Assembly (NCBI GenBank): GCA_965238265.1
Contig: OZ250185.1
Span: forward strand, 989,153 to 1,053,152
Length of the DNA stretch: 64,000 bases
Direction of reading: 5' to 3'
Origin: Chloroflexota bacterium
Lineage (GTDB): Bacteria; Chloroflexota; UBA11872; UBA12225; JAJDUF01
This document shows, in pieces, positions 1 through 64,000 of this stretch. The number at the start of each line of letters is the position of its first letter. The stretch's first letter is position 1. The position numbers and the translations under genes are program-made. The notes beneath the pieces are model-generated. The model saw only the letters and a list, made by a program, of their open reading frames with translations. It was not told where the DNA came from and did not search any database.

Positions 1-332
1 GTCTATCCCCGCGTGTGCGGGGGAACCGCGCTTGTCTGTCATCGTCGTTTCCCTTATCCGGGTCTATCCCCGCGTGTGCGGGGGAACCTCGTCTGGTCTA
101 GGTCTGTCTGTAGGCGATCCAGGTCTATCCCCGCGTGTGCGGGGGAACCTCTCTAGTTGGGCCAGGCAGTACCGGAAGATGGGGTCTATCCCCGCGTGTG
201 CGGGGGAACCTCCTTCATTGATGTGACGAGTACGCGCGTATCGGGTCTATCCCCGCGTGTGCGGGGGAACCCATTCGATATCGTGGTCTCGGCAGTGCCT
301 AATGGGTCTATCCCCGCGTGTGCGGGGGAACC
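1..332 (-). CRISPR. Type I-E CRISPR array running off the left edge. Six 29-nt repeats are visible (the first is cut by the window edge), separated by five 32-nt spacers. The 28-nt conserved core on the plus strand is GGTCTATCCCCGCGTGTGCGGGGGAACC, so the canonical I-E form GGTTCCCCCGCACACGCGGGGATAGACC lies on the minus strand.
   Basis: Exact 28-nt repeat at 61-88, 122-149, 183-210, 244-271 and 305-332 with a 61-nt period, plus a partial copy at 1-27. The palindromic core CCCCGCGTGTGCGGGG matches the I-E (E. coli / actinobacterial) repeat family. The adjacent cas2-cas1 genes are on the same (minus) strand. Confidence 0.95.
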
Positions 333-420
333 CCTACAAGTGTACAGTATTTCCACTGCTTCTCGTCGGGTACCTCTGGGACATTGCCCGCCGATTCCCA
401 CATCCGCCACATGCAGGAGG
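333..420 (-). promoter_or_regulatory. Putative CRISPR leader between the cas2 stop and the first (leader-proximal) repeat
   Basis: Its position between cas2 (ends at 421) and the repeat at 304-332, transcribed leftwards with the cas operon. No promoter motif was confirmed. Confidence 0.5.
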
Positions 421-720
421 CTAGTGGTACTTCACCAAGTAGACACCTTCTGCATCTACGATCTCTTTGGGTGCTGCGCCAAGGGTTCGTATTTGCTGCT
501 CGCCCACCGCAGCTGGGTCACGCCACGTCATCACTATCGCGCCTTGTTGCAGCTCCCCATGCCACTGCGCCAGCACCTCCCAAACCCGCTCCCGGATACC
601 CTGCGTCATCTGGGGCGAGGTGTACACGCCAGGCGCTATCTCCAACATCGCCGAGGCGAGAAACCCTCGATACCGCGCCTCGACGTTAACCGTGACGACG
701 ACGGTCATGCTGCACCTCAC
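421..720 (-). CDS. cas2: Cas2 (type I-E) endoribonuclease / spacer-integration subunit
   Basis: The 99-aa ORF (MTVVVTVNVEARYRGFLASAMLEIAPGVYTSPQ...) has the typical Cas2e N-terminus and overlaps the cas1 stop. Confidence 0.85.
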   Translation of the reverse strand: MRCSMTVVVTVNVEARYRGFLASAMLEIAPGVYTSPQMTQGIRERVWEVLAQWHGELQQGAIVMTWRDPAAVGEQQIRTLGAAPKEIVDAEGVYLVKYH

Positions 721-1684
721 TCACCCGCGCCGGCTGACGTTGCCGCCGCTGCTCGGGGGGAGCAACGTCCTCGAAGAGCATTTTGATGCGGTCGATCATT
801 TTGGGGATGACGCCCTCGGTCCGGAGCAGCTTCCCCGTGGTGCGCCTGGTGTGCCGCTCGATATCCAGCCGTGAGTTCGCCGTGACTTGCCGGGCGGCCG
901 TGAACGCGGCCGGCAGCAAAATCGTGTCGCGGAACAGATCGGCAATGTCCAACGCAAAAGCGTCGCCGCTGTGCTCGTGAATGAAGCCTAGCTGCGGAAT
1001 GGCGCCGACGGCGGTGACCGCAATCACCGCCGCCGCCGTGACCGCGACCGACGCATGGTTGATGGCTTGATTGGGCAGGTCTGCCGCATGCGGGTTCGCT
1101 CGGTCGTAGCGCCGCCCCCGCCAGGTGATGCCATAGCGTTGGGCCAGGTTCTTGTACGTCTGCCGCATGCGGGCGCCCTCCATCCCGCGCAGGACATCAA
1201 GGCTCTGGTGTGGGAGCAGCTCGCCCAGGCGCAGGGCGTACATCTTGCGGGCAATGGTAATCCGGCTGCCCTGCGGGTCGCCCCAGGCCCACATCTGCCG
1301 GCGGGCGATCTCGGAGGTGTCCGGCAGCAGAGGTGGTGCCGTGTAGCACCGGACACCATCCATACCGACCGCGACGAGCGCGGTCCCGTGGCGCGCCAGC
1401 AAGCGCAGCGCGTCGTGGCTGACGGTGGAGCCGGGACCCAGAAGGATCATCGAAAGGGACTGGAACGGGATACCGTACTCGCCGCGGTCGAGGGCGCTGT
1501 CCCGATCAGGCCCGGCCTGGCGCTCAAAGCGCAGGGCGCCATCCCGGACGGTCAGCGCGCCCCGACTCAGCCAGAGCAGCCCATGACGATCCGCGTGGGG
1601 GATCCGGGCCGTCTCCAGCCCGAGCCGGCCGCGCAGCAAGGGGGTGCCCCCGGCTGCGGCAGCAAGACGGTCGCGCGGTAGCAT
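686..1684 (-). CDS. cas1: Cas1 (type I-E) integrase
   Basis: 332-aa ORF of Cas1e length, with conserved metal-binding acidic and His residues, directly upstream of cas2. Confidence 0.85.
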   Translation of the reverse strand: MLPRDRLAAAAGGTPLLRGRLGLETARIPHADRHGLLWLSRGALTVRDGALRFERQAGPDRDSALDRGEYGIPFQSLSMILLGPGSTVSHDALRLLARHGTALVAVGMDGVRCYTAPPLLPDTSEIARRQMWAWGDPQGSRITIARKMYALRLGELLPHQSLDVLRGMEGARMRQTYKNLAQRYGITWRGRRYDRANPHAADLPNQAINHASVAVTAAAVIAVTAVGAIPQLGFIHEHSGDAFALDIADLFRDTILLPAAFTAARQVTANSRLDIERHTRRTTGKLLRTEGVIPKMIDRIKMLFEDVAPPEQRRQRQPARVSEVQHDRRRHG

Positions 1685-1761
1685 CTGTCACCTCGGTCAG
1701 TCCCCGCCGCCGCGGGGAATACCTCTTTGGTTGTTAAGGTACGTCAAGCGGCGGCATCCGC

Positions 1762-2553
1762 TCACGGGCCGGTGGCACGGCGCGGCGGCCGGAGCAGGAG
1801 CATGCCGTAGCCGTAGGCGCGATGCCGGCCGATCCCGTGAGTCACGAGGCGCGCGAAGTCGTCGGCAGCGGTGACGGTCAGGGTCCCTTGCAGCACTGCA
1901 TGTGGCCCCTCCGTCGCGTGGGCGCGGCGCTTCCGCACCGTCCGCACCCGCTGGAACGATTGCAGCCGCGTCCCCGGCTCCAGCTCGGCGCCGCCGCGCC
2001 GTTCCAGCTGCGCGGCCAGCCAGTCGGTGTAGACCGCTTCCCGACTGCGCTCCATCGTGCCCGGCGGGTGTTGGCTCGCCTCCCACTGCCACACGTCGGT
2101 TTCTGCACCGGGATGCCGGGGGCCACTCCCGCGCGTGACGAGACGGCGGTTTTTCGGGCGGGCCACCGGGCGGGCGAGCACCTCGAACCCGAGCCGCTGC
2201 CCCGGTTGCCAGGTCGTGGGCATCGGCTTGCTGCACAGGCGCGCGGCGGGAAGCACCTGGCTCTGGAGCGGACAGGCAAAGGTCGCCGCCGCCTCGCGCA
2301 GCGCCGCCGCTTCGCATCCCGCGTAGCCGTAGAGGGTGCCGCACCGCTGCTGGCCGCGGGTGGGCCGGGGGATCAGCACGCGGAACGGCTTGGGCGCCAA
2401 GTCGCCAAATAGCTCCACCAAGAGGCAGTGCAGCGCGTAGCCGGCATCGAACGTGTTCCGGGCGATGAGACCCCGGGAGCCGGCCCAGCGGTGGAAGGCT
2501 CTGACATCCAACTCGGCCCGGATCATGTGCAGCGGTGCAGCGGTGCAGATCAT
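1762..2553 (-). CDS. cas6e: Cas6e (CasE) pre-crRNA endoribonuclease
   Basis: 263-aa ORF (MICTAAPLHMIRAELDVRAFHRWAGSRGL...) that overlaps the cas5e stop with ATGA-type coupling. Confidence 0.8.
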   Translation of the reverse strand: MICTAAPLHMIRAELDVRAFHRWAGSRGLIARNTFDAGYALHCLLVELFGDLAPKPFRVLIPRPTRGQQRCGTLYGYAGCEAAALREAAATFACPLQSQVLPAARLCSKPMPTTWQPGQRLGFEVLARPVARPKNRRLVTRGSGPRHPGAETDVWQWEASQHPPGTMERSREAVYTDWLAAQLERRGGAELEPGTRLQSFQRVRTVRKRRAHATEGPHAVLQGTLTVTAADDFARLVTHGIGRHRAYGYGMLLLRPPRRATGP

Positions 2554-3344
2554 GGCTGCTCATCCTCCCGCGATTCGGCGGACGGGAAATCCTTCATCAG
2601 CCGGGTGCCCTCGCATACCTGGCGCCCGCCGCCGTGCAGGCCGGACACCCAGTTGCGCTCGTCGGTCAACTGGTACGTCCGGTTGACCCTCACGCCGTCC
2701 GGCACATCGTTCGTGCCCTCGTCGGCGGGCCAAATCAACCGCACCAGTTCATCGGGAGTTCTTTTCAACTTCTCTCTCGACTCCTCAATCGGTATGTCCA
2801 TCAGTGCGTCCAGCGCGGTGCTGCCCTCGCGAAAGCCCCGGCGGAGACGACCGGACGGCAAACACGGCTTGCGCCCGATGAACAGCGGCCGTTTGGGTGC
2901 GTCCAGCGCCGCGGCGAGGTCGTCGAGCGTCGGCCCGTCACCATCAGCGGCCGGCTCCAGGCGCAAGGCAACGGTCACGCGCATATCGGCAAAGTAGTCG
3001 CGGTAGCGCAGATGGGGCGCATCGTAGGTATTGGCGCCGCCGGCTCTACCCTCGGGAATACCACGAGTGGTCCAGCCTTGGTCGTTCTTGTTCAGCTTGG
3101 CGGTCTGGAAGTCGCGCAGGCGCACGCCGCCGGCCGGCTCCCGGTCAATGCGGGCAGCGAATACCAGCCGGTCTTGCAGCCGCCGGTGTCGCTCCCGCTC
3201 GATGCGTCGCCAGCCGAGCGCGTTGGCCAGCAGGCCGGTGAGCATGGACGACGCCGGGAAGTCGCGGATGACGCCGTAGTTGTCTATCGTCTCGCCACCG
3301 AACGCCATCAGTGGCGCTTCGAGGTTGAGCAGCAGGTGCCGCAT
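2550..3344 (-). CDS. cas5e: Cas5e (CasD) Cascade subunit
   Basis: 264-aa ORF (MRHLLLNLEAPLMAFGGETIDNYGVIRDFPASSMLTGLLANALG...) with the typical Cas5e glycine-rich N-terminus. Confidence 0.85.
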   Translation of the reverse strand: MRHLLLNLEAPLMAFGGETIDNYGVIRDFPASSMLTGLLANALGWRRIERERHRRLQDRLVFAARIDREPAGGVRLRDFQTAKLNKNDQGWTTRGIPEGRAGGANTYDAPHLRYRDYFADMRVTVALRLEPAADGDGPTLDDLAAALDAPKRPLFIGRKPCLPSGRLRRGFREGSTALDALMDIPIEESREKLKRTPDELVRLIWPADEGTNDVPDGVRVNRTYQLTDERNWVSGLHGGGRQVCEGTRLMKDFPSAESREDEQP

Positions 3345-3347
3345 GGC

Positions 3348-4529
3348 TCACCCGGCCTCGCCGTTCCGGACGGCCTGCGCGACCCAGGCGGCCAGGTCAT
3401 CGAGGCAGAGCCGCTTCGCCTGGGGCAGGTCGCAGTCGTCAACCGCCATGACCCGCCGGCTCTCCCGTGCGCCATAGGCAGCATCCAGTTTGGATAGGTG
3501 CTTGGCCAGGGCGTCCACGGCCGCCGCGGTCCGCGCCTTCACCGGCGTTCGGAAGGCGTTGGCGAGGCTGCGCGGCTGGCGCGATCCGGCCTCAATCAGC
3601 ATCAGATCGGCATAGCCGTAGGGCGCGGTGGAGCCGAGCTTGGCCCCCGGCGAGACAGTAGCGATCAGATGCACCAGGTGCTCCACTACCTGACTGGCGA
3701 GGGTCTTGTCGGCGTTGGCCCAGGCCTCGGCGTCGCAGCCCGTCAGGTTGGACACCAGCCCCGGCACGTCCACGACGACGTAGCCATAGAACAGCCCCGC
3801 CGTCAGCTCCATATCGCCGATGTGGTCGGCGCCCGGGTCCTCGTCTACGTCCCGCAGGTCATCCACCACGGAGAAGTAGTCGCTCTCGCTTTCCTCCTGG
3901 TGGACGGTGAAGGCGTGGGCCACGTGGATGGCGGCATCAATGTTCGCGCCGGGATCGGACGTGACCATCCGGCCGAACAGGGCGCCGACGAGTCCGCCAG
4001 GCAGACTGGTCTGCTCCCGGAAGGCCCGGAAGTTCTCGCGCTGCTCGTTGCGGCGCTGGGTGCTGAACAGCAGTTTGGCGGCCTCAGCCGCGGCTTTGGG
4101 ATCGTCGTGATGCTCTTTGCAAATCGCGGCGGCCTGGTCACGGAGATATTCGACCTCCGCGTGGCCGAGCAGCAAGGGTTGCCGGCCGCTCCTGTCGGTA
4201 CCTTTCTCGCCGTACACGCCCTTCTGGAACTCCGCCTCGACGCCATCCAACACGTCCTCGGGGACGCCGTTCGCCTCCCGCAGCGGCTGGATCACGCTGC
4301 GCGTGACCACCTCGCGCGAGCGGATAGCGTCCGCGGCCCCATTGATATTGTGGAGCGCGAACTCGTCGTCCGCCACGCGCCAGTGTCGCTTGAGGCACTG
4401 AGACGAGACACGGGTTCGCACGGCATCGCCGAACGGCAGTCGCTTGGCGAGACCGCTGTCGTCGCGGTTCAGCAATGCTGCCGGGTACGAGTGCAGGGTA
4501 TGGATCTGCAGGAATCTTGGGATAGTCAC
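3348..4529 (-). CDS. cas7e: Cas7e (CasC) Cascade backbone subunit
   Basis: 393-aa ORF (MTIPRFLQIHTLHSYPAALLNRDDSGLAKRLPFGD...) with the hallmark Cas7e N-terminal motif. Confidence 0.88.
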   Translation of the reverse strand: MTIPRFLQIHTLHSYPAALLNRDDSGLAKRLPFGDAVRTRVSSQCLKRHWRVADDEFALHNINGAADAIRSREVVTRSVIQPLREANGVPEDVLDGVEAEFQKGVYGEKGTDRSGRQPLLLGHAEVEYLRDQAAAICKEHHDDPKAAAEAAKLLFSTQRRNEQRENFRAFREQTSLPGGLVGALFGRMVTSDPGANIDAAIHVAHAFTVHQEESESDYFSVVDDLRDVDEDPGADHIGDMELTAGLFYGYVVVDVPGLVSNLTGCDAEAWANADKTLASQVVEHLVHLIATVSPGAKLGSTAPYGYADLMLIEAGSRQPRSLANAFRTPVKARTAAAVDALAKHLSKLDAAYGARESRRVMAVDDCDLPQAKRLCLDDLAAWVAQAVRNGEAG

Positions 4530-4558
4530 TTCATGCCTCCTTACTCTGTGTTCGCTTC

Positions 4559-5155
4559 CTAGTCTTGCGGACGGCTCGCGCGGTTCTCCGCCCAGTAGTA
4601 GCGCCGCGCTATGTCGCGGCGAACGTAGTCCGCTCGCTCCTCGTTGTAACCATCATCGAGGATCAGTTGAGCCATCCGATACCAGTCGAACGCGCAGCCT
4701 TTGGCGCCCAACATGCGGAACATGCGCGCCAGCAGCGTCCGCAGCATCGGGCCGCGCGCAGTCAGCAGCCGGTTCAGGCGCGACTGACTGTAAAACTCGG
4801 TCGCTCTGCTCCGGTCGTCGCCGTAGAACAGCGCCACGCCAATGGGCGTATGCCGGTCGTGCGCTGATCGGCTCATGGCATCGCTCTCTGCGGTGCGGGT
4901 CATCAGCGCCAAGCCGTGCAGGACCAGCGCCCACTTGTGTTCGATAGCCGGACTGCCGAGCAAGTCGTACTGCGCCATCAGCCACCAGAAGACGGCCGCG
5001 TCCGGCTTGTCCGGGTCCATGCGGCGCAACTCGGCCAGGTCGCCGCGCGGAAAATCCTCGGCTGCCAACTGACGGGCAAAGCCGACGGCGACCTCACCCC
5101 ATGGGCGGCTCTGCACTGGCTGGTCAGGGAGTTCAGCCGTCGTTTCGGTCGTCAC
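4559..5155 (-). CDS. cse2: Cse2 (CasB, Cas11) Cascade small subunit
   Basis: 198-aa Arg-rich helical ORF lying between cse1 and cas7e. Confidence 0.8.
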   Translation of the reverse strand: MTTETTAELPDQPVQSRPWGEVAVGFARQLAAEDFPRGDLAELRRMDPDKPDAAVFWWLMAQYDLLGSPAIEHKWALVLHGLALMTRTAESDAMSRSAHDRHTPIGVALFYGDDRSRATEFYSQSRLNRLLTARGPMLRTLLARMFRMLGAKGCAFDWYRMAQLILDDGYNEERADYVRRDIARRYYWAENRASRPQD

Positions 5156-5158
5156 TCG

Positions 5159-6730
5159 CTACCTCCTTCTTGGGGGGAATAGCTCTGGGAATCCGTCTTT
5201 TGGCCCACGGATTCGCCCCTCGAATACGCTGTCGGCACGTACCCTAGCCCGGTAGCGTTGGATGGCCGGACAGGGCAGGGAATCCTCAGCATCCCGGAGA
5301 ATCCGCCGGGCGTGGTCTATCACGCCGTCCTTATCATCGTTCTTCAGCCAGCGGTGGCGAATACCCTTCCGCTCGGACTCGGCGGCCTCGAACTCCGTTT
5401 GCAGGTGATGGAAGAAGTCACGGTCAACGATCTCGTCGAGCTTATTGGCCCAGGGGTTGGCACGGTCACGCTGTTCGTCTCCGACGCCCTCGGTCTTGCC
5501 GCCCGCGGCGAAGGTCCAGATAGCATGTCGCAAGATGCGCTGCACTTTGCGAACATCCTCGACGCGTTCGCTCGCGATCCGGCCTAGTTCTTCGAGTCCA
5601 TCGGCGCGGCTGATAATCGGTATCACCTTCCCCTTGAACGGGATGATCCGCTCGTGATAGCCCTCGGTCTTGCCTTGACCGCGCACCATTCCGCGCGCGA
5701 CCAGCAGCATGTCCTGCGGCGAGCGGCGCTCGGCAGCGGTCAGCCTGAACAGAGGCGGCGCTTGCCAGTCGGTGGAGAGGTAGTCAACGGTTTTCTTGTA
5801 GGTGAAGCCGCCGGTGGGCAGGGTCAGCGACTTGCTCTCCTTCCTGTTGACGGGTGTCCAGGGGTCGCCGCTGAGGCCCTTCAACGCTTTGGCCTCGATG
5901 CGGGCCGCTTTGGAGGTAGCGCGGATGACGCTCACCCTTCCAATCGGATCGGCTTGCAACCGGATACGTCGGCAAATCTCGATATAGAAGGGATCGAGGT
6001 CGCTGAGGAGCAAGGCCTCAGCCTTTGTCCCATCCCAAGCCTTTGTCCACAGCAGTTGGAATCCGCCATCGCGCGTGAGGTCAAGGTCGAGGATGTTTTC
6101 GCGTTGCTCCAACAGCGCCCCAATGTCGCGGCGCACGTGAACCCCCGGCCGCACGGACGGGGTGAGGGTGAAGGCCGGCCGGCACCCCAACCCGCCGTTC
6201 ATGCGGGAAATCCCGTAGTTGCCCGCGCCGCCAAAGCCCTCCGTGGTTTGGAGCGTAATCAGCGCGAATAGCCAGTCGTTGATTGTGGCCGCCGACGCGA
6301 CGGCCGATTTGAGGTCGTGGTTTTTCGACGTGACCAGCATGTCTAGCTCGTCGGGCGTCTCGACCGTGCTCTTGTACTCGGCGAGCTTGCTCGGCGCGGA
6401 GGCCGGCGGCTGCATGAAGGCTGGCTCGCGGATGTCCGCGACGACCAGCTGCCACGGCTCGTCATCGGGATAGTCGGGTGTGAGGCCGCGAATGAGGTCC
6501 CGCCACTCCTCGGCAGCGGCCGGCGGCTCGCTAAGGCCGGCGCGGTGGAGCGACATGGCGCCGAGCTGGACGAGGAAGGCGTGCCAGGCGTGGCGCTGGT
6601 GCGGCCGCAGCACCGGGAAGCTGTCTACCCTGTCCGCCATCAGCGCGGCATAGACCTGCGGCAGCGTGGCCGCGACCGTTCCGTCGGCGGTGTTCATGTT
6701 GATGAGGGGTTCTGTGAGTAGGTTGAACAT
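5159..6730 (-). CDS. cse1: Cse1 (CasA, Cas8e) Cascade large subunit
   Basis: 523-aa ORF (MFNLLTEPLINMNTADGTVAATLPQVYAALMADRVDSFPVLRPHQRHAWHAFLVQL...) with the conserved Cse1 N-terminal motif. Confidence 0.88.
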   Translation of the reverse strand: MFNLLTEPLINMNTADGTVAATLPQVYAALMADRVDSFPVLRPHQRHAWHAFLVQLGAMSLHRAGLSEPPAAAEEWRDLIRGLTPDYPDDEPWQLVVADIREPAFMQPPASAPSKLAEYKSTVETPDELDMLVTSKNHDLKSAVASAATINDWLFALITLQTTEGFGGAGNYGISRMNGGLGCRPAFTLTPSVRPGVHVRRDIGALLEQRENILDLDLTRDGGFQLLWTKAWDGTKAEALLLSDLDPFYIEICRRIRLQADPIGRVSVIRATSKAARIEAKALKGLSGDPWTPVNRKESKSLTLPTGGFTYKKTVDYLSTDWQAPPLFRLTAAERRSPQDMLLVARGMVRGQGKTEGYHERIIPFKGKVIPIISRADGLEELGRIASERVEDVRKVQRILRHAIWTFAAGGKTEGVGDEQRDRANPWANKLDEIVDRDFFHHLQTEFEAAESERKGIRHRWLKNDDKDGVIDHARRILRDAEDSLPCPAIQRYRARVRADSVFEGRIRGPKDGFPELFPPRRR

Positions 6731-7004
6731 GGTTGTCGTCCTTGCTATGGGGTATCCTTAACTAGAACGGATGTCCAGAAGCGAGGTTGTGCAACTACAC
6801 GCTAACGGGGATTGGGCAACTCATGCACCGGCTTGTCGTCCATGGTTACTTGCGCTCCGGTCCCATCCCGGCCCGGAGCGACCACTACCTGAAACAGCAC
6901 ATCCTCAGTGATGACCGAGACGCATAGGGATTTACTTACTTGAGTGACCAGCCGAAGGTCATCCAAACTGGTACAATCGGACGGCCACAGGCCATAGGGA
7001 TAAG

Positions 7005-7087
7005 TGCGGTAGGTGGGACTCGAACTCACACGGCCACAGGCCACGTAGCTCCTGACTACGCGCGTCTACCAATTCCGCCACTACCGC
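7005..7087 (-). tRNA. tRNA-Leu-like class II tRNA sequence (possibly a pseudo-tRNA or att remnant). It has a 7-bp acceptor stem (GCGGTAG / CTACCGC), a Leu-type D-arm (GGCGGAATTGGTAGAC), a long variable arm and a T-loop (GTTCGAGTCC). The anticodon loop reads TCAGGAG, one nucleotide short of canonical UUCAGGU. The T-stem has one mismatch and no CCA is encoded.
   Basis: By-eye fold of the reverse complement of 7005-7087. The sequence resembles E. coli tRNA-Leu(CAG) through the D-arm. No tRNAscan was run. Confidence 0.4.
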
Positions 7088-7173
7088 GCGAACTCCCTAA
7101 CGTCGGAATCCTTCATTGCCCTTCAAAGGTTCATTGTATAGAATGGGAGCGCGATGTGTCAAGCACTCCCACT

Positions 7174-7266
7174 GGTTCCCCGCAGACAGACGCGGGGGTA
7201 GACCACTTCGTAGGGCGATGCTCACACATCGCACATTGGTTCCCCCGCACACGCGGGGTTGCGGGC
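7174..7266 (+). CRISPR. Degenerate mini-CRISPR of two decayed I-E repeats in plus-strand canonical orientation, opposite to the main array. The repeats are GGTTCCCCGCAGACAGACGCGGGGGTAGACC and GGTTCCCCCGCACACGCGGGGTTGCGGGC. They are separated by a ~33-nt spacer-like segment and preceded by an AT-richer leader-like stretch (ttcattgtatagaatgg).
   Basis: Both copies match the array repeat (GGTTCCCCCGCACACGCGGGGATAGACC) at about 80-90%, and their ~64-nt spacing is close to the 61-nt array period. They sit in the cas3-cse1 intergenic region. Confidence 0.5.
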
Positions 7267-7282
7267 GCCGGGGCTGTGCCGG

Positions 7283-9928
7283 CTAGAGTCGGCGCAGCCC
7301 CCGGCGGTCGTAGCGGCAGCGTCGCTCGCCAAGGGGGAACTCGAATCCGTCACCGTCCGGCGACGGTACTACCGACTCTGGTTCCTTACCGGACGGCAGC
7401 CAGTCCATCCGCAACGCCAACTTGTCAATCTGCTGCGAGCTGTCGAACGGGCTGGGCTGCGGGGGATCGAGGATTACGTCTAGCCGGTCGTCGCCGAGGC
7501 GCGTGCGTATCCGCTCCTCCTTGCCTGCAAAGGCGATGCCCTGATCGAGGAAAGTCTTGCAGCGCTCAATGACGACATGCTGGCCAGTGACGTTGTCCGC
7601 GATTCTCGCGCCCTCGACCTCGTTTGCATGGACAATCCAGTCCTCGCCCATTCCCCGCGTAATGGCTTTCAGCGCGCCCGGATGCGTGGCCCGCTCCACC
7701 AGCCGCCGGTTCATCTCCGGGATGCGCCACTCGGGATATTCGTCAATCAGCCGCCGCGTCGCTTCCAGTATCCGCAAGTCCTCGTACACATGGCCGTGTG
7801 GCCCCAAGCCGTTCGCGTTCGGCGTGCGCTCCAGCAATGGGGCGAGGTCGTTGTCCGGCGGCGTCAGGACGGTGCAGGCGGGCGTCGTATGGCCGGCCGG
7901 CCGGTCGTGGTGCTCGTGCCGATGGAGGCGGCCGATGCGCTGGAGCAGCACGTCCGCCGGGCAGAGGTCGGTAATCAGCAGGTCCGCGTCAATATCCAGC
8001 GACTGCTCCAGCGTTTGCGTGCCGACGACGATATGTCCACCGCCGGGCGGCTGTTTGCCAAGCTGCCGTTCCACCTCCTCATCCAGCAACCGGCGGTCCG
8101 CGGCGGCGAACCGGCCATGATGCAGCGTTGGCTTGCCGCAGACGGTGAACAGCAGCCCGGCGTCGGCGGGGCCGGCCAGCTCTTCTATCGCTTGCTGGGT
8201 ATTGATGGCGTAGTCAACGGTGTTGCGAACCACCAGGACCTTTGCACCGGCACGGGCGGCCGTCAAGGCGCGGTGGGCGGTGTCGTCGAAGTCGTGCATC
8301 CTGGAAACCGCCGTGATATGGACGCGCTTGCGCTGGTCGTTCTCGTTGGCCGCGAGGACCGCTTCACGGCCGTCTCCCAGTGTGGTGACCGCCGGGTATG
8401 CGGTGTTGATCGCGTCATCCAGCGAGAGGGACGGGGCCTCGCTGGTGCGGCGCGGCCGGAAGAGCCAGCGCAAGCGGGCCGCCGAGCCGAGCGTGGCGGA
8501 CATGAGCAAGGCGTAGCCGCCGGCGCCGATGTGGGCAGCGAGCAATTGCTCCAGAATGGCGCTCATGTAGGTGTCGGAAGCGTGAACCTCGTCTACGACC
8601 AAGAGATTGCGCGCCAGGCACGCGGCCCGCATATGGGCGTTCTTGACTTGGAGCGCGCCCAGCATCGCCTGGTCTACGGTGCCGACGGCGATCTGGGCAG
8701 CGAGGAACCGCTTGGGGTTCTCGGCAGCCCACGGTCTGTCGCGGTTGTAGTCCGGCAATTCCACGCCGGCGGCATCCGCGTCAGGTTCGTAGCCGGGGAC
8801 GGCGAGCACCACGGGCGGCCTGTGCTGTGGCAGCAGCTTGCCGATGAAGCGCTTGACGCGCCCGTGGATCTGGACGGCGGCCGCTCGCGTGGGCAGGGCG
8901 AAGTAGAGGCCGTCCACCAACTGTCGCTCGTACATCTTGGCAAAGCGCCAGAGCGCGGCCTCCGTCTTGCCGGAGCCGGTTTCGGACTCGATGATGACCA
9001 GCTGCTGATCCAGCGGCGTGCGCTGTGCAGTCGCTTGGATGGCGTTCGGCGTGGGTGAACCGGGTATGTCGAACAGCTCTCCGAACTCCGGTACGCGAGT
9101 AAAGCCGTTCCGCTGACCGAGTAAGTCCAGCCCTATCGCGCCGATGGCCTGCTTCGCCTGTCGCTGGGCCGCCTCGAAGTAGTCGTCCCGGTGTTCGTCA
9201 ACAAACGGGAACCAGTCCTCGTTGGAGCCAATCCAGTCGGCCCAGTTGCACAGTCCCAGGAACATGTGCTGGAAGGCGGGAGCGGACGGCAGTGGCGGGG
9301 CACCAGAGTCGAACGCCGCCGGGAACCATTGGCGCACCAGCTTGCCGATCCGCGCGACGCAGCGGCGCGGGTGAAGCTCGCCAAAGGAGCACCAGACGCG
9401 CGCGTTCTCCGACCGGCTGTCATGCAGATTCAGCGGCTCACCGTGATGCGACAGCGCCGCGACGAATAACGCACACGCGGTCACGCCGCCATCGCTATCC
9501 CAGGACAGAACGTCATCATCCCATCCCAGCGCCTCGAAGAACCACGCGGCAGTTTCCCCGTCCCTGCCAGTAAGCACGGGTACTAGGTCTGCCGTGTGTC
9601 CGGTGCGCGGTGGTTTCCTCTTGTTCGACAGGTCTTCCGGGCGCCAGATTCGCGCCTGGAAGCCGACGTTTACCTTGCCGATATCGTGCAGGGCAGCGAA
9701 GACAGCCAGACGCGCAGCGGTTGCGTCGTCGAGGTGGTCGAAACCAGCGGTCCAGGCCAGCCGGTTCCGGATGATCGGTTGGGCCAGCAGTGCCTCGAAG
9801 CAGGCGCCGACATCGGCAAGGTGGTACTCGAGCAGGTGAATGTCCTCCGGACCCCGTTGCCGGCCAGGGGCCGCCTTGGCCCAGAACAGCCTGGTGTAGG
9901 CCGGTGTGCCCTCTACCCGGCCGACCAC
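7283..9928 (-). CDS. cas3: Cas3 HD-nuclease / SF2 helicase (type I-E). A GTG start is predicted at 9928, overlapping the vapC stop.
   Basis: The 881-aa ORF has an N-terminal HD domain (...HLLEYHLADVGACFEALL..., HD motifs), helicase motifs (GSGKTEAAL Walker A, DEVH-type motif II) and a C-terminal domain. Confidence 0.88.
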   Translation of the reverse strand: MVGRVEGTPAYTRLFWAKAAPGRQRGPEDIHLLEYHLADVGACFEALLAQPIIRNRLAWTAGFDHLDDATAARLAVFAALHDIGKVNVGFQARIWRPEDLSNKRKPPRTGHTADLVPVLTGRDGETAAWFFEALGWDDDVLSWDSDGGVTACALFVAALSHHGEPLNLHDSRSENARVWCSFGELHPRRCVARIGKLVRQWFPAAFDSGAPPLPSAPAFQHMFLGLCNWADWIGSNEDWFPFVDEHRDDYFEAAQRQAKQAIGAIGLDLLGQRNGFTRVPEFGELFDIPGSPTPNAIQATAQRTPLDQQLVIIESETGSGKTEAALWRFAKMYERQLVDGLYFALPTRAAAVQIHGRVKRFIGKLLPQHRPPVVLAVPGYEPDADAAGVELPDYNRDRPWAAENPKRFLAAQIAVGTVDQAMLGALQVKNAHMRAACLARNLLVVDEVHASDTYMSAILEQLLAAHIGAGGYALLMSATLGSAARLRWLFRPRRTSEAPSLSLDDAINTAYPAVTTLGDGREAVLAANENDQRKRVHITAVSRMHDFDDTAHRALTAARAGAKVLVVRNTVDYAINTQQAIEELAGPADAGLLFTVCGKPTLHHGRFAAADRRLLDEEVERQLGKQPPGGGHIVVGTQTLEQSLDIDADLLITDLCPADVLLQRIGRLHRHEHHDRPAGHTTPACTVLTPPDNDLAPLLERTPNANGLGPHGHVYEDLRILEATRRLIDEYPEWRIPEMNRRLVERATHPGALKAITRGMGEDWIVHANEVEGARIADNVTGQHVVIERCKTFLDQGIAFAGKEERIRTRLGDDRLDVILDPPQPSPFDSSQQIDKLALRMDWLPSGKEPESVVPSPDGDGFEFPLGERRCRYDRRGLRRL

Positions 9929-10338
9929 GGATTCATTACCTCAATCCCACAGCCGGCAAAGTCATCCACATCCCGGGTCGCAACCCGTGCCCCTCGGGAG
10001 CGGGCAATCGCTGCGATCTGGCAGTCGGCCTGATTGATCGGCCGGCCAGCGGCACGGCGATCCGCCGCGATCACCGCGAATGCTCGGGCGGCCGCACTGT
10101 CGAAGGGCAAGATACGGTCGGCGAATAGGACACCGAAGGCACGCTCGGCCGCGGCAGCCAGACCGTGCCGCCGTCTTCCACCGGGCAACAGTGCGATGCC
10201 GCTGCGGATCTCCGCCTCAGTGACAGCGGTCACGAATAGGGTGCTCGCCAGCTGCTGGTCCAGCCAAGCAAGGACCTCCGGCTGCGGGTAGTCCCGCATC
10301 AGTTCCGAGACAACATTGGTATCCAGAACGATCATCAC
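9913..10338 (-). CDS. vapC: PIN-domain toxin VapC/FitB-like (copy A)
   Basis: The 141-aa ORF carries the four conserved PIN acidic residues (IVLDTNVV, TEAEI, DCQIAAIA, TRDVDDF). Confidence 0.85.
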   Translation of the reverse strand: MMIVLDTNVVSELMRDYPQPEVLAWLDQQLASTLFVTAVTEAEIRSGIALLPGGRRRHGLAAAAERAFGVLFADRILPFDSAAARAFAVIAADRRAAGRPINQADCQIAAIARSRGARVATRDVDDFAGCGIEVMNPWSAG

Positions 10339-10345
10339 CGTTGGC

Positions 10346-10630
10346 TCAGTCGAACCGGGGCGGTTCCCGCATCGGTTCCCGCGGCGGGATATCCAGCTCT
10401 ACGCTGCCGAAAGGCTTGAAAAGCTCGTGGATGGCTGTACCGAGGTTTCTTACGGGGGCTTTCTCCTGCCCGAGCGCGGCTCGCAGGATGTCATGCACCT
10501 CCTCTTCCAGGGAGTGGCCATGCTGGGCCGCCCGGCGGCGGAGGCGCTGCTGTAGGCTCTCGTCGAGGTTACGGACCGTGATACTGGCCATGCTCGTACC
10601 TCCGTCTGTCAACTCATTCCATCGTACCAC
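10346..10630 (-). CDS. vapB: VapB/FitA-like antitoxin (copy A). The probable true start is the internal Met at about 10591 (MASITVRNLDESLQQRL...).
   Basis: Small ORF immediately upstream of vapC that ends 8 nt before the vapC start. Its FitA-like N-terminus is typical of a plasmid-stability-protein antitoxin. Confidence 0.75.
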   Translation of the reverse strand: MVRWNELTDGGTSMASITVRNLDESLQQRLRRRAAQHGHSLEEEVHDILRAALGQEKAPVRNLGTAIHELFKPFGSVELDIPPREPMREPPRFD

Positions 10631-10715
10631 GACTGCACCGCAAGCAATTGGCCGGCCGAAGGCGGCGGGCGTCGTAGTCCAGAATGGAGAGCGGATTAGG
10701 GGTTCCGCGAGTATG

Positions 10716-10750
10716 GGTAGTGTTGCCTCACTCTCTCCGCTCGCCTATAA
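10716..10750 (+). promoter_or_regulatory. Near-consensus sigma70-like promoter TTGCCT-N17-TATAAT inside repeat copy A. It faces rightwards, antisense to the recombinase fragment. An identical copy lies at about 26507-26541.
   Basis: Motif read directly from the sequence (ttgcctcactctctccgctcgcctataat). Function unknown. Confidence 0.35.
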
Positions 10751-10788
10751 TTGCCGGGCGCAATGACCGGGGCGCTGGGCTTGGGAAC

Positions 10789-11240
10789 CTACAGGGGCAC
10801 CACCAATTCAAACGTGGTACTGCGTACAGTCCCCTCAGGCCCACCAGAATGTACTGTACTGCGAACTCGCCCATTCAGGGCGATCTCTGCGGCGTCCGCT
10901 CCACCTATCGGAGAGTCTTCCGGCGTGGGTATGGAGTAGACGATGGCGGCCCTGCCGGGCTTGACCTCGATCTCCTTGACGAAGGGCCGGACGAAGACCC
11001 TGGTCTCCGTCAGTTCGCTGGTCTTCAGGAAGTCGCTCATCTCCTCGGCGAAGGCGGCGATGGTGTCGGCGCTGTCGAGGAACTGCCGCCGCTCTGCCAG
11101 CAGCCCTCTGGCCTCCTCTGCGGCGACCTCCAGCTTCTCCTTGCGCTCCCGGTGCTCCCTGATGCGCTCGGAGGCGTCGGCCATCTCGATGTCGGTGGTC
11201 TCGATGACCTGCCGGATGCGGCCCAGCCGCCGCTTGGTCG
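10789..11240 (-). pseudogene. C-terminal fragment (~150 aa) of a large serine recombinase: coiled-coil plus the C-terminal ...FVKEIEVKPGRAAIVYSIPTPEDSPIGGADAAEIALNGRVRSTVHSGGPEGT... segment. The N-terminal catalytic domain is absent.
   Basis: The C-terminal half of ORF 10789-11778 resembles the conserved tail of large serine recombinases, whereas its N-terminal 180 aa are low-complexity nonsense. Confidence 0.45.
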
Positions 11241-11536
11241 AGGATGCCCCGGAGAAGGAGGTCCACCGCGAGCGGCTGAATACCACCGTGGTCGCCCTGG
11301 ACCTCGACGACGGCGAGATCACCGACATCGCCGCATAGCTCAGACGGCTCACTCTGAGCCGCAACACGCAGCAGTCGCTGTTCTCTGAGCTGAGTTCATG
11401 GCCGAAGAGCCGGTCAAGCCCAAGGGCCGAAGCCGCAAGGCCCAGCCTACGTCGATGTCCATGTTCGAGTGGGCGCTGACTCTGGAATAGGAGCGCGAGA
11501 CGGTCGGCGCGGGGCGCTAGGCCGAATACAGGGGGA

Positions 11537-11572
11537 GGACACCGCGATGATGCGGTGTCCTCCCCCTCCTGC
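11537..11572. repeat. Perfect 15-bp-stem hairpin GGGGGAGGACACCGC-gatgat-GCGGTGTCCTCCCCC. It is followed by a 30-bp motif (catgtatgcggcctttttgcgtttcagggtc) that recurs in diverged form at about 11958-11990.
   Basis: Read directly from the sequence. It may be an att-site or terminator remnant next to the recombinase fragment. Confidence 0.5.
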
Positions 11573-12707
11573 CCATGTATGCGGCCTTTTTGCGTTTCAG
11601 GGTCTTTGAGGCTTTGGCCGAGTATCGGTTGGAATCTCTCACACAGCCCGGTTGGATAATCGGACTGGTCGTGTATGAGAGCGTAAGCGGATTCCAAGCG
11701 GTAGGCAGTAATCCAGCGTTTCGGAGTAATCCAGCATATGGGCAGTTCATGGAGAACTACCCGCCAACTATCTTCCAAGCGACACTAGTTGTCTAACACT
11801 CTAGCATTGATAGGTAACGGAGTTACGCTTGGTCACAATCACCGTAGGGGTGGGTTTCAAACTCGCCTTATCGGCGTTAGGACACAAATCCTGCATATGC
11901 TGTCCATACCACGCCAATCCCGACTGCCCATCATTTCAAAGTTTTTCGTCTACTAGGCCATGTGTGCGGGCCTTTTTCGTTTCAGGGCCTCCGTCCATGT
12001 ATGCAGCCCTCGCCCGGCCTCGGTGCCCGGTGGCTTCCCACCCGCCGCGCGGGGTGTGATCATCCTGTCTACCAGGATGCCGACGCCGCTCGCCCGGCGG
12101 AACGTCTTGCGAGGGGGGCGTGTGTGCCCTCCCTTTTAGGACCCGCAAATCACGACGGTGTCACCGGTGTAATAGACGTGTACAGGAATCTGCACTGGAG
12201 TCCGCCGGGTGCTAGAGGGGTCGTTTGCCCACGCTACCAGATAGAAAACGGGGGCCACCGCGGGTCGCATGGTGCCATTCCAGCAAGCACTTGGGTACCG
12301 GGGCTGGTTCCAAGGCGATGGCCACGCCGCGGCTAGGGGTGGTGGCCAAGTGCCCCAGAGAAGGATGGCCAACATTGGCCACGCCGGAATTGGGGCAAAA
12401 TGGGGGCCACCGCGCCTGGACACCGCTCCCCACCGCCTGGCGCACGGGCAACCGGAGGCGGTGTGGCGTCTGTGGCAGGTGCTCACGCTGGGTGTGTGGT
12501 GGTCGGAGCCACCGCTGACGAGTGGCCACATGGGAGCAAGCACTTTAGGCTGGGAGATGCCGAAGCAGTTGCCACCGCCGGTCGCCCACGAGGGGTACCC
12601 CTGCCCCCGGTGAGCAGTGGCTCAAGTATCACGCCTTGCGCTCCTGCACGCCGCTTCAGCAGCCGGGAGGCCCTGATCGAAGTGCGCCACGCGCTTTGAC
12701 CGGCACC

Positions 12708-15844
<3,137 letters not shown>

Positions 15845-15925
15845 GGCGTCCGTCCTGCCCCGGACATGACATGGTCATTCCAATTGGGCAGCTGGCTCTT
15901 TCGCTGTAGCCCTATGTAGTCGTTG

Positions 15926-16306
15926 TCACGGTGCCGCTGAACGCTCTTCAATGATGACTTCGCCGTCGGCCCATGTTTCCAGCGTTACGCTACTGTCCCA
16001 GAGCAGATCCATTCCAAGCAGCGGGACACTATCCGATTGCAGCACCAGCGCATCAGCCAAGCGTCCGTGCCAGGATACCGTAGCACGGTAGGTATTGAAT
16101 TCGAATGGCTCCCCATTGGCCAACTCGAAGATTCGATAACCTGCCGAAGGAAGTCCCAACCGCCGAATGGCATCCGGGGGTAGTGTCAAGTAGCCGGTGA
16201 ATCCGGTGTCCAAGACGACCTCCAATTCTTGGAGGCGGTCCTCGCTGTCCATAACGGCTAAGGTAATCAAGGCTTGTTGGTACTGGTTTACTTTTCCCCT
16301 AATCAT
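15926..16306 (-). CDS. Retropepsin-like (clan AA) aspartic protease with a DTGF motif (VLDTGFTGYL)
   Basis: 126-aa ORF with a single D-T-G active-site motif followed by F, the size expected of a homodimeric retropepsin. Its ATGA start overlaps the stop of the upstream small ORF. Local GC is about 52-54%. Confidence 0.65.
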   Translation of the reverse strand: MIRGKVNQYQQALITLAVMDSEDRLQELEVVLDTGFTGYLTLPPDAIRRLGLPSAGYRIFELANGEPFEFNTYRATVSWHGRLADALVLQSDSVPLLGMDLLWDSSVTLETWADGEVIIEERSAAP

Positions 16307-16572
16307 GGCTTGAACGTCAAGCTCCCGCCGCCCATGCTGTAGGCAGCGCGATAACCGACCCGCAGTCCATAGATGACGGCATCCGACCGCCGTTGCTGCA
16401 ATCGGCGCGTGGCTGTTGCGTCGTTGGCATCCAACTCGTAATCGCCGGTTTCGATGTCAATGACCACGAACTTGCCGTGTTCCTGCGGCTCCACCAAGCG
16501 GCGTATCTTTTCCCGGTAGATCGCCTCGCCGCGAGCGCATGCCTCCTTGGGGCTATAAGTCCGGGTTGTCAT
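16303..16572 (-). CDS. Small 89-aa protein of unknown function, translationally coupled to the aspartic protease
   Basis: An ORF with a 4-bp ATGA overlap onto the downstream protease gene. No fold was recognised by eye. Confidence 0.5.
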   Translation of the reverse strand: MTTRTYSPKEACARGEAIYREKIRRLVEPQEHGKFVVIDIETGDYELDANDATATRRLQQRRSDAVIYGLRVGYRAAYSMGGGSLTFKP

Positions 16573-16639
16573 AGCATCCTCCCGTTGGCAGTCGCCGATG
16601 ACGCCGCGTGTAACGGCTCCATACCAGTATACCGGGCGC

Positions 16640-16860
16640 TAGTTGTCAGACGGTCCGCTGCCGGGCCCCAGCGTCGGCCCGGCCGGGCGGGTCAGCCGGC
16701 GGAAGGAGCCATACAGCGCATCGGCGGGAGGTCCGCTCGGCGCCGGGGGCGTCGGGGGCGATGTCCGGCCCGTGCGCCACCCGCCAGCCGAGGGCGGCCA
16801 GCCAGTCAAGGGCGGCGGCCTCAACGTCGGCTTCGGTGAGGGTCATTGGCGCGTTCACTG
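16640..16860 (-). pseudogene. Decayed ~220-bp duplicate of the hsdR 5' end: about 85% identical to 15598-15850 with a ~60-bp internal deletion and frameshifts
   Basis: ORF 16646-16858 ([42 protein letters not shown]...) parallels the HsdR N-terminus, and the nucleotide alignment to 15598-15850 is visible by eye. Confidence 0.7.
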
Positions 16861-17745
16861 GTTTCTAGCCTTTGCCCACATCAGTGATGACCGTCGAAAG
16901 GCTGACATTTTGGCCGTGTACCGATAGGCATTAGGCGGTTCTAGGTGGGAATTCGAGAGGTGTTCGATCAAGGCACCATACAGAGCAGCCAAATGCGTAC
17001 CTGGTATCGAACCGCCTTCTGTCTCCGCGCCTTCGGCGAAGAACCAGTCATAATCCGATTGTGCAACTTCAACAGGATATTTGTGAATTGAGATGCCTTC
17101 CTGCCCATCCATTTTCCCGTAGCATATGATTCCTTTGTTCAAGAGCACCGACATATTAGGCAGCAAACTAGGATCAACCGACGAGAGAAGAGTCATCACT
17201 TTTCCGAATTCGAAATCGCCACCATCTATACATAGAAGAAATGCATATAGGCTGTTCAAATATTTGTTCGGGCTGGCTAGCACGATATCATTCATTGATG
17301 TGGAGTCCTTAAGTCCTCCATGGAAGGTGTTTTCTACAAGAGGTCTATCCATTCCAGAAATCTGTTGCAAAACGTCATGCAGTTTCTCATAATAACGTTC
17401 GGACTGATAATAGGTTGATTTCACCTCACCGATTGCATATACGGAGGTTACGGGTACGTACTCGGTGCCATCTTTGGTAGTCAGCAACGACGGGAGGCTG
17501 AAATTGTCGGCGATGATTACATCCAATTGCGGGCTGACCAGATTGCTTGAATCGATGAGGTGACCGCTTGTAACATAGTAACGAGGCGGCAACATACGTT
17601 TCAAGTAGTCACGAACCGATTGTTCAACCTGGTTTCCAGCCGCTCTAATGTCTGTGGGGTGAATTCGAATGGCCTCCTCGCGTGCTCGCTGTAGGGCTTC
17701 CGCATCCGATTTGAAGATTCCTGCGAGGTTTAGGGTACTTGGCAT
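16855..17745 (-). CDS. Hypothetical 296-aa protein with a candidate PD-(D/E)xK nuclease motif (QLDVIIAD ... YAIGEVKST). It lies between hsdS and the hsdR remnant, and its GC (~48%) is well below that of its neighbours.
   Basis: The motif spacing (D ~30 aa before E-x-K) is consistent with a restriction-endonuclease-like fold. The composition shift is visible by eye, and no other homology was recognised. Confidence 0.45.
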
Positions 17746-17770
17746 CTACTTGTCCCTTTATTATACGTAC

Positions 17771-19375
17771 TCACAATGCCCCCACCTCACCCGACACCAG
17801 CCTCGGCAACAGCGCATCCCGCAGGTCGGCCAGGGTGCGTGATTCCGTTTTGGTTGACTCCATCTTGTCGAGGATGGAGCCAGCACTCATGGAAAACCAG
17901 TCCAACACGTCAGTTCCAGCAGTGGGAATTGCTACTTCAGTTTCACTAACGACCTCTGGACGAACCGCCGGATATGCTGCGCCATCCGCTCGGTGAGCCA
18001 GCCACTCAATATTGTCTGGGGCTGTCGCTGCAAGATATACCAACTCCCGGAACCGTGGGTTCAAAGGCCGAAGCACGGCGAATCCGGTGCTTCCCGTCAG
18101 ACCATCGTTTCCTATAAGTGAGTAAGAACCGTTGCCCGGTCGAACTGTCCCAACTATGGTGTCTCCAGAGCGAAGGGCCCGTTTTGCCCTACTAGGGGCA
18201 TCCTTCCAAGAAAAATGTTGCGTGGATTCGATTACTCCCCACTTTGTGTTCGCCAAGTCAACGTATTCGATATCTGTGGGGCTATTCGTTCTGGACCAAG
18301 ACTCAGGGTTGAGATTCGAAAACTCCCCGACCGCCTTCACCTCCCACCCCGCCGGTATCTCCCCCAGCTCCGAGGCCACCAGGCGCTCCGGGAACAGCGC
18401 CCACAGCTCCGGCGGCAGGTACGGCGCGCGACCGGCCAGCTTGGCGCGCGTGGGGCCGAAGTCCACGAACCAGTCCTGGAAGAGGGCGCGGGCCATGGCC
18501 TCCAGCGTCTCGTTCATCCGGCGGTTGAGCGCGATCTTGTCGTCGAGGGTGCCGAGGACGTGGGCGATGGCGCGCTGTTCGGGGAGGGGAGGTGCAAGTA
18601 CACTCAACGACTGGATCATTGCCTTCGTAAGGGCGTTTCGAGTTCCGCCTGATCCTGCCCAAGACAAGAGCATGGTCTGTGTCTCAGGACAAGCGAGGAA
18701 ATAGCGCAGGAAGCGCGAGTCTAACTGGTTTGGGTCTGTCCGAATGATAGCGACGTGCTGGTTCACCCGTGCCGGAAGCACTCCGGGATCAACCTGGCAC
18801 ACACGCGCCACCGAATCGCCGGTAATGTTCAGTAGCACATCATCTGGAAAGACCTCGACGTTCCGCAGGCCGTGCGCCTGTTCATCACTGATATAGGCCA
18901 ACCCCTCGTGGCTGAACCCAGCATTGTAGACGTTCTGGCTACGAATCAATGCGTAGGGTCCGTCTTCCAGGTAGACATCCCGGCCCCCTCGTGGCGTGGC
19001 TCCACTGCCAATTTTGGTGCAGGCATCTCCAAGCACTATTTCCCGCCACTCGCTCGCCGCTGCCGATTGCTCGTCCGTGCCTTGCTGCAACACTACGTAG
19101 TCGCGCTCTATCACCGCCCGGAAGCGCTCGGGGATCGTGTGCCAGTCGTGTACGTCCACCCGCATGGGCAGGTCCGATTCCTCAAAGGCTTCCTTCAGCC
19201 GACCGAGTACTCCCCACTCCAGCGGTCCCCCGCCGACAACGGCCAGGTCCAGGTCGGAGTAGTCCTTCGCGGTCCAAGTCGCACGGGAACCGAAGGCGCG
19301 TATCTCGCACGCCGGCACGTGCTCCGCCAGGATGCGCCGGACCGTGCCGAGGTGGTGCGGGTTGAGGTCAATCAT
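17771..19375 (-). CDS. hsdS: In-frame fusion of a minimal nucleotidyltransferase (MNT, residues 1-~105; GSRATWTAKDYSDLDLAVV) to a type I specificity subunit HsdS (residues ~112-534, two target-recognition domains)
   Basis: A single 534-aa ORF. The N-terminus has the GS-x9-DxD nucleotidyltransferase motif. From SEWREIVLGDACTKIGSGATP onwards it is a canonical HsdS with central and C-terminal conserved helices (LPEQRAIAHVLGTLDDKIALN...). No ATG separates the two parts. Confidence 0.75.
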   Translation of the reverse strand: MIDLNPHHLGTVRRILAEHVPACEIRAFGSRATWTAKDYSDLDLAVVGGGPLEWGVLGRLKEAFEESDLPMRVDVHDWHTIPERFRAVIERDYVVLQQGTDEQSAAASEWREIVLGDACTKIGSGATPRGGRDVYLEDGPYALIRSQNVYNAGFSHEGLAYISDEQAHGLRNVEVFPDDVLLNITGDSVARVCQVDPGVLPARVNQHVAIIRTDPNQLDSRFLRYFLACPETQTMLLSWAGSGGTRNALTKAMIQSLSVLAPPLPEQRAIAHVLGTLDDKIALNRRMNETLEAMARALFQDWFVDFGPTRAKLAGRAPYLPPELWALFPERLVASELGEIPAGWEVKAVGEFSNLNPESWSRTNSPTDIEYVDLANTKWGVIESTQHFSWKDAPSRAKRALRSGDTIVGTVRPGNGSYSLIGNDGLTGSTGFAVLRPLNPRFRELVYLAATAPDNIEWLAHRADGAAYPAVRPEVVSETEVAIPTAGTDVLDWFSMSAGSILDKMESTKTESRTLADLRDALLPRLVSGEVGAL

Positions 19376-19790
19376 TGCGCGCTTCCAACGCCGCCAGCAG
19401 CAGCCGCGCGTCGTGTACGAACTCCCTGGTGGCGCTATAGACCAGCGCGGCCTTCGCCTCGTCGTAGATGTGGGAGGTGACGTTCCTGGCTTCGTGATGC
19501 TGCATCCAGAGGTCTACGTCGGGAATGAGCCGATTTTCGGCCGCGAGGCGGAATAGCTGCCGCCGCGTGACGCCATCCGCGACGTCGGGGCCGACGTAGG
19601 TCCTCAACCAGCGCGCCATCAACTTCCAGGAAAGCTCGTAGGTGACCTCGAAGTTCTGTATAACGCCGGAGCGAATGCCGTTCCGCTCGACCTCGCTCAA
19701 CTCTCCCATGCGCGCGTCATTTTCGCTGACCGCCAGCAGGTCTGCGAGCGCTCTGATCGCGTTTCTCAGGTGGTCCAGCTCCAGTGGCAT
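19368..19790 (-). CDS. HEPN-domain protein (HI0074-like nucleotidyltransferase substrate-binding family; R-x4-HxY motif RNVTSHIY). It is the HEPN partner of the MNT fused to hsdS.
   Basis: 140-aa ORF whose stop overlaps the start of the MNT-hsdS ORF, and which carries the HEPN motif. Confidence 0.7.
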   Translation of the reverse strand: MPLELDHLRNAIRALADLLAVSENDARMGELSEVERNGIRSGVIQNFEVTYELSWKLMARWLRTYVGPDVADGVTRRQLFRLAAENRLIPDVDLWMQHHEARNVTSHIYDEAKAALVYSATREFVHDARLLLAALEARND

Positions 19791-19863
19791 GATCTTCCTC
19801 GTTACTCGCGGGCGTGCTCGTCCGCAACCCCCAGGCGTACCATGCTGATGTCAATGGCGCTGG

Positions 19864-20301
19864 TCATTCCCAAGTCTCCCCGGTCATCGTCTGGTACAGC
19901 CCAATGGCATCGTCAACAAAGTCATCCACCAGCGCCAGGGCTTGCTCCGCTTTTTCGCCGCTGTAGTCGTGGGTCGTGTCAATGCGAGCCTGTATGTATT
20001 CGTTCCATTGTGGGAAGGGAGACGAGAGCAGATTGTTCGCATCGGCCAAACGGAAGATGGGCCGGGGACTGCGGGGAGCTTCAGCAACGCCCAATTCTTC
20101 TTGCAGGTAGCGCCGGAGCACTTTATGCAGCGCATCGTAGCAGGTCTCGAACCGCTGAATCACCGATTCGGCCATTCCCTCATGGATAAATTGCGGCAGC
20201 GCCGGGTCAAGGTGTTTCCGATGCTCATGCTGCAATTCCAGGTTCTTGAGGGATTTTCTGAAGTTGCCGTAATCAATCATTGCCGTGCCCCGCTCACGCA
20301 C
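19864..20301 (-). CDS. HEPN-domain protein, second copy (R-x4-HxY motif RIDTTHDY)
   Basis: 145-aa ORF immediately downstream of the interrupted MNT at 20304-20656. Its GC is about 52%. Confidence 0.7.
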   Translation of the reverse strand: MRERGTAMIDYGNFRKSLKNLELQHEHRKHLDPALPQFIHEGMAESVIQRFETCYDALHKVLRRYLQEELGVAEAPRSPRPIFRLADANNLLSSPFPQWNEYIQARIDTTHDYSGEKAEQALALVDDFVDDAIGLYQTMTGETWE

Positions 20302-20303
20302 TA

Positions 20304-20656
20304 GAGCCTGCCCGTACTCAGCCGCACCAGGTCTGCCTCAATCTGGTCTCCGGCCTCATAAAGCGGTGTCCTAGTCGCCTCGACCGAGCGCCGGAAATAG
20401 GGATTCTTGATGGCCGAGCCGACCACCAAGTCCACCGTCCGGCCAAACAGCCGTTCCAGCGCTTCCCGCAGGCCGAAATACGTGTCGAAATACGCGCCGG
20501 TCGGCAGTGGCCGGAAGGTGACGACGAAGTCGAGGTCGCTGTGCCCCGGTCAGTACCGGCCGGTGGCGGCCGAGCCGAACAGGTCGAGCCGCCGGACCCG
20601 GTAGCGCCGGCAGAGCTGCTCCAGCTCGGCGGCGTGCTCCGCAATCACCGGGATCA
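20304..20656 (-). pseudogene. MNT-type nucleotidyltransferase (HEPN-cognate antitoxin family) interrupted by an in-frame TGA at 20550-20552 within the active-site region (LFGSAATGRY*PGHSDLDFVV)
   Basis: The reverse-complement translation runs in one frame from MIPVIAEHAAELEQLCRRYRVRRLDLFGSAATGRY, through a TGA, to PGHSDLDFVVTFRPL...GRL*. It ends 3 nt before the HEPN start. Confidence 0.65.
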
Positions 20657-20680
20657 TTGCGAGTGCTCCTCTCCCATCAG

Positions 20681-22276
<1,596 letters not shown>

Positions 22277-22518
22277 AGGCCATCTCTCCCCGCAAGCTCC
22301 AAGCTGCCCTGCAACCGGGCAGCTAGTATAGGTGGATTCTACTATCAGGTTGACGGGCCGTGGTCATGGTGCTCCCCTCCCGCGCCTGGTTGCAGCCATT
22401 TCCGGCTGCCTCCGCACAGCCCCGACCCACATGGTCTTGAGTGCTATCCAAGCATATGCGCCGAGACATCTCCGGTCAATGCGAGCTAGGCGGTGCTTCC
22501 CAGCAAAGCTGGTGGGGC

Positions 22519-24294
22519 CTATGTGCCTTCCCAATGCAACGAAGTACGGCGCTGATCTAGTTCGACAATGACCTTGGCAAAGAGGAATCCGTAACGCTCA
22601 ACGCTAGGATAGTCCTGCGGCTCGCCATTCACACGCAGCGTCAGCGGGCATCCCCGCGGCCTATGCACAAGGATGCAGGCATCCTGGAGCTGCGTCTCCG
22701 CTGTAAGGTGGATGCTGTGTCTGTCGTCGAAGGTGAACCGCACGGCGCGGCGTGCTCGCTCCCAAGCATTGATCTCGTAGGACTGCCACCACGGCAGCCC
22801 GCGTGTGCTGACGAGCTGTACGAGGTCTGTCATCGCAGTTGGTACGCCTGGACGGAGGACATGGTTGGGGTGGAAGAGATAGTGTGCAATACCGTAGTGT
22901 CGCTGCACGCGGTCGAGCAGTAACGGGCCTGCTGAGTAGGGCGCGAGCCAGCCCGGCCGGGCGTCAGGATCACTGACCGGGTGCATGAGGTCTTGGGTCA
23001 GCAGATTCACTTCCAGTACGTCGCTGCATACTCCCGAATCCGGATCCATGGGAAACCAGGGATGGGAGCTCCCCACGAGATACCCCGTGTTGCCGCGCCG
23101 GTTTGGACCCTTCGTTTGATCAGTAGCGACGCCAAGTTTGGTGAGCCAGTGGAAGAACTCCAAGTACCCTTCCCAGCGCAGACCATGGTTCTTGTTGGTG
23201 ATTACGGCATCCAGCCCAGCTTCCTGTTTAAGGTACGACCACTGGAAGCGTAGGTCCTCAAAGCGCCACCGCGTATGCTCCATCTGGGTGCGCGCATCGA
23301 AGTGGAGCGCGAGCTCGCTCCCCGAGGACCGCACGGCGTCGTAGAACTGGCGGGTGTAGCCGGGGTAGAGGATGCACCAGGTTGACTTGATCCCGAGCTC
23401 CTGCACGCGCTCGAGCATGTGCCACGCCTTCTCGATCTGGTTGCCATCGGAGTCATGCGAGAGGTGCGCGATCGCTGTGAGGTCACCGGGCCAGTACCAC
23501 AGCAGTGGAAACACCGCGCGGGCGTGCGTGGCGCAATAGAAGACGCTGCGCAGGAGAATGGCGCGCAACTCATCACCAATCGCTTCCAAGAAGAAGGGGA
23601 CTTCGGTGTCGTGTGTACGATCCCGGTTCCAGTCCAGCACCATGCCGTCTTCAACGTTGAACCTGCCGTCGTCAATATCGGCAGTACCATCCGGAGCAGG
23701 CACGCCATCCTGAAAGATGGGAATGCCTTGCAACATGTGCAGGATACACCAGGGCAAGTCGGCGGCCGTAAATAGAACAAGCCCCCGGCCCTGCCGGTGC
23801 TCTGAAATCCCCACACCAACCTGTTTGCCATCGGCGTCCGTCAACTCCGCCAGGACGGTTGCGCCAGAAACCTGGGCCGTGGCGGCGTCCCAGACGTGGA
23901 GTGAACTGTGGAGGTCGCGGACGACCACGTGATGTGGCTGCGTAACACGCAGAAATCCTTCGTGCAACCCCGACTGCGACTGCACACCACAGAGGTCGTC
24001 GAGGCCGCTGGTGCCTCCCAAGGCAACCAAGGCCCCTCCGCTGGCGACGAACCGGTACATCGCTTCTACATCTGGTGGAGAAGTATGGTGAGGGAGGAGG
24101 ACCACTCTGGTATCGAGGAGCGCTTCTGCGAGACCGGCAGAGTCGATGCGCGCGAACGGGATGCCGGCATGGCCCAGCACCTCCAGGATGTACCGCGAGC
24201 GGGGATGGTATGCACCATCCTGCAGATAGACGCCGATGGAGCCGGGATGGCCACGGATCATGGCTGTGTATCTCCTACAGCGGGGCCGCTGCAA
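22519..24294 (-). CDS. Hypothetical 591-aa protein. The N-terminus may be a class-I glutamine-amidotransferase-like / ThuA-like domain, and the C-terminus a polysaccharide-deacetylase-like region. It heads the co-directional island.
   Basis: A long ORF with only weak motif resemblance. The call is by eye. Confidence 0.3.
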   Translation of the reverse strand: MQRPRCRRYTAMIRGHPGSIGVYLQDGAYHPRSRYILEVLGHAGIPFARIDSAGLAEALLDTRVVLLPHHTSPPDVEAMYRFVASGGALVALGGTSGLDDLCGVQSQSGLHEGFLRVTQPHHVVVRDLHSSLHVWDAATAQVSGATVLAELTDADGKQVGVGISEHRQGRGLVLFTAADLPWCILHMLQGIPIFQDGVPAPDGTADIDDGRFNVEDGMVLDWNRDRTHDTEVPFFLEAIGDELRAILLRSVFYCATHARAVFPLLWYWPGDLTAIAHLSHDSDGNQIEKAWHMLERVQELGIKSTWCILYPGYTRQFYDAVRSSGSELALHFDARTQMEHTRWRFEDLRFQWSYLKQEAGLDAVITNKNHGLRWEGYLEFFHWLTKLGVATDQTKGPNRRGNTGYLVGSSHPWFPMDPDSGVCSDVLEVNLLTQDLMHPVSDPDARPGWLAPYSAGPLLLDRVQRHYGIAHYLFHPNHVLRPGVPTAMTDLVQLVSTRGLPWWQSYEINAWERARRAVRFTFDDRHSIHLTAETQLQDACILVHRPRGCPLTLRVNGEPQDYPSVERYGFLFAKVIVELDQRRTSLHWEGT

Positions 24295-24464
24295 TGCCCT
24301 GGGTTAGCACCAGGCTTCGCGAAGCAGACGGACTGCGGTTTGCTCAATCATTACGCCGGCCTCTGCGGTGTGCCGGCTGTGCGGTCCCAAGTTGACCTCG
24401 TAGGCGCCCTCGTCGAAGGCACGTGACGTCGGGAAGTAGCCCTGCCAGTCGTTCGCATAGCCGG

Positions 24465-24596
24465 CTATTGCCGTGACTGGAATTCTTCATAGAGGTCGAC
24501 GCCTGGCAGGTCTGGGGTGAACCGAATCTCCTTTTGCCGTTTGTTCCAGGATTCGGGGCCTTCCAGGATCCATATCATGTGTTCAGGGTTAGCCAT
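24465..24596 (-). CDS. Small 43-aa ORF (MANPEHMIWILEGPESWNKRQKEIRFTPDLPGVDLYEEFQSRQ) with a strong RBS (GGAGGAAG 7 nt upstream of the ATG) in a lower-GC patch
   Basis: The RBS and ORF were read from the sequence. Function unknown. Confidence 0.3.
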   Translation of the reverse strand: MANPEHMIWILEGPESWNKRQKEIRFTPDLPGVDLYEEFQSRQ

Positions 24597-25703
24597 GAGG
24601 TACTTCCTCCGAAGTCTGTATACTGTTCGTGCTATATGGATGTCGTCCCCATGATGAACCTGCCGACGGCTCGCGTGCAATCCCTGGCTACCGCGACGTA
24701 AGTTAATGCCAGTCATGGGACGGCGTCATGACTACGCCCGACCGGAAGGCGGCGAGGATCCTGCCCTATCACGTTCGGCGTCCTGTCCCACCTCTAGATA
24801 CGCGTCCAGTGACCTCCACCACCTAACTCTCCAATTCCCTACGACGCCTGGCGAAGAGGCCGCGCCAGCCGAGGACCTGCACATTCCCCGTTTCGTCCTC
24901 AATGATCACGAACACCGTGCCGTCCCGCCCGCGCGGGTGCCGCTTGGCCACAGGCTAGCCAATCACCGTAACCCATTCGTCATCGCCGCCCTTCTCCACT
25001 TCCCCGCCGGGAATACGCCGGGACGCAAGCCTGGTCTGACGAACTCCACGAGGCAGCCTCTTGGGTACAATGCGGTTTCCAGTTGCCTCTTGGGGAAGTC
25101 AACATGACAGGGGAAGGCTTAGCCTGCCGGCGACCCGGTTTGACCCCAATAAGGCTGCACACACATAAGCTCCCCCATAGGGCCCCCTAGAATTCGCAGT
25201 ACAACAGTACGCTCTGGCCCACAGAATCAAACTGCTGTGCTCGTTGCATACAAACATCGGAGCAACAGCACCCAAGTATCGGTTAGTCAATGGTCTGGAA
25301 CTGGAAAGAGCACAATCCCGGCGGATGCTGAACTGAGAGAGGTCGCGAGAAGGACGACTCGGCGTGATCTTTATGCCGAGCCAGCCGACCCTGGTGACCC
25401 GGCGTCGCCGCTACTGATGATGCCTAGGATTGGACTGAGGGCAAGACGCACGCCCTATCAGTTCCGGTTCTTCATGTAGGATGGCAAGTTGTCGGGAAAT
25501 CTGCCAGGAGCCCATCCTCTCAAGATACGATAAGAGACTCGCAGCAACCGCAGTCCATGGGCGTCCGCATCGTCACCGAGAACAGCACCAGCCTGCGCTT
25601 TGAGGACAGCCGGTTCGAGAGTGAGTAGCCCGCCCTGCCCTGGCCGCTTCTCCGGCGGCGAGACGGGGTATGATGGCACGCCGGCGGTTCGCGAAGGCGC
25701 TTA

Positions 25704-26129
25704 CTACCCGGCCGACCACGGATTCATTACCTCAATCCCACAGCCGGCAAAGTCATCCACATCCCGGGTCGCAACCCGTGCCCCTCGGGAGCGAGCAATC
25801 GCTGCGATCTGGCAGTCGGCCTGATTGATCGGCCGGCCAGCGGCACGGCGATCCGCCGCGATCACCGCGAATGCTCGGGCGGCCGCACTGTCGAAGGGCA
25901 AGATACGGTCGGCGAATAGGACACCGAAGGCACGCTCGGCCGCGGCAGCCAGACCGTGCCGCCGTCTTCCACCGGGCAACAGTGCGATGCCGCTGCGGAT
26001 CTCCGCCTCAGTGACAGCGGTCACGAATAGGGTGCTCGCCAACTGCTGGTCCAGCCAAGCAAGGACCTCCGGCTGCGGGTAGTCCCGCATCAGTTCCGAG
26101 ACAACATTGGTATCGAGAACGATCATCAC
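25704..26129 (-). CDS. vapC: PIN-domain toxin VapC/FitB-like (copy B), identical to copy A
   Basis: Its translation is identical to ORF 9913-10338. Confidence 0.85.
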   Translation of the reverse strand: MMIVLDTNVVSELMRDYPQPEVLAWLDQQLASTLFVTAVTEAEIRSGIALLPGGRRRHGLAAAAERAFGVLFADRILPFDSAAARAFAVIAADRRAAGRPINQADCQIAAIARSRGARVATRDVDDFAGCGIEVMNPWSAG

Positions 26130-26640
26130 CGTTGGCTCAGTCGAACCGGGGCGGTTCCCGCATCGGTTCCCGCGGCGGGATATCCAGCTCTACGCTGCCG
26201 AAAGGCTTGAAAAGCTCGTGGATGGCTGTACCGAGGTTTCTTACGGGGGCTTTCTCCTGCCCGAGCGCGGCTCGCAGGATGTCATGCACCTCCTCTTCCA
26301 GGGAGTGGCCATGCTGGGCCGCCCGGCGGCGGAGGCGCTGCTGTAGGCTCTCGTCGAGGTTACGGACCGTGATACTGGCCATGCTCGTACCTCCGTCTGT
26401 CAACTCATTCCATCGTACCACGACTGCACCGCAAGCAATTGGCCGGCCGAAGGCGGCGGGCGTCGTAGTCCAGAATGGAGAGCGGATTAGGGGTTCCGCG
26501 AGTATGGGTAGTGTTGCCTCACTCTCTCCGCTCGCCTATAATTGCCGGGCGCAATGACCGGGGCGCTGGGCTTGGGAACCTACAGGGGCACCACCAATTC
26601 AAACGTGGTACTGCGTACAGTCCACCTAGGCCCACCAGAG
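25705..26640. repeat. Direct repeat copy B (see 9915-10835). It carries the second vapB/vapC pair and a 17-codon recombinase 3' end.
   Basis: Near-identical to copy A. Confidence 0.9.
26137..26421 (-). CDS. vapB: VapB/FitA-like antitoxin (copy B)
   Basis: Its translation is identical to ORF 10346-10630. Confidence 0.75.
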   Translation of the reverse strand: MVRWNELTDGGTSMASITVRNLDESLQQRLRRRAAQHGHSLEEEVHDILRAALGQEKAPVRNLGTAIHELFKPFGSVELDIPPREPMREPPRFD

Positions 26641-26879
26641 TTTGCCTTTGATGCTCGGACAGAGGTAGGTCCCTAGCCGGCCGTTGTGGCCCGCGGCTCC
26701 AAGCGCCTCCTGGCCGCCTCTCTCCAGGCGCTGCTGTCATTTGTCGCTTTGCGGGTCTGCGCTCACGATGATTCGATCCGCACCTGCTCGCCCAGTCCGA
26801 GGTCGGCTATAGCCATTATGCCTCGTGCCCAGCACCGTTAGCTCGTCGGTGACGATGCTTATGGGCAGCTCCGAAGCGC

Positions 26880-28034
26880 TCAAGTTTCCCAGCTGGCCAC
26901 GAGGTTCGCCCTGACGAACTCGAGGTTCAGCGCCACTCCTAAGCCGGGGCGGTCCGAGACATGCACGTGACCGTCGCGAAACTCAATCGGCCGGTCGAGA
27001 CACGCCTGGTACTTCGGAATCTGCCCAACGCTGTGCTCCAGCCGGTAGAAGTTCGGGACGGTCAGCATGGCGTGCGCGCCGGCGACGATCTGGATCGGAC
27101 CGAGCGCGTTGTGAGGGCTGACCGGGACGTAGTAGGCTTCCGCCATCGCTGCGATCCGGCGCAGCTCGCTGATCCCGCCGGTCCAGCAGACATCAGGCAT
27201 GATGAAGTCAGCTAACCGCTGCTCGAAGATCGGCACGAAGTCGAAGCGCGTATACAGGCGCTCGCCCACGCAGATGGGAACATTGACCTGCTCGCGCACC
27301 GAGCGGAGCGCCTGTGGGCTTTCGGGCGGTAGTGGCTCCTCAAACCAACCAATCTTGTACGGTTCCAGGCGATTACACAGCCGAACGGCAGTGGGCACGT
27401 TGTAGTGACCGTGTGCATCAATGAGGATTTCGACCTTTGGGCCCACCGCCTCCCGCACCGCGGCGACCAGCGATGCTCCGTACTCTTCTCCCTCTGCGGA
27501 AATCTGGCCATCCAGATAAGCCGTGTGGTATGAACGCATCTCCTTGAAGGGGTCGAACTTGAGGGCGGTATGGCCACTGGCGACGGTGCGCTTGGCGGCC
27601 GCGGCGTAGTCCTCGGGCGTCTGACAGCCACCAAACCAGCCATTTGCATAGAGCGAGACGGCATCGCGGACCTTGCCGCCGAGCAGTTGATAGACCGGAC
27701 GATTGAGCAGCTGACCCTGAATGTCCCAGAGAGCGATGTCAATGGCGCTGGCTGCGGCGGTTGGCAGGCCACGCGATCCCAAGTAGGTGAAGCGCCGATA
27801 GATCTTGTGCCAGATGCGGTTGAGCGCGTCCGGGTCCTCGCCGATGAGCACCTCGGACAGGAGATGCACCGTGTTTCCAGTGATGAGACTGCCGCCACCG
27901 GGATAGTTGGTGCATTCGCCGACACCGGTGAGGCCACCGTCGGTCTCGACCTGTACGAAGGTCCACGTGCGGCCAAACTTCGCCTGCTGGCCGGCTGGAT
28001 CAATGACATACACCTTGAGACCGGTGATCTTCAT
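26880..28034 (-). CDS. Enolase-superfamily enzyme (mandelate racemase / muconate lactonizing enzyme family; sugar-acid dehydratase-like)
   Basis: 384-aa ORF (MKITGLKVYVIDPAGQQ...TDGGLTGVGECTNYPGG...) with the conserved MR/MLE N-terminal capping domain, barrel motifs and metal-binding acidic residues. Confidence 0.75.
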   Translation of the reverse strand: MKITGLKVYVIDPAGQQAKFGRTWTFVQVETDGGLTGVGECTNYPGGGSLITGNTVHLLSEVLIGEDPDALNRIWHKIYRRFTYLGSRGLPTAAASAIDIALWDIQGQLLNRPVYQLLGGKVRDAVSLYANGWFGGCQTPEDYAAAAKRTVASGHTALKFDPFKEMRSYHTAYLDGQISAEGEEYGASLVAAVREAVGPKVEILIDAHGHYNVPTAVRLCNRLEPYKIGWFEEPLPPESPQALRSVREQVNVPICVGERLYTRFDFVPIFEQRLADFIMPDVCWTGGISELRRIAAMAEAYYVPVSPHNALGPIQIVAGAHAMLTVPNFYRLEHSVGQIPKYQACLDRPIEFRDGHVHVSDRPGLGVALNLEFVRANLVASWET

Positions 28035-28057
28035 TACGTGTCCTCCATGACACAGTG

Positions 28058-29551
28058 CTAGGTTCCCGTTGCCTCCCGGATAAGGAGCCGATCCTTTTGG
28101 CTCCGGCGTATCCGTCGCTCCAAGTCCACTGGGTCCCAGTGCGCCAACAGCGCGCTCCGCAGCTCCTCGCGAATACCCTGATACGCCGGGTCACTTCCCA
28201 GGTCGTGGAACTCCCCGGGATCGCACGCCAGGTCGTACAGCTCCACCGGATCGTCCAGACTGTAGTTCAGCTTGTACCGTCCCCGCCGCAGCATCGCCAT
28301 CGGCCGCGCGACCCCATGCGCCAGATACTCCGAGAAGGCCTCGTCCTTCCACTCCGCTGTTTCGCCGCGGGCCAGTGCGAGCAGACTGTCCCCGTCCAGT
28401 GCGCTCTCCTGAGGCGCATCCGCCGCCTCGACGATGGTCGCTACCAGGTCCACCAACGAGACCACCCCGCTGACTCGCCGGCCGGCCGGGACCTGCCCCG
28501 GCCAGGCCAGTTGGAGCGGCACGCGCACCGACTGCTCATAGAAGTTGGACTTGCGCCACATCCCATGCTCGCCGGCCAGCTCGCCGTGGTCGCTGAAGTA
28601 CGCGATCAGGGTGTTCTCGCGCTGCCCGGTGGCCTCCAGCGCGTCGAGCAGCCGGCCGATCTTCTCGTCGAGATAGGTAATCAGGCCGTAGTAGCCCACG
28701 CGGCCCCGGCGGACCAGCTCCTCGGGAAACTCGGCGAGGCCAAAGGCTCGCCGCATCCGCTGATAGACAGGATGCTGGTTGTCGAGGTGGCCCGGTGGGA
28801 TCGTCGGCATATCCACCGCCGCTTCAGGATAGAGGTCCCAGAAGCGCTGGGGAACGACGAACGGGAAGTGGGGCGCCATGAAGGAGACGTTGAGCGCCCA
28901 GGGCTGCCGGCGCCGGGCCGGGTCGCGCAGGTAGTCGAGCGCGGCGGCCTCGGCCTGATCGTCCACCTCGATCTCCTCGGTACTGCCTGGCCCCGCCTGC
29001 TCCACGGCGCCCCATGGTCGGGGTGCGACGCGCGCGCCCTGAGACCAGTCCCGGATGGGATGGCCTCGTTCAGCGTGCAGGTCGCGGGCCAGCTGCGCTC
29101 GGAAGCCGTGCAGCTGGTCCGGGCCGTAGAAATGCTGTTTGCCGGACAGGACGACGTCGTAACCCACGGCCCGCAGCCGGTGTGCCCAGGTGGGAGCAGC
29201 GGAGGCGAGGGGCGTGGCGTTATCCCAGGCGCCGATGTGGTGGACGTACCGCCCGGTCATAAAGGACATGCGGGAGGGCGTACAGAGTGGCGAGTTGCAG
29301 TAGGCATTCTCGAAGACGACCCCTTCAGCGGCGAGGCGATCCAGGTTGGGGGTCCGGACCAAGGGATGGCCGTAAGGTCCGCTGAACATGGGCGCGTGCT
29401 CATCGGACATGATGAGCAGCAGGTTGGGCCGGTCGGTCGTCATTGCCATGCGCCTCGCTCTCTTCCGGTCTACCCGCAGGCTCAACGAGCAGGCTCCGCC
29501 CCGGTCTGCGCTGGCGGCAAGTGCATGGTCTCGGGCGGCAGGGGCACCCAC
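28058..29551 (-). CDS. Sulfatase (arylsulfatase family; CTPSR formylglycine motif)
   Basis: 497-aa ORF with NLLLIMSDEHA...NAYCNSPLCTPSRMSFMTGRY, the canonical C-x-P-x-R sulfatase signature. Confidence 0.85.
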   Translation of the reverse strand: MGAPAARDHALAASADRGGACSLSLRVDRKRARRMAMTTDRPNLLLIMSDEHAPMFSGPYGHPLVRTPNLDRLAAEGVVFENAYCNSPLCTPSRMSFMTGRYVHHIGAWDNATPLASAAPTWAHRLRAVGYDVVLSGKQHFYGPDQLHGFRAQLARDLHAERGHPIRDWSQGARVAPRPWGAVEQAGPGSTEEIEVDDQAEAAALDYLRDPARRRQPWALNVSFMAPHFPFVVPQRFWDLYPEAAVDMPTIPPGHLDNQHPVYQRMRRAFGLAEFPEELVRRGRVGYYGLITYLDEKIGRLLDALEATGQRENTLIAYFSDHGELAGEHGMWRKSNFYEQSVRVPLQLAWPGQVPAGRRVSGVVSLVDLVATIVEAADAPQESALDGDSLLALARGETAEWKDEAFSEYLAHGVARPMAMLRRGRYKLNYSLDDPVELYDLACDPGEFHDLGSDPAYQGIREELRSALLAHWDPVDLERRIRRSQKDRLLIREATGT

Positions 29552-32109
29552 TGTCGCGGCTTACCGAGGTGTACCGGTGCTCGCTTGCGCTCTTCAGGAT
29601 TGGCCAGGTGTGCCGGCCCCCAGTATACGCGCGGCTGACGCTGACGCCGCCCGCCGATAACGCGGGCTTTTTCGGGTCGAGGAGGCCCCGAGAGAGGTTC
29701 TAGGCGGTAGGTGTGCGCGACCTCCGTTTTCCAGCGGACGAGCCGCTCGCTTGGCATCGTGACCTTCCGGCCCGTGGTGAGGTCGTGAATCTGCGTCTCG
29801 CCCCAGGGGCTGACGACTTGACACGGGCCGCCGACCTCGCTGTGGACCACGATATACGGAATCGTGCCCTGGCGATATTCGCTGGTGACGAGGAAGGCGC
29901 CTACAGCGCGCATATGAGCAAAGGCGCCGGTCCACTCCCGTGGTACGGCCGGGAACACTCTGATTCGACCATTGTAGCTCTGGAGCAGCATCTCGTTGAC
30001 CGCGCCGGCGTAAGCCCACAGCGCGTGACCGTAGGATGGGCCATCGTCTCGCTGCTGTGGATGGAGGGCATAGCCGTTGCAGAAGGTCCCGTTGTGCTTG
30101 AGATGCGGGAAGATGCCCAGATCGTACAGGTATGCGCGCGCCGTGTCGCTCAATCCCAGGCGCGCTGCGACAGCTGCCAACCACATCCAGTTGGTGTTGT
30201 CCCCGACCATCGGTACGTCGAATGGAAAGAAGGGCACGCCGCGATTGCTCCGCGCCACAGCGCCTTCGAACGTGTACTTTGCCCGCGCGTAGTCGTCGGG
30301 TGGACTATCCAACCCCAGATCGCCAACGGGATAGATGGGTGCCAGCAGGCTAACATGAGCAAGTGGAAGGTCGGGCGGCGCACCCTCGTAATCCAGCAAG
30401 ACCTCATCATTCCGGGGATACCTCGCCAGATGATTGGCGATCTCCCCCCATGTGACGCGCAGATCGTGGTCCACGTCCAGCAGCTCGGCTGCTTCGACGG
30501 CGGCTGAGAGCGCTACCTTGATGAACGCCAGATCAATCGTGGGATCGCGTATCCAGAGATCGCCTTGCTCCGGCGAGTGCGATGGATAGATATGGTAGGT
30601 GCCTGCGTCGTCGCGCCGGAGGTACCCCTGATAGAACTCCGCCACTCCCTTCAGGACGGGGTAGCCCACCTCTTGCAACCAGGAGCGATCCTGGGAGTAG
30701 CGGTACAACTCCCAGAAGATGAAGGCGTGCCAGGCGGACATGCCCATCCAGTAGCGCGGCCACAAGTGGGCATGGTCAATCATGTTCGGGGTCGTAAGTA
30801 CGGGAAAGCGCACACCATCCACCCCATAGGTTTGACGCGTTCGGGCCCGTAGCTCGTCCAGACCCGAGGAATACAGTCGCCAATACGGCTCGCCTAGCTC
30901 TAGGTGGTTGCTGGCAAAGACCGGCCAGGTGTACTGCTGGATATTGATATCGCCGTGATAATTGCCGTGCAACTGCTGCCAGTCATCGAGATGCCACGGC
31001 GTCTGGATGGGGGGTGGATAGCGTCCGCGGTTGCAAGAGGCATGGTGATAGATGGCGTGATGCCAGAGGTGGCAGAGAAACTCGTCGCTAAACGAGACAA
31101 ACGACCGCTGCCAGAAGTTACTCCACCACCGCTGATGCTCCCGCGCTAGTCCGTCGTAGCCGGTCGCCTCAGCCGCGGCCACAAGCTCCCGCGCGGCCCC
31201 CAGCGGATCATCGCTTTCATGGGAGGTAACAACGCTCGTCAGCACCGTGACCTCGGGCACGTCCGGTTCGTCGAGGGTGGCTACCCATCCCGTGTCGTCC
31301 CGCTCGATGTGATAGCCAGCCCCGACAATCCGCGCCATGAGCACGTAACGCACGCCCTCCGGAAACGGATAATCTACCCAGAAGCACCGCCCATCACATC
31401 CGAAGACAGGATTGCCGAGCGTCGGATCGGGTTGCCGATGGAGGGTGACGCTGCGAGCTTGCGGCTCGTCGTAGATATATTCGGACCGACGAGCGCGGGG
31501 TGAGTCGTAGCCGGAGACCGGCAGCTCCCGGAACCGCACCAGGAGCACATTGCGCGTGGCGTGGACGAACGAGGTCGTCTGTGTTCGCATATAGCGCTTC
31601 TCAAGGTCGGTCGTCAGCTGGGCGCGGTGGAGGGAGAGTCGAGATTCGTACCCGCGTAAGACCATGCGCCCGGCCGGACTACGGAGACGGCCTCGCTCGT
31701 CAGTATCCAGGTGGAGGTGATCGGTGATCTCCGGCACACGCAACGACAGCACACCACAGGGCTTAAAGTTGGGCGGCTGGGTGCGGCCGCCGGCAATGGC
31801 CTGCTCACGCGCGCGCAGGTCGCGCAGCCCTTCCCAATCTTCCTGCTCGATCAGGCGCAAGACCTCGGCGTGCGTGGTCCACGTATAGTCCCGGTAAGGC
31901 GAGCGCAAGTCCCATACGTCAGTCTTCGTAATGCCCCAGGAGAAGCCGCCGGCACCGCCCGGCTGCCAGGCGACCGCGCAGAGATCGCCGTTGCCGAGCG
32001 GCAGCCCCGCAGTCCAGCTCCGGAGCGGCATCTGGGCAATCAGCTCATAGGCCGATAGGCAGGAGGCGTAGTCAACCGCAAAGTCTGCACCGGGGAACTC
32101 GGTTGTCAT
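29482..32109 (-). CDS. Large 875-aa hypothetical glycoside-hydrolase-like protein (six-hairpin / GH-like; family not assigned)
   Basis: A long ORF in a polysaccharide-utilisation-like neighbourhood. The start may lie downstream of the annotated one. No firm motif was found. Confidence 0.35.
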   Translation of the reverse strand: MTTEFPGADFAVDYASCLSAYELIAQMPLRSWTAGLPLGNGDLCAVAWQPGGAGGFSWGITKTDVWDLRSPYRDYTWTTHAEVLRLIEQEDWEGLRDLRAREQAIAGGRTQPPNFKPCGVLSLRVPEITDHLHLDTDERGRLRSPAGRMVLRGYESRLSLHRAQLTTDLEKRYMRTQTTSFVHATRNVLLVRFRELPVSGYDSPRARRSEYIYDEPQARSVTLHRQPDPTLGNPVFGCDGRCFWVDYPFPEGVRYVLMARIVGAGYHIERDDTGWVATLDEPDVPEVTVLTSVVTSHESDDPLGAARELVAAAEATGYDGLAREHQRWWSNFWQRSFVSFSDEFLCHLWHHAIYHHASCNRGRYPPPIQTPWHLDDWQQLHGNYHGDINIQQYTWPVFASNHLELGEPYWRLYSSGLDELRARTRQTYGVDGVRFPVLTTPNMIDHAHLWPRYWMGMSAWHAFIFWELYRYSQDRSWLQEVGYPVLKGVAEFYQGYLRRDDAGTYHIYPSHSPEQGDLWIRDPTIDLAFIKVALSAAVEAAELLDVDHDLRVTWGEIANHLARYPRNDEVLLDYEGAPPDLPLAHVSLLAPIYPVGDLGLDSPPDDYARAKYTFEGAVARSNRGVPFFPFDVPMVGDNTNWMWLAAVAARLGLSDTARAYLYDLGIFPHLKHNGTFCNGYALHPQQRDDGPSYGHALWAYAGAVNEMLLQSYNGRIRVFPAVPREWTGAFAHMRAVGAFLVTSEYRQGTIPYIVVHSEVGGPCQVVSPWGETQIHDLTTGRKVTMPSERLVRWKTEVAHTYRLEPLSGPPRPEKARVIGGRRQRQPRVYWGPAHLANPEERKRAPVHLGKPRQWVPLPPETMHLPPAQTGAEPAR

Positions 32110-32190
32110 GAGCTATTCCACCTACACCGGATTGGTGCTCGGTACTCGGCCCTCAGCTTCCTCTCGTACCGGTTGCTGCGAGCTGACTGC

Positions 32191-34200
32191 TCAATAGTGC
32201 GTCACTGCCTGCTGCATCGTTTCGAGTGCCCGACGCAACTGGTCGCGCTCGCGTCGCAGCTCGCGTAGCTCGCTGATGTGAGCGTCCGGGTCCTGCAACG
32301 CTTGGTAGATCACCCGTCCCTCAGCCTGCCGCGGCAGCGGTAATTCCATCACATGGGCAATGGTGACCGGCACATCCGGCGTCCACACGTGGCGCACCTC
32401 GGCACCTTGCTTAATCCCCGGACCAGCCATGATGAGCACCCCCGCCACTGTGCCATCGCCGCGACTATAGGTCGGCAAACCGACGTGCGTAGAGCGGGCA
32501 CGGTCCGGGCCAAGTGGCTCTACCACCGGTGCCTCGTCGCTACGCTGTGCCTGTAGGAGCAATTGAAAGCCCTCCGCCCAGTACCCAGGGGCTGAGACCA
32601 CGTACAGGTCTCCCATCCGGTCGGTGCCCAGACCGAGGACCGCGGCGTCCGCACGGCGCAGGACCATCGTGATCGGCCGCTTGCCAGTGACCGGATCGCG
32701 GATGTCATGGAGCACGTCAATCACTTCGTCGCAGACCTGCTCGTAGTCCTCGGGCGCTACGATTCCCTGCGGATCGCGCCCCTTGAGATTGACGTAGATG
32801 AAGCCGGCGGAGAGGTAGGCTCGCGTCCGGCTCCAGTCAATCGCGAGCTGCCCGGTGTCCGGGTCGGTGTGCAGGGCGATAAGCCCCCGCTGATGCAGGA
32901 GGTTGTTGACATGGACCATCGAGTGGATCGCGATCTGACCGTGGTCCGAGGCCACGACGACCAGCGCATCATCGCCAGCTTGCGCCACGATGGCGCCGAG
33001 CATTCGGTCACACGCCTGGTAGCCACGTAGGACCAGCGCCTCGTACTTGGCCGCCTCTTGTGGATGTGCAGCCGCATAGTCGGGGTCGAGGAAATAGCCG
33101 CCATAGCTGTGCTCCAGCCAGTCTGGGACGTGGCTTTGCATGAAGAAGAGGTCCCAGGGCCGGCGCTCCATCAAGTAACAGGTTGCACGGGCGAGCCAAT
33201 CCATCTGGTACTCGCTGCTCGTCAGCACTGTCTCTTCATCCACCCACCCCAGGCTCTCCTCCTGCCAATCGGGATGAGCGATAAACGGGCCGATGGCTTC
33301 ATGCAGCTCGGCGCCGAGCTCCTCCGGGTGAGTAAATCCGGCGGTGGGATAGACCTCACTGCAATACAGGCGGAAGCCGCGCGGCTCGCTCGACGCAGCC
33401 ATCAGCTTGAACCGAAGGGTGCCCTCTCGCGATCCCGTTGGTGTATCGAACGTCTCAGTAATCCACTCGCTCCACTCCCCAAGTCTTGTTGTGGCAACGG
33501 GAACCGTCGCTTCACCGGCGCGAGTGATAATGGCTTGGTCGTACGTGCGGTCGGTCGCCGCAGTGAGGAGCACCTCATAACGCCGTTCCGCATGCTCCAT
33601 GACAAAGTCACGGTAGCCGCGGTGGGTACTGCGCTGGCCGCGGAAGGAGAGTATTGTGTGCAGCGGGGGGAGCGCAGAGTCGACCGCCCCGGCTGCCGCC
33701 TCGTCGGCGTGCTCCAGCGCGACGATCTCACTGAGGGGATAGCTCTCGGTCGTGAAGCACCGGCTGGGGCTGATGAGATGCAGGTTGGTGGCTCGCCAGG
33801 CGACCGAATGGCCATCCACAACCCAGCCATCGCGGATCGTGGGCGGCCACGTAGCCGGGTACTTCATAAGAATGGAGCGCTTGCCAATGCGCTCGGCTGC
33901 GTCCCACAGATGCTCGGCCAGGTGTGCCGTCGAGACAAACGCGTCGTGGATACGGTCTGGGGGTTCGCCGATGATACGAAACTGATTGCCAGTGGCCCCG
34001 TGGACACGAGGGAACGTGCCCGTTGCCAGACAGGCCCAGTTGTTCCCAGTATTCGGGGGCATCGCGGGCCACAGCTCGGCGAAGACTCCACGCTCGATCA
34101 GGCGAGCCAGGTGCGGCAACTTACCAGCGGCAGCCCACTGCTTGATCTTGCGCGGCAGGGCCGCGTCCAGCCCAACAAAGACGAGCTTTTGTGGTGGCAC
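32191..34200 (-). CDS. Alkaline-phosphatase-superfamily protein (type I phosphodiesterase / nucleotide pyrophosphatase-like) with a C-terminal coiled-coil tail
   Basis: The N-terminus (VFVGLDAALPRKIKQWAAAGKLPHLARL...) is typical of the AlkP-core phosphodiesterase family. The ORF is 669 aa. Confidence 0.6.
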   Translation of the reverse strand: MPPQKLVFVGLDAALPRKIKQWAAAGKLPHLARLIERGVFAELWPAMPPNTGNNWACLATGTFPRVHGATGNQFRIIGEPPDRIHDAFVSTAHLAEHLWDAAERIGKRSILMKYPATWPPTIRDGWVVDGHSVAWRATNLHLISPSRCFTTESYPLSEIVALEHADEAAAGAVDSALPPLHTILSFRGQRSTHRGYRDFVMEHAERRYEVLLTAATDRTYDQAIITRAGEATVPVATTRLGEWSEWITETFDTPTGSREGTLRFKLMAASSEPRGFRLYCSEVYPTAGFTHPEELGAELHEAIGPFIAHPDWQEESLGWVDEETVLTSSEYQMDWLARATCYLMERRPWDLFFMQSHVPDWLEHSYGGYFLDPDYAAAHPQEAAKYEALVLRGYQACDRMLGAIVAQAGDDALVVVASDHGQIAIHSMVHVNNLLHQRGLIALHTDPDTGQLAIDWSRTRAYLSAGFIYVNLKGRDPQGIVAPEDYEQVCDEVIDVLHDIRDPVTGKRPITMVLRRADAAVLGLGTDRMGDLYVVSAPGYWAEGFQLLLQAQRSDEAPVVEPLGPDRARSTHVGLPTYSRGDGTVAGVLIMAGPGIKQGAEVRHVWTPDVPVTIAHVMELPLPRQAEGRVIYQALQDPDAHISELRELRRERDQLRRALETMQQAVTHY

Positions 34201-34371
34201 GACCAGTCACCCTCCTGCGGTGGGTTGTTGCCTACCGATTGCCCTCGTCTCTGCTCATGGCAGTTGAAGCCCTCGACCCTATCCTAGTGGGAGCAAGGAA
34301 GCCTCTGCCTCAGACAGACCCAGACCAGGCGGGGGCGAGGAGCAACACAGCTGACCCGCACAGTGCTCATG

Positions 34372-35889
34372 CTAGAGGTACTTCTGGATGATTGTGTCTA
34401 CCTTGGGCTTGGTGGCCTCGAGCGCCTGCCGCGCCGTCTCCTTGCCAGCCAAGACCGGTGCGTAGGCGTTGCGAATGGCTGCCTTGGCATCGTTCCAGAA
34501 GGGGCCACGCGGTGCCGGTTTAGCCACCTTCAGGGTTTCTATGGAGGCTGCCCGGTTCTGGGGGGGATGCGAGCCTACCCAATCGGCCGACTCGGCCACC
34601 TCCCTGTAGGCAGGAATCTGGGCACCGAACCCCATCAGGGCACGCTGACCGACCTCCCCGGCGAGGAAGCTAATGAAATCGAACCCTTCGGGGATATTCG
34701 GCGCTCCCTGCATCACCGCAAAGCCACCGGTAGTACTCCCGGAGGCGAATCCGGCTTTACCCGTCGGCAGCTTGTGAATATCGAACTCGAACTTCGCTCG
34801 TGTACGCATGTCTTGCACCTGCACGGCGCTCATGAACATCGCGTCTCGACCGGCGTAGAAGAACCGGACCGAGCTTAACTCACCCCGGTCCGCTTGCGTC
34901 GGTGCCACGCGATGCTTGGTGTACAGCTCCGCGTACCATTGCAGCGCATCCACGGCAGCAGGATCAACCATCATCCTGGTCGGATCAACGTCGTTGTCGA
35001 AGAGCTGGCCTCCCCAGCTCCGGATCATCGGCAGCAGATGAAACTCCCACCACTCGGTCAGCCCAATACCGAAGATGCGCTCGGCCGAACCTTCATCCCC
35101 CCGCGTCACACGACGAGCCGTTTCCAGCATCTCGTCCCAGGTCCAGGTGTCTTTGGGCAAGCTCTCTCCAGCCGAGTTGAAATGGGCGACGTTGGACCAG
35201 ATCATCCCGGTCAACGCAATCCACGGTAGCCCATACAGCTTGCCTTTCCACTCGTAGGCTTGGACGGTGCTGTCGTAGAAGGCCGTGAGGTCATACTTCA
35301 CCTGGCTGACATAACTATCTATCGCCGCAATCGCACCGGCCGGCACACGAGCAAGAACAGCGCCCTCGCCTGACCGGATGACATTCGGCGGCGTGCCGGC
35401 CGCGATCTGCGTGTCGAGCTTCTTCGTGAAGCCCGGCTGGGTTACCTCCAGCTCGACGCGGACTGCCTGCTGCTGGTCATGGTAGAGGTTAATGGCGCTC
35501 TGGAACAACTCGGCCAGATCCTGACGCCCGCCTGTACCCCAGGTGATCGTCACCGGCACCACCGCAGCTTTGCCAGCGGCGCCCTGCACGCCTTGTGCGC
35601 CTCTGGCGCCCGTTGCACCCTTCTGCCCCTGCGGACCCGCCGGCCCTGGCGGCCCGGCCTGCGGTTTGCCAACGTAGCGCACCGTAGGCTCGCCACAGGC
35701 GGCTGCCAGTAACCCTCCTAGCGTGGCTGCTGCGCCTCCGAGGTACCGTCTGCGACTTATGCGTGTCATCCTTCTGCTCCCTCGCTGACACCACTCGCTG
35801 CCTTCCTGTACTAAAGACCACTGTTCAACGTTCTCCCGTCGCACTACCTCCTTTTCGGGAACGCCCCTGATCGTAATCTGTACTGGCAT
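34372..35889 (-). CDS. ABC transporter sugar-binding protein (family-1 extracellular solute-binding protein) with a collagen-like (GXY)n segment near the N-terminus
   Basis: 505-aa ORF with a signal/anchor region and then GPPGPAGPQGQKGATGARGAQGVQGAAG (nt ~35570-35675). A typical SBP fold follows. Confidence 0.7.
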   Translation of the reverse strand: MPVQITIRGVPEKEVVRRENVEQWSLVQEGSEWCQRGSRRMTRISRRRYLGGAAATLGGLLAAACGEPTVRYVGKPQAGPPGPAGPQGQKGATGARGAQGVQGAAGKAAVVPVTITWGTGGRQDLAELFQSAINLYHDQQQAVRVELEVTQPGFTKKLDTQIAAGTPPNVIRSGEGAVLARVPAGAIAAIDSYVSQVKYDLTAFYDSTVQAYEWKGKLYGLPWIALTGMIWSNVAHFNSAGESLPKDTWTWDEMLETARRVTRGDEGSAERIFGIGLTEWWEFHLLPMIRSWGGQLFDNDVDPTRMMVDPAAVDALQWYAELYTKHRVAPTQADRGELSSVRFFYAGRDAMFMSAVQVQDMRTRAKFEFDIHKLPTGKAGFASGSTTGGFAVMQGAPNIPEGFDFISFLAGEVGQRALMGFGAQIPAYREVAESADWVGSHPPQNRAASIETLKVAKPAPRGPFWNDAKAAIRNAYAPVLAGKETARQALEATKPKVDTIIQKYL

Positions 35890-36167
35890 GACCGCACTAT
35901 ACCAGTAGTGACAGCATTTGCAACAGTCCCGCTGTGGGCTGTCAGGTGGACAAAGACCTGGTCGTTAGGTACTATTTCCGACACTGGCCCTCGTGGAAGG
36001 GGGTGTATTGTGCTGTCTTCCGATGGGGTCAAGTTGCAATTGACCGGCTGGAGGCGGGGAAGGTTAGGATGGGGTGGTTCTTCCGAAGACCGCTTGTGCC
36101 GGCCTCCCTCACCCCACTAGCCTCACCCACAAAATGGGGGGATGGGCTTTTGCGATAGCTTCAGGGA

Positions 36168-36449
36168 ATGCACTCGTGCCACCAAGGATACGGGAGTTGG
36201 TCCTTGAAGATGAAGGATAGTGCAAAGTACGTCAAACTTGTCGAGTGGTCCGACGAGGACCGGTGTTACGTGGGAAGCGCCCCCGGATTGATCTACGGCG
36301 GCTGCCATGGGTCTGACGAAAAGGAGGTGTTCGACGAGTTGTGTGCCATAGTCGAAGAGGTGGTCGCGCTGTACCGAAAGGACGGTAGGCCCCTGCCACC
36401 ACCGACAGCAGGGCGCGACTACGCCAACAAGCTGCAGCGCGTCGCGTAG
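36168..36449 (+). CDS. HicB-like (UPF0150) antitoxin-family protein with no adjacent HicA. It probably starts at the internal Met (MKDSAKYVKLVEW...).
   Basis: YVKLVEWSDEDRCYVGSAPGL...CHGSDEKEVFDELCAIVEEVV is typical of the HicB N-terminal domain. Confidence 0.55.
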   Translation: MHSCHQGYGSWSLKMKDSAKYVKLVEWSDEDRCYVGSAPGLIYGGCHGSDEKEVFDELCAIVEEVVALYRKDGRPLPPPTAGRDYANKLQRVA

Positions 36450-36541
36450 CTGGGCGCTAGTTGACCCCAGCTCGTCCCCATTGGCATGAAACAACGTGGC
36501 TGGCCGATTTTAATCTTTTCGTCACTTAGTAGGTAGCTGCG

Positions 36542-37072
36542 ATGCGTAACGTTTGGCTGCTTGGTGGGTTAACAACGGTGTTAGCCGTTGTCGCGCTGAT
36601 TATCGCAATCATTGCCTTGCTCTCCCTTTCAAATGCGCCTCCGCCGGGCGAGTCCGACCCCGGCGGCTACACCGTTGACCTGGTGCGTCAGGCTTTGCGG
36701 CGCTATGACGCCGAGGGTCGAGAGGCGACCCTCAACTACTATAATTCCCCGGATAGCGTGGAGGGGGAATGGTATGTCTTTATCGTAGATGAGCATGGCA
36801 AAGTGGTAGCCCATAGCAACCAAGCCCTGCTGGGCCGGGACTTGAAGGGTGACCTCGGCGTGGACGTTGCCGGCTACCGGTTCGGCGACGTGATGCTCGG
36901 CGCTACCGAGGAGGGCCTATGGGTAGATTACGTCTTCCTTAATCCCACCACCGGCGACCAGGAGGTCAAGCATTCCTGGGTGGTCAAGCACGATGGGCTG
37001 ATTTTCGGCTCCGGCTGGTACCAGGCCCTACCCAGCTCACCCCTGGACGTTACCAAGGCGGAACTGGTATAA
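36542..37072 (+). CDS. Small membrane-anchored protein with a single-Cache (sCache_2)-like periplasmic domain
   Basis: 176-aa ORF with an N-terminal TM helix and then ...EWYVFIVDEHGKVVAHSNQALLGRDLKGD... in a Cache-like pattern. Confidence 0.5.
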   Translation: MRNVWLLGGLTTVLAVVALIIAIIALLSLSNAPPPGESDPGGYTVDLVRQALRRYDAEGREATLNYYNSPDSVEGEWYVFIVDEHGKVVAHSNQALLGRDLKGDLGVDVAGYRFGDVMLGATEEGLWVDYVFLNPTTGDQEVKHSWVVKHDGLIFGSGWYQALPSSPLDVTKAELV

Positions 37073-37180
37073 ATCGGGTTGCAGCGCGTCGTGTAGCTGC
37101 GCGATAGTTGACCCCAGCGCGCCCCCCCATCGGCAGGAAGCGACATGGTTGCACAAATAAAGGCCGCAGGAGAGATGGCA

Positions 37181-37665
37181 ATGCGTAACGTTTGGCTATT
37201 CGGCGGGTTGGCAACGGGGTTAACCGCTGTCGCGCTGGTTATCGTAACCATCGTCTTTTCTCCTCTTCCGACGACTATAGCGTTGACCTGGTGGATCGGG
37301 AGCAATTCACGGTAGACCTGGTGCAGCGGGCGTTGGAGCGTTATGACAAAGAGGGCCGGGAGGCCACCCTCAAATACTACAACTCCCCGGAAAGCGCAAA
37401 TGGGGAATGGTACATCTTTATTGTCAATCTCGATGGCAACGTGGTCGCCCATGCCAACCAAGACCTGCTGGGCCGGGATTTGCAGGGTGACCTGGGCGTG
37501 GACGTGACCGGCTACCGATTCGGCGATGTGATGCTCGGCGCGACCGAGGACGGCTTGTGGGTAGACTATGTTTTCTTCAATCCCAGGACCGGCAAGCAGG
37601 ATGTCAAACATTCCTGGGTAATCAAGCACGATGACCCGACTTTCAGCCCCAACTGGTATAAATAG
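37181..37665 (+). pseudogene. Tandem paralog of 36542-37072 carrying a frameshift between the TM helix (frame starting at 37181) and the Cache-like domain (the frame of ORF 37192-37665)
   Basis: MRNVWLFGGLATGLTAVALVIVTIVF... runs into a stop after 44 codons. The Cache-like domain continues in another frame at about 85% identity to paralog 1. Confidence 0.55.
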
Positions 37666-37712
37666 GGCCGGGTACGTTGACGTAGGCTCGCCCCCCGTCG
37701 GCATGAGGCGCT

Positions 37713-38906
37713 ATGGTCGCTCAGATAGAGGTCGCAGGACTCTGGAAGGTATTCGGCGCGAAGCCGGAGCGCGCACTGCAATCGGAGCACGCTGCCAAGA
37801 GCCGCGCTGAGATCCAAGCGGAGCTGGGCTTGGTGGTGGCTCTGCGGGACCTGTCCTTCAGTGTGGACAGAGGCCAGATCTTCGTCGTCATGGGGCTGTC
37901 GGGCAGCGGCAAGTCAACGCTGGTGCGCTGTCTCATCAGGCTTACCGAAGCCACCAGGGGACAGCTCTACTTCGACGGCGAAGACATCCGTACCTACTCG
38001 TCCGCCCAGCTCACCCAGTTTCGCCGCGGGAAGATCGCGATGGTTTTCCAGCACTTTGGCCTGCTGCCGCACCGTCGGGTGCTGGACAACGTGGCCTATG
38101 GCCTTGAGATACAAGGCATGGACAAGGCGGCACGGTACCGGGCGGCGGCAGAGGCCATCGAGACGGTGGGACTCAAGAGCTGGGAACACTACTACCCCCG
38201 GGAGATGAGCGGTGGCATGCAGCAGCGCGTCGGGATTGCCAGGGCGCTAGCGGTCAATCCCGAAGTGCTGCTCATGGACGAGCCGTTCAGCGGCCTCGAC
38301 CCTCTCATCCGCAGAGAGATGCAGGACGAGCTGCTCTCGCTGCAGACGGAGCTTCGCAAAACCATCGTCTTCATCACGCACGACCTGAACGAAGCCCTGA
38401 AGCTGGGCGACCGCATTGCCATCATGCGGGACGGGCAGATTATTCAGGAAGGCTCGCCAGAGGAGATTGTCACACTGCCGACCGACGACTACGTGACCGA
38501 GTTTGTCCAGGACGTGTCCAGAGCCAAGGTCATCCAGGCAAAGGCCATCATGCAGAAGCCTGGCGTGGTCGTGTACGAACAACAGGGTCCCCGCGTGGCG
38601 CTGCACACCATGCAGAGTCACGGCGTTGATGCGGCGTTCCTGATCGGGCGCGACTCCACCTTGCGGGGGTTTCTCACGGAGGACCAGGCCAAGGCCCTCG
38701 CCGCCCAGCGCCAGGGATCGCTGGAAGACGCACGGATCACCCCGGCGATGACCACGAACCCCGACACCTATATCGAAGAGATCATCCCGCTCGCAGCGCA
38801 GACCGAATATCCGATCGCAGTGGTTGCCGATAACGGGGGGCTATTGGGCGAGATTCGCCGGGGCGCCCTGCTGACCGGTCTGTCGGCAGGCAGTGAGGAG
38901 AGCTAA
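37713..38906 (+). CDS. proV: Glycine betaine/proline ABC transporter ATP-binding protein (ProV/OpuAA-like, with C-terminal CBS domains)
   Basis: Walker A GLSGSGKST, the ABC signature LSGGMQQR and Walker B LLMDEP, plus a ~120-aa C-terminal extension. Confidence 0.85.
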   Translation: MVAQIEVAGLWKVFGAKPERALQSEHAAKSRAEIQAELGLVVALRDLSFSVDRGQIFVVMGLSGSGKSTLVRCLIRLTEATRGQLYFDGEDIRTYSSAQLTQFRRGKIAMVFQHFGLLPHRRVLDNVAYGLEIQGMDKAARYRAAAEAIETVGLKSWEHYYPREMSGGMQQRVGIARALAVNPEVLLMDEPFSGLDPLIRREMQDELLSLQTELRKTIVFITHDLNEALKLGDRIAIMRDGQIIQEGSPEEIVTLPTDDYVTEFVQDVSRAKVIQAKAIMQKPGVVVYEQQGPRVALHTMQSHGVDAAFLIGRDSTLRGFLTEDQAKALAAQRQGSLEDARITPAMTTNPDTYIEEIIPLAAQTEYPIAVVADNGGLLGEIRRGALLTGLSAGSEES

Positions 38907-39972
38907 CATGGCCCAGGCCGAAAACGCGCAATCCGGTACGGCAATCCCATCACCGCGCAGTACGCTCGGCACCAACCGGACTCTCCACCGTCTGCTGGCC
39001 GGGTTGGCGGTAGTTGTCATTGTGCTGCTAGCCAGCCTGTTGCTGTGGGGCACCGAGATGGAGTTCCCCACCACTGTGTCTAGCTCTACAGTCCAAACTT
39101 CCGGTGGTGGCACCGTCACACTGGAGAAAACGGTCCGCGAGGTCACGGGCGGCGCCATTGACGATGCGGTCACGTGGCTGACGCGCGAGGGGGACTGGCT
39201 GTTCGAGAGCCTGAGCACGACCGTCACCTATGCGCTGGTTCGCATCGAGAACAGCCTGAAGTGGGTACCCTGGCCCGCCATCGTGGTGGCTCTCGCTCTC
39301 CTTTCCTTTGCGGTGGGACGATGGCAGCTTCTGGCCTTCACGTCCTTTGCGCTGCTCTTCGTCGGCTTCATGGACCTTTGGGAAAACACCATAGACACGA
39401 TTGCGCTCATGGTGGTGGCGGTGGCGATTGCGGTGGCCATCGGCCTGCCCTTGGGTGTGTTGGCCGCCCGCAGCCAACTGGCCAACAACCTGATGCGCCC
39501 ATTCCTAGACGGCATGCAGACCATGCCCAGTTTTGTCTACCTGCTCCCGGGAATCCTCTTCTTTGGCTTGGGGAAACCGGCCGGAATCTTCGCCACCATC
39601 ATCTACGCCGTCCCCCCGGTCATCCGGCTGACCAACCTGGGAATCCGGCAGGTGCCCTCCGAAACGGTTGAAGCCGCCCGGTCTTTCGGGGCATCGCCAC
39701 TGCAGATACTCACCAAAGTTCAGATTCCGATGGCCTTGCCCACAATCATGGCCGGCATCAACCAGACGACGCTGATGGCGCTGGCCATGGTGACCATCGC
39801 CAGCATGGTCGCTGCCGGCGGCCTGGGCGATAACGTGCTGCGGGCGCTGCAAAAGAACCAGCCGGGCAACGGAGCAATCGCCGGGCTGGCCATCGTATTC
39901 CTCGCCATCATCATGGACCGCCTCACCCAGTCGGTGGCCCGCAAGCGACAGGAAGCCCTGAACGTCGGCTAG
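38893..39972 (+). CDS. proW: Glycine betaine ABC transporter permease (ProW/OpuAB-like)
   Basis: 359-aa polytopic membrane protein carrying the BtuC/EAA-loop permease signature. Its start overlaps the proV stop. Confidence 0.8.
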   Translation: MRRANMAQAENAQSGTAIPSPRSTLGTNRTLHRLLAGLAVVVIVLLASLLLWGTEMEFPTTVSSSTVQTSGGGTVTLEKTVREVTGGAIDDAVTWLTREGDWLFESLSTTVTYALVRIENSLKWVPWPAIVVALALLSFAVGRWQLLAFTSFALLFVGFMDLWENTIDTIALMVVAVAIAVAIGLPLGVLAARSQLANNLMRPFLDGMQTMPSFVYLLPGILFFGLGKPAGIFATIIYAVPPVIRLTNLGIRQVPSETVEAARSFGASPLQILTKVQIPMALPTIMAGINQTTLMALAMVTIASMVAAGGLGDNVLRALQKNQPGNGAIAGLAIVFLAIIMDRLTQSVARKRQEALNVG

Positions 39973-40122
39973 CAGCAAACGACCATCACCTACCCCCTCC
40001 AGCAGTAGCAACATGGGCGACTTGTTGCACGCCCCCCTTTTTTTGACAGCGTTAATCGGCGCTGATACACTTACCATCGTAGCTGCAGAGTTGCGTGACC
40101 TGTCCTGAGTTAGGGAGATACC

Positions 40123-41187
40123 ATGTACAGACTATTCGCACTGATGGCGGTGTTGCTCGCTACAATCTCCATCGTTGCCTGCGCGGACTCCGAGCCGGAG
40201 ACCGTCGAGGTGACAAGAGAAGTTGTCGTCGAGGTGACGCCTACGCCAGCCCCCAAAGAGACCATCATTTTCAGCGACCTGAACTGGACCAGCGCCCAGG
40301 TCCAGAACCGCATCGCGCAGTACATCGTCGAAAAGGGCTACGGCTATCCCACCGAGGTGGTTTTCGGCGCCACGCTGCCGCTGTTCCAGGGCCTGCGCCG
40401 GGGCGACAGCCACGTCACCATGGAAATCTGGCTGCCTAACCAGGACGAAGCCTGGATGGAAGCACAGGCGGCAGGCGAAGTGGTTTCCGTAGGCTTGAGC
40501 CTGGGCAAAGATTGGCAGTCGGCTTTCGTCATCCCGAAATATCTCCAGGAGCAATATCCCGATCTGGACAGCGTTGAAGACCTGAAGGACGACAAGTTCA
40601 AGAAACTGTTTGCGACCACGGAAACGGGCGGAAAAGCGCGCCTGGTGTCCTGCGTCATCGGCTGGGTCTGCGAGGAGGTCAACGCCAAGCAGATTGATGG
40701 CTACGACCTAGCAGGCCACGTGCATGTGATTAATCCGGGCGACAGCGCGGCGGCGAACGCCGACCTCTACGGCGCTTACGAGAAGAAGGAGCCGTGGCTT
40801 GGCTACCAGTGGGGTACCAACGACCCGGCCCTGGTCCTGGACCTGGTCCGGCTCAAAGAACCCGACTATAGTGACGAATGCTGGTTCACGACCAAGGCGT
40901 GCGCCTACGAAGACGCTACCATCCTGATTGCCGTGCATCCTGAACTCCCGACTAGGGCTGCCGACGTGGTAGAAATGCTGCGGGCGTGGGACTTCAACAT
41001 CAGCGCCTATAAGGTGGTCGCCGCCTGGCAAAGCGAAAACCCGGATGCCGACACCAATGACGCCGCCCTCTGGTGGCTGAACAGCAATGTCGACACTTGG
41101 AAAGGCTGGGTGCCCGCCGAGGCCGCCGAGTCCATTCAGGCCGCCCTCGCTGCCAACGAAATCCCCGCCGGCTGGCCCAAAGAATAA
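40123..41187 (+). CDS. proX: Glycine betaine-binding periplasmic protein (ProX/OpuAC-like)
   Basis: 354-aa ORF with lipoprotein-like N-terminal segment LATISIVAC (C24 in ORF 40123-41187) and an aromatic-rich substrate-binding fold. The call rests on operon context. Confidence 0.7.
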   Translation: MYRLFALMAVLLATISIVACADSEPETVEVTREVVVEVTPTPAPKETIIFSDLNWTSAQVQNRIAQYIVEKGYGYPTEVVFGATLPLFQGLRRGDSHVTMEIWLPNQDEAWMEAQAAGEVVSVGLSLGKDWQSAFVIPKYLQEQYPDLDSVEDLKDDKFKKLFATTETGGKARLVSCVIGWVCEEVNAKQIDGYDLAGHVHVINPGDSAAANADLYGAYEKKEPWLGYQWGTNDPALVLDLVRLKEPDYSDECWFTTKACAYEDATILIAVHPELPTRAADVVEMLRAWDFNISAYKVVAAWQSENPDADTNDAALWWLNSNVDTWKGWVPAEAAESIQAALAANEIPAGWPKE

Positions 41188-41280
41188 GACCGGCCGGACC
41201 GATGCCGGCACTGGTCATTGGCTTAGGTAGAAGCCGACAGGGCTATCCCCGCTATCCCCGAGGGTAGCGGGGACGTCTCA

Positions 41281-41748
41281 TTACCGGCCTAGCAGCGGAT
41301 TCACGCCCCTGACATTTACTCCATAGTCATAGACCAAATCTCCCCCGGTCATCCCGGATAAAACCAATCCGACTATGCCAATCAAAACGACGGCCAGATA
41401 AAGAGGCGTTGTGCCAGCATCCGCTCCTTTCCTGCAAGAAATCCAGCGCCAGATTGTCAGTGCGGTGAAGAACGCGGTAACGGCAAAGCTCCAATTTTGA
41501 TGCACCTCGATCACGCCATGTGGCTCGGTTTCTTCATAGGGAAAATGAGAGATAAGGCCGGTTACACTGGCAATGAGCGCTCCTAGTGTGCCGGTCCACA
41601 GCAAAAGCCAGGAGGTGTGCTGCAAGTTGGCACTGGATTTGATGTGCATTGCAACACTCACCCCGGCACTCACAACGAGGAGCGCGATTGGGAAATGAGC
41701 AGCGATAGCGTGCAAATCCTGAAGCGTATCGGTCAGTATTTGCAACAT
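41281..41748 (-). CDS. Small integral membrane protein (4 TM; DUF2231-like)
   Basis: Hydrophobicity pattern only. Confidence 0.4.
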   Translation of the reverse strand: MLQILTDTLQDLHAIAAHFPIALLVVSAGVSVAMHIKSSANLQHTSWLLLWTGTLGALIASVTGLISHFPYEETEPHGVIEVHQNWSFAVTAFFTALTIWRWISCRKGADAGTTPLYLAVVLIGIVGLVLSGMTGGDLVYDYGVNVRGVNPLLGR

Positions 41749-41801
41749 TTCTATCTCCGCGTATGCCGAGAGCTGCTCTGCGTCAGGAGCTACCGCATTC
41801 T

Positions 41802-42548
41802 TTAGACGTCCACCACACGCCCCGCTGGCAGGTGGGTGAGGCGGCCTTCAAGACTATCGTGGAGGCGGTAGTGCAGCAGCCACTCTCCGGCTTGGGGATC
41901 ACGTACCTCAGCGGTCGTGTCAACCACGGTGGTTAGCATCGCCGCCGGCCAGTCCGGACTACCATTCAGCAGGGTGAGGGCCCACGCGGCGAGCACCGTG
42001 GCCTCGTTTCCTTGCACATAGAGGCGTACCCGGTCGGCCGCGGACCAGCCGGGGTGAAACGTCGCCAGCAGGAGTGTCGGGTAGCCGGCGGCGTTGGGCC
42101 ACTCCACTACACGGGTGCGCGGGCTGACCGGGAGATCGCGGATCGTGGCGATGTCTACGGCCGGGAAGGCGACCCCGAGCACCATCAGGCCGATCTCGTA
42201 GAGCGCCTGCGGCTCGGTGCCAGCTAAGGGCTGCACGCGCAGCCACCCGAAAAGCTGGCGCCAGGCGTCAGGAGCAAACCCGGCCACGGCATCGCAGGCG
42301 CCCGGTGTAGCGAAATACGGGAACAGCCGCGGCCAGCGCGCCGTCACCGCGCGCAGCATCTCGGCCAAGACTTCCGGTCCGGCCATGTCAGCGACATCGG
42401 GCCGGCGGCGCTGATCGGCGGCGCCGAGCCGACGCGGTATGGCCTCGGTCGCTTCCAGCCACAGCAGCGTATAGAGGGCAAACGCGGCGTGGCGGGCTAA
42501 CTCGCGATCCGGGGATAGCGCCCCGGTCAGGTCGGGTCCACTCTCCAT
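41802..42548 (-). CDS. Hypothetical protein (248 aa)
   Basis: ORF only. Confidence 0.3.
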   Translation of the reverse strand: MESGPDLTGALSPDRELARHAAFALYTLLWLEATEAIPRRLGAADQRRRPDVADMAGPEVLAEMLRAVTARWPRLFPYFATPGACDAVAGFAPDAWRQLFGWLRVQPLAGTEPQALYEIGLMVLGVAFPAVDIATIRDLPVSPRTRVVEWPNAAGYPTLLLATFHPGWSAADRVRLYVQGNEATVLAAWALTLLNGSPDWPAAMLTTVVDTTAEVRDPQAGEWLLHYRLHDSLEGRLTHLPAGRVVDV

Positions 42549-42589
42549 GCACCGGCGAGTGTAGCACGCCCACCCACCTCCGGCCGGCC

Positions 42590-42715
42590 TGGTAGAATGC
42601 CCGCAGCGTGAGCAGGACCTACCCCCAACCCCCTCCCTGAAGGGAAGGGACTACCGGGCGCTGCACTGACTCCCCTGCCCTGGAGGGAAGGGGACGGGGG
42701 TTAGGTGAAAACTAG
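42590..42715. repeat. Intergenic palindromic repeat family A (ctacccccaaccccctccctgaagggaaggg ... ccctggagggaaggggacgggggttaggt). A second copy lies at about 45365-45485.
   Basis: Two ~120-bp copies compared by eye. Each contains an inverted repeat. Confidence 0.7.
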
Positions 42716-42732
42716 GCAAAGACGCACAGACG

Positions 42733-43347
42733 ATGGATCAGTCACAGGACAACGCAGGTAGCCCTACGCCGGCCCCCGGCGTATCACCCGCGGCAGACGA
42801 TCTGGCGCGGGTCGAAATCCGCGGCCTGAGGTTGGAGGATCAGGCCGCGGTAGAGGCCATCACGGCCGAGGCGTTCCGGGGCGTATCCATTGATGAAGTC
42901 ATCGAGCAGCGGTTCGGGTCGCTGCGGCCGCTCTCCTGGCAGACGATCAAGAGCACGGCGGTCGGCGCCGAGGTGCGCGAGCAGGCCGCGACCTGCTTTG
43001 TGGCCGAGCTGGACGGGCAGGTGATCGGCTACATTACGACCGCGGTATCCCAGCGCACGAGCACGGGGCGCATTCCCAATATCGGCATTGCGCGCGGCTA
43101 CCGTGGCCTGGGCCTGGGCACCCGGCTGATCGAGTACGCGCTGGCTTACTTCCGGCGGCAGGGCCTGCGGCTCGCACGCATCGAGACCCTGGTGCAGAAT
43201 AGCGTTGGTGACTACCTCTATCGGAAGCTAGGATTCCAGGAGATTGCCCGTCAAATCCACTTCGCCCTGCCGCTGGTGGATACAGCACCAGGTTCCGCCG
43301 CCGCCGCGTGTCAGGAGCCGGATCACACTCACGAGGTCATGCCATGA
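42733..43347 (+). CDS. GNAT family N-acetyltransferase
   Basis: The acetyl-CoA-binding motif (IARGYRGLGLGTRLIEYA) lies in a 204-aa ORF. Confidence 0.75.
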   Translation: MDQSQDNAGSPTPAPGVSPAADDLARVEIRGLRLEDQAAVEAITAEAFRGVSIDEVIEQRFGSLRPLSWQTIKSTAVGAEVREQAATCFVAELDGQVIGYITTAVSQRTSTGRIPNIGIARGYRGLGLGTRLIEYALAYFRRQGLRLARIETLVQNSVGDYLYRKLGFQEIARQIHFALPLVDTAPGSAAAACQEPDHTHEVMP

Positions 43348-44183
43348 GATTTGCCTGCTGCAACGAACTCCTTGAAGACTGGCCGCTGGAGCGACAGTTT
43401 CGTTTCTTGCGCGAAGTTGGCTACGAGGGCATCGAGGTGGCGGCCTTCACCCTGGCACCACGGATCACCGACGTCACGACCGGGCAACGCGCCGCCATCC
43501 GCCGGCTGGCGGCCGACGTGGGCGTGGCCATCACCGGCCTGCACTTCCTACTCGCACGGACGGAGGGCCTGCACCCCACGTCCCCCGATGCGGCCGTGCG
43601 CCGGCGCACAGCGGACTATCTGCGCGCGCTCGTGGACTGCTGCGCCGACGTTGACGGGCGGTTCATGGTGTTCGGGTCGCCGCAGCAGCGCAATCTGGCG
43701 GAGGGCGTGAGCGTGGAGGATGGCCGACGCTCGCTCATCGAGGTGCTGCACGCGGCGCTGCCGGCCGCGGCGGATGCCGGCGTCACGATCTGCCTCGAAC
43801 CGCTCCCGCCGCCGCAGTCGAACTTTGTCCGCACAACGGACGAGGCGATCAGCATTATCGCGGAGGTCAACCATCCCCACCTGCGCCTCATTCTCGACGG
43901 GCGCAGTCTGGCCGCCCAAACGCAAACGCAGCAGCAGAGCCTGGCCGAGATTATCCGCACTACGGAGGGGTACACGGCCTACTGTCAGGCCAACGATGCC
44001 AATAGCGGCGGTCCCGGCGCCGGTGACACCGACTTCGTGGAGATCTTCGGCGCCTTGCACGAGATCGGGTACGATGGCTGGATGTCGGTCGAGGCGTTCG
44101 ACTTCAGCCCCGGGCCGGAGAACGTTGCCCGCGATAGCCTCGCGTACATGCAGCGGGCCTACGCGGCCGCCGTAGCGGAGTAG
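43308..44183 (+). CDS. Sugar phosphate isomerase/epimerase (xylose-isomerase-like TIM barrel)
   Basis: 291-aa ORF with the family pattern (GYEGIEV, ICLEPLPPP, HLRLILD). Confidence 0.7.
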   Translation: MSGAGSHSRGHAMRFACCNELLEDWPLERQFRFLREVGYEGIEVAAFTLAPRITDVTTGQRAAIRRLAADVGVAITGLHFLLARTEGLHPTSPDAAVRRRTADYLRALVDCCADVDGRFMVFGSPQQRNLAEGVSVEDGRRSLIEVLHAALPAAADAGVTICLEPLPPPQSNFVRTTDEAISIIAEVNHPHLRLILDGRSLAAQTQTQQQSLAEIIRTTEGYTAYCQANDANSGGPGAGDTDFVEIFGALHEIGYDGWMSVEAFDFSPGPENVARDSLAYMQRAYAAAVAE

Positions 44184-44321
44184 GAATACCGACCGGCGCG
44201 TGCGGCGGTGCCCGCGCCGCCAAGGCACGTGACTTGACGGCCGGAATAGTATACTATCATCGTTCGACTGGGAGGCGGCAATAGTTCTCACGCCGCCTGG
44301 CGTCATGACGGAGGAGTAGGC

Positions 44322-45329
44322 ATGGGATCGCTGACACAAGCGCAGGTTGACAGCTTCAACGAACAGGGATACCTCGTCGTCGAGGACCTGCTGGAACCCG
44401 AGGCTATCCTCGATCCGGTCATTCAGGAGTATCACGGAGTTCTCGATAGACTCGCCGACCATCTCTATACGCAAGGCGATATTGCCTCGCGCTATGAAGA
44501 GCTTCCCTTCAGTGAGCGCATCACTCGCATCTCTGCCGAGACCGGCAAGAACCACCAGCAGTTCTACGACTTCTCTCTGCCGTTTAGCGGCGTCAAGCAC
44601 GACACGCCTTTCTGGACCGGCCCGGCGGTGTTCAACGCCTTCGTCTATGAGCCGCTGCTCGACGTCATCGAATCGCTCATCGGCCCGGAGATCTACTCGA
44701 ATCCGGTCCAGCACGTGCGGATCAAGCCACCGGAGCAGTACCTCCCCAAGAACGAGCACGGCGACGCGGTCATCGGTATGACGCCCTGGCACCAGGATCA
44801 TGGAGTGGTGACACCGGAGGCCGATGATACGCGGATGCTCACCGTCTGGTTCCCGCTTCTCGATGCACCGCTCGAAAAGGGGCCGCTGCGGATCGTACCC
44901 GGGAGCCATCGGGGTGACCTGCTCACGCATTGCTTGAACTACATGGGTAACAAGCTCACGCCGCCGGCGTCCCGCCAGATCCCGGAGAAGCTCTTCGCGG
45001 CCGGGATGGCCAAGCCGATGCCCTTGGACCGCGGTAGCGTGCTCTTTCTGCACAAGCGGACGGTCCATTCTTCGCTGCCCAACGTCAGCGAGGAGGTCCG
45101 CTGGAGCTTCGATCTCCGCTACAACCCCACGGGCGAGCCGACCGGGCGACACCTGTTCCCCGGCTTTGTCGCGCGGAGCCGCGCCAACCCCGAGACGGAG
45201 CTACGCGACCCCGACCGCTGGGCCCGGCTCTGGCTGGAAGCCCGCGAAACCATGTCCCGGATCAACCAAGACGGTCAGTCGGACGTGCAGTTTGGTCGCT
45301 GGGGCGACGATCACCCCGACTGCGCCTAG
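44322..45329 (+). CDS. Phytanoyl-CoA dioxygenase (PhyH) family Fe(II)/2-oxoglutarate oxygenase
   Basis: 335-aa ORF with the HxD...H facial-triad spacing (WHQDHG ... HSSLPN). Confidence 0.65.
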   Translation: MGSLTQAQVDSFNEQGYLVVEDLLEPEAILDPVIQEYHGVLDRLADHLYTQGDIASRYEELPFSERITRISAETGKNHQQFYDFSLPFSGVKHDTPFWTGPAVFNAFVYEPLLDVIESLIGPEIYSNPVQHVRIKPPEQYLPKNEHGDAVIGMTPWHQDHGVVTPEADDTRMLTVWFPLLDAPLEKGPLRIVPGSHRGDLLTHCLNYMGNKLTPPASRQIPEKLFAAGMAKPMPLDRGSVLFLHKRTVHSSLPNVSEEVRWSFDLRYNPTGEPTGRHLFPGFVARSRANPETELRDPDRWARLWLEARETMSRINQDGQSDVQFGRWGDDHPDCA

Positions 45330-45501
45330 AGCTGCTCCGTCAGGAAAACGTCCGATCCGCCTCCCTGTGGGGGGGGGGCTGCCCCTACCCCCAACCCCCT
45401 CCCTGAAGGGAAGGGGCTACCGGTTGCATTGATGACTCCCCTTCCCTGGAGGGAAGGGGCCGGGGGTTAGGTCCAACCCTGCTCGTCCGTGAGGTACACC
45501 T

Positions 45502-46671
45502 ATGACTGCAACCACTGTTGTCGTACAGGCCGGCTTTCATCGGCGGCGCAGCTGCCCCCTGCTGGCAACGCTACCGGCCGCTGCGGCCCAGGGGGCGATG
45601 ACCCTCCACGATGACCGCGGCCGGTTGACGCCCTATCAGGTGGAGCCGGCGGCCGAGCCGGGACAGGTGCGGTTGGCCTGGCTCCTCGACGATCTCCCGG
45701 CCGGCGAGACCCGCCGCTACACCGTAGCTACCGCCGGCAGCAGCGCCGCGCCGCCGGCTCCCGCCGGTGTGACGCTGACCGACCAGGACGGGACACACTT
45801 GGACATCACGGTCGGCGGCGACCGCTTCACTTCCTATTACTATGCCGGGGAGCTGGCCCGGCCCTACTTCCATCCCGTCGTCGGGCCGGGCGGTGGATTA
45901 GTGACGCGCGGCTTCCCGATGGAGCCGGACGTGCCCGGTGAAACGCATGACCATCCGCATCACCGGGGCATCTATTTCGCGCATGGCGATGTCAACGGCA
46001 CCAACAACTGGAGCGAGGTCGCCGGGCACGCCACGATGCGGCACCAACGCTTCGAGCGGCTGATCTCCGGCCCGGTGCAGGGGAGCTTCACCCAGTCGCT
46101 GGACTGGCTCGATACCGCGGGCGCGGTCGTGCTGACGGAGCAGCGCACCGTGACCGTCTACCACACACTCAACGACGAGCGGCTGCTTGATGCGTCGCTC
46201 TCGTTCCGGGCCAGCGCCGGCGCAGTGACCTTTGGCGACACGAAGGAAGGTGGCCTCATCTCCGTGCGGGTAGCCACCAGCATGGACGCCAAGGAGGCGG
46301 GACGCATCGAGAACGCCGCCGGTGGCATCCAAGAGGCGGAGACGTGGGGCAAGCGCGCCCAGTGGTGCGACTACTCCGGCCCGGTCGCCGGCCAAACGCT
46401 CGGTGTCTGTCTGATGGATCATCCCGACAACCCTCGCCATCCGACGCACTGGCACGTCCGCGACTACGGGCTGATGACGGCTAACCCCTTCGGCCTCCGC
46501 GACTACCGGCGCGACCCGGCGCAGCGTGGCGATTGGCTGCTCCAAAACAGCGCCCGGCAGACCTTCCGCTACCGGGTGCTGATCCACCGCGGCAACGCCC
46601 GCGAGGCCGCCCTCCACGCGCGCTACCAAGACCTCGCCCACCCGCCGGCCGTCACCGTCGAGACGAGCTAA
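45502..46671 (+). CDS. Hypothetical protein, possibly PmoA-like (DUF6807) family
   Basis: Weak recollection of the HPHHRGIYFAHGDVNG motif. The start is probably internal to the ORF. Confidence 0.35.
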   Translation: MTATTVVVQAGFHRRRSCPLLATLPAAAAQGAMTLHDDRGRLTPYQVEPAAEPGQVRLAWLLDDLPAGETRRYTVATAGSSAAPPAPAGVTLTDQDGTHLDITVGGDRFTSYYYAGELARPYFHPVVGPGGGLVTRGFPMEPDVPGETHDHPHHRGIYFAHGDVNGTNNWSEVAGHATMRHQRFERLISGPVQGSFTQSLDWLDTAGAVVLTEQRTVTVYHTLNDERLLDASLSFRASAGAVTFGDTKEGGLISVRVATSMDAKEAGRIENAAGGIQEAETWGKRAQWCDYSGPVAGQTLGVCLMDHPDNPRHPTHWHVRDYGLMTANPFGLRDYRRDPAQRGDWLLQNSARQTFRYRVLIHRGNAREAALHARYQDLAHPPAVTVETS

Positions 46672-46826
46672 TCCACGGCGGCATTGGCTCCCTCACCGAC
46701 CCACCGGCCTGAGCCACAGGGCGCCCACAAGGGACGCCCCCACCAATGGCAATCCTACGTAGGGGCACCCCTGGTAGGTGCCCTGATACCTAACCCAGTG
46801 AGCCGCCTCACCCCCGCCGGCCTCCG

Positions 46827-46880
46827 GCGGACTCCCCCTCTCTATCACTCGGCGATGGAGAGGGGGCCGGGGGGTGAGGC
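46827..46880. repeat. Palindromic intergenic repeat family B (GGACTCCCCCTCTCTATCACTCGGCGATGGAGAGGGGGCCGGGGGGTGAGG). Copies also lie at 48138-48190 and 62324-62374.
   Basis: Three near-identical copies. The stem is CCCCCTCTC...GAGAGGGGG. Confidence 0.8.
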
Positions 46881-46969
46881 CCGCGAAGGTGCAGTTGAAA
46901 CGTCTCTAGCCCGCTGATATGCTAGGGGTGTCGCGCATACAGTCGGTTGCCGGATGAAGGAGGGCGTGA

Positions 46970-47188
46970 GTGCCGAGTAAGGGAGCGCTGGAGGTTGATG
47001 GACTGGTCAGAGAGACGCTGCCCAATGCCGTCTTCCGGGTAGAGCTGGACGGCGGTCATCGCGTGCTTGCGCATATTGGCGGGAAGATGCGCAAGCACTA
47101 TATCCGGGTCCTCGTGGGGGACCGGGTCCGTATCGAGTTATCGGAATATGACCTCACCAAGGGGCGCATTACCTGGAAGTATCGCTAA
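46970..47188 (+). CDS. infA: Translation initiation factor IF-1
   Basis: 72-aa protein with the S1-like OB fold, almost identical in pattern to bacterial IF-1 (…[62 protein letters not shown]). Confidence 0.95.
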
Positions 47189-47222
47189 ATCGCTTGATCC
47201 TACCTGGCCCCCACCCTAGCCA

Positions 47223-47423
47223 TCAGCGATGCCGTGCCGTACCGGTATTGACCCGTGCCCGGCGCCGAGCGGCCGTCGCCTTGGCCTCCCGCCGCAGACG
47301 GAGGGCGAGATAGGCGAGGGTGAACAAGACGATGACGGTCAGCAAGTAGATCAGAAAGAGGTCGTGCTCCATAGCCCAGACCCTCCGAGCTAGAACGAGT
47401 GACCGGGGCAGTCCGTTGTGCAT
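47223..47423 (-). CDS. Small membrane protein (66 aa, 1 TM)
   Basis: ORF plus a hydrophobic helix. Weak call. Confidence 0.25.
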   Translation of the reverse strand: MHNGLPRSLVLARRVWAMEHDLFLIYLLTVIVLFTLAYLALRLRREAKATAARRRARVNTGTARHR

Positions 47424-47633
47424 GGCGGCGGCGGGCCGGACACCGCACCGTCGCTGGCTCTACGCCGGCTCACTCGGCCGGCACATACCGGCACGAATGC
47501 CAACACCCAACGACGCTGCGTGCATTGCTCTTGCTGCGCCCAGCGGTAGAATGGACGGGGCAACGGCCCACACGGCGCTGCCAGGCCGGGCACTCCGGCC
47601 TCGCGGCGCGCGGTCAGGAAGAGGGAGTGCGGC

Positions 47634-47924
47634 ATGGAATTTTGGAGTGCAGCCGTCATAATCGTGACGATTGGCTGCGTTACCGGCGTGATCACCACGG
47701 CCATTGACAAATTCGCCAGCGGTAAGCGCCGCCGCCTGGAAATCGAACTCAAGGCCGAACGGAAACAAACGTCCCTCACGCAGCGGCGGGTGTCGGAGCT
47801 GGAGGAAGACAATCAGCGGCTACGCCAGCAGCTGGAATGGCACACCCGCCTGCTGACGGCCCAAGGCAACGAGCGCTCGCGCCTCAGCGAGCACAGCGAG
47901 CCGGAGCCGAGCCAGCGCTTGTAG
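47634..47924 (+). CDS. Small membrane-anchored coiled-coil protein (96 aa)
   Basis: An N-terminal TM segment followed by heptad-like repeats. Confidence 0.35.
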   Translation: MEFWSAAVIIVTIGCVTGVITTAIDKFASGKRRRLEIELKAERKQTSLTQRRVSELEEDNQRLRQQLEWHTRLLTAQGNERSRLSEHSEPEPSQRL

Positions 47925-47954
47925 GGGCAGTTGGTGCTGGCCCCCTCCTCCCTT

Positions 47955-48084
47955 TTGTCAGCATCAGGATTATCAGGATGGAAGGATGGGCCGGATAAGC
48001 ACCCGACCAATCCTGTCCATTCCTGATGCTGACAAGGTACGCGCTTTACACCCGCCGCTGGATTCCCGCTTGCGCGGGAATGAC
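47955..48084. repeat. Compound hairpin element: a long imperfect inverted repeat (tgtcagcatcaggat...atcctg..cctgatgctgacaa) followed by a family-D hairpin GGATTCCCGCTTGCGCGGGAATGA. Family-D copies also lie at 55571-55592 and 55625-55654.
   Basis: By-eye inverted repeats. The pattern resembles a miniature inverted-repeat element. Confidence 0.6.
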
Positions 48085-48215
48085 AACGAGAAGGCGTGAG
48101 AATGACGGAGGGGACCGGGATGATGGCGGCACAGGCGGCGGACTCCCCCTCGCTATCACTCGGCGATGGAGAGGGGGCCGGGGAGTGAGGCAGGTCACTG
48201 ACCACTGGCCACTAC

Positions 48216-49610
48216 TCAGGCTGCGGCCAGCTCGCGTGTCGTGGCAGCGAGGGCTTGGTCGAGCAGCTCGACGATGCGATCAATCTGCGCTTCGGTGACG
48301 ACCAGCGGCGGACAGAGCAAAAAGTGGTCGCCACGCACCCCATCCACGCAGCCACTCCCCGGATAGATCACGAGGCCGCGCTCGAAACAGTGGGCCGCCA
48401 GGCGAGCGCTGGCGCCTACCTCGGGCGGGAACGGCTCCTTGGTCGCGCGATCAGCGACAAGCTCCACACCCAGCAGCAGGCCGCGACCGCGAATGTCGCC
48501 GACGAGGGCATGCTTTCGCCAGCGCTCGGCCTGCGCGAAGAGATACTCCCCGTGCGTCGCCGACCGCTGCACCAGATCGTCTTCCACCACAATGTCGAGC
48601 ACCGCGGACCCGACGGTGGCCGACAGGGGATTCGCCGCGTAGGTGAAGATGTGGTCGAAGGTCACTTGTTGCTCGGCGAAGACCGACCACACGCGATCAG
48701 ACACCGCCACGGCGCCGAGGGGGGCGTAGCCGCCGCTAATGCCCTTCGCCATGGTCATCAGATCGGGCACCACCGACCAGTGCTCCATGCCAAAGGTCTT
48801 CCCGGTACGACCAAACCCGGTGATGACCTCATCGGCGATAAAGAGCACGTCGTAGCGGTCACAGATTTCGCGGATGATGGGGAAATACTCCGGTGGCGGC
48901 ACGGTAGCGCCGGCCGCCGCACCCACGATCGGCTCGGCAATAAAGGCCGCAACCCGTTCCGGCCCGGCTTCTTGGATCGCGGTCTCCAGCGCCGTAGCGC
49001 ACTCCAGCGCGCAGTCGGGATAGGTCTTGCCGAAGGGACAGCGATAACAATAGTTCGGCTCGATGTGCGGGAAGTCCAGCAGCAACGGCTCGAACTTCGC
49101 CCGCCGTCCGCGGTGGCCGGTGGCGGAGAGGGCGCCCAAGGTAGCGCCGTGGTAGCTCTGCCACCGCCCGATAACCACGTGCCGCTCCTGGCCGCGGGCG
49201 AGATAGTATTGGCGCGCCAGCTTGATGGCCACTTCCGTCGCCTCGGAGCCGCCCGAGGTGAACAGGAAGTGTTGCAGCGTGCCCGGCGTGAGCGCCCCCA
49301 GCCGCCGGGCCAAGTCCTCTGCCGGCCGGTTGCTAAAAATGTTGGAGATGCAGTACGTCAGGGTCCCGGCCTGCCGACCGATGGCCTCAGCCACACGCGG
49401 CTCGCCGTGCCCCACGAGCGCCACGGCGATGCCGGCGATAGCGTCAATGTATTCCTTGCCGTCTTGGTCGTAGACGTAGATGCCCTCGCCGCGGACGAGC
49501 GTGGGGTATTCCCGCGCGGGATTGAGCGGGAACACGGCTCCGTTCCGGGCTGGCGCTTGCTGTTGCATATCGGCCTCTTTCTCCGGTCCGCTGCGGTAGG
49601 GGCGCAGCAT
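48216..49610 (-). CDS. Class-III (omega) aminotransferase, PLP-dependent
   Basis: 464-aa ORF with the class-III aminotransferase pattern (FTSGGSEATEVAIKLAR; DEVITGFGRTGKTFG; catalytic lysine at TMAKGISGG). Confidence 0.85.
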   Translation of the reverse strand: MLRPYRSGPEKEADMQQQAPARNGAVFPLNPAREYPTLVRGEGIYVYDQDGKEYIDAIAGIAVALVGHGEPRVAEAIGRQAGTLTYCISNIFSNRPAEDLARRLGALTPGTLQHFLFTSGGSEATEVAIKLARQYYLARGQERHVVIGRWQSYHGATLGALSATGHRGRRAKFEPLLLDFPHIEPNYCYRCPFGKTYPDCALECATALETAIQEAGPERVAAFIAEPIVGAAAGATVPPPEYFPIIREICDRYDVLFIADEVITGFGRTGKTFGMEHWSVVPDLMTMAKGISGGYAPLGAVAVSDRVWSVFAEQQVTFDHIFTYAANPLSATVGSAVLDIVVEDDLVQRSATHGEYLFAQAERWRKHALVGDIRGRGLLLGVELVADRATKEPFPPEVGASARLAAHCFERGLVIYPGSGCVDGVRGDHFLLCPPLVVTEAQIDRIVELLDQALAATTRELAAA

Positions 49611-49626
49611 GCTGCGCCCACTCCCC

Positions 49627-50475
49627 CTACCCAGCGGCAGTAGATTGCCGTCGGAGGGCCAACGATGGCGCCCCGCCCCCCCGCCGCAGGTTCACGATCT
49701 CCGCCATAATCGCCAAGGCGATCTCTTCCGGCCAACGAGCGCCGATGTCCAGACCAATAGGTGCATACACCCGATGCAGCTTTTCGTCGGGAATACCTTC
49801 GGCCACCAGCCGCTCGAAGACGACCAGCACGCGCCGTTTGCTCCCGATCATGCCGATGTACGGGGCCGGCGAGCCGATGATCTGCTGCAAGATCGCCTCG
49901 TCATGCTCATGTCCGCGCGTGACCAGCACGATATAGGTCCGCACGTGGAGCCTCAGCGTCCCCATCGCCGCGGCAAAATCCGCGGCGATCACGCGGTCCG
50001 CTTCCGGAAAGCGCTCGCGGTTGGCGAAGTGCGCGCGATCATCAATGACCGTGACCCGGTAGCCGAGCACCTTGGCGATCTGCGCGAGCGGCTCACCGAT
50101 ATGGCCGGCTCCCGCGATGATGAGCTGCTCTTGCGGTAAGTGGGGCTGGATGGAAACCTCGACCACGGCCCCCTCCCGCTGCTCGGCCTGACGCAGACTG
50201 CCACCGCGCGTGGGCAGGGGAGCACCGTCGGGTGCGAATCGGGCCAGCCGGATATGCTCGTCGGCGATGGCCGGCCGCGCCGCGGCGGCGATGGCCTCCC
50301 GCACAGCGCCGGGTGGCATATCTCCTTCCACAGCACCGGAGTCGGGAGCGATGAGCTTCTGTCCAGGGGCGTAACCCGCAACCCCGCGCGCACGTATCAC
50401 CGTCACGAGGGCAAACGGCCGTTCTTCATCCAGAAGGGTGGCCATCCGGCCAGCATAGGAAGGGGCAGCCATCAC
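49627..50475 (-). CDS. xdhC: XdhC/CoxI-family molybdenum-cofactor insertion chaperone (Rossmann-domain part)
   Basis: 282-aa ORF with a family-like core. The upstream ORF supplies the N-terminal domain. Confidence 0.6.
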   Translation of the reverse strand: MMAAPSYAGRMATLLDEERPFALVTVIRARGVAGYAPGQKLIAPDSGAVEGDMPPGAVREAIAAAARPAIADEHIRLARFAPDGAPLPTRGGSLRQAEQREGAVVEVSIQPHLPQEQLIIAGAGHIGEPLAQIAKVLGYRVTVIDDRAHFANRERFPEADRVIAADFAAAMGTLRLHVRTYIVLVTRGHEHDEAILQQIIGSPAPYIGMIGSKRRVLVVFERLVAEGIPDEKLHRVYAPIGLDIGARWPEEIALAIMAEIVNLRRGGGAPSLALRRQSTAAG

Positions 50476-50876
50476 GACGCCGCGTTTTCCAAATCTGGGG
50501 TCAGCACGTCAATGAAGACCTCCATCGTCCCGCCGCACACGTCGCCGCCAGGATCGTCCGGGTCATCGGCGAGCACGAACTCCCGCAGGCCGGAGGTACG
50601 GGCGCGGAGCAGGCGCATCGCCTCCGCCCACACGTCGGCCTCGACGCACCCGCCGCCAATCGTGCCCAGCATCGCGCCATCGGCGAAGATGAGCATGTTG
50701 GCTCCGGCCTTCTGTGGAGTCGAGCCGCGCGTGGCGACGACGGTAGTCATGGCGACCGGTTCATCTTGGCGCAAGCGTTCGTCCGCTGCGGCGTAGAGTG
50801 TACGCATAGCTACGCTCATCTGATTATCCTTACCGGCGCTGGCGAGCACACTGGCTCTGGGGCGGCAGTATAGCAA
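50472..50876 (-). CDS. XdhC N-terminal-domain protein, the split partner of 49627-50475
   Basis: TTVVATRGSTPQKAGANMLIFADGAMLGTIGGGCVEADV is the typical XdhC/CoxF N-terminal domain. Its 4-bp overlap with the downstream ORF suggests a naturally split gene or a frameshift. Confidence 0.6.
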   Translation of the reverse strand: MLYCRPRASVLASAGKDNQMSVAMRTLYAAADERLRQDEPVAMTTVVATRGSTPQKAGANMLIFADGAMLGTIGGGCVEADVWAEAMRLLRARTSGLREFVLADDPDDPGGDVCGGTMEVFIDVLTPDLENAAS

Positions 50877-51052
50877 AGGCCGGGAGTGGCCCGTGCGCTG
50901 CGGAGGGCCGCCGGTGTAACATTCTCACCCTTGGGGCCAAGTACATCTAGTGGGCAGCAATCCTCGGCAGACACGTAGCTTGCGCCGCACGATGAAACCG
51001 ACACGCGGGCGCGGCTGTCTTAGAGAACGTAGCGGTAAGAAGAGGGAGCGGT

Positions 51053-52180
51053 ATGGGTGAGGCGATCCGGAACATCGCGCGGCGCAAAGTACGGAGCGGC
51101 TTGACGATCTTCGGCATCGTCATCGGGACGTTTGCCCTGACCGTCATGGGCGGGATGACGGAGAACTTCAGTCGTCAGATTGACGGCGCTGTCCGCATCG
51201 TCGGCAACACCGTCGAGATTGATTCTGAGAAGCAGATCAACCTGACGACCGTCCGCCGCATCGAGCGCGTTGACGGCGTGCGGGCTGTTGTCCGCAGCTT
51301 GGGGAGCGAGCTGATCGAAGACGAGGACGAGGAACGTCCGGGTATCACCTTCGGCCCCCCCAACACCGTGTTCGGCATTGCGCCGCAACACGACACCATC
51401 TTCTTCAAGGGGGTCCGCCTCCAAGCCGGGCGCTGGTTGGAGCGTGGCGATACTTATAAGACGGTGCTCGGATCAAACGTCGCCGCCAACAAGAAGGTGG
51501 GGGTCGGCGATACCATCATTTGGCTCAAGAAGAAGCTCACGGTTGTCGGCGTCATGGAGAGCACGCAGACCTTTCCCGACAACTTTGCCGTGGTGCCGTT
51601 CGAAACGGTGCGCCGGGTGCGGCGTTTTCCGCTCTGGGTAGTCGGCAGCATTGCCGTCATCCCGGAGAGTCCACAGATTACCGAAGAGGTGGCCGAGCGG
51701 ATCACCAAGCAGGTGCATGGCGTTACCGCTGAATCGCCGGAGCGGCAAATCGCCGATATCCGCCAAGCCATGGCGATCTTCCAAGCCATCGTGCTCAGCG
51801 GCTCGCTGCTCGCTGCGATTGTCGGCGGGCTATCGGTCGTGAACACGATGATTATGTCGGTGCGGGAGCGCACCCGCGAGATCGGGCTGAAGAAAGCGGT
51901 CGGGGCCAGCGATGGCGCTATCGTCGGGGAATACCTCCTCGAAGCGGCGATGATGGGGTTGCTCGGTGGCATTTTCGGCATCGTGCTCGGCTCCACCCTC
52001 GCCCAAGTGCTCAACGCTGCCTTTGCCGAGGCTCTCTCCGGCGCGCCGCTCTTCCTCATCACCCTGCGCCTGGTGGCCCTCACCATGGCGTTCGCGGTGG
52101 CCATCGGCGGTGTGGCCGGCTTGTACCCTGCTTGGAGCGCGTCGCGGCTCGACCCGGTGCAGGCGCTCCGCAGCACCTAA
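51053..52180 (+). CDS. ABC transporter permease, FtsX/MacB-like
   Basis: 375-aa ORF with an N-terminal TM helix, a periplasmic domain and a C-terminal 3-TM FtsX module. Confidence 0.75.
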   Translation: MGEAIRNIARRKVRSGLTIFGIVIGTFALTVMGGMTENFSRQIDGAVRIVGNTVEIDSEKQINLTTVRRIERVDGVRAVVRSLGSELIEDEDEERPGITFGPPNTVFGIAPQHDTIFFKGVRLQAGRWLERGDTYKTVLGSNVAANKKVGVGDTIIWLKKKLTVVGVMESTQTFPDNFAVVPFETVRRVRRFPLWVVGSIAVIPESPQITEEVAERITKQVHGVTAESPERQIADIRQAMAIFQAIVLSGSLLAAIVGGLSVVNTMIMSVRERTREIGLKKAVGASDGAIVGEYLLEAAMMGLLGGIFGIVLGSTLAQVLNAAFAEALSGAPLFLITLRLVALTMAFAVAIGGVAGLYPAWSASRLDPVQALRST

Positions 52181-52227
52181 CACGCTGACCAAGACCTCGA
52201 TCAAGGAAGTACGGAAGGAGAGACACT

Positions 52228-54633
52228 ATGCGTCGGATCATTATCGGGATCATCCTACTCGTCGTAGTCGGTGCGGTGATTGTCGTCGTCAGTGGCGTGC
52301 TCCCTGTTGGGGATGGAGAAGACACCACCGCGGGGCCAACGCCTACTGCCGAACCGGACCCGTTGATCGCAGAAGGCATTGTGGTCGCCGCCAAGCAGGC
52401 GGAACTCAGCTTTGGCATCGGCGGTACGGTGACGAAGGTCTCCGTCGAGCTGGGGTCGTTGGCGCGGTCGGGCGCCATCCTTGCGACACTCGATGCGGCC
52501 GACGCCGAGCTGCAAGTGCGCTCGGCCGAAAACGACGTGCAGGCCCACCGCGCCGCCCTCGACCAGCTCCGCACCGGGCCGCGCTCGGAGGAGATCGCTT
52601 CCCTGCAAGCGGCCGTGGCGGCCGCCCGTGCCCAGCTCGCCCAGCTCGAAGCCGCTACACCAGCGGACGAACAGACCGCACTCGCCCAACTCCAGTCCGC
52701 CAAGGTTCAGCTCGCTGCCCTCACGCAGGGGCCAGCGGCGGCAGATGTGGCCATCGCCGACGCTGCCCTCGCTACTGCCCAAGCACGGCTCGCCGCCATC
52801 GAAGACGGCCCTACCGCCGCCGACTTGACTATCGTTGACGCCGCGCTCGCTACCGCCCAAGCGCGACTCGCCGCCATCGAAGACGGCCCTACCGCCGCCG
52901 ACTTGACTATCGTTGACGCCGCGCTCGCTACCGCCCAAGCGCGACTCGCCGCCATCGAAGACGGCCCTACCGCCGCCGACTTGACTATCGCCGATGCTGC
53001 CCTCGCTACCGCCCAAGCGCGACTCGCCGCCATCGAAGATGGGCCACGCCCCGAAGACGTGCGGAGCGCAGAGGCTCAAGTGCGCCAAGCGGAGATTCGC
53101 CTAGCGGCAGCACGCCAAGCAGCGCAGGGTGGCGACCTCGTGAGCGCCCAGGCCAGCCTGGCCTCGGCGCAGACCCGGTTGGCGCAAGTCAAGGCCGGGC
53201 CGACCGCCACCGACATCGCCGCGGCCCAGGCTGGCGTTGATACGGCAGAGAACTCGCTGGCCCAGCTACGCGATGGCTCGACGCGCGCCGAAGACGTGCG
53301 GGCAGCCGAGCTGGGAGTGCAGCAGGCGCTCATCGGCCTCGACCGCGCCCGCGCCGGCCGCGATACGGCCGCCAGCATGCCCGGGGTCAGCGGATCGCAG
53401 ATCGCGGCGGCCGACGCCGACGTACAAGCAGCCGAGCTTGCCGTCCAAATAGCGCAGAACAACCTGGCCAAGGTGCGTAGCGGGGCCACGCCGTGGGCCT
53501 TGCGGCAGGCCGAGCTGGCCGTCGAGCAAGCCAAGGCCGGGCTGGCGCAGCTCACTGACCCCAAGACCTACGACATCCGGACGGCCGAGGCGGCCGTAGA
53601 GCAGGCCCACGCCACACTCGCCAAAGTCAGCGCCGCCCTTGAAACCGAGATCGCGCAGGCCGAGGCCGGCCTGACCCAGGCGCAAGCCAATCTGGACCGC
53701 CTGCTGCAACCCGACGCTGCCGATCTGGAAGCCGCCCGTCAAGTGGTCCGCCAGGCGGAAGCCCAGCGCCAGAAACTCCTGCAACCCAGCGCCGCCGATC
53801 TGGAAGCCGCTCGCCAAGCAGTCCGCCAGGCGGAAGCCCAGCGCCAGAAACTCCTGCAACCCAGCGCCGCCGATCTGGAAGCCGCTCGCCAAGCAGTCCG
53901 CCAGGCGGAAGCCCAACGCCAGAAACTCCTGCAGCCCAGCGCTGCCGATCTGGAAGTCACCCGCCAAGCGGTCCGCCAAGCGGAAGCCCAGCGCCAGAAG
54001 CTCTTTGCAGCTGCCGCGGCCAGCACGCTCGCTACGGCCCAAGCTAACGTGGATCAGGCGCAAGCCAGTCTGGACCGCCTGCAAGCCACCCGACCCCACC
54101 AGGTCACCGCCGCCCGACAGAGCGTGGCACAGGCGCGGGCACAGCTTGCGCTCCGGCAGGCGCCGCCGACAGAGGCCGATATCGAAGCGGCGCAGGCGGC
54201 GCTGGCCCGCGCCGAAACGGCGCTCACCCAAGCTAGACAAGCACAGGACAACACCACCCTCACAGCGCCGTTCGCCGGGACCGTGGCCACACTCTCCCTG
54301 AGCGAGGGCGAGCGTGTGGGCGCCGGTGCGGCGGTAGTCACGCTGGTTGATATGTCGCGCCTGGTGATCGAGACGAGAGACCTGGATGAAAGCGGCGTGG
54401 CGCGGGTGGCCGTTGACCAGCCGGTCGAAGTGGTTATCTATGCGCTGGAGCACACCTTGCCGGGGCGCATCGTGCGGATTGACCCGCTGGGGGTGACTCG
54501 CTCCGGCGGCGATACGATGTATACGGCGACAGTAGCACTCAGCGAGGACGTGCCGGGGCTGCGACCCGGCATGACCACCAAGGTGGACTTCACCGCCGCC
54601 AACCCTCCACCCGAGCCAGCCGACAAATCATGA
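52228..54633 (+). CDS. HlyD/MacA-family periplasmic adaptor (membrane-fusion protein) with a greatly extended coiled-coil containing perfect tandem repeats
   Basis: 801-aa ORF with an N-terminal TM helix, a long Ala/Gln-rich coiled-coil, and C-terminal beta-barrel and membrane-proximal domains (TLTAPFAGTVATLSLSEGERV...). Confidence 0.8.
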   Translation: MRRIIIGIILLVVVGAVIVVVSGVLPVGDGEDTTAGPTPTAEPDPLIAEGIVVAAKQAELSFGIGGTVTKVSVELGSLARSGAILATLDAADAELQVRSAENDVQAHRAALDQLRTGPRSEEIASLQAAVAAARAQLAQLEAATPADEQTALAQLQSAKVQLAALTQGPAAADVAIADAALATAQARLAAIEDGPTAADLTIVDAALATAQARLAAIEDGPTAADLTIVDAALATAQARLAAIEDGPTAADLTIADAALATAQARLAAIEDGPRPEDVRSAEAQVRQAEIRLAAARQAAQGGDLVSAQASLASAQTRLAQVKAGPTATDIAAAQAGVDTAENSLAQLRDGSTRAEDVRAAELGVQQALIGLDRARAGRDTAASMPGVSGSQIAAADADVQAAELAVQIAQNNLAKVRSGATPWALRQAELAVEQAKAGLAQLTDPKTYDIRTAEAAVEQAHATLAKVSAALETEIAQAEAGLTQAQANLDRLLQPDAADLEAARQVVRQAEAQRQKLLQPSAADLEAARQAVRQAEAQRQKLLQPSAADLEAARQAVRQAEAQRQKLLQPSAADLEVTRQAVRQAEAQRQKLFAAAAASTLATAQANVDQAQASLDRLQATRPHQVTAARQSVAQARAQLALRQAPPTEADIEAAQAALARAETALTQARQAQDNTTLTAPFAGTVATLSLSEGERVGAGAAVVTLVDMSRLVIETRDLDESGVARVAVDQPVEVVIYALEHTLPGRIVRIDPLGVTRSGGDTMYTATVALSEDVPGLRPGMTTKVDFTAANPPPEPADKS
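52750..53040 (+). repeat. About 4.5 copies of a perfect 60-bp tandem repeat inside the MFP gene, encoding AALATAQARLAAIEDGPTAADLTIVD
   Basis: Identical 60-nt units read directly from the sequence. Confidence 0.9.
53690..54000 (+). repeat. About 4 copies of a near-perfect 75-bp tandem repeat inside the MFP gene, encoding LLQPSAADLEAARQAVRQAEAQRQK
   Basis: Identical or near-identical 75-nt units read directly from the sequence. Confidence 0.9.
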
Positions 54634-54657
54634 AGCTCTAGTCACAGCGACCACCTC

Positions 54658-54685
54658 GTAGGGGCGCAGCATGCTGCGCCCCTAC
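54658..54685. repeat. Perfect 26-bp palindrome TAGGGGCGCAGCATGCTGCGCCCCTA just downstream of the MFP gene. A second, imperfect copy lies at about 49594-49630.
   Basis: Read directly from the sequence. A stem-loop element of the REP or terminator type. Confidence 0.75.
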
Positions 54686-54740
54686 AGCGAACAACGGAGC
54701 CAACGTAGAGGCGGCGCATGTACCGCCCAGGAGAAGAAGC

Positions 54741-55538
54741 ATGAGAATGCCATCGTGGTTGCGGCCGGACACAACGCCGGCAGCCGGTAACGGCGTCGAG
54801 AGCAGCGCGGCCGCCGCGCCAACAACCAACAACGCCATCGTCGAGCTGCGCGATCTCCGTCGTGATTACGAGATGGGTGGGGAGACCATTCACGCCCTGG
54901 CCGGCATGGACCTCGTAATCCATCGCGGCGAGTTCATGAGCATCATGGGGCGCTCAGGATCGGGGAAGTCTACCCTGCTGAACATGATTGGGTGCCTCGA
55001 CCGTCCGACGAGCGGCCAGGTCATCATTGACGGCGTTGATGTCACGCAGGTACCAAAGCGCCAGCTGCCCCGCATCCGCCGCGAGAAGGTCGGGTTTGTC
55101 TTTCAGCAGCACAATCTCGTGCCCATCCTCACCGCCGAAGAGAACGTCTCCCTCCCCTTGCGCTACGCCAATGTGTCCAACCGGGAGTGCCGCGAGCGTG
55201 CGCGGGCCGCGCTCGCGGCACTCAGCATGGACGACCGTCTCACCCACAAGCCCACCGAACTCTCCGGTGGTCAGCAACAGCGCGTCGCTATCGCTCGTGC
55301 GCTCGTCACCGATCCCGCTATCGTGCTCGCCGACGAGCCAACCGGCGAGCTTGACACGCAGACATCCGCCGCGATCATCGAGGTGATGCACGAGATGAAT
55401 GAGCAACGCGGCCAGACGTTTATCATCGTCACCCACGACCCCGGCGTGTCCGAGCGCACCAACCGCATCATCCAGATGTCCGACGGCAAGGTGATCGACG
55501 ATTCCACCGCTTCCCCGGCAGCGGTCACGGCCACCTAG
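54741..55538 (+). CDS. ABC transporter ATP-binding protein (MacB/LolD-type)
   Basis: Walker A GRSGSGKST, the signature LSGGQQQRVAIARAL and Walker B VLADEPTGELD. Confidence 0.88.
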   Translation: MRMPSWLRPDTTPAAGNGVESSAAAAPTTNNAIVELRDLRRDYEMGGETIHALAGMDLVIHRGEFMSIMGRSGSGKSTLLNMIGCLDRPTSGQVIIDGVDVTQVPKRQLPRIRREKVGFVFQQHNLVPILTAEENVSLPLRYANVSNRECRERARAALAALSMDDRLTHKPTELSGGQQQRVAIARALVTDPAIVLADEPTGELDTQTSAAIIEVMHEMNEQRGQTFIIVTHDPGVSERTNRIIQMSDGKVIDDSTASPAAVTAT

Positions 55539-55714
55539 TCGCAAGCGAGGCTCCGTTGACATCTCCCGCCATTCCCGCTTGTGCGGGAATCCAGGGCGGG
55601 TACGCCGCCTGTTGCCTCAGACGCCTGGATTCCGGCTTCCGTCGGAATGACGGGAGGGGGGCGCCACGGTACCCCCGGGGCCAGCGTAGCGCATTGGTAG
55701 GCTACAATAGCTCC

Positions 55715-55882
55715 ATGCAGATGACAGCGCGAGAGTTAAAGCTGCACTTGGGACACTACCTAGAGGCGGTACGTCACGGCCAGACACTGTGCATCACCTG
55801 GCGCGGTCAAGCCGTTATACACCCCGCCGACTTTCGTGTGCCGCAGCCGCGCGTTACCATACGTCCTCCTAGCGGAGAATAG
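55715..55882 (+). CDS. Phd/YefM-family antitoxin (55 aa)
   Basis: MQMTARELKLHLGHYLEAVRHGQTLCITWRGQAVIHP is the typical Phd/YefM N-terminal fold. The longer listed ORF (from 55556) reads through an upstream repeat element. Confidence 0.65.
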   Translation: MQMTARELKLHLGHYLEAVRHGQTLCITWRGQAVIHPADFRVPQPRVTIRPPSGE

Positions 55883-55942
55883 GCTAGGCTATCCTTGACA
55901 TAGGGGCGACACCGAATACATGCTTGCGCGGAGGAGGAGATC

Positions 55943-56266
55943 ATGGCGAGCACGGCCACCATCAAGCGTGGGCGTCCCCCGTACCCGGACAACGACCGCC
56001 GCGACCAAGAAATCAAGAGCTACGTCACGAAGGACGAGAAGGCACGGCTCGTCGCGCAAGCGCGCGCCGTGGGGCTATCCCTCAGCGACTATCTCCGCGC
56101 CGAGCTGCGACCGCTAGTGCCAGCCGCTGAAGAAGCGTTGGCGCAGCTCACTGCCCAGGGACTCGCGACTCCAGGTACTGGCAAGCTCCCACCATACGAC
56201 CCGGCGGCAGCCAAACGTTCCGCGGCTGCGCTCATTCTGGCAGAGCGAGACACGGAGCGTCCTTGA
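55943..56266 (+). CDS. Ribbon-helix-helix DNA-binding protein (CopG/MobC-like), 107 aa
   Basis: KRGRPP...SYVTKDEKARLVAQARAVGLSLSDYLRAEL shows the RHH pattern. Confidence 0.5.
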   Translation: MASTATIKRGRPPYPDNDRRDQEIKSYVTKDEKARLVAQARAVGLSLSDYLRAELRPLVPAAEEALAQLTAQGLATPGTGKLPPYDPAAAKRSAAALILAERDTERP

Positions 56267-56331
56267 CGTGATCATCTCCATGCTCGCTGTGCTCTCTGTG
56301 GCCCACTGACCCCCGGCCACTGACCCTCTGG

Positions 56332-57441
56332 CTAGGCCGGGGGCGCCACGGATTGGTGCCGGACCGTCAGTTTGGCGAGCCGCTCCGGATCGGGGGTAGG
56401 CAAGCGCCCGGTATGCGGTTGGAAGGTCAGCTGCGGCGTCAGCTCCAGCGGCGGTGTGGCCAGGTCCTGCTCGTAGAAGCGAGACGAGGGGAACACGTCG
56501 CCGGGGTAGGTGAAGTTGGGCAGCGTAGCCAGCTCTACACAGAACGCGCCGCCGACAGCGCTCTCCAACATGCCACCAACCCACACCGGGATACCGGCCT
56601 GCTGCGCCAGGTCGTGGACGGCCAGCGAGTTCGACAACCCTCCGGTGCGGCCCGGCTTGATATTGATGTACCGGCAAGCGTCCACCTGGATTGCCTGCTC
56701 CGCTGCCTTGACGCTGGTGATCGTCTCGTCGAGGCAGATCGGGGTCTCGATCTGCCGGGCCAGCGCCGCGTGGTCGAGCACGTCGGCGTAGTGCAGCGGC
56801 TGCTCGATGAACGCTAACCCTAGCCCATCAATGGCCTTGAAGAACGGCAGGTCGCCGAGCGTATAGCCGGCGTTACAGTCTATATGGAAGGTCGTCTTGG
56901 GAAACGCGCCGGTGACGGTACGCAGCATGTCGAGGTCCCAGCCCTTGGCGACCTTGAGCTTGATACGCGGAAAGCCGGCATCTACGGCCTGCTGGATATT
57001 GCCGAGCAGCATGTCAAGCGAGTCCTGAATACCAAAGTCGGCGCCGGCGACCACCTCGCGCGTCTCACCACCCAGCAAACGGTGGAGCGGTATTCCCGTC
57101 CGAGCCACTTCCAACGTCCACCAGCAGATTTCGATAGCGGCCTTGGCGAAGCTGTTGCCCTTGAATACGTCGAGCCGCCGGTTCAGGTCGGCAGCGGTCT
57201 CGTATTCGCGGCCGACGATGTGCGGGCCAAAGACCTCCGTGACGAGGTAGTAGACGGAGCCGGCGCTCTCCGGCAAGTACGTGGGGGCAAAGAAGGGCGT
57301 GGACTCGGACCAACCCTCGTGTTCGCCGCTCGTGGCCTTCACCAACACCGAGTGGATGTCGTAGTCCACGCCGTAGGCCGTCCGCCAGGGATAGATGAGC
57401 GGCATCGAGACGTAGTACACATCCAGCTTGTCAATACGCAT
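56332..57441 (-). CDS. Enolase-superfamily enzyme (o-succinylbenzoate synthase / dipeptide-epimerase-like MR/MLE member)
   Basis: 369-aa ORF with the KxK motif, metal ligands and a catalytic Lys in MR/MLE spacing. Confidence 0.65.
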   Translation of the reverse strand: MRIDKLDVYYVSMPLIYPWRTAYGVDYDIHSVLVKATSGEHEGWSESTPFFAPTYLPESAGSVYYLVTEVFGPHIVGREYETAADLNRRLDVFKGNSFAKAAIEICWWTLEVARTGIPLHRLLGGETREVVAGADFGIQDSLDMLLGNIQQAVDAGFPRIKLKVAKGWDLDMLRTVTGAFPKTTFHIDCNAGYTLGDLPFFKAIDGLGLAFIEQPLHYADVLDHAALARQIETPICLDETITSVKAAEQAIQVDACRYINIKPGRTGGLSNSLAVHDLAQQAGIPVWVGGMLESAVGGAFCVELATLPNFTYPGDVFPSSRFYEQDLATPPLELTPQLTFQPHTGRLPTPDPERLAKLTVRHQSVAPPA

Positions 57442-57492
57442 GCAGCGCTCCTTTGGCGAGCTATCAGCTATCAGCGGTCGGTGAACGGGCCA

Positions 57493-59613
57493 CTAGCCAC
57501 TGACCACTGGATAGGTGAAGACGTGGTCGGCCGGGGGTAGCTCCGCGAGCTGCGGCAGCTGCCTCTCCGCATCGGCCGCCAGCAACCACAGGTCGCGGGT
57601 ACCACCACGCTCCACCAGGCACGCCAGCGGCGGCGCGTGTGGGTCTTGCGCCGGGAACCATGTGACGCGCTCGACGGTGGGCTGTGCCCGGTAGGGGTGG
57701 AAGAGCGCCGCGAAACAGGTGCGCTGGGCGCTGCGCCGGCGAATGACCACGGGCATGGTTTCCGACGCCGGATTGTCCGGCCCGAGCGCGGTAATGACCT
57801 GAGTCGGTGGTCCGCCGCTGAAATGCAGCTGTAGCCCGCCGCCATCCCCGGCGAAGGTCAGCGTGGCGGCTGCGGTACCGGCCCACTGCCGGGCGGCGGT
57901 GAGGTGGACATAACCTTCGTTCGCCTCCGTACCCGGCGCCAAGGGCTGGCTGGCGAGGGGGCTGGTCAACGTGCCGCGATTGTGATGCACCCAGTCAATA
58001 TCCCCCGCTTCCTCCCGCTCCACCAGGAAGAGGTCGAGAAAGTAGCCCTGTCCCACCAGGAATACCCGCCGCAGCCGGGCGTCGCCATAGAGGCCAGGCT
58101 CCCCCCAGGCGACGGCGGCATCAGCGATGCCAAAGGGGCCGTCCTCCGGGGCGCGAAAGCGCCGCAGCTCACCACGGCCCGGCGGCTGGGCTGTCTGATC
58201 CAGCAGGACCGTGTTATGGCTCAGGGTATGCCGATACCAGGTGTCATTGAGGCCGATGCCGTAACCGGGCGTACCGAGATCGGGTGACAACCGCTGGTCA
58301 TCGAGCATGAGCAGCATGGTGAGCTTGTCGGGATGTCCATGCGTGCCGCCGTGCCGCCCGTACTTGAGGAGGAGATAGGGCTGCTCGTCCTCGTGGGCGC
58401 CCCAGTGGCGCAGCACTGCGTAGCCCGAGGGCGGCAGGTGGACACTCGCCGGAACGGGCACGTCGTCGGCCGGCAGTGGGTCGAGACCGTAGAGCAACGC
58501 CTCGACCGTATCGCGCGGCCGCTCCCGGTAGGTGCGCTGGAGCACGGCCCGGTACGCCGGTTCGTTGTACCAGGCGGCGGCGACCTCATAGAAGCCGGCC
58601 GATGACGGGATACCGTGACCGCACTCGTCGAGCAGGCTGGTGTGGTACCAGCAATCGTTGAACGCCGGCAGCGTCAGGTCGGGATAGGCCCACTGGAGCG
58701 GAGCCGACAGCATCGCGCGGATCTGTGGGACCGGCCGCAGATCGGTCTCGGTGCCTTCGCTCGCCCGCGCATGCCAGAGGAGGGGGGCCAGGGAATAGAA
58801 ATGGTAACTCGCCGAGCCTTCATACCACGCGCCATCGGCCAGTATTCCCTGCGTCACCTGATTGTGGAACCCCACCGGGCCGGACAGCGCCCATTCGGTC
58901 AGGTCCGCGCGGTCGGTTACGATACCGATGGTGCCAATCGCCGCGTTCAGCCAATTCTCGATGTTGTGAATCCGGTTTAGCCGGTTGACCCGCAGGTGCT
59001 CCGCTGCGGGGATGAGCAACCGCTCCCGGATAGTGGCGAGGTCAGCGGCCGCGAGCGTCTCGCGCAAAAACCAGGTGGCCCAGGCCAGTGGGATGATCCA
59101 GACGCTCTCGTCCAGGGCGCTGAACGTGACCTTGCCCTTCACCGACCGGCCATTCTCGTGCTCGAAGTCGGCATACCGCTCGGCGTACCCGAGCAGAATA
59201 TCCCGCGCCTTGTCCCGGTGCTCGGCAGTACCCGCGATCTGCCACAACAGGGCAAGCCGAAACGCCGCCTCGGCCAGATCGTGGTTGACGGACCAGAGCC
59301 ATGCCGCGTCATACGGTTCACCGGAGAACCACGCCCCGTCAACCGGGCAGCGATGCCGATGGGGGCTGGTCGGATCGTATTCGAGCTGGACCGCATGATC
59401 TGGACAGAAGAATTCGTGGTAGTAGCCGGCCGGGCGCTCCGGCAAGTACAGGGGCCGCTCGAATGTCCAAGCCACGTCGGCGTGTAACCGCCGCATCGCC
59501 GCGGCAAAGGCCGGCGCTGTAGCCCGCGTGCGGATCAGATCGAGCTGTTGCGTACTAAGCATTGTGCGTTTCCTGTCGGTAGGGAAGTGATGCGTTCTGC
59601 GCCGCACCATCAT
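57493..59613 (-). CDS. Heparinase II/III-like polysaccharide lyase family protein
   Basis: 706-aa ORF with an N-terminal alpha/alpha toroid-like region and a C-terminal beta-sandwich. By-eye resemblance only. Confidence 0.45.
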   Translation of the reverse strand: MMVRRRTHHFPTDRKRTMLSTQQLDLIRTRATAPAFAAAMRRLHADVAWTFERPLYLPERPAGYYHEFFCPDHAVQLEYDPTSPHRHRCPVDGAWFSGEPYDAAWLWSVNHDLAEAAFRLALLWQIAGTAEHRDKARDILLGYAERYADFEHENGRSVKGKVTFSALDESVWIIPLAWATWFLRETLAAADLATIRERLLIPAAEHLRVNRLNRIHNIENWLNAAIGTIGIVTDRADLTEWALSGPVGFHNQVTQGILADGAWYEGSASYHFYSLAPLLWHARASEGTETDLRPVPQIRAMLSAPLQWAYPDLTLPAFNDCWYHTSLLDECGHGIPSSAGFYEVAAAWYNEPAYRAVLQRTYRERPRDTVEALLYGLDPLPADDVPVPASVHLPPSGYAVLRHWGAHEDEQPYLLLKYGRHGGTHGHPDKLTMLLMLDDQRLSPDLGTPGYGIGLNDTWYRHTLSHNTVLLDQTAQPPGRGELRRFRAPEDGPFGIADAAVAWGEPGLYGDARLRRVFLVGQGYFLDLFLVEREEAGDIDWVHHNRGTLTSPLASQPLAPGTEANEGYVHLTAARQWAGTAAATLTFAGDGGGLQLHFSGGPPTQVITALGPDNPASETMPVVIRRRSAQRTCFAALFHPYRAQPTVERVTWFPAQDPHAPPLACLVERGGTRDLWLLAADAERQLPQLAELPPADHVFTYPVVSG

Positions 59614-59761
59614 CCGTCTTCAGCAAGCTGCCTAGCTCCTTCACTCGACGGGGCTGGGATAGGGCTAGGCGAGCACATAATACCAGGCTTACTCCGGTTG
59701 CTTCTGGTTCCATCCTAGTGCTACTTTCGGCCAAGTGCCAGGAGCCGGACCGACCACCGGC

Positions 59762-60865
59762 TCAGATGGTCACGCCGGCTTCGGCAGCGAGCCGGCGCAC
59801 GAGCGTGTTGAACAACGCACCACGCGACCGGCGGATGCTGGCGGCGTCCTGCTCACGGGCCAGGCCAAGCGCGCGGTCCCAGATATTCATGGCATCCTGC
59901 GCGTCCAGGGCACGCAGCACCTTCACATAGAACCCGCGCGAGGCCCCGGTCTCTCCCAATACTCCCTCGGCATGTTCTACCTGCTCGCGCCAGTCGGGAC
60001 GCTCGGCGAGCAGGTCAACGGGACCACGCTTGCGTTGCTGTGTGGATGTAGCTTGTTGAGTGTGACCCACAATCGATTCTCTATCGAATCCGATTCGACG
60101 AATCGTGTCGGCCAGTTTGACCGGCTCATTACTTGTCGGTTGCTGCTCTAATCTGGCCGTTGGGCTAAGGTGGTCAGATTGACCGGCTGACATTTCCTGC
60201 CGGTCAATCTGGCCGGCTAAGGGCGCCAGCGCTGCGTTCCTGCTCGTCACTGGTGCTCCGTGGCCACCATGGGGATGAGCGGCCGCCGCGGTGGTCGCCT
60301 CGATAGGCGGCCTAGCGGTTGGGGCCGGTGCGGCCGCCGCTTTGCGGCGCGAGCGTGCGGGTGACTTGGTGGCCACGGAGCTCCCGTCCGTTCCGAGCGA
60401 GACGGGGAAGCCGCACATTTCTTCGGTGCGAGGTGGGCGGTCCGTGTCTTGGGCCAGCGCCATGGCCAGCTGCTCGTCTTCTTCGGTGAGCGGGTCGTCG
60501 AGGGCCACGATATAGCGGTTGTGTGCCTGAACGCCGTGGCCGACGGACGGATCATAGCGCCACTGATGCTGACGTTGGACAAAAGGGGCTAGGCGCTCGT
60601 CGGTCAAGTGGCGCCGCAGGGTGCGTTCCGAAATGCCGACGAGGCTGGCGAGTTTTGCCGCGGACAGCTCAACAGACTGGCCGTTCTGGGTCAGGCAGAG
60701 GCGGCGAAGCTGGATGATGAGCAGTGACAAATCGCCCCCCAGCCGTGGCGCCCAGCGGGTGAGGAAGTAGTCGCGGACGGGCAAGGTGACATCGGGCCGC
60801 ACCAAGCGGTTGTAGATCGAGCGATAGACGCCCATCAACTGAAGTGTGTGGGACTCTAGTTCCAT
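59762..60865 (-). CDS. HTH DNA-binding protein (367 aa) with a low-complexity Ala/Arg-rich C-terminal half. It may be a replication-initiator-like or phage-type regulator.
   Basis: LSAAKLASLVGISERTLRRHL HTH motif. Confidence 0.4.
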   Translation of the reverse strand: MELESHTLQLMGVYRSIYNRLVRPDVTLPVRDYFLTRWAPRLGGDLSLLIIQLRRLCLTQNGQSVELSAAKLASLVGISERTLRRHLTDERLAPFVQRQHQWRYDPSVGHGVQAHNRYIVALDDPLTEEDEQLAMALAQDTDRPPRTEEMCGFPVSLGTDGSSVATKSPARSRRKAAAAPAPTARPPIEATTAAAAHPHGGHGAPVTSRNAALAPLAGQIDRQEMSAGQSDHLSPTARLEQQPTSNEPVKLADTIRRIGFDRESIVGHTQQATSTQQRKRGPVDLLAERPDWREQVEHAEGVLGETGASRGFYVKVLRALDAQDAMNIWDRALGLAREQDAASIRRSRGALFNTLVRRLAAEAGVTI

Positions 60866-60976
60866 GTGATGGCTCCTCGTCGTGCGATGATGCGTAGTAG
60901 CTGTGACAAGGGTGAGTAGCTCTTGACTGCTGGGGCTGCCTCGTCCGCCGGAGTAGGGTAGGGCAGTCCCAGCGGA

Positions 60977-61456
60977 TCACTGGCGCTCGGCACCTCCCTC
61001 CGTACCTCCCGGCTGCCGGCGCTGAGTCGGCGCGTGGTCCACTGGCAGCGCCAGCAGCCCATCCAGGTAGAACGCCTCCCAATAGAGCGGTTGGGCGTCC
61101 TGGCGGCTGGGCCGTTCTTCCCACTCGCCCAGCAAGAAGACCTGCCCATGACCGACGTTGCGCGTGGCCAGCACTCGGCGCTGCCGCATGTCGGCAATCA
61201 GTTTTGTGATCGTATTCCGGCTTACGGGTAGGGCCTGGGCCATCAGCAGGCCCGCCGTCGCGTAGGCGGTCAGAAAGCCCTGCGCGTGGTACTCGCGCGC
61301 TTCACGGGGGCAATCGGCCTCGCCACGGCACACCCGCCGCCGCAGCCAGCCGTAGAGCTTCTGGCCGTCGGCGCTCCAGTCGTACAGCAGTGGGTGCTCC
61401 CGCAGACGGGTAGGGAAGTCCCAGATCATGGCCCCGTCCTCCCGCCGCCGCTCCAA
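60977..61456 (-). CDS. HTH DNA-binding protein (159 aa), a probable paralog of the N-terminal domain of 59762-60865
   Basis: SRNTITKLIADMRQRRVL HTH motif. Confidence 0.35.
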   Translation of the reverse strand: MERRREDGAMIWDFPTRLREHPLLYDWSADGQKLYGWLRRRVCRGEADCPREAREYHAQGFLTAYATAGLLMAQALPVSRNTITKLIADMRQRRVLATRNVGHGQVFLLGEWEERPSRQDAQPLYWEAFYLDGLLALPVDHAPTQRRQPGGTEGGAERQ

Positions 61457-61762
61457 CTATGCATTGAGGACATAGGTTGACCCACCGCACACGACCTATG
61501 TGGTGCCAGCATACGCAGGATACGATGCCTTTGCGACACAACCATTTCCTCGCCGGACCTCGACCACGATGCCGATGGCTAAGTACCCCGCCTGCCCGCC
61601 GCACTCCGAGTGTACCAGACGATGCACAAATTATCGCCAGCGCTACGATCCATAGCGTCACAACTCCTGTGCATCACTAGGATAGCACGGCATTCGCGCC
61701 GAATACGAACCGGCGGCAGTGGATCGGCGTCCGCTAGGCAGTGCCGCGGGGACGGCTTCCGC

Positions 61763-62173
61763 TCAACGGGCGTGCCACTGAGCGGCCAAGAGCGCGACGA
61801 CTTGCCGGAACCGCCGGCGGTCGGTAGCGGGGATGGTGGGGTTGGCGAGGATGGCTGTGACCTGGCTGACGGTAGTGTCCAAGGGGCCGAGCTGGGCCAG
61901 CGCTTGCGGGAGCTGACCGCCAGCTACCAGGAGCGTGTCAGTCTCCTCACCGGTGAGGCCCAGCGCCGTTGCCAACGCCAGGATGGCGGCCCGGCGGGGT
62001 GGTTCGCGCTGACCGCGCTCCAGTCTGCTCAGGTAGCTGAAGTCGAGACTCACCCGCCGGCCCAGGGCCGGCAGCGATAACTGGGCGCGTTGCCGATGCG
62101 AGCGGAGGAGCGAGCCGAACGAGGTCACACCGGGAGTATGCAGCATCTTGGTCACATTGGCAAACATCATCAT
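61763..62173 (-). CDS. XRE-family HTH transcriptional regulator
   Basis: LRSHRQRAQLSLPALGRRVSLDFSYLSRLERGQREPP is the classic XRE HTH. Confidence 0.7.
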   Translation of the reverse strand: MMMFANVTKMLHTPGVTSFGSLLRSHRQRAQLSLPALGRRVSLDFSYLSRLERGQREPPRRAAILALATALGLTGEETDTLLVAGGQLPQALAQLGPLDTTVSQVTAILANPTIPATDRRRFRQVVALLAAQWHAR

Positions 62174-62367
62174 GGATACTCGGCTAGCGCCAACCAGTCT
62201 TGGTCACATTGGCAAAATCATGAAGAGACCCGTACTCGATACAGTTTGCGCCGAGTAGCTGTCGGCGGGGGGCACGTTCTATCTCCTGTAGGGGCGTCCT
62301 CCCCGCCTGTAGAGGCACTGCCGCACTCCCCCTCTCTATCGCTCGGCGATGGAGAGGGGGCCGGGGG

Positions 62368-62994
62368 GTGAGGCGCGGTCCAACCCCGCGTGGTTGGGGT
62401 GGCGGGGTGGCCGACAGCTCTTGGGCCAGCGGGCTATACTCTGGCCGTAGCGTTGCCGGCTGGCGCGAGAACGATTCGGCTGGGGGAGGGCGAGTGATGG
62501 CGGTGTCGGGTGCTGCTTTCCGGGACGTGATGAGCCACTGGGCCACCGGTGTCACGGTGGTGACGACGTGCCATGACGGCGAGAACCACGGCATGACCGT
62601 GAATTCGTTCTCTTCGCTGACGGTGGAGCCACCGTTGGTGCTCTTCTGCGCCGACCGGTCCGCGCACACCTACGGGCTTGTCAAGGCAAGTGGCGTCTTC
62701 GTCGTCAACGTGCTCAGTGCGGGTCAAGAGGAGCTCTCGAACCTGTTTGCCGGCCGCTATCCGGAGCGCGACGCGGACCGCTTTGCCGGCGTAGCGTATC
62801 GGCAGGCAGCGACCGGAGCGCCCATTCTGCAAGGCAGTCTGGGGTATCTCGACTGTCGCGTGGTCGCGCGGTATCCGCAAGGTACGCATACCATCTTTGT
62901 TGGTGCAGTCGAGGCGGCGGAGCTGCTGCAGCCCGAGGAGCAGCCCCTCCTCTACTACCATCGCCGCTACCGGCAGTTTCGCGATCATCGGTAG
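62368..62994 (+). CDS. Flavin reductase (NAD(P)H:FMN oxidoreductase) domain protein. The probable start is the internal Met at about 62497.
   Basis: HWATGVTVVTTCHDGENHGMTVNSFSSLTVEPPLVLFC is the flavin-reductase-like domain signature. Confidence 0.75.
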   Translation: MRRGPTPRGWGGGVADSSWASGLYSGRSVAGWRENDSAGGGRVMAVSGAAFRDVMSHWATGVTVVTTCHDGENHGMTVNSFSSLTVEPPLVLFCADRSAHTYGLVKASGVFVVNVLSAGQEELSNLFAGRYPERDADRFAGVAYRQAATGAPILQGSLGYLDCRVVARYPQGTHTIFVGAVEAAELLQPEEQPLLYYHRRYRQFRDHR

Positions 62995-63060
62995 TGACCA
63001 GTACCGTCCGGGGCCGGGTGTGTCCGCGGCACGTCCGTCACACTGCTAGGGACTGAGCTA

Positions 63061-64000
63061 ATGAACCGGACCCATACCTTCCCCGTCGTGATCGTTCGTG
63101 GGACCAGCTATGAGTTGGGGCGGCAACATGGTGAACAGGCCGCGCCGCTGGTCGAGCAGTACCTGCTCTGGATCGAGCGCCTCACGGGGCTATCCAGAGA
63201 CACGCTCTGCCGCAACGCCATGCAGTTCGTCCCGCGGCTGGAAGCGCTCAGTCCGGCGTTGGTCGAGGAGGTGCGCGGCCTGGCCGACGGCGCGGGCATC
63301 TCCTTCGAGGAGGCGGTGCTCTGCCAGGCCCGCGCCGAAGCCGCGCATGCCCCCGCGGACGGCGGCTGCACGGCCTTTGCCCTGACTGGTGCAGCCACCA
63401 CCGACGGCCGCACGCTGGCCGGGCAGAACCAGGACCTCGCACCCGAATATGCCGACGTGACCATCGTGCTGCGGGTCCAGCCGACCGATGGCCGGCCGCG
63501 AGCCGTGATGGTCACATTTGCCGGACAGCTTGGCTACGCCGGGATGAACGAGTACGGTGTCGCGCACTTTGCCAATGCGCTCTACGATGCGCCCTGGCAG
63601 CCGGGCCTGCCGCACTATCCACTCAAGCGCCTCACCCTGGAGCAGCGCACGGTGGCCGACTGCGTACAGCTCTATCGTGACCACCGGGTCTGCTCGGCGG
63701 GCAATGTCGTGCTGTGCGACGGGCAGGGGAGTATTGGCGACATTGAGGCGCGACCGGAGGGGATCGCCGTCTACACCGACGAGCATCCCGACGCCCGCTT
63801 ACACACCAACCACTACGTCACGTCGCAGTTTGCCCCGTTCGAGACCAACTCGCTGGCCGACTCCTGCCCGCGCCTCGACCGCATCCGTGTGCTCGTGCAG
63901 GAGCACTGGGGCCGGATCACCGTGGATACTATGAAGACGATCCTGGCGGATCATGAAGGTGACCCGGCCGGCATCTGTCGTCATGGCGGGGAGGGCATGC
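63061..64000 (+). CDS. C45-family peptidase / acyl-CoA:6-aminopenicillanic-acid-acyltransferase-like protein, 5' partial (runs off the right edge). It is not in the ORF track because no stop falls within the window.
   Basis: Translation from the ATG at 63061 is open to the window end. It contains the ...ADGGCTAFALTG... Cys nucleophile context typical of the AAT/C45 family. Confidence 0.55.
   Translation, partial: MNRTHTFPVVIVRGTSYELGRQHGEQAAPLVEQYLLWIERLTGLSRDTLCRNAMQFVPRLEALSPALVEEVRGLADGAGISFEEAVLCQARAEAAHAPADGGCTAFALTGAATTDGRTLAGQNQDLAPEYADVTIVLRVQPTDGRPRAVMVTFAGQLGYAGMNEYGVAHFANALYDAPWQPGLPHYPLKRLTLEQRTVADCVQLYRDHRVCSAGNVVLCDGQGSIGDIEARPEGIAVYTDEHPDARLHTNHYVTSQFAPFETNSLADSCPRLDRIRVLVQEHWGRITVDTMKTILADHEGDPAGICRHGGEGM

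Follow-up and report, generated by a model that had tools for sequence, protein, structure and literature searches.

Within a type I restriction-modification (RM) operon of a Chloroflexota bacterium, a small gene and a gene for a retropepsin-like aspartic protease constitute a genuine, conserved and translationally coupled two-component module. There is about an even chance that this module is an autonomous, horizontally mobile system of the type II toxin-antitoxin (TA)-like kind, and, judged by sequence, the pair is a candidate for a new TA-like family. No functional description of the module was found in the literature searched, in agreement with the initial annotation of the locus, which had called it uncharacterised. 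Observed for the pair are its conservation, including that of the catalytic site, its coupling, co-evolution and mobility, the fold and the one-sided decay, and from these the TA-like reading starts; we infer that the protease is toxic and directly inhibited, as well as a role of the tail and any biological trigger.

The pair at its locus

The stretch of DNA analysed, here called the window, is 64,000 nucleotides long. The features of the pair and of the surrounding operon are as follows.

12708..15844, minus strand: hsdR, directly downstream of the pair, with the Pfam domains HSDR_N, SWI2_SNF2, T1R_D3 and T1RH-like_C
15926..16306, minus strand: gene for the retropepsin-like aspartic protease of clan AA; 126 aa, pI 4.3, motif VLDTGFTG, signal peptide absent
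16303..16572, minus strand: small partner gene, from ORF and translation; 89 aa, pI 9.2
16573..16645, minus strand: leader 5' of the small gene, with the Shine-Dalgarno (SD) sequence GGGAGG and a TATACT/GTATAC element; conserved in the relatives L005 and L006
16646..16858, minus strand: decayed mosaic remnant of an hsdR 5' end with a 70-aa ORF; homology covers 16659-16843; abuts the DUF6602 stop codon
16855..17745, minus strand: DUF6602/PD-(D/E)xK NucC-like nuclease gene, a guest of the variable slot that separates hsdS from hsdR
17771-19375, minus strand: MNT-HsdS fusion
19368-19790 and 19864-20301, minus strand: two HEPN/NTase_sub_bind genes
20681-22276, minus strand: hsdM

The stop of the small gene and the start of the protease gene overlap as ATGA, since plus-strand positions 16303-16306 read TCAT. 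ORF calls and the sequence thus bear out the two minus-strand reading frames and the overlap described in the initial annotation; the position of the pair between the hsdR start and a decayed copy of the hsdR 5' end, and the shared strand of the surrounding CRISPR-Cas, TA and RM genes, hold up as well. The pair had also been taken to be lower in GC than its flanks, which is true in part: the protease gene (54.6%), the small gene (60.4%) and the pair with its leader (57.6%) lie below hsdR (69.6%) and the window mean (64.2%), but on the other flank DUF6602 is lower still (47.6%). GC at third codon positions (GC3) is 0.61/0.73 in the pair versus 0.86-0.92 in the hsd genes.

A scan of positions 15700-17000 for sigma-70 promoters and terminators returned nothing. 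Because the leader has neither a full sigma-70 consensus nor a terminator, the pair is probably co-transcribed with the RM operon in this strain. An Rfam scan of the whole window gave zero matches.

Conservation, coupling and co-evolution

The initial annotation had made much depend on whether the small ORF is conserved with the protease. The small gene lies directly upstream at 79 of 80 protease loci from other species, every intact protease in other genomes (68/68) has an intact small-gene partner, and the same arrangement is found for all proteases on cyanobacterial plasmids (9/9). Furthermore, the two genes overlap by 4 or 8 nt in 100 of 110 pairs, 139 of 151 carry an SD sequence, and co-evolution of the two proteins is evident from a Mantel r of 0.86 (p <= 0.001, 112 pairs). 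The pairing, the overlaps and the correlation identify a real coupled module, and, as in type II TA systems, its adjacent, co-directional, coupled small genes are passed on by descent and transferred as a unit. In addition, a TTGAM-N17-20-TAnnnT motif is found about 46 nt upstream at 37 of 78 loci in other genomes, versus 0.9 expected.

The two proteins

Profile searches, proposed in the initial annotation for both proteins, yielded clan-AA matches below cutoff for the protease and none for the small protein. The best HMM match of the protease is NCBIfam TIGR03698, clan_AA_DTGF (E = 1.2e-12); because its 48.1 bits do not reach the curated cutoff of 57.35 bits, the protease would be classed by sequence as a relative outside the curated boundary of that family. 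Pfam PF13650, Asp_protease_2, matches weakly (19 bits, E = 0.0024; gathering threshold 24.3 bits, not reached), and precomputed PF13650 matches exist on a few homologues (P0050, P0059); cyanobacterial homologues carry the PGAP name "clan AA aspartic protease". The catalytic Asp-Thr/Ser-Gly motif lies in a hydrophobic context, VLDTGFTG, of which D33, F36, T37 and G38 do not vary among 44 homologues, while conservation of T34 and G35 is 90% or more. The LLGM motif (L96, G98, M99), which supplies the second hydrophobic-hydrophobic-Gly motif, is likewise invariant, and the predicted structure (pLDDT 91) has an all-β retropepsin fold, with retropepsins as its best fold matches. The invariant catalytic Asp and the modelled fold support the retropepsin-like identity given in the initial annotation, and, since DTG and LLGM are conserved in a confidently predicted retropepsin fold, the enzyme looks active.

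To our knowledge, the description of TIGR03698 does not mention an obligatory small partner. The prokaryotic single-domain clan AA peptidases of TIGR03698 (the AF_0612 family) and COG5550 share with the window protease a cytoplasmic location, a length of about 120 aa and a single DTG(F) motif, and little is known of them (PMC2642776). ApRick/APRc of Rickettsia conorii (PDB 5c9b) and the retroviral proteases are 13-17% identical in sequence to the window protease and come without a dedicated upstream partner gene; ApRick, unlike the window protease, belongs to a protein anchored in the membrane, of which it forms the soluble domain.

For the small protein, 86 homologues were found, and its family comprises at least 3,418 representative clusters at 50% identity. 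Its predicted fold (AF2, pLDDT 78) is α-β-β-α-β, followed by a conserved, low-confidence tail, R71-V-G-Y-R-A-A-Y78, beyond which the C-terminus is variable. It has no match in Pfam, NCBIfam, PADLOC, PHROG or PDB, and neither protein shows homology to a known toxin or antitoxin. Since no recognisable DNA-binding domain (HTH, RHH or other) was detected in the small protein and no inverted-repeat operator is common to the regions upstream of 150 small genes, autoregulation of the classic TA kind is unsupported. The two proteins have complementary isoelectric points, the small one basic (9.2) and the protease acidic (4.3). Rare fusions of the two occur (P0217, P0222, P0281) and, with the isoelectric points, hint that the proteins may interact; one of these fusions, P0281, has the reverse order and is treated as a weak Rosetta-stone link because it is a singleton on an 887-bp contig.

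One-sided decay

The protease is a pseudogene at 12 of 80 loci, through nonsense mutation, frameshift, deletion removing the DTG motif, insertion or truncation, and at least 9 of these 12 retain an intact small gene. In a metagenome set anchored on the small gene, 25 of 69 intact small genes have no intact protease, although some of the "partial" proteases in this set may reflect a narrow HMM or long-read sequencing errors. Twelve of the intact small genes in this set have no protease at all, some with visible protease relics, and an orphan small gene is found on one plasmid. Conversely, no intact protease without its small-gene partner was found among the 68 in other genomes or the 9 on cyanobacterial plasmids. 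The contrast of 0/68 with 25/69 gives a Fisher p of 4e-9, the two sets being different collections. Such one-sided decay reads as the signature of a toxin, the protease, and its antidote, the small protein, and would thus lend independent support to the TA-like nature that the initial annotation had suggested.

Distribution and genomic neighbourhood

The family has a patchy distribution over several phyla (Chloroflexota, Cyanobacteria, Latescibacterota, Poribacteria and Planctomycetota), with copies on conjugative plasmids. Intact pairs are carried by plasmids of Nostoc/Anabaena sp. PCC 7120 (pCC7120alpha) and Trichormus variabilis ATCC 29413, the PCC 7120 proteins having the accessions WP_044523651.1 and WP_010999818.1. 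Some genomes have two copies, or pairs in tandem. Many Dehalococcoidia have one copy, which lies between metabolic genes and keeps its synteny among related genomes. The small gene and the protease gene are a horizontally mobile unit, as is evident from the 284 different families among 473 neighbours, the spread over phyla and conjugative plasmids, the tandem copies, the promoter-like motifs of their own and the deviating GC3. A phage origin of the pair is unsupported, since no homologue of the small protein was found in viral contigs and a phage collection.

The defence-island argument of the initial annotation does not stand as it was put. Most genes immediately next to the 80 homologous pairs are of a metabolic or housekeeping kind; ATPases of the AriA/PtuA/GajA/OLD type make up 4-5 of 148 immediate neighbours, and PADLOC matches among control genes 8-10 kb away are at a level comparable to that of the immediate neighbours. 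Neither protein matches a PADLOC-DB v2 protein model at E <= 0.1. Homologues of hsdR or hsdM lie within 10 kb at only about 4 of 80 loci, namely L006 and, through weak or fragmentary matches, L051, L068 and L069, so that conserved linkage of the kind expected of a PrrC-like guardian is lacking and a functional tie of the pair to type I RM is rejected. The neighbourhood survey thus comes close to the housekeeping context that had been named as counting against a defence role. Part of the argument survives, however: in four lineages the pair lies inside operons, of the type I RM kind here and of the BREX-1 and DISARM-like kinds in other phyla; copies in other phyla also adjoin ParDE, and PIN genes are found among the neighbours as well. 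The pair is proposed to have come into the type I RM operon by chance, through lineage-specific insertion and recombination within a variable slot.

The hsdR remnant and cassette exchange

In the window, the pair is intact beside a broken hsdR. A 10-bp frameshifting deletion at about 14941 splits hsdR into ORFs of 328 and 728 aa, as judged by alignment to the intact 1048-aa hsdR of L005 and L006. A sequencing artefact was rejected, as the deletion lies between GGCGG repeats and is also present in a 57× metagenome contig.

Alignment to hsdR shows the decayed 5' copy upstream of the pair to be real, together with the gap of some 60 bp and the loss of frame ascribed to it. Positions 16730-16843 are 82-84% identical to hsdR 15725-15838 and positions 16659-16735 are 81-87% identical to hsdR 15589-15666; these pieces are separated by a gap in which about 58-66 bp are absent, and past it the frame is not kept. 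The junction between remnant and pair is common to the window and two relatives, and the 5' parts of the three remnants are 72-82% identical to each other. Identity of the window remnant to its own hsdR (83.8%) does not exceed that to the hsdR of L006 (86.2%), and in a comparison with a 98.5%-identical relative the differing segment ends inside the remnant, with a breakpoint at about 16693. Insertion of the pair with partial duplication of its target, as the initial annotation had it, is therefore rejected: the remnant is a mosaic, and the flanking repeats are not closer to each other than to other alleles. Given the divergence between genomes, the missing affinity to its own hsdR and the internal breakpoint, at least the 5' part of the remnant appears to have arrived with another hsdR during cassette exchange. 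The alignments point to the remnant as the right-hand crossover in the exchange of an hsdS/DUF6602 accessory cassette.

Alternative explanations

Several other explanations of the pair may be considered. In one, which is unlikely but carries appreciable weight, the pair is a non-toxic enzyme with its partner, the small protein serving as substrate, precursor or obligatory cofactor or chaperone of a regulatory protease that has a housekeeping or stress role rather than one in addiction, much as RimB acts on RimK/RpsF. The largely metabolic and housekeeping neighbours and the synteny kept among related Dehalococcoidia agree with this explanation, RVGYRAAY, with the variable tail behind it, could mark where the small protein is cleaved, and the bacterial retropepsin-like enzymes so far characterised are regulatory or processing proteases (PMC11957791, 10.1101/2025.03.18.643919). 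However, loss in proportion to gene length would place about 41% of disruptions in the small gene, and 0 of 9-12 are observed there; orphan small genes are common and orphan proteases were not found; and the distribution is patchy over several phyla, with plasmids and tandem copies. A repressor/anti-repressor cassette like ImmR/ImmA, in which the basic small protein would be a DNA-binding regulator cleaved by the protease on a signal, thereby derepressing the neighbours, is very improbable. Such a cassette would account for the gene order (regulator first, with overlap), for retention of the regulator after loss of the protease, and for a basic protein beside an acidic one. In ImmR/ImmA and the COG2856 protease-Xre cassettes, too, a small regulator-like gene precedes its cognate protease gene, and action of one partner on the other is known or has been proposed (Makarova 2009, PMC2701414). 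Those systems, however, combine a zinc metalloprotease with an HTH partner, neither of which is found in the window pair; the small protein has no detected DNA-binding fold, no conserved operator was found, and the neighbours are not conserved, which leaves no common regulated target.

The location of the pair brings to mind a further explanation, in which it would be a guardian coupled to RM, sensing inhibition of the type I system and triggering abortive infection; its insertion, by which the hsdR target was duplicated, would have served this end. The anticodon nuclease PrrC is such a guest in the operon of EcoprrI, a type Ic RM system, and is functionally tied to its RM partner; HEPN-MNT pairs are also embedded in type I RM operons. 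In these cases, as here, a guest gene or pair lies between hsd genes and is co-transcribed with them, and the window operon likewise hosts HEPN/MNT genes and the DUF6602 nuclease. The position between hsdS and hsdR in the window and two relatives, together with the copies inside BREX-1 and DISARM-like operons, is in line with this explanation. Unlike PrrC, however, the window-type pair is found without hsd genes at about 95% of loci and has stayed intact here although hsdR is frameshifted; furthermore, it has no PADLOC model, near neighbours show no clear excess of defence genes over far ones, and the mosaic remnant offers no clean duplication. A guardian function coupled to RM is thus the faintest of prospects.

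A toxin-antitoxin-like model

The TA-like reading is favoured because of the obligate pairing, one-sided decay, conserved coupling and co-evolution of the two genes, and because the enzyme looks active and the pair is mobile, often has TA or defence genes as neighbours and is intact beside a broken hsdR. In this model, the downstream gene would encode a cytoplasmic retropepsin-like aspartic protease, active as a homodimer like its relatives, that is harmful if unopposed. The upstream gene would encode a small basic α/β protein that binds and neutralises the protease and whose amount is kept stoichiometric by translational coupling; the conserved, poorly ordered tail RVGYRAAY would be the likely binding element, acting as a pseudo-substrate or inhibitor. 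The pair might persist by addiction, by a role in growth arrest triggered by stress or phage, or both, and would not depend functionally on the RM system.

The pair resembles ParDE, VapBC and Phd/Doc in that its two genes are small and co-directional, that the putatively protective one comes first and that stop and start overlap, and in its transfer as a unit, its patchy multi-copy spread, its occurrence on plasmids and in defence/TA islands, and the loss of the putative toxin first, leaving putative antidotes as orphans. It differs from them in that the putative toxin is an aspartic protease and the putative antidote has no known antitoxin or DNA-binding fold. We know of no protease toxin among the classic type II TA systems. 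In addition, the single-copy, syntenic pair of Dehalococcoidia also fits a domesticated cellular function, the asymmetry of decay could reflect an independently selected function of the small protein, and the absence of homology to known toxins and antitoxins counts against the TA-like reading. A bolder version of that reading, which is decidedly unlikely, would make the pair an undescribed toxin-antidote class, with a retropepsin-like toxin and a new-fold inhibitor of the pseudo-substrate type; that it recurs inside defence operons based on methylation (type I RM, BREX-1, DISARM-like) would then mark a second-line abortive-infection role, triggered by loss of the antidote or inhibition of the primary system.

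Implications

The locus illustrates how type I RM operons may swap specificity and accessory cassettes, with the dead 5' fragment of an hsdR as the homology anchor. If the protease is indeed a toxin that the small protein neutralises, the activities of TA toxins would be extended by one that the classic ones lack, aspartic proteolysis with a fold of the retrovirus type, and the antidotes by a new fold. A large family now annotated as "hypothetical protein" and "clan AA aspartic protease" would then acquire a function, and with intact pairs on plasmids of cultured model cyanobacteria, this family is within experimental reach.

Organization of the locus

Every relevant gene at the locus lies on the minus strand, and the order of transcription runs from hsdM to hsdR.

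Genes of the locus in order of transcription
22276-20681, −, hsdM of the type I RM operon
20301-19864, −, first HEPN/NTase_sub_bind gene
19790-19368, −, second HEPN/NTase_sub_bind gene
19375-17771, −, MNT–HsdS fusion ORF, 534 aa
17745-16855, −, DUF6602 gene, grouped by PADLOC with PD-(D/E)xK/NucC-like nucleases
16858-16646, −, 70-aa ORF, the decayed hsdR 5' end (remnant)
16572-16303, −, small gene, 89-aa ORF
16306-15926, −, protease ORF, 126 aa
15844-12708, −, hsdR, directly downstream of the protease gene in transcription order

The ORF pair described in the initial annotation is present with only small corrections, the small-gene stop overlapping the protease start as ATGA. Its GC content (protease 54.6%, small gene 60.4%) had been described as below that of the flanks; this is true with respect to hsdR (69.6%) but not the DUF6602 flank, which is lower still (47.6%). 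GC3 values of 0.61 and 0.73 for the pair are well under the 0.86-0.92 of the hsd genes. A scan of 15700-17000 found no promoter or terminator consensus dividing the pair from its neighbors, and in this strain the pair is probably co-transcribed with the operon.

Farther upstream (17771-20301), the N-terminus of HsdS carries a fused MNT nucleotidyltransferase domain, and the two HEPN/NTase_sub_bind genes precede this fusion; together they make up a type VII TA-like HEPN/MNT set built into the RM operon. One PADLOC specificity-subunit model extends over the MNT part as well.

The small gene and the protease gene form one unit

A scan anchored on the protease, with one genome for each species, yielded 80 loci, mainly from Dehalococcoidia/Chloroflexota MAGs with some from Latescibacterota, Poribacteria, and Pirellulaceae. 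The small gene lies immediately upstream of the protease gene at 79 of these loci, and all 68 intact proteases have an intact partner. The same order, with a 4-bp overlap, is seen for 9/9 protease genes on cyanobacterial plasmids, where PGAP names the products 'hypothetical protein' and 'clan AA aspartic protease'. Pair junctions overlap by 4 or 8 nt in 100 of 110 cases, a Shine-Dalgarno sequence precedes 139 of 151 small genes, and a promoter-like motif, TTGAM-N17-20-TAnnnT, is found ~46 nt upstream at 37 of 78 genome loci (expected, 0.9). Distance matrices of the two proteins are correlated across 112 intact pairs (Mantel r = 0.86, p ≤ 0.001). The small gene and the protease gene are one unit, and the proposal of a two-gene module whose small ORF is conserved with the protease elsewhere is borne out.

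The protease matches NCBIfam TIGR03698 (clan_AA_DTGF) with E = 1e-12, under the curated cutoff, and Pfam Asp_protease_2 and gag-asp_proteas weakly. Within the LDTGFTG motif, conservation among 44 homologues is complete at D33, F36, T37, and G38 and nearly complete at T34 and G35; it is also complete at L96, G98, and M99 of LLGM. With an acidic pI of 4.3 and no signal peptide, the protein is a bona fide single-domain clan AA protease; by analogy with its family, it should require dimerization.

The small protein is basic (pI 9.2) and has 86 close homologues, and a profile search with it gave 3,418 representative clusters at 50% identity. Conservation is strongest in GEAIYR, in GKFVVIDIETGDYE, and in RVGYRAAY at the C-terminus; RVGYRAAY falls within a low-confidence region of the structure model. 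Among the top 148 representatives, 33 are tandem two-copy domain proteins and one has three copies. Fusions to the protease are rare among these representatives (P0207-P0354), being seen in P0217 and P0222; P0281, a singleton on an 887-bp contig, is one reverse-order fusion.

Assembly of the restriction operon

The decayed hsdR 5' copy is real: 16730-16843 and 16659-16735 match 15725-15838 and 15589-15666 with 81-87% identity, ~60 bp are absent between these stretches, and past the gap the reading frame is no longer maintained. It had been taken as a partial duplication of the target of insertion; the sequence relationships do not support this, since the identity of the remnant to its own hsdR (83.8%) does not exceed that to the hsdR of L006, a ~90%-identical relative of another species (86.2%). 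Both L006 and L005, a strain-level relative, have an hsdR 5' remnant, then the same leader (CCCGGTATACTGGTATGGAGCCGTTACACG…GGGAGG), and then the pair; consequently, the remnant–pair–hsdR layout is older than the split of these two. A further remnant is present in L006, upstream of an additional guest gene that encodes an 8xMP membrane protein. In their 5' parts, the remnants share only 72-82% identity with each other. The first remnant could have arisen by a true duplication or from a second hsdR.

L005 and the window are 98.5-98.7% identical on both sides of a segment matching window 18337-16693. Within it, the 3' half of hsdS differs in L005, a 525-aa FRG/TPR protein takes the place of DUF6602, and the right breakpoint falls within the remnant. 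The best reading of these comparisons is that a hot spot for recombination and cassette exchange lies in the hsdS–hsdR slot, and that the latest arrival in the window would be the hsdS/DUF6602 segment rather than the protease pair. In this model, cassettes consisting of an hsdS half, an accessory gene, and a donor hsdR start would be exchanged through homologous recombination, for which the dead hsdR fragment would provide the anchor on the right. The guests seen in the slot are the DUF6602 PD-(D/E)xK/NucC-like nuclease (window 16855-17745), the FRG+TPR protein (L005:7743-9320), and 8xMP (L006:9028-9540); an hsdR remnant follows each, L006 having two.

Relative to the intact 1048-aa hsdR of L005 and L006, the window gene lacks 10 bp (GGCGGTACGA, flanked by GGCGG direct repeats, ~14941, window 14930-14950), a deletion that splits it into ORFs of 328 and 728 aa. 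A 57× metagenome contig shares this allele, so the strain's restriction subunit is probably inactive, with hsdM and hsdS intact.

Several other features lie outside the operon. A 936-bp direct repeat (9913-10848 and 25704-26639; 99.4% identity), each copy of which encodes a VapBC/FitAB-like pair of RHH (94 aa) and PIN (141 aa) proteins, flanks a 14.9-kb segment containing the type I RM operon, the protease pair, and a 591-aa ORF; through these repeats, the whole island could be deleted, duplicated, or transferred. The 591-aa ORF (22519-24294, −), directly upstream of hsdM and conserved in L005 and three further loci (L001-L003), has no match in Pfam, NCBIfam, or PADLOC. A CRISPR array at 1-333 (61-bp period, repeat GTCTATCCCCGCGTGTGCGGGGGAACC) is followed by a type I-E cas operon at 421-9928, with Cse1 at ~5159-6730 and Cas3 at 7283-9928 (precomputed Pfam, near-identical contigs). 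Beside the RM operon of L006, a 580-aa SIR2-APAZ-type protein (L006:891-2633; PADLOC Aga_SIR2-PNTD1-PNTD2, E = 4e-188) suggests a short-pAgo-type system. An 801-aa ORF (52228-54633) contains two in-frame tandem arrays of 92-95% identical repeats:

52759-53039, 78-bp repeat, 3.6 copies
53704-54003, 75-bp repeat, 4 copies

Neighborhoods of homologous pairs

The location beside restriction genes had been offered as an argument for a defense role, and this argument does not generalize. Within 10 kb, hsdR/hsdM homologues are found only in L006, the closest relative, and the strain-level L005, with weak or fragmentary matches at three other loci (L051, L068, L069). The 473 nearest neighbors fall into 284 families; the commonest Pfam families among 148 immediate neighbors are mostly metabolic (TPP enzymes, HpcH aldolase, acyl-CoA dehydrogenases, amidohydrolase, ClpX, OGG), AAA_15/AAA_21 (AriA/PtuA/GajA/OLD-like) ATPases account for only 4-5, and control genes 8-10 kb away have a level of PADLOC matches comparable to that of near neighbors. 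At one well-sampled Dehalococcoidia locus, the pair has an HpcH aldolase gene on one side and DUF2071/glycoside hydrolase genes on the other.

The pair nevertheless recurs in or beside defense and TA genes of unrelated lineages. In a Latescibacterota genome, it lies within an SNF2–DUF1156 (DISARM-like) island that varies between strains, so that its neighbors are in some cases OLD-like ATPases and in others a TIR protein or Phd–PIN. On Nostoc sp. MS1 plasmid pNSMS101 (L175, 3001-3638), it sits between BREX-1 pglZ and pglX on the opposite strand; this BREX operon may be disrupted, since pglX looks short (1728 bp) and is followed by an IS630 transposase. On a Nostoc commune plasmid, the pair separates a helicase/RelE/Uma2 block from a DUF1156 gene, on T. 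variabilis plasmid A it adjoins ParDE, and at the PCC 7120 alpha locus, which is without ParDE, a transposase and the NucA/NuiA nuclease–inhibitor pair are nearby. Phd/YefM-, MNT-, or DUF433-like genes, recognized by eye, adjoin it on soil contigs. Such a mixed neighborhood is typical of TA modules and provides no evidence of a specific defense function.

One-sided decay and its interpretation

At 12 of the 80 genome loci, the protease is a pseudogene.

Protease pseudogenes by lesion
Nonsense: L034, L039, L064, L084
Frameshift: L052, L054, L062, L063, L070
DTG motif lost by deletion: L075
Insertion: L053
5' truncation: L071

Frameshift errors are possible in long-read assemblies; the nonsense and deletion cases are independent of that. 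The small gene is still intact at at least 9 of the 12, and at none of the 80 loci is a damaged or absent small gene accompanied by an intact protease. If disruption were random, ~41% of events would be expected in the small gene; there are 0 in 9-12 events in the genome set. Among 69 evaluable intact small genes on small-gene-anchored metagenome contigs, the protease is intact in 44, partial or split in 13, and absent in 12, as scanned with a narrow protease HMM; relics are visible at some of the protease-less genes (L119, L129/L130). The contrast in partner intactness, 0/68 versus 25/69, gives a Fisher p of 4e-9 for two sets drawn from different collections. On one Oscillatoria plasmid, the small gene occurs as an orphan.

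This pattern is what would be expected if the protease were harmful alone and its partner alone harmless, the logic of a toxin and its antidote. What stands of the earlier interpretation is a real, TA-like module; target duplication and defense-island logic do not stand. The same asymmetry could, however, result if the small protein had a function of its own. The best explanation, given roughly an even chance, is a toxin–antidote module in which the toxin would be the retropepsin-like protease. Its main rival, a non-toxic pairing of a protease with its substrate or cofactor, is unlikely. An ImmR/ImmA-like regulator cassette is less likely than that and seems improbable, and a guardian coupled to the RM system is the most doubtful of all: the pair is intact beside the split hsdR and, by that sequence, would not depend on restriction.

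Full-text literature searches, including TA, antitoxin, phage-defense, and COG5550 contexts, found no description of a two-gene retropepsin-like/small-protein module, and aspartic proteases are not mentioned in the Makarova 2009 TA survey or TASmania. A 2009 survey of clan AA noted that little is known of the prokaryotic single-domain peptidases COG3577 and COG5550 (PMC2642776). Characterized bacterial retropepsin-like enzymes include, according to their abstracts, RimB (PMC11957791) and the P. aeruginosa Rlo proteases (10.1101/2025.03.18.643919), and neither abstract reports a module of this type. Large and still without annotation, the family could be tested in model cyanobacteria.

Follow-up and report, generated by a model that had tools for sequence, protein, structure and literature searches.

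NucC, the effector nuclease of type III CBASS and of type III CRISPR systems (PDB entries 6P7O/6P7P, 6Q1H, 6UXF and 7ZGV), is the closest structurally described counterpart of the protein analysed here and belongs to the same Pfam family, DUF6602. In NucC, cA3 is bound in a three-fold pocket consisting of Arg53, Tyr81, which stacks on the base, and Thr226/Val227, and the pocket is closed by a gate loop that is latched by His136 and Tyr141; mutation of any pocket or latch residue, including Tyr81, abolishes activation, whereas the D73N substitution abolishes cleavage and immunity, and the α0 helix packs the trimers into the active hexamer (10.1101/694703). A further member of the family, Damona, is encoded by a single-gene cassette of the chromosomal integron of Vibrio cholerae N16961, which is active against phages when cloned alone; the protein matches the DUF6602, Cas PD_DExK and CBASS small-endonuclease profiles, and its homologues are reported for the most part from integrons of Vibrio and prophages of Acinetobacter (Darracq et al., 10.1101/2024.07.02.601686).

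Accessory effectors are also known to be carried inside type I restriction-modification (RM) operons, as in the cases of PrrC and TgvAB. The genes of the prr locus are arranged in the order prrA-prrB-prrC-prrD, with prrC located between the equivalents of hsdS and hsdR. In complex with EcoprrI, PrrC stays latent; a T4 inhibitor of EcoprrI activates it (PMC1484252). Here, a supposed orphan nuclease from a type I RM operon of a Chloroflexota bacterium is placed as a cyclase-less, full-length relative of the CBASS/CRISPR effector NucC.

The gene lies in a stretch of 64 kb (GCA_965238265.1, OZ250185.1:989153-1053152), referred to below as the window, in which positions are counted from the first letter. 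The open reading frame of 296 amino acids occupies positions 16855-17745 of the minus strand, starts with ATG and ends with TGA, exactly as it had been called in the initial annotation. Pairwise dN/dS values between the gene and its close homologues range from 0.06 to 0.15, indicating a functional gene under purifying selection; a spurious or decaying reading frame was rejected on the basis of a dN/dS of about 0.1. Its GC content is 47.6%, compared with 64.8% for 9.6 kb of flanking DNA, in agreement with the figures of about 48% and 65% estimated earlier. The reading frame is the lowest-GC stretch of 891 nt in the window (z = -4.5, with 0.08% of scanned windows being equally low), and its GC3 of 0.50 contrasts with values of 0.86-0.92 in hsdM and hsdR; windowed GC and GC3 thus agree on a sharp compositional island, which is real and coincides with the gene. 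The horizontal acquisition that had been deduced from this island is a different matter. In 64 of 71 loci the family gene has a lower GC content than the DNA around it, and the average difference is 8 points, so that low GC is a family-wide trait that is not special to the genome of the window, and it says little about a recent event in this particular genome.

The operon is encoded on the minus strand in the order hsdM-HEPN-HEPN-MNT::hsdS-gene-(remnant, two ORFs)-hsdR. The type I methyltransferase gene hsdM (20681-22276) is followed by two HEPN-type (NTase_sub_bind) genes at 19864-20301 and 19368-19790 (19368-20301 as a pair), and then by hsdS (17771-19375), which carries an N-terminal MNT nucleotidyltransferase domain and is the upstream operon neighbour of the nuclease gene. 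In the spacer of 25 nt between hsdS and the gene (17746-17770), AAGGGA resembles a Shine-Dalgarno sequence and a hexamer TATAAT is present; since a scan of this spacer found neither a full sigma-70-type promoter nor a terminator, the gene is probably co-transcribed with hsdS. On the other side lies hsdR (12708-15844), which is split into two reading frames with a break near 14936-14960 and which is separated from the gene by a degenerate remnant of the hsdR 5' end (16659-16846) and two small genes. The ATG of the remnant is positioned 8 nt past the stop codon of the nuclease gene, and the remnant shares 81-82% nucleotide identity with the true hsdR start, with an internal deletion of 65 nt; it marks an older direct junction between the gene and hsdR. 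The two small genes form an insert (15926-16572) between the remnant and hsdR, comprising a clan-AA aspartic-protease-like ORF (15926-16306) and an ORF of 89 amino acids (16303-16572). The gene therefore does lie within a type I RM operon and between hsdS and hsdR, as first proposed, but hsdR is not its direct neighbour. Within 10 kb of the gene in the window, only type I RM genes, toxin-antitoxin pairs and type I-E Cas genes are found; no cyclase is present over this distance, and the only CRISPR system there is of type I-E. The window is a defence island, in which the operon is accompanied by toxin-antitoxin pairs and by CRISPR-Cas of type I-E.

The initial annotation had pointed to a PD-(D/E)xK-like D...ExK motif, and both of its peptides are present: D75 (codon 17523-17521) lies within QLDVIIAD, and E107 (codon 17427-17425) and K109 (codon 17421-17419) lie within AIGEVKST. 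The putative catalytic motif D75...E107-V108-K109 (17419-17523, minus strand), as supported by the sequence, by the alignment to NucC and by family conservation, has the spacing D-x31-E-x-K, matching the IDx30EAK of NucC. The motif residues proved to be conserved among 217 full-length relatives that are 26-84% identical to the protein: D75 and E107 are found in 100% and E41 in 99% of them, K109 is found in 96%, with Arg in the remainder, and D65, Q73 and R134 are found in 96, 97 and 95%, respectively. E41, D65, Q73, D75, E107, K109 and R134 align with E39, D63, Q71, D73, E104, K106 and R129 of NucC. In addition, the family has its own near-invariant residues, namely R45 and H62 and, in the C-terminal lobe, N164, F169, P196, P224, W234, H262 and Y276. 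A chance match to the motif was rejected, because profile HMMs, a sequence search of the PDB, fold searches and the conservation in the 217 homologues concur.

The protein had been taken for an orphan of no known family, and this assignment does not hold. It matches Pfam DUF6602 (PF20247) with 69.7 bits (E = 2.3e-19; residues 32-121 against positions 9-97 of the 104 of the profile), which is above the gathering threshold of 27 bits set for this family in Pfam. In PADLOC, it matches the Cas-associated PD_DExK profile (1.6e-22) and two NucC effector profiles (8.7e-20 and 2.5e-16); a search of the NCBIfam profiles gave no match. In the sequence search of the PDB, the sole matches were NucC chains (from Serratia, P. 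aeruginosa, V. metoecus and E. coli); the best E value was 3.8e-8 when the sequence was used by itself and 1.1e-11 with a family profile. The core of residues 32-121 (17383-17652, minus strand) is alignable by sequence to residues ~34-132 of NucC. Because the NucC sequences in the databases also carry PF20247, DUF6602 corresponds to the NucC nuclease-core family. This family is large: 366 matches were obtained among 90%-identity clusters, the homologues listed all carrying PF20247, and 1171 representatives of 50%-identity clusters were matched at E <= 0.001, 80 of these at E <= 1e-30. The architecture of ~290-310 amino acids is retained in relatives down to ~30% identity, and a scan of the family members of 335-450 amino acids for fused sensor domains revealed DUF6602 alone.

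An AlphaFold2 model built with 45 homologues has a pLDDT of 92.2 and a pTM of 0.89. When this model was compared with the PDB using Foldseek, NucC was the only significant match (E = 3e-14; TM score 0.74-0.77 normalised to NucC), with the whole chain aligned, and HHalign aligned residues 1-282 of the family with residues 1-241 of NucC with a probability of 98.8%. The protein is thus predicted to adopt a PD-(D/E)xK restriction-endonuclease-like fold with an alpha-beta-beta-beta-alpha-beta core whose central strands bear the D...(D/E)xK motif, confirming the core that had been suspected from the motif. Beyond this core, the model contains an N-terminal α0 helix and a gate-loop-like insertion as in NucC, so that the NucC-specific fold, including its embellishments, is predicted to be present over the whole chain. 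As the whole fold including the α0 helix is conserved, a NucC-like oligomerisation would be expected, and DNase activity may likewise be assumed.

The agreement is much poorer at the site where NucC senses its ligand. With the NucC numbering anchored on full-length nucC genes from annotated plasmids, Tyr81 of NucC aligns with S83, in a stretch of the HMMER alignment that is of high confidence; position 83 is N, S, G or A in the 217 relatives and is never aromatic, and the adjacent position 82 is not consistently aromatic in them either. Arg53 of NucC aligns with R55, a position occupied by Arg in 54% and by Lys in 10% of the family, and Thr226/Val227 map to H267/L268, in a part of the HHalign alignment that is of low confidence. 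The pocket-aligned positions 55, 83 and 267 rank among the less conserved positions of the family. The gate-loop-like region comprises residues 131-166 and is longer than in NucC; within it, H142-G-G aligns near H136-A-G-G of NucC; 78% of the family have an aromatic residue or His at position 142, and 80% conserve G144. No clear equivalent of Tyr141 was found in the alignment of this loop. Bona fide nucC genes on plasmids adjoin cap6 and cap7, and no such neighbours were seen for the present family. Because no cyclase recurs beside it, Tyr81 is replaced by a small residue and the chain is ~55 residues longer, the protein is not a canonical NucC: the fold corresponds to that of NucC, but the operon and the cA3-contacting residues do not. 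With Tyr81 lost and no cyclase recurring next to the gene, the activating signal is probably not cA3.

The genomic contexts of the relatives were compared in 39 loci of GTDB species genomes, 28 loci of JGI metagenomes and the called-gene contexts of eight close homologues and of the window protein, giving a locus set of 60 distinct proteins. The hosts include Chloroflexota/Dehalococcoidia, Acidobacteriota, Gammaproteobacteria, Bacteroidota, Planctomycetota, Verrucomicrobiota, Candidatus Obscuribacterales (Cyanobacteriota), Vibrio and the archaeon Methanothrix, and the distribution over bacteria and archaea is patchy. The 99 immediate neighbours in these ~60 non-redundant loci belong to 93 different Pfam families; only type I RM domains recur, each of them in 3-4 of the 99, and no recurrent cyclase partner is found among the 25 commonest neighbour families listed. 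A linked cognate methyltransferase was rejected because no methyltransferase recurs among the 99 neighbours. Most DUF6602 relatives are solitary genes, and their surroundings range from transposase-rich DNA, methyltransferases, a HigB/HTH toxin-antitoxin pair and a helicase/DprA-like/GmrSD island (L082) to housekeeping genes such as those of ValRS, enoyl-CoA hydratase and RND efflux. Defence genes are frequent neighbours, with Eco57I-like and type ISP enzymes, a STAND NTPase and DUF499 as examples. Mobility is most evident in Vibrio, where a full-length homologue (31% identity over 226 amino acids, E = 4e-32) fills exactly one integron cassette between 129-nt attC-like repeats, which occur seven times across 7.9 kb of the contig. 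In two further loci (L008 and L016), the gene is knocked out by a DDE_Tnp_1_4 insertion element at different residues and in different orientations, and two such independent knock-outs would fit a costly gene. A tblastn search of 50,697 phage genomes, a scan of IMG/VR and a BFVD fold search revealed no viral relatives, and a phage or prophage origin is not supported.

Against this background, the type I-embedded members are confined to two subclades, ~9 of the 60 distinct proteins. In the subclade of the window, the slot after the MNT-hsdS fusion and ahead of hsdR is filled by homologues of 84% (L079), 78% (L080) and 77% identity (L081); in the second subclade, the same slot is filled in four loci (L007, L015, L052 and L009; 53-55% identity), in the first three of which the reading frames of the nuclease and of hsdS share 8-17 nt and hsdR is directly adjacent. 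What separates the gene from hsdR differs between loci: the aspartic-protease pair in the window, AAA_14/DUF4143 and a DUF5677-like gene in L080, 8xMP in L081 and DUF433 in L079. One locus (L043) has an intact, 72% identical copy amid transposases, beside which hsdS is reduced to its terminal 25 codons and hsdR to an internal piece of 101 codons, and here the nuclease gene has outlived the type I system. For the 73% identical homologue in L082, the called-gene context contains no type I genes. It is most likely that a NucC-like nuclease has settled repeatedly inside one lineage of type I RM operons. The question of whether the hsdS-gene-hsdR arrangement recurs is thus answered positively for the two subclades; it is not the general context of the family.

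Taken together, these observations make it fairly probable that the gene encodes an autonomous DNase of the Damona type directed against phages or mobile elements, with the fold of NucC and without a dedicated cyclase. The defence role is suggested by the precedent of Damona, the frequent occurrence of the gene in defence islands, its mobility and foreign composition and the two IS knock-outs. The initial proposal of a defence or abortive-infection effector remains plausible with regard to defence, and anti-phage activity has already been published for Damona, itself a DUF6602 cassette. The protein would be a Mg2+-dependent DNA endonuclease with E41, D75, E107 and K109 as catalytic residues, hydrolysing DNA by the two-metal or one-metal mechanism known from PD-(D/E)xK enzymes, with the α0 helix, the gate-loop-like insertion and the C-terminal lobe as NucC-type embellishments on the core. 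As a module of one gene, without a dedicated cyclic-oligonucleotide synthase, it would be kept in a latent or weakly expressed state and would cut DNA upon a trigger, with destruction of the phage DNA or abortive infection as the outcome; a point against this reading is that a non-specific DNase without a known regulator should be toxic. Its recruitment into the type I RM operon would have taken place directly after the MNT-hsdS fusion gene, probably as part of one transcript.

The features shared with NucC also allow a reading in which the protein is a NucC without its own synthase, that is, a DNase gated by cA3 or a related signal that is produced by CBASS or type III CRISPR genes at another place in the genome and that drives the assembly of trimers into the hexamer. 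The whole-chain fold with its α0 helix and gate-loop-like region, the Arg at the position of Arg53, which is shared by about half of the family, the resemblance of position 142 and G144 to H136-A-G-G and the alignment of R134 with the conserved Arg129 would all fit. We regard it as unlikely, however, as the position of the stacking tyrosine is never aromatic, with no consistent substitute at position 82, and the pocket-aligned positions are among the less conserved ones of the family; single-gene integron cassettes exist, no cyclase recurs among the commonest neighbour families of the 60 loci, and in the window there is no cyclase within 10 kb of the gene and no nearby CRISPR system other than type I-E. 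The position of the gene suggests another form of control, in which the members of the type I-embedded subclades are held latent by HsdM/HsdS, possibly with HsdR, and are freed once the complex is put out of action by an anti-restriction protein of a phage, as for PrrC. The gene occupies the slot of prrC, the arrangement recurs in two subclades, and frames that overlap hsdS and abut hsdR speak for tight integration. Such coupling is nevertheless very unlikely: most members, including the one with 73% identity, lack type I genes in their vicinity, a copy that is intact and under purifying selection has survived the decay of its type I system, and hsdR is frameshifted in the window itself.

The location in an RM locus and the methyltransferases adjoining some homologues would be compatible with a solitary restriction endonuclease, sequence-specific or modification-dependent (type II- or IV-like), that cuts directly without passing through a latent state. 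There is little likelihood in this, since no methyltransferase is consistently linked, no domain recognisable as a reader of modified bases is present and the NucC fold accounts for the whole chain. A role outside defence, either as a housekeeping or repair nuclease or as a decaying passenger ORF, could be suspected from those homologues that are located among ValRS, enoyl-CoA hydratase and RND efflux genes, but is extremely unlikely given the patchy distribution over bacteria and archaea, the GC content consistently below that of the host, the association with IS elements, integrons and defence genes and, for a decaying ORF, the strong purifying selection. The boldest reading is that the NucC fold no longer depends on signalling by cyclic oligonucleotides and has acquired a new switch, either as a guard coupled to the type I system or through a non-cA3 ligand or phage trigger acting in a remodelled three-fold pocket; this is speculative and, in our estimate, distinctly unlikely. 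In the guard version, the type I-embedded nuclease may fire once phage anti-restriction proteins disable the Hsd complex, as a DNA-cutting analogue of PrrC.

The fold, the DUF6602/NucC family, the Damona cassette and the existence of accessory effectors in type I operons are already known. What is new is modest: a well-defined subfamily of NucC-like proteins of ~296 amino acids that is cyclase-less and lacks the cA3-stacking tyrosine, and the fact that it has been inserted repeatedly, and in close packing, behind MNT-hsdS within a single lineage of type I systems. The DUF6602 relatives constitute a large, mobile and biochemically uncharacterised family, and they raise the question, which also applies to Damona, of how a DNase of the NucC fold is silenced and activated without a second messenger. 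These compact 296-aa proteins with invariant catalytic residues that can be mutated offer suitable material for studying it, as do the informative differences between their natural contexts, in which some genes are solitary, one fills an integron cassette and others are tightly integrated into type I operons. The type I-embedded copies extend the short list of accessory effectors known from hsd operons by a putative DNase, and for annotation the entry 'DUF6602 domain-containing protein' can be read as a NucC-like PD-(D/E)xK nuclease and a probable defence effector. If true, a guard function or a non-cA3 trigger would mean that a widespread defence nuclease encoded by one gene, which has over 1000 representatives at the level of 50%-identity clusters, follows a new activation logic.

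In comparison with known systems, the protein differs from the type IIP enzymes of the Kpn2I, NgoMIV, SgrAI, Bse634I and Cfr10I group: there is no sequence similarity to this group, a cognate methyltransferase is missing, and NucC-type embellishments replace the DNA-recognition elements. With PrrC/EcoprrI and TgvAB, the gene shares the location of an accessory defence gene between type I genes in one operon, whereas neither is homologous to it, PrrC being a tRNA anticodon nuclease regulated by an ABC ATPase and TgvAB a GmrSD-like type IV enzyme; furthermore, functional coupling to the type I enzyme has been shown for PrrC. The catalytic motif is common to the protein and NucC, the equivalents of E39, D63, Q71, D78 and R129 are retained, and both have the α0 helix and the gate-loop-like insertion. 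However, the identity to NucC is 16-20%, the C-terminal half, in a chain longer by the ~55 residues mentioned above, is not alignable by sequence, the stacking Tyr81 is exchanged for a small residue and the Arg53 equivalent is conserved in ~54% of the family, and neither a CD-NTase nor a Cas10 partner is found among the neighbour families listed for the DUF6602 relatives. Damona differs in that homologues have been reported from prophages, whereas the present family is found in no phage genome (50,697 genomes and IMG/VR), and in that the gene of the window is part of a type I RM operon in a bacterium with high GC. The link to Damona, as judged by the shared domain and the shared profile matches, is nonetheless suggestive: both are single-gene units, the 296-aa protein gives the same trio of profile matches, and its Vibrio homologue is likewise a single-gene cassette in an integron-like array.

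In the interval between the nuclease gene and hsdR, a degenerate remnant of the hsdR 5′ end was found on the minus strand at 16659–16846, beginning 8 nt past the nuclease stop codon. The remnant shares 81–82% nucleotide identity with the start of the true hsdR (15589–15838) and carries a 65-nt internal deletion, which points to the nuclease gene having been parted from hsdR by recombination or insertion. Between the remnant and hsdR lies a two-gene insert (15926–16572, minus strand) with an ATGA stop/start overlap, comprising an 89-aa ORF without a family match and a 126-aa ORF corresponding to a clan-AA (retropepsin-like) aspartic protease (TIGR03698, E-value 1e-12, under the family cut-off). 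The layout of these two ORFs resembles that of a toxin–antitoxin pair. A small aspartic protease ORF similar to that in the window is also located 2.3 kb upstream of the nuclease homologue at the metagenomic locus L046.

The hsdR gene itself (12708–15844, minus strand) is divided into two reading frames, with the split at 14936–14960, a short way ahead of the Walker A motif. When the intact HsdR proteins of L080, from the same type I-embedded subclade as the window, and of L007, from the second subclade, were aligned to the window, the alignment followed frame −1 to around 14954 and frame −3 from around 14960. The hsdR gene is split likewise in two independent contigs, L001 (57× coverage) and L002. 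The type I system of the window may be restriction-deficient and methylation-only; alternatively, the split may stem from an error that recurs in a G-rich stretch.

In two Dehalococcoidia genomes, an insertion sequence with a DDE_Tnp_1_4 transposase lies inside the nuclease homologue (L008, 10001–12618; L016, 10001–12716). The insertion sites, at around residue 251 and around residues 210–220, differ and the elements are in opposite orientations, indicating independent inactivations. At L043 (6899–8228), in transposase-rich surroundings, an intact homologue with 72% identity to the window protein has as its only flanks the 25 terminal codons of an hsdS gene on one side and, on the other, 101 codons from the interior of hsdR; here the nuclease gene has been preserved while the surrounding type I system decayed. 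In Vibrio sp. WZ-1 (L040, 1–7862), a 129-nt attC-like repeat occurs seven times with a spacing of 0.5–1.4 kb, forming an integron cassette array in which the nuclease homologue (1840–2715) occupies exactly one cassette.

L043 and L046 belong to a single metagenome, sample ERZ28763718, which contains at least four different family members (L043, L046, L048 and L050) with identities to the window protein of 72%, 68%, 65% and 58%, each on a separate contig of around 1 Mb or longer. The nuclease family appears to be enriched in this community. Several records suggest sponge-associated MAGs, for example Candidatus Poriferisocius and the COS1 and RHO3 bins.

Taken as a whole, the region constitutes a defence island. 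A type I-E CRISPR–Cas locus (Cas3 HD-helicase and Cse1; around 7200–10000, read from L001 17818–20891) starts around 3 kb past hsdR, and an RHH–PIN pair adjoins cas3. Another such pair (FitAB-like), on the opposite side of hsdR, lies together with a 580–591-aa ORF without a Pfam match (22519–24294) in a segment of around 4 kb (around 22519–26400) that the window shares with L001 and L002 and that is missing from the otherwise near-identical contig L003 (compared at 1–1400), in which an MR_MLE enolase-superfamily gene is followed directly by hsdM. This difference is strain-level variation in island content.

Within the type I operon, residues 1–100 of HsdS form an N-terminal MNT/Pol-beta nucleotidyltransferase domain, and two HEPN-type NTase_sub_bind (HI0074-like) genes are located upstream of hsdS, one overlapping it by 8 nt (17771–20301 for the HEPN genes and hsdS, minus strand). 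The MNT–hsdS fusion is common to L079 and L080, of the window's own subclade, and to L007, L015 and L052, of the second. The MNT domain on HsdS and the two preceding HEPN genes together make up a module similar to HEPN/MNT toxin–antitoxin systems, fused into the type I operon.

What the first reader, a model, noticed from the sequence alone, without database searches (positions are those of the whole stretch)
17771..20656. Two HEPN/MNT modules embedded in the RM operon: one MNT fused in frame to HsdS, the other MNT carrying an in-frame TGA
The gene order on the minus strand is hsdM, MNT*, HEPN, HEPN, MNT::hsdS, so two toxin-antitoxin-like pairs sit in mirror order between hsdM and hsdS. (a) The right-hand MNT (20304-20656) has a premature TGA exactly between the GS and D-x-D active-site elements (LFGSAATGRY*PGHSDLDFVV), while its partner HEPN is intact. 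HEPN is normally the RNase toxin and MNT the AMPylating antitoxin, so an inactivated antitoxin next to an intact toxin is unexpected. Possible explanations are cross-neutralisation by the second MNT, TGA read-through, or a sequencing error. (b) The left-hand MNT has no stop and continues directly into a full-length HsdS, giving a 534-aa fusion. A nucleotidyltransferase covalently attached to the DNA-specificity subunit is not a standard architecture. It could couple TA regulation to RM assembly, or it could simply reflect loss of a stop codon.
Basis: seen in the sequence. Interest (0 to 1): 0.7.

Follow-up and report, generated by a model that had tools for sequence, protein, structure and literature searches.

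The report
Antitoxin enzyme fused to restriction specificity subunit
A restriction-modification operon carries a toxin-like RNase gene whose neutralising enzyme is built into the DNA-specificity subunit, a fusion conserved across many bacterial phyla but apparently undescribed, while the neighbouring "broken antitoxin" is just a decaying leftover whose own toxin gene was already deleted.

Summary
Both observations are real. The minus-strand order is hsdM, MNT* (in-frame TGA), HEPN1, HEPN2, MNT::HsdS (534 aa).

The TGA is not a sequencing error. Two independent metagenome assemblies carry it, and a sister genome has CGA (Arg36) at that codon. It is also not a paradox. MNT* is an MntA-type antitoxin whose closest homologues are always followed by a DUF86 HepT toxin. 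Only six hepT codons remain here, so MNT* is an orphan pseudogene and not HEPN1's partner. hsdR is also dead, through a 10-bp deletion.

The fusion is not a local stop-codon loss:
- 63 of 80 species-level loci from about ten phyla, and 88 of the 120 best protein hits, encode MNT::HsdS in frame.
- Linkers and target-recognition domains (TRDs) vary, while the GS/DxD/VDV catalytic residues are invariant.
- An HI0074-family HEPN gene with an RX4HXY motif almost always overlaps the fusion's start.

HEPN1 is a relic of an earlier HEPN1–MNT::hsdS cassette, displaced by an incoming HEPN2–MNT::hsdS cassette. Eight codons of the old fusion remain.

Most likely mechanism (inferred): this is a type VII HEPN/MNT toxin-antitoxin pair whose AMPylating antitoxin is tethered to the restriction complex. 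I found no published description. It is a new variant of a known kind, of moderate interest.

The parts
20681..22276 (-). hsdM, type I methyltransferase subunit (531 aa), intact
   Evidence: Pfam HsdM_N and N6_Mtase, E 1e-105. dN/dS 0.15-0.19 against L004 and L005.
20301..20657 (-). MNT* = orphan mntA-type antitoxin pseudogene (118 codons), with a nonsense codon TGA at 20552-20550 (Arg36 to stop)
   Evidence: Translation and Pfam. Orthologues at 96% and 86% identity have CGA/Arg at that codon. The TGA is shared by L001 and L002. PADLOC PDC-S09; NCBIfam MntA_antitoxin below its cut-off.
20342..20359 (-). Relic of hepT (DUF86 toxin): start codon plus five codons (MRPETR) overlapping the mntA 3' end. 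Homology to intact hepT stops after codon 6.
   Evidence: DNA alignment with L023, L030 and L003; L005 still reads MRLETR, as L023 HepT does (MRLETRKYLYD). Intact HepT follows all close mntA homologues.
19864..20280 (-). HEPN1, HI0074-family HEPN (138 aa from the ATG), intact. It has RIDTTHDY (RX4HXY) and IQRFE motifs and has lost its original MNT::HsdS partner.
   Evidence: Pfam PF08780. Homologues at 84% (L005) and 60% (L003) identity sit directly upstream of, and overlap, an MNT::hsdS gene. Motif kept in 20/20 sequences.
19844..19867 (-). Relic of the 5' end of the displaced, HEPN1-cognate MNT::hsdS gene (8 codons, MTSAIDIS; its ATG overlaps the HEPN1 stop as ATGA)
   Evidence: Compare L005 VTVAIDLNP and L003 MTGSIDLNP. 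Homology to L005 ends at 19846.
19802..19843 (-). Relic of a second mntA 5' end (MVRLGVADEHARE*), brought in with the HEPN2 cassette
   Evidence: Homologous to L006 6538 onward, where hsdM is followed by MVPVIAENVRG* and then HEPN2.
19368..19790 (-). HEPN2, HI0074-family HEPN (140 aa), predicted RNase toxin. It has RNVTSHIY (RX4HXY) and IQNFE motifs, and its stop overlaps the fusion's start by 8 nt (ATGATTGA).
   Evidence: Pfam PF08780, 7e-32. TIGR01987 above its cut-off. PDB 1JOG at 1.2e-14 and L. pneumophila HEPN toxin 8XDJ at 1.8e-9. Motif kept in 45/49 sequences; the 8-nt overlap is present in 49/52 loci.
19076..19375 (-). MNT domain (aa 1-100) of the fusion, an HI0073-type minimal nucleotidyltransferase with G29-S30, D41-x-D43 and V73-D74-V75
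   Evidence: PDB 1NO5 at E 3.5e-24. The AF2 domain superposes on 1NO5 (TM 0.94, 1.1 A) and on L. pneumophila MNT antitoxin 8XEO (TM 0.87). Catalytic residues are invariant.
19055..19075 (-). Flexible linker (aa 101-107) between the MNT domain and HsdS
   Evidence: AF2 pLDDT below 50. In homologues the linker varies in length and sequence but is always open and in frame.
17771..19054 (-). HsdS portion of the fusion: two target-recognition domains and two long conserved helices
   Evidence: PADLOC Specificity_I covers aa 103-531, E 8e-107. Foldseek 1YF2 at E 4.5e-21. AF2 helices at 264-304 and 490-528.
12708..15844 (-). hsdR pseudogene: a 10-bp deletion (GGCGGTACGA, at about 14941) splits it into 328-aa and 728-aa ORFs
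   Evidence: Alignment with the intact 1048-aa hsdR of L004; the deletion is shared by L001 and L002, and L002 carries further lesions.

Best explanation
The region is a mosaic, partly decayed type I restriction-modification island. Its one conserved and unusual unit is HEPN2 followed by MNT::HsdS. This is an HI0074/HI0073-type HEPN-MNT (type VII) toxin-antitoxin pair in which the antitoxin nucleotidyltransferase forms the N-terminal domain of the DNA-specificity subunit.

Shown:
- The fusion is a genuine architecture kept by selection across many phyla, with catalytic residues intact.
- A short disordered linker joins the MNT domain to a complete HsdS.
- A HEPN gene with an RX4HXY motif is translationally coupled just upstream.

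Inferred mechanism:
- The HsdS-borne MNT domain AMPylates the tyrosine of the HEPN RX4HXY motif, as in the L. pneumophila, Shewanella and Aphanizomenon systems. This keeps the RNase silent.
- Neutralisation therefore depends on the amount and integrity of HsdS and the restriction complex.
- This would either make hsdS addictive or work as a PrrC-like back-up that fires when the restriction complex is lost or attacked.

The other genes are debris from cassette turnover:
- MNT* is an orphan mntA. Its DUF86 hepT toxin was deleted in the common ancestor of this genome, L004 and L005. In this lineage it then acquired a CGA-to-TGA nonsense mutation.
- HEPN1 belonged to an earlier HEPN1-MNT::hsdS cassette. 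Eight codons of that fusion remain. It was displaced by an incoming L006-like cassette consisting of an mntA relic, HEPN2 and MNT::hsdS.
- hsdR was inactivated by a 10-bp deletion.
For: Conservation of the fusion:
- 88 of the 120 best homologues are 470-640 aa with GS...DxD at the N-terminus.
- 255 species-representative genomes encode the domain. Of the best 80 loci, 63 are fused in frame, 15 are unfused (10 of these are free HEPN-MNT pairs) and 2 are cut by the contig end. They come from Chloroflexota, Poribacteria, Latescibacterota, Acidimicrobiia, Acidobacteriota, Nitrospirae and others.
- Different TRD1 types and different linkers follow the same MNT domain.
- Of the 147 closest cluster representatives of the MNT domain, only 17 are shorter than 125 aa.

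Family assignment:
- MNT domain: 1NO5 (HI0073) at 3.5e-24, TM 0.94.
- HEPN2: 1JOG (HI0074) at 1.2e-14 and L. pneumophila HEPN toxin 8XDJ at 1.8e-9.
- Catalytic GS/DxD/VDV, RX4HXY and Q..E motifs are conserved.
- Mechanism precedent: PMC11586414 describes a Mg-dependent RNase neutralised by Y105 AMPylation by an MNT that lacks helix alpha4.
- N-terminal fusions to HsdS can be functional, as shown for EcoKI M-S (PMC3510504).

MNT* as an orphan pseudogene.

Mosaic joints.

hsdR deletion.

Reality of the TGA.
Against: - No experiment shows that HEPN2 is toxic, that the fused MNT AMPylates it, or that HEPN associates with the M2S1 complex.
- Seven of 66 fused loci, mostly Poribacteria, have no PF08780 HEPN directly upstream yet keep the MNT catalytic motif. 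The domain may therefore have a HEPN-independent role.
- An additional free HsdS made from an internal GTG/TTG cannot be excluded.
- The orphan mntA shows dN/dS 0.34 between L004 and L005, which is relaxed but not neutral. It may have kept some function before the nonsense mutation.
- How the orphan HEPN1 is tolerated is unexplained. The fused MNT domains do not cluster by HEPN partner type, which only makes cross-neutralisation plausible.
Confidence: 0.72

Rival explanations
1. There are two mirror-image HEPN/MNT pairs. MNT* is the antitoxin of HEPN1. Its loss is compensated by cross-neutralisation from the fused MNT or by TGA read-through.
For: - MNT* and HEPN1 are adjacent, 20 nt apart, in the canonical MNT-then-HEPN order. 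The same adjacency is kept in L004 and L005.
- The stop context is UGA-C, which from general knowledge is a leaky context.
- mntA dN/dS of 0.34 suggests some residual constraint.
Against: - Six hepT codons remain at the MNT* 3' end.
- Every close intact homologue pairs with PF01934 HepT, never with PF08780.
- HEPN1-type genes elsewhere overlap a downstream MNT::hsdS.
- Eight codons of such a fusion remain right after HEPN1.
- The orthologous codon is Arg CGA.
Confidence: 0.08
2. The fusion is only apparent. HsdS is translated independently from an internal start, and the open frame across the junction has no functional meaning.
For: In-frame GTG/TTG codons exist near the junction in the window (aa 88, 95, 96 and 114). 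Standard HsdS proteins begin 8-12 residues before the LGD motif.
Against: - 63 of 80 species-level loci keep one open frame through linkers that differ in length and sequence. About two thirds would be out of frame or interrupted without selection.
- No locus of 66 has an ATG with a Shine-Dalgarno-like sequence at the junction, and only 6 have any start codon with a strong one.
- Two loci whose MNT and HsdS ORFs are separate (L011, L051) look like broken fusions.
Confidence: 0.1
3. The pair is a domesticated two-protein nucleotidyltransferase and not a toxin-antitoxin pair. [quoted passage not shown] Together they would modify another target, such as an RM subunit, DNA ends or a phage component, to regulate restriction.
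For: - Some fused loci lack an adjacent HEPN but keep the catalytic residues.
- NCBIfam names the HEPN family "nucleotidyltransferase substrate-binding subunit".
- The fusion is kept with many different TRDs, which suggests a role tied to the RM complex itself.
Against: - The RX4HXY tyrosine and the Q..E metal site that define active, AMPylatable HEPN toxins are conserved.
- The closest characterised homologue is a bona fide toxin (PMC11586414).
- Free-standing HEPN2-MNT pairs with the same 8-nt overlap occur outside RM loci, as TA modules do.
Confidence: 0.12
4. The TGA and/or the fusion are sequencing or assembly artefacts, or the TGA is recoded (selenocysteine or an alternative genetic code).
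For: None beyond the a-priori possibility.
Against: - Three assemblies share the TGA and the fusion while differing at other SNPs.
- TGA terminates HEPN1, HEPN2 and the fusion at conserved C-termini.
- Orthologues have Arg, not Cys.
- The RNA downstream of the TGA folds no better than shuffled sequence (z +0.94).
Confidence: 0.02

Closest known systems
HI0074/HI0073 pair of Haemophilus influenzae and the L. pneumophila HEPN-MNT type VII TA module (PDB 1JOG, 1NO5, 8XDJ, 8XEO, 8XEH; PMC11586414)
   Same: The HEPN (PF08780/TIGR01987, RX4HXY, Q..E) and MNT (short form without helix alpha4, GS-x10-DxD) families are the same. The genes are adjacent and overlapping. The predicted neutralisation is by Tyr AMPylation.
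   Different: Here the MNT is not a free ~100-aa protein. It is the N-terminal domain of a full type I HsdS, and the pair sits between hsdM and hsdR.
HepT/MntA (DUF86 HEPN) type VII TA of Shewanella oneidensis and Aphanizomenon flos-aquae
   Same: MNT* belongs to this MntA lineage. Its close homologues are followed by an overlapping PF01934 HepT. The gene order is antitoxin first.
   Different: In the window hepT is reduced to six codons, and mntA carries a nonsense codon plus a 16-codon 3' extension. The module is dead.
PrrC-EcoprrI (HEPN anticodon nuclease kept latent by a type Ic RM complex) and the HEPN-RM linkage hypothesis of Anantharaman et al. 2013 (PMC3710099)
   Same: A HEPN RNase gene is embedded in a type I hsd operon. 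There is a plausible dependence of RNase silencing on the RM complex.
   Different: There is no ABC ATPase domain. Here the coupling would run through an enzymatic antitoxin domain fused to HsdS, whereas PrrC binds the complex directly. That paper reports HEPN fusions to nucleases, helicases and other ATPase subunits of R-M systems. It does not mention HsdS or a specificity subunit anywhere in its text.
Engineered EcoKI HsdM-HsdS fusion (PMC3510504)
   Same: It shows that a large N-terminal fusion to HsdS can still assemble into a working RM enzyme.
   Different: The partner there is HsdM and the fusion is artificial. Here the partner is a TA antitoxin domain and the fusion is natural and widespread.

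Membership tests
Type VII HEPN-MNT toxin-antitoxin (HI0074/HI0073 branch), for HEPN2 + MNT::HsdS | HEPN protein with an RX4HXY motif (catalytic Arg/His and acceptor Tyr) | tested here: met
   HEPN2 has RNVTSHIY and HEPN1 has RIDTTHDY. The motif is kept in 45/49 and 20/20 homologues.
Type VII HEPN-MNT toxin-antitoxin (HI0074/HI0073 branch), for HEPN2 + MNT::HsdS | Minimal nucleotidyltransferase with GS-x10-DxD and a third acidic residue | tested here: met
   G29, S30, D41 and D43 are invariant across all alignments; D74 is invariant and V73 invariant within the window's subtype. The fold matches 1NO5 at TM 0.94.
Type VII HEPN-MNT toxin-antitoxin (HI0074/HI0073 branch), for HEPN2 + MNT::HsdS | Adjacent, co-oriented, translationally coupled genes | tested here: met
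   There is an 8-nt overlap in the window and in 49/52 HEPN2-type loci. HEPN1-type genes also abut or overlap the fusion start.
Type VII HEPN-MNT toxin-antitoxin (HI0074/HI0073 branch), for HEPN2 + MNT::HsdS | The antitoxin is a small stand-alone protein | tested here: not met
   The MNT is fused to HsdS in 63 of 80 loci. Free 100-110-aa forms exist in 10 loci.
Type VII HEPN-MNT toxin-antitoxin (HI0074/HI0073 branch), for HEPN2 + MNT::HsdS | HEPN is toxic (RNase) and is neutralised by MNT-catalysed AMPylation | not testable with these tools
   This needs expression, RNase and mass-spectrometry assays.
Type I RM specificity subunit (HsdS) | Two target-recognition domains separated by two conserved helical regions | tested here: met
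   PADLOC Specificity_I covers aa 103-531. The AF2 model and Foldseek give 1YF2, 2Y7C and 5YBB.
Type I RM specificity subunit (HsdS) | Encoded with hsdM and hsdR | tested here: met
   hsdM is intact. hsdR is present but frameshifted in this lineage and intact in L004.
MntA/HepT (DUF86) module, for MNT* | An intact MNT ORF followed by an overlapping HepT (PF01934) gene | tested here: not met
   The ORF is interrupted by TGA. Only six hepT codons remain. The feature is met in homologues.
PrrC/RloC-type RM-associated anticodon nuclease | N-terminal ABC ATPase fused to the HEPN nuclease | tested here: not met
   HEPN1 and HEPN2 are single-domain proteins of 138-140 aa. They resemble PrrC by context only.
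PrrC/RloC-type RM-associated anticodon nuclease | Latency through association with the RM complex, and activation by anti-restriction factors | not testable with these tools
   This needs biochemistry and phage challenge.

The most novel reading that the evidence does not exclude
The MNT::HsdS fusion would be a guard device. Because the AMPylating antitoxin is physically part of the type I restriction complex, the HEPN RNase stays modified only while HsdS and the complex are intact. Phage anti-restriction proteins (DNA mimics, Stp-like peptides), proteolysis or loss of hsdS would release an active RNase and abort infection, or kill segregants. This would be a widespread PrrC-like second line of defence, built from a type VII TA module and distributed across at least ten phyla.
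Probability: 0.2. Interest if true: 0.8.

Novelty: new variant of a known kind. Interest (0 to 1): 0.55.

Why it matters
Type I restriction enzymes and HEPN/MNT toxin-antitoxin modules have been studied separately. A covalent link between the enzymatic antitoxin and the specificity subunit, kept by selection in hundreds of species, implies a functional coupling between DNA-level immunity and an RNA-level suicide or dormancy effector.

That coupling is the "immunity-suicide coupling" idea proposed in 2012-2013 (PMC3506569, PMC3710099). The PrrC system is the main precedent those papers cite for it. This fusion gives a simple system with a clear set of tests:
- co-expression of HEPN with or without MNT::HsdS;
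- detection of Tyr-AMP;
- pull-down with M2S1;
- Ocr challenge.

The fusion also matters for annotation. These proteins are currently labelled only as "restriction endonuclease subunit S". One PADLOC HsdS model silently includes the MNT domain.

The TGA half of the finding is ordinary. It is a clear example of TA decay in the expected order, with the toxin lost first and the orphan antitoxin lost afterwards.

Tried and rejected
- A 25-sequence alignment of all MNT subtypes was too diverse for the locus scan. I repeated the scan with the window's subtype only, so the survey covers one of at least five MNT subtypes fused to HsdS.
- Rfam at gathering thresholds found nothing in the window. ARAGORN gave one odd tRNA-Pro(AGG) far from the locus.
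- I tested for a SECIS-like or otherwise unusual RNA fold after the TGA and found none.
- I looked for an internal HsdS start with a ribosome-binding site. None is conserved.
- I tested whether fused MNT domains cluster by HEPN partner type. They do not (identity 0.67 within types, 0.64 between). Cognate specificity therefore could not be assigned from sequence.
- dN/dS on the orphan mntA was inconclusive (0.34 against 0.16 for its neighbours).
- Six literature searches and reading of PMC3710099, PMC3632139 and PMC3506569 found the general HEPN-RM hypothesis but no description of an MNT-HsdS fusion. The library lacks most subscription-journal papers, so a prior description cannot be excluded.
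- Sequencing error, recoding and loss of the stop codon in this genome alone were all considered and rejected.


Full report
**Observation.** On the minus strand the window encodes, in order:
- hsdM (22276-20681);
- a 118-codon nucleotidyltransferase ORF (20657-20301) interrupted by TGA at 20552-20550, between the GS and DxD motifs;
- two PF08780 HEPN genes, HEPN1 (20280-19864) and HEPN2 (19790-19368);
- one 534-aa ORF (19375-17771) with Polbeta/NTP_transf_2 at aa 11-95 followed by a full HsdS.

The ATG is at 20657. Otherwise the description is exact.

**Is the TGA real?** The identical fusion protein occurs on two independent metagenome contigs, L001 at 57x and L002 at 8x.
- Both contigs are about 99.96% identical to the window over 12.5 kb. 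They differ at a handful of SNPs but not at the TGA.
- A sister genome (L004, a circular 4.26-Mb contig at 115x, 97.8% nucleotide identity over the locus) and a more distant relative (L005) have an intact 118-aa protein with CGA (Arg36) at that codon.
- The stop is therefore a single C-to-T transition fixed in one lineage.
- TGA is the normal stop of HEPN1, HEPN2 and the fusion gene. The RNA downstream folds no better than shuffled sequence. Recoding is excluded for practical purposes.

**What is MNT*?** It is not the antitoxin of HEPN1.
- Its closest 102-103-aa homologues (87, 77 and 74% identity) are each followed by an overlapping PF01934 (DUF86) HepT gene.
- The same mntA-hepT pair sits directly after hsdM in related RM operons L030 and L023.
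- A DNA alignment shows that homology between the window and those loci runs through the mntA 3' end and the first six hepT codons. These are ATGAGGCCGGAGACCAGA (MRPETR, 20359-20342); L005 still reads MRLETR. Homology then stops.
- The change that turned Leu into Pro in the dead hepT frame also destroyed the mntA stop. This explains the 16-residue C-terminal extension of the 118-aa forms.
- hepT was therefore deleted in the common ancestor of the window, L004 and L005. mntA became an orphan, with dN/dS 0.34 against 0.16 for hsdM and HEPN1. In the window lineage it then became a pseudogene.
- Toxin first, antitoxin afterwards is the expected order of TA decay.
- The same decay recurs nearby: a 55-aa hepT fragment in L003/L039, about five hepT codons in L010, and only seven mntA codons in L006.

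**What is HEPN1?** HEPN1-type genes are only 33% identical to HEPN2. Elsewhere they sit immediately upstream of, and overlap, an MNT::hsdS gene: L005 (84% identity), L003/L039 (60%) and 16 further fused loci in the survey.

The window is a mosaic:
- Positions 22217-19846 are L005-like (hsdM-mntA-HEPN1).
- Positions 19844-19046 are L006-like.
- The 73-nt spacer holds a 22-codon relic ORF, MTSAIDISMVRLGVADEHARE* (19867-19802).
- Its first eight codons are the 5' end of the displaced HEPN1-cognate fusion (compare VTVAIDLNP and MTGSIDLNP). Its ATG overlaps the HEPN1 stop.
- The remaining codons are an mntA 5' relic of the kind that follows hsdM in L006.

HEPN1 is therefore a left-over toxin-type gene. 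Its own MNT::hsdS was replaced by an incoming cassette made of the mntA relic, HEPN2 and MNT::hsdS. Only the window and L004 show the HEPN1-HEPN2 tandem among 83 loci.

How HEPN1 is tolerated is not known. The window's MNT domain is as similar to MNT domains partnered with HEPN1-type genes (up to 79%) as to most partnered with HEPN2-type genes (75-79%). The domains do not cluster by partner. Cross-neutralisation is therefore plausible but unproven.

**The fusion.**
- 88 of the 120 best homologues of the 534-aa protein are 470-640 aa and carry GS...DxD near the N-terminus. The rest are ordinary 416-477-aa HsdS proteins starting about 10 residues before the LGD motif.
- A scan of one genome per species found 255 genomes encoding the window's MNT subtype. 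Of the best 80 loci, 63 have MNT and HsdS in one frame. Fifteen are unfused: ten free HEPN-MNT pairs outside RM loci and five that look broken or truncated. Two are cut by the contig end.
- The hosts span Chloroflexota (Dehalococcoidia, SAR202, Caldilineaceae), Poribacteria, Latescibacterota, Acidimicrobiia, Acidobacteriota, Nitrospirae, Deltaproteobacteria, Elusimicrobia, Spirochaetes and others.
- At least five MNT subtypes are fused to HsdS, and the same MNT domain precedes many different TRD1 types.
- Linkers vary from about 5 to about 40 residues with unrelated sequences, yet are always open. No ATG with a Shine-Dalgarno-like sequence is conserved at the junction.
- G29-S30, D41-x-D43 and V73-D74-V75 are invariant in the window's subtype; G29, S30, D41, D43 and V73 are also invariant across subtypes, and G29, S30, D41 and D43 in the full-length fusion alignment.
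- An exhaustive HMMER search with the MNT domain alone gave 1509 cluster representatives at E up to 1e-10. Among the best 147, only 17 are shorter than 125 aa.
- AlphaFold2 (pLDDT 87) gives a compact MNT domain (aa 1-97), a disordered linker (aa 101-107) and a complete HsdS.
- Foldseek matches the S subunits 1YF2, 2Y7C and 5YBB. For the N-terminal domain it matches HI0073 (1NO5; TM 0.94, 1.1 A, 48% identity) and the L. pneumophila MNT antitoxin (8XEO and 8XEH; TM 0.81-0.87).

**Mechanism.** By sequence, HEPN2 is an HI0074-family protein (1JOG at 1.2e-14; TIGR01987 above its cut-off) and a homologue of the L. pneumophila HEPN toxin (8XDJ at 1.8e-9).

That toxin is a Mg-dependent RNase. It is neutralised by AMPylation of Y105 in its RX4HXY motif, by a short MNT that lacks helix alpha4 (PMC11586414).

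Both window HEPNs keep RX4HXY and the Q..E metal site, as do 65 of 69 homologues. HEPN2's stop overlaps the fusion start by 8 nt in 49 of 52 loci.

I therefore infer a type VII TA pair whose enzymatic antitoxin is tethered to HsdS. An N-terminal fusion to HsdS can be compatible with RM function, as shown for EcoKI M-S (PMC3510504).

What the tethering achieves is not shown. The options are:
- addiction to hsdS;
- a PrrC-like back-up triggered by loss or inhibition of the RM complex. This is the general HEPN-RM idea of PMC3710099 and PMC3506569, neither of which mentions an HsdS fusion;
- a HEPN-independent role. This is suggested by seven fused loci that lack an adjacent PF08780 HEPN but keep the catalytic motif.

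**State of the RM system here.** hsdR carries a 10-bp deletion (GGCGGTACGA between GGCGG repeats, at about 14941) relative to the intact 1048-aa L004 gene. The deletion is shared by L001 and L002, and L002 has two further lesions. In this lineage the system is at most a methyltransferase. The nonsense mutation in mntA is one more sign of local decay. hsdM, HEPN1, HEPN2 and the fusion remain intact.

**Verdict.**
- The TGA is an ordinary pseudogenisation of an orphan antitoxin and is of low interest.
- The MNT::HsdS fusion with its upstream HEPN is a conserved, widespread and, as far as I could find, undescribed variant of the HEPN-MNT type VII TA module wired into type I restriction.
- It is of moderate interest, and would be of high interest if the guard function is real.

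Noticed in passing
window 12708-15844 (-): hsdR is a pseudogene. A 10-bp deletion at about 14941, flanked by GGCGG repeats, splits it into 328-aa and 728-aa ORFs. L001 and L002 share the deletion. L002 has an extra 16-bp deletion and a GG insertion. The sister genome L004 has an intact 1048-aa gene.
   Followed up: yes
window 16646-16858 (-): A 70-aa ORF duplicates the N-terminus of HsdR ([36 protein letters not shown]...). It lies about 0.8 kb upstream of the real hsdR start. A similar 92-aa fragment is present in L004. It is probably a scar of an earlier hsdR replacement.
   Followed up: partly
window 16855-17745 (-): A 296-aa DUF6602 protein lies directly after hsdS. Its N-terminus matches PADLOC PD-(D/E)xK/NucC nuclease models (E 1e-22 to 1e-16). 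The segment 17790-16735 has no counterpart in L004, so this gene is a lineage-specific insertion in the operon.
   Followed up: partly
window 15926-16572 (-): An overlapping gene pair lies between hsdS and hsdR and is conserved in L004. One gene encodes an 89-aa protein with no family hit. The other encodes a 126-aa clan AA (retropepsin-like) aspartic protease (TIGR03698 at 1e-12, below its cut-off). It looks like a possible two-gene module of unknown function.
   Followed up: no
L032 7001-8884: A Caldilineaceae locus encodes a 627-aa protein with two different MNT domains in tandem, followed by HsdS.
   Followed up: no
L048 and L060, about 5800-8600: Acidimicrobiia loci carry two complete modules in series between hsdM and hsdR: HEPN, a free MNT (146 aa), a HEPN1-type gene and MNT::HsdS.
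   Followed up: no
L047, L065, L068, L076, L082 (Poribacteria): These loci have MNT::HsdS with an intact catalytic motif but no PF08780 HEPN directly upstream. In four of them a 426-586-aa protein lies between hsdM and the fusion; it resembles the 581-aa gene at the same position in L003, which Pfam labels SLFN_AlbA_2 + HATPase_c_4. In L065 hsdM overlaps the fusion directly. In L058 a 306-aa ORF of unidentified family precedes the fusion.
   Followed up: partly
L003/L039, L010, L006 versus the window: hepT has been lost repeatedly while mntA is retained next to hsdM. L003 has a 55-aa hepT fragment. L010 has about 5 hepT codons followed by what look like hicA/hicB-type genes. L006 has only 7 mntA codons left. 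These RM islands turn over TA cassettes quickly.
   Followed up: partly
PADLOC model PDLC03138 (Specificity_I): Profile positions 1-105 of this 485-position HsdS model align to the MNT domain of the fusion. The fused architecture is therefore already embedded, unremarked, in a defence-system HMM library.
   Followed up: no
window 7004-7087 (-): ARAGORN calls an 84-nt tRNA-Pro with anticodon AGG. Rfam finds no tRNA at gathering threshold anywhere in the window, so it is probably a false positive.
   Followed up: no
L001 16785-17605 and 991-1672 (same locus as the window, flanks): The RM island is flanked on both sides by FitA-like RHH + PIN (VapBC-type) pairs. On the hsdR side there is also a Cas3 gene (HD + DEAD), so the whole neighbourhood looks like a defence island.
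   Followed up: no
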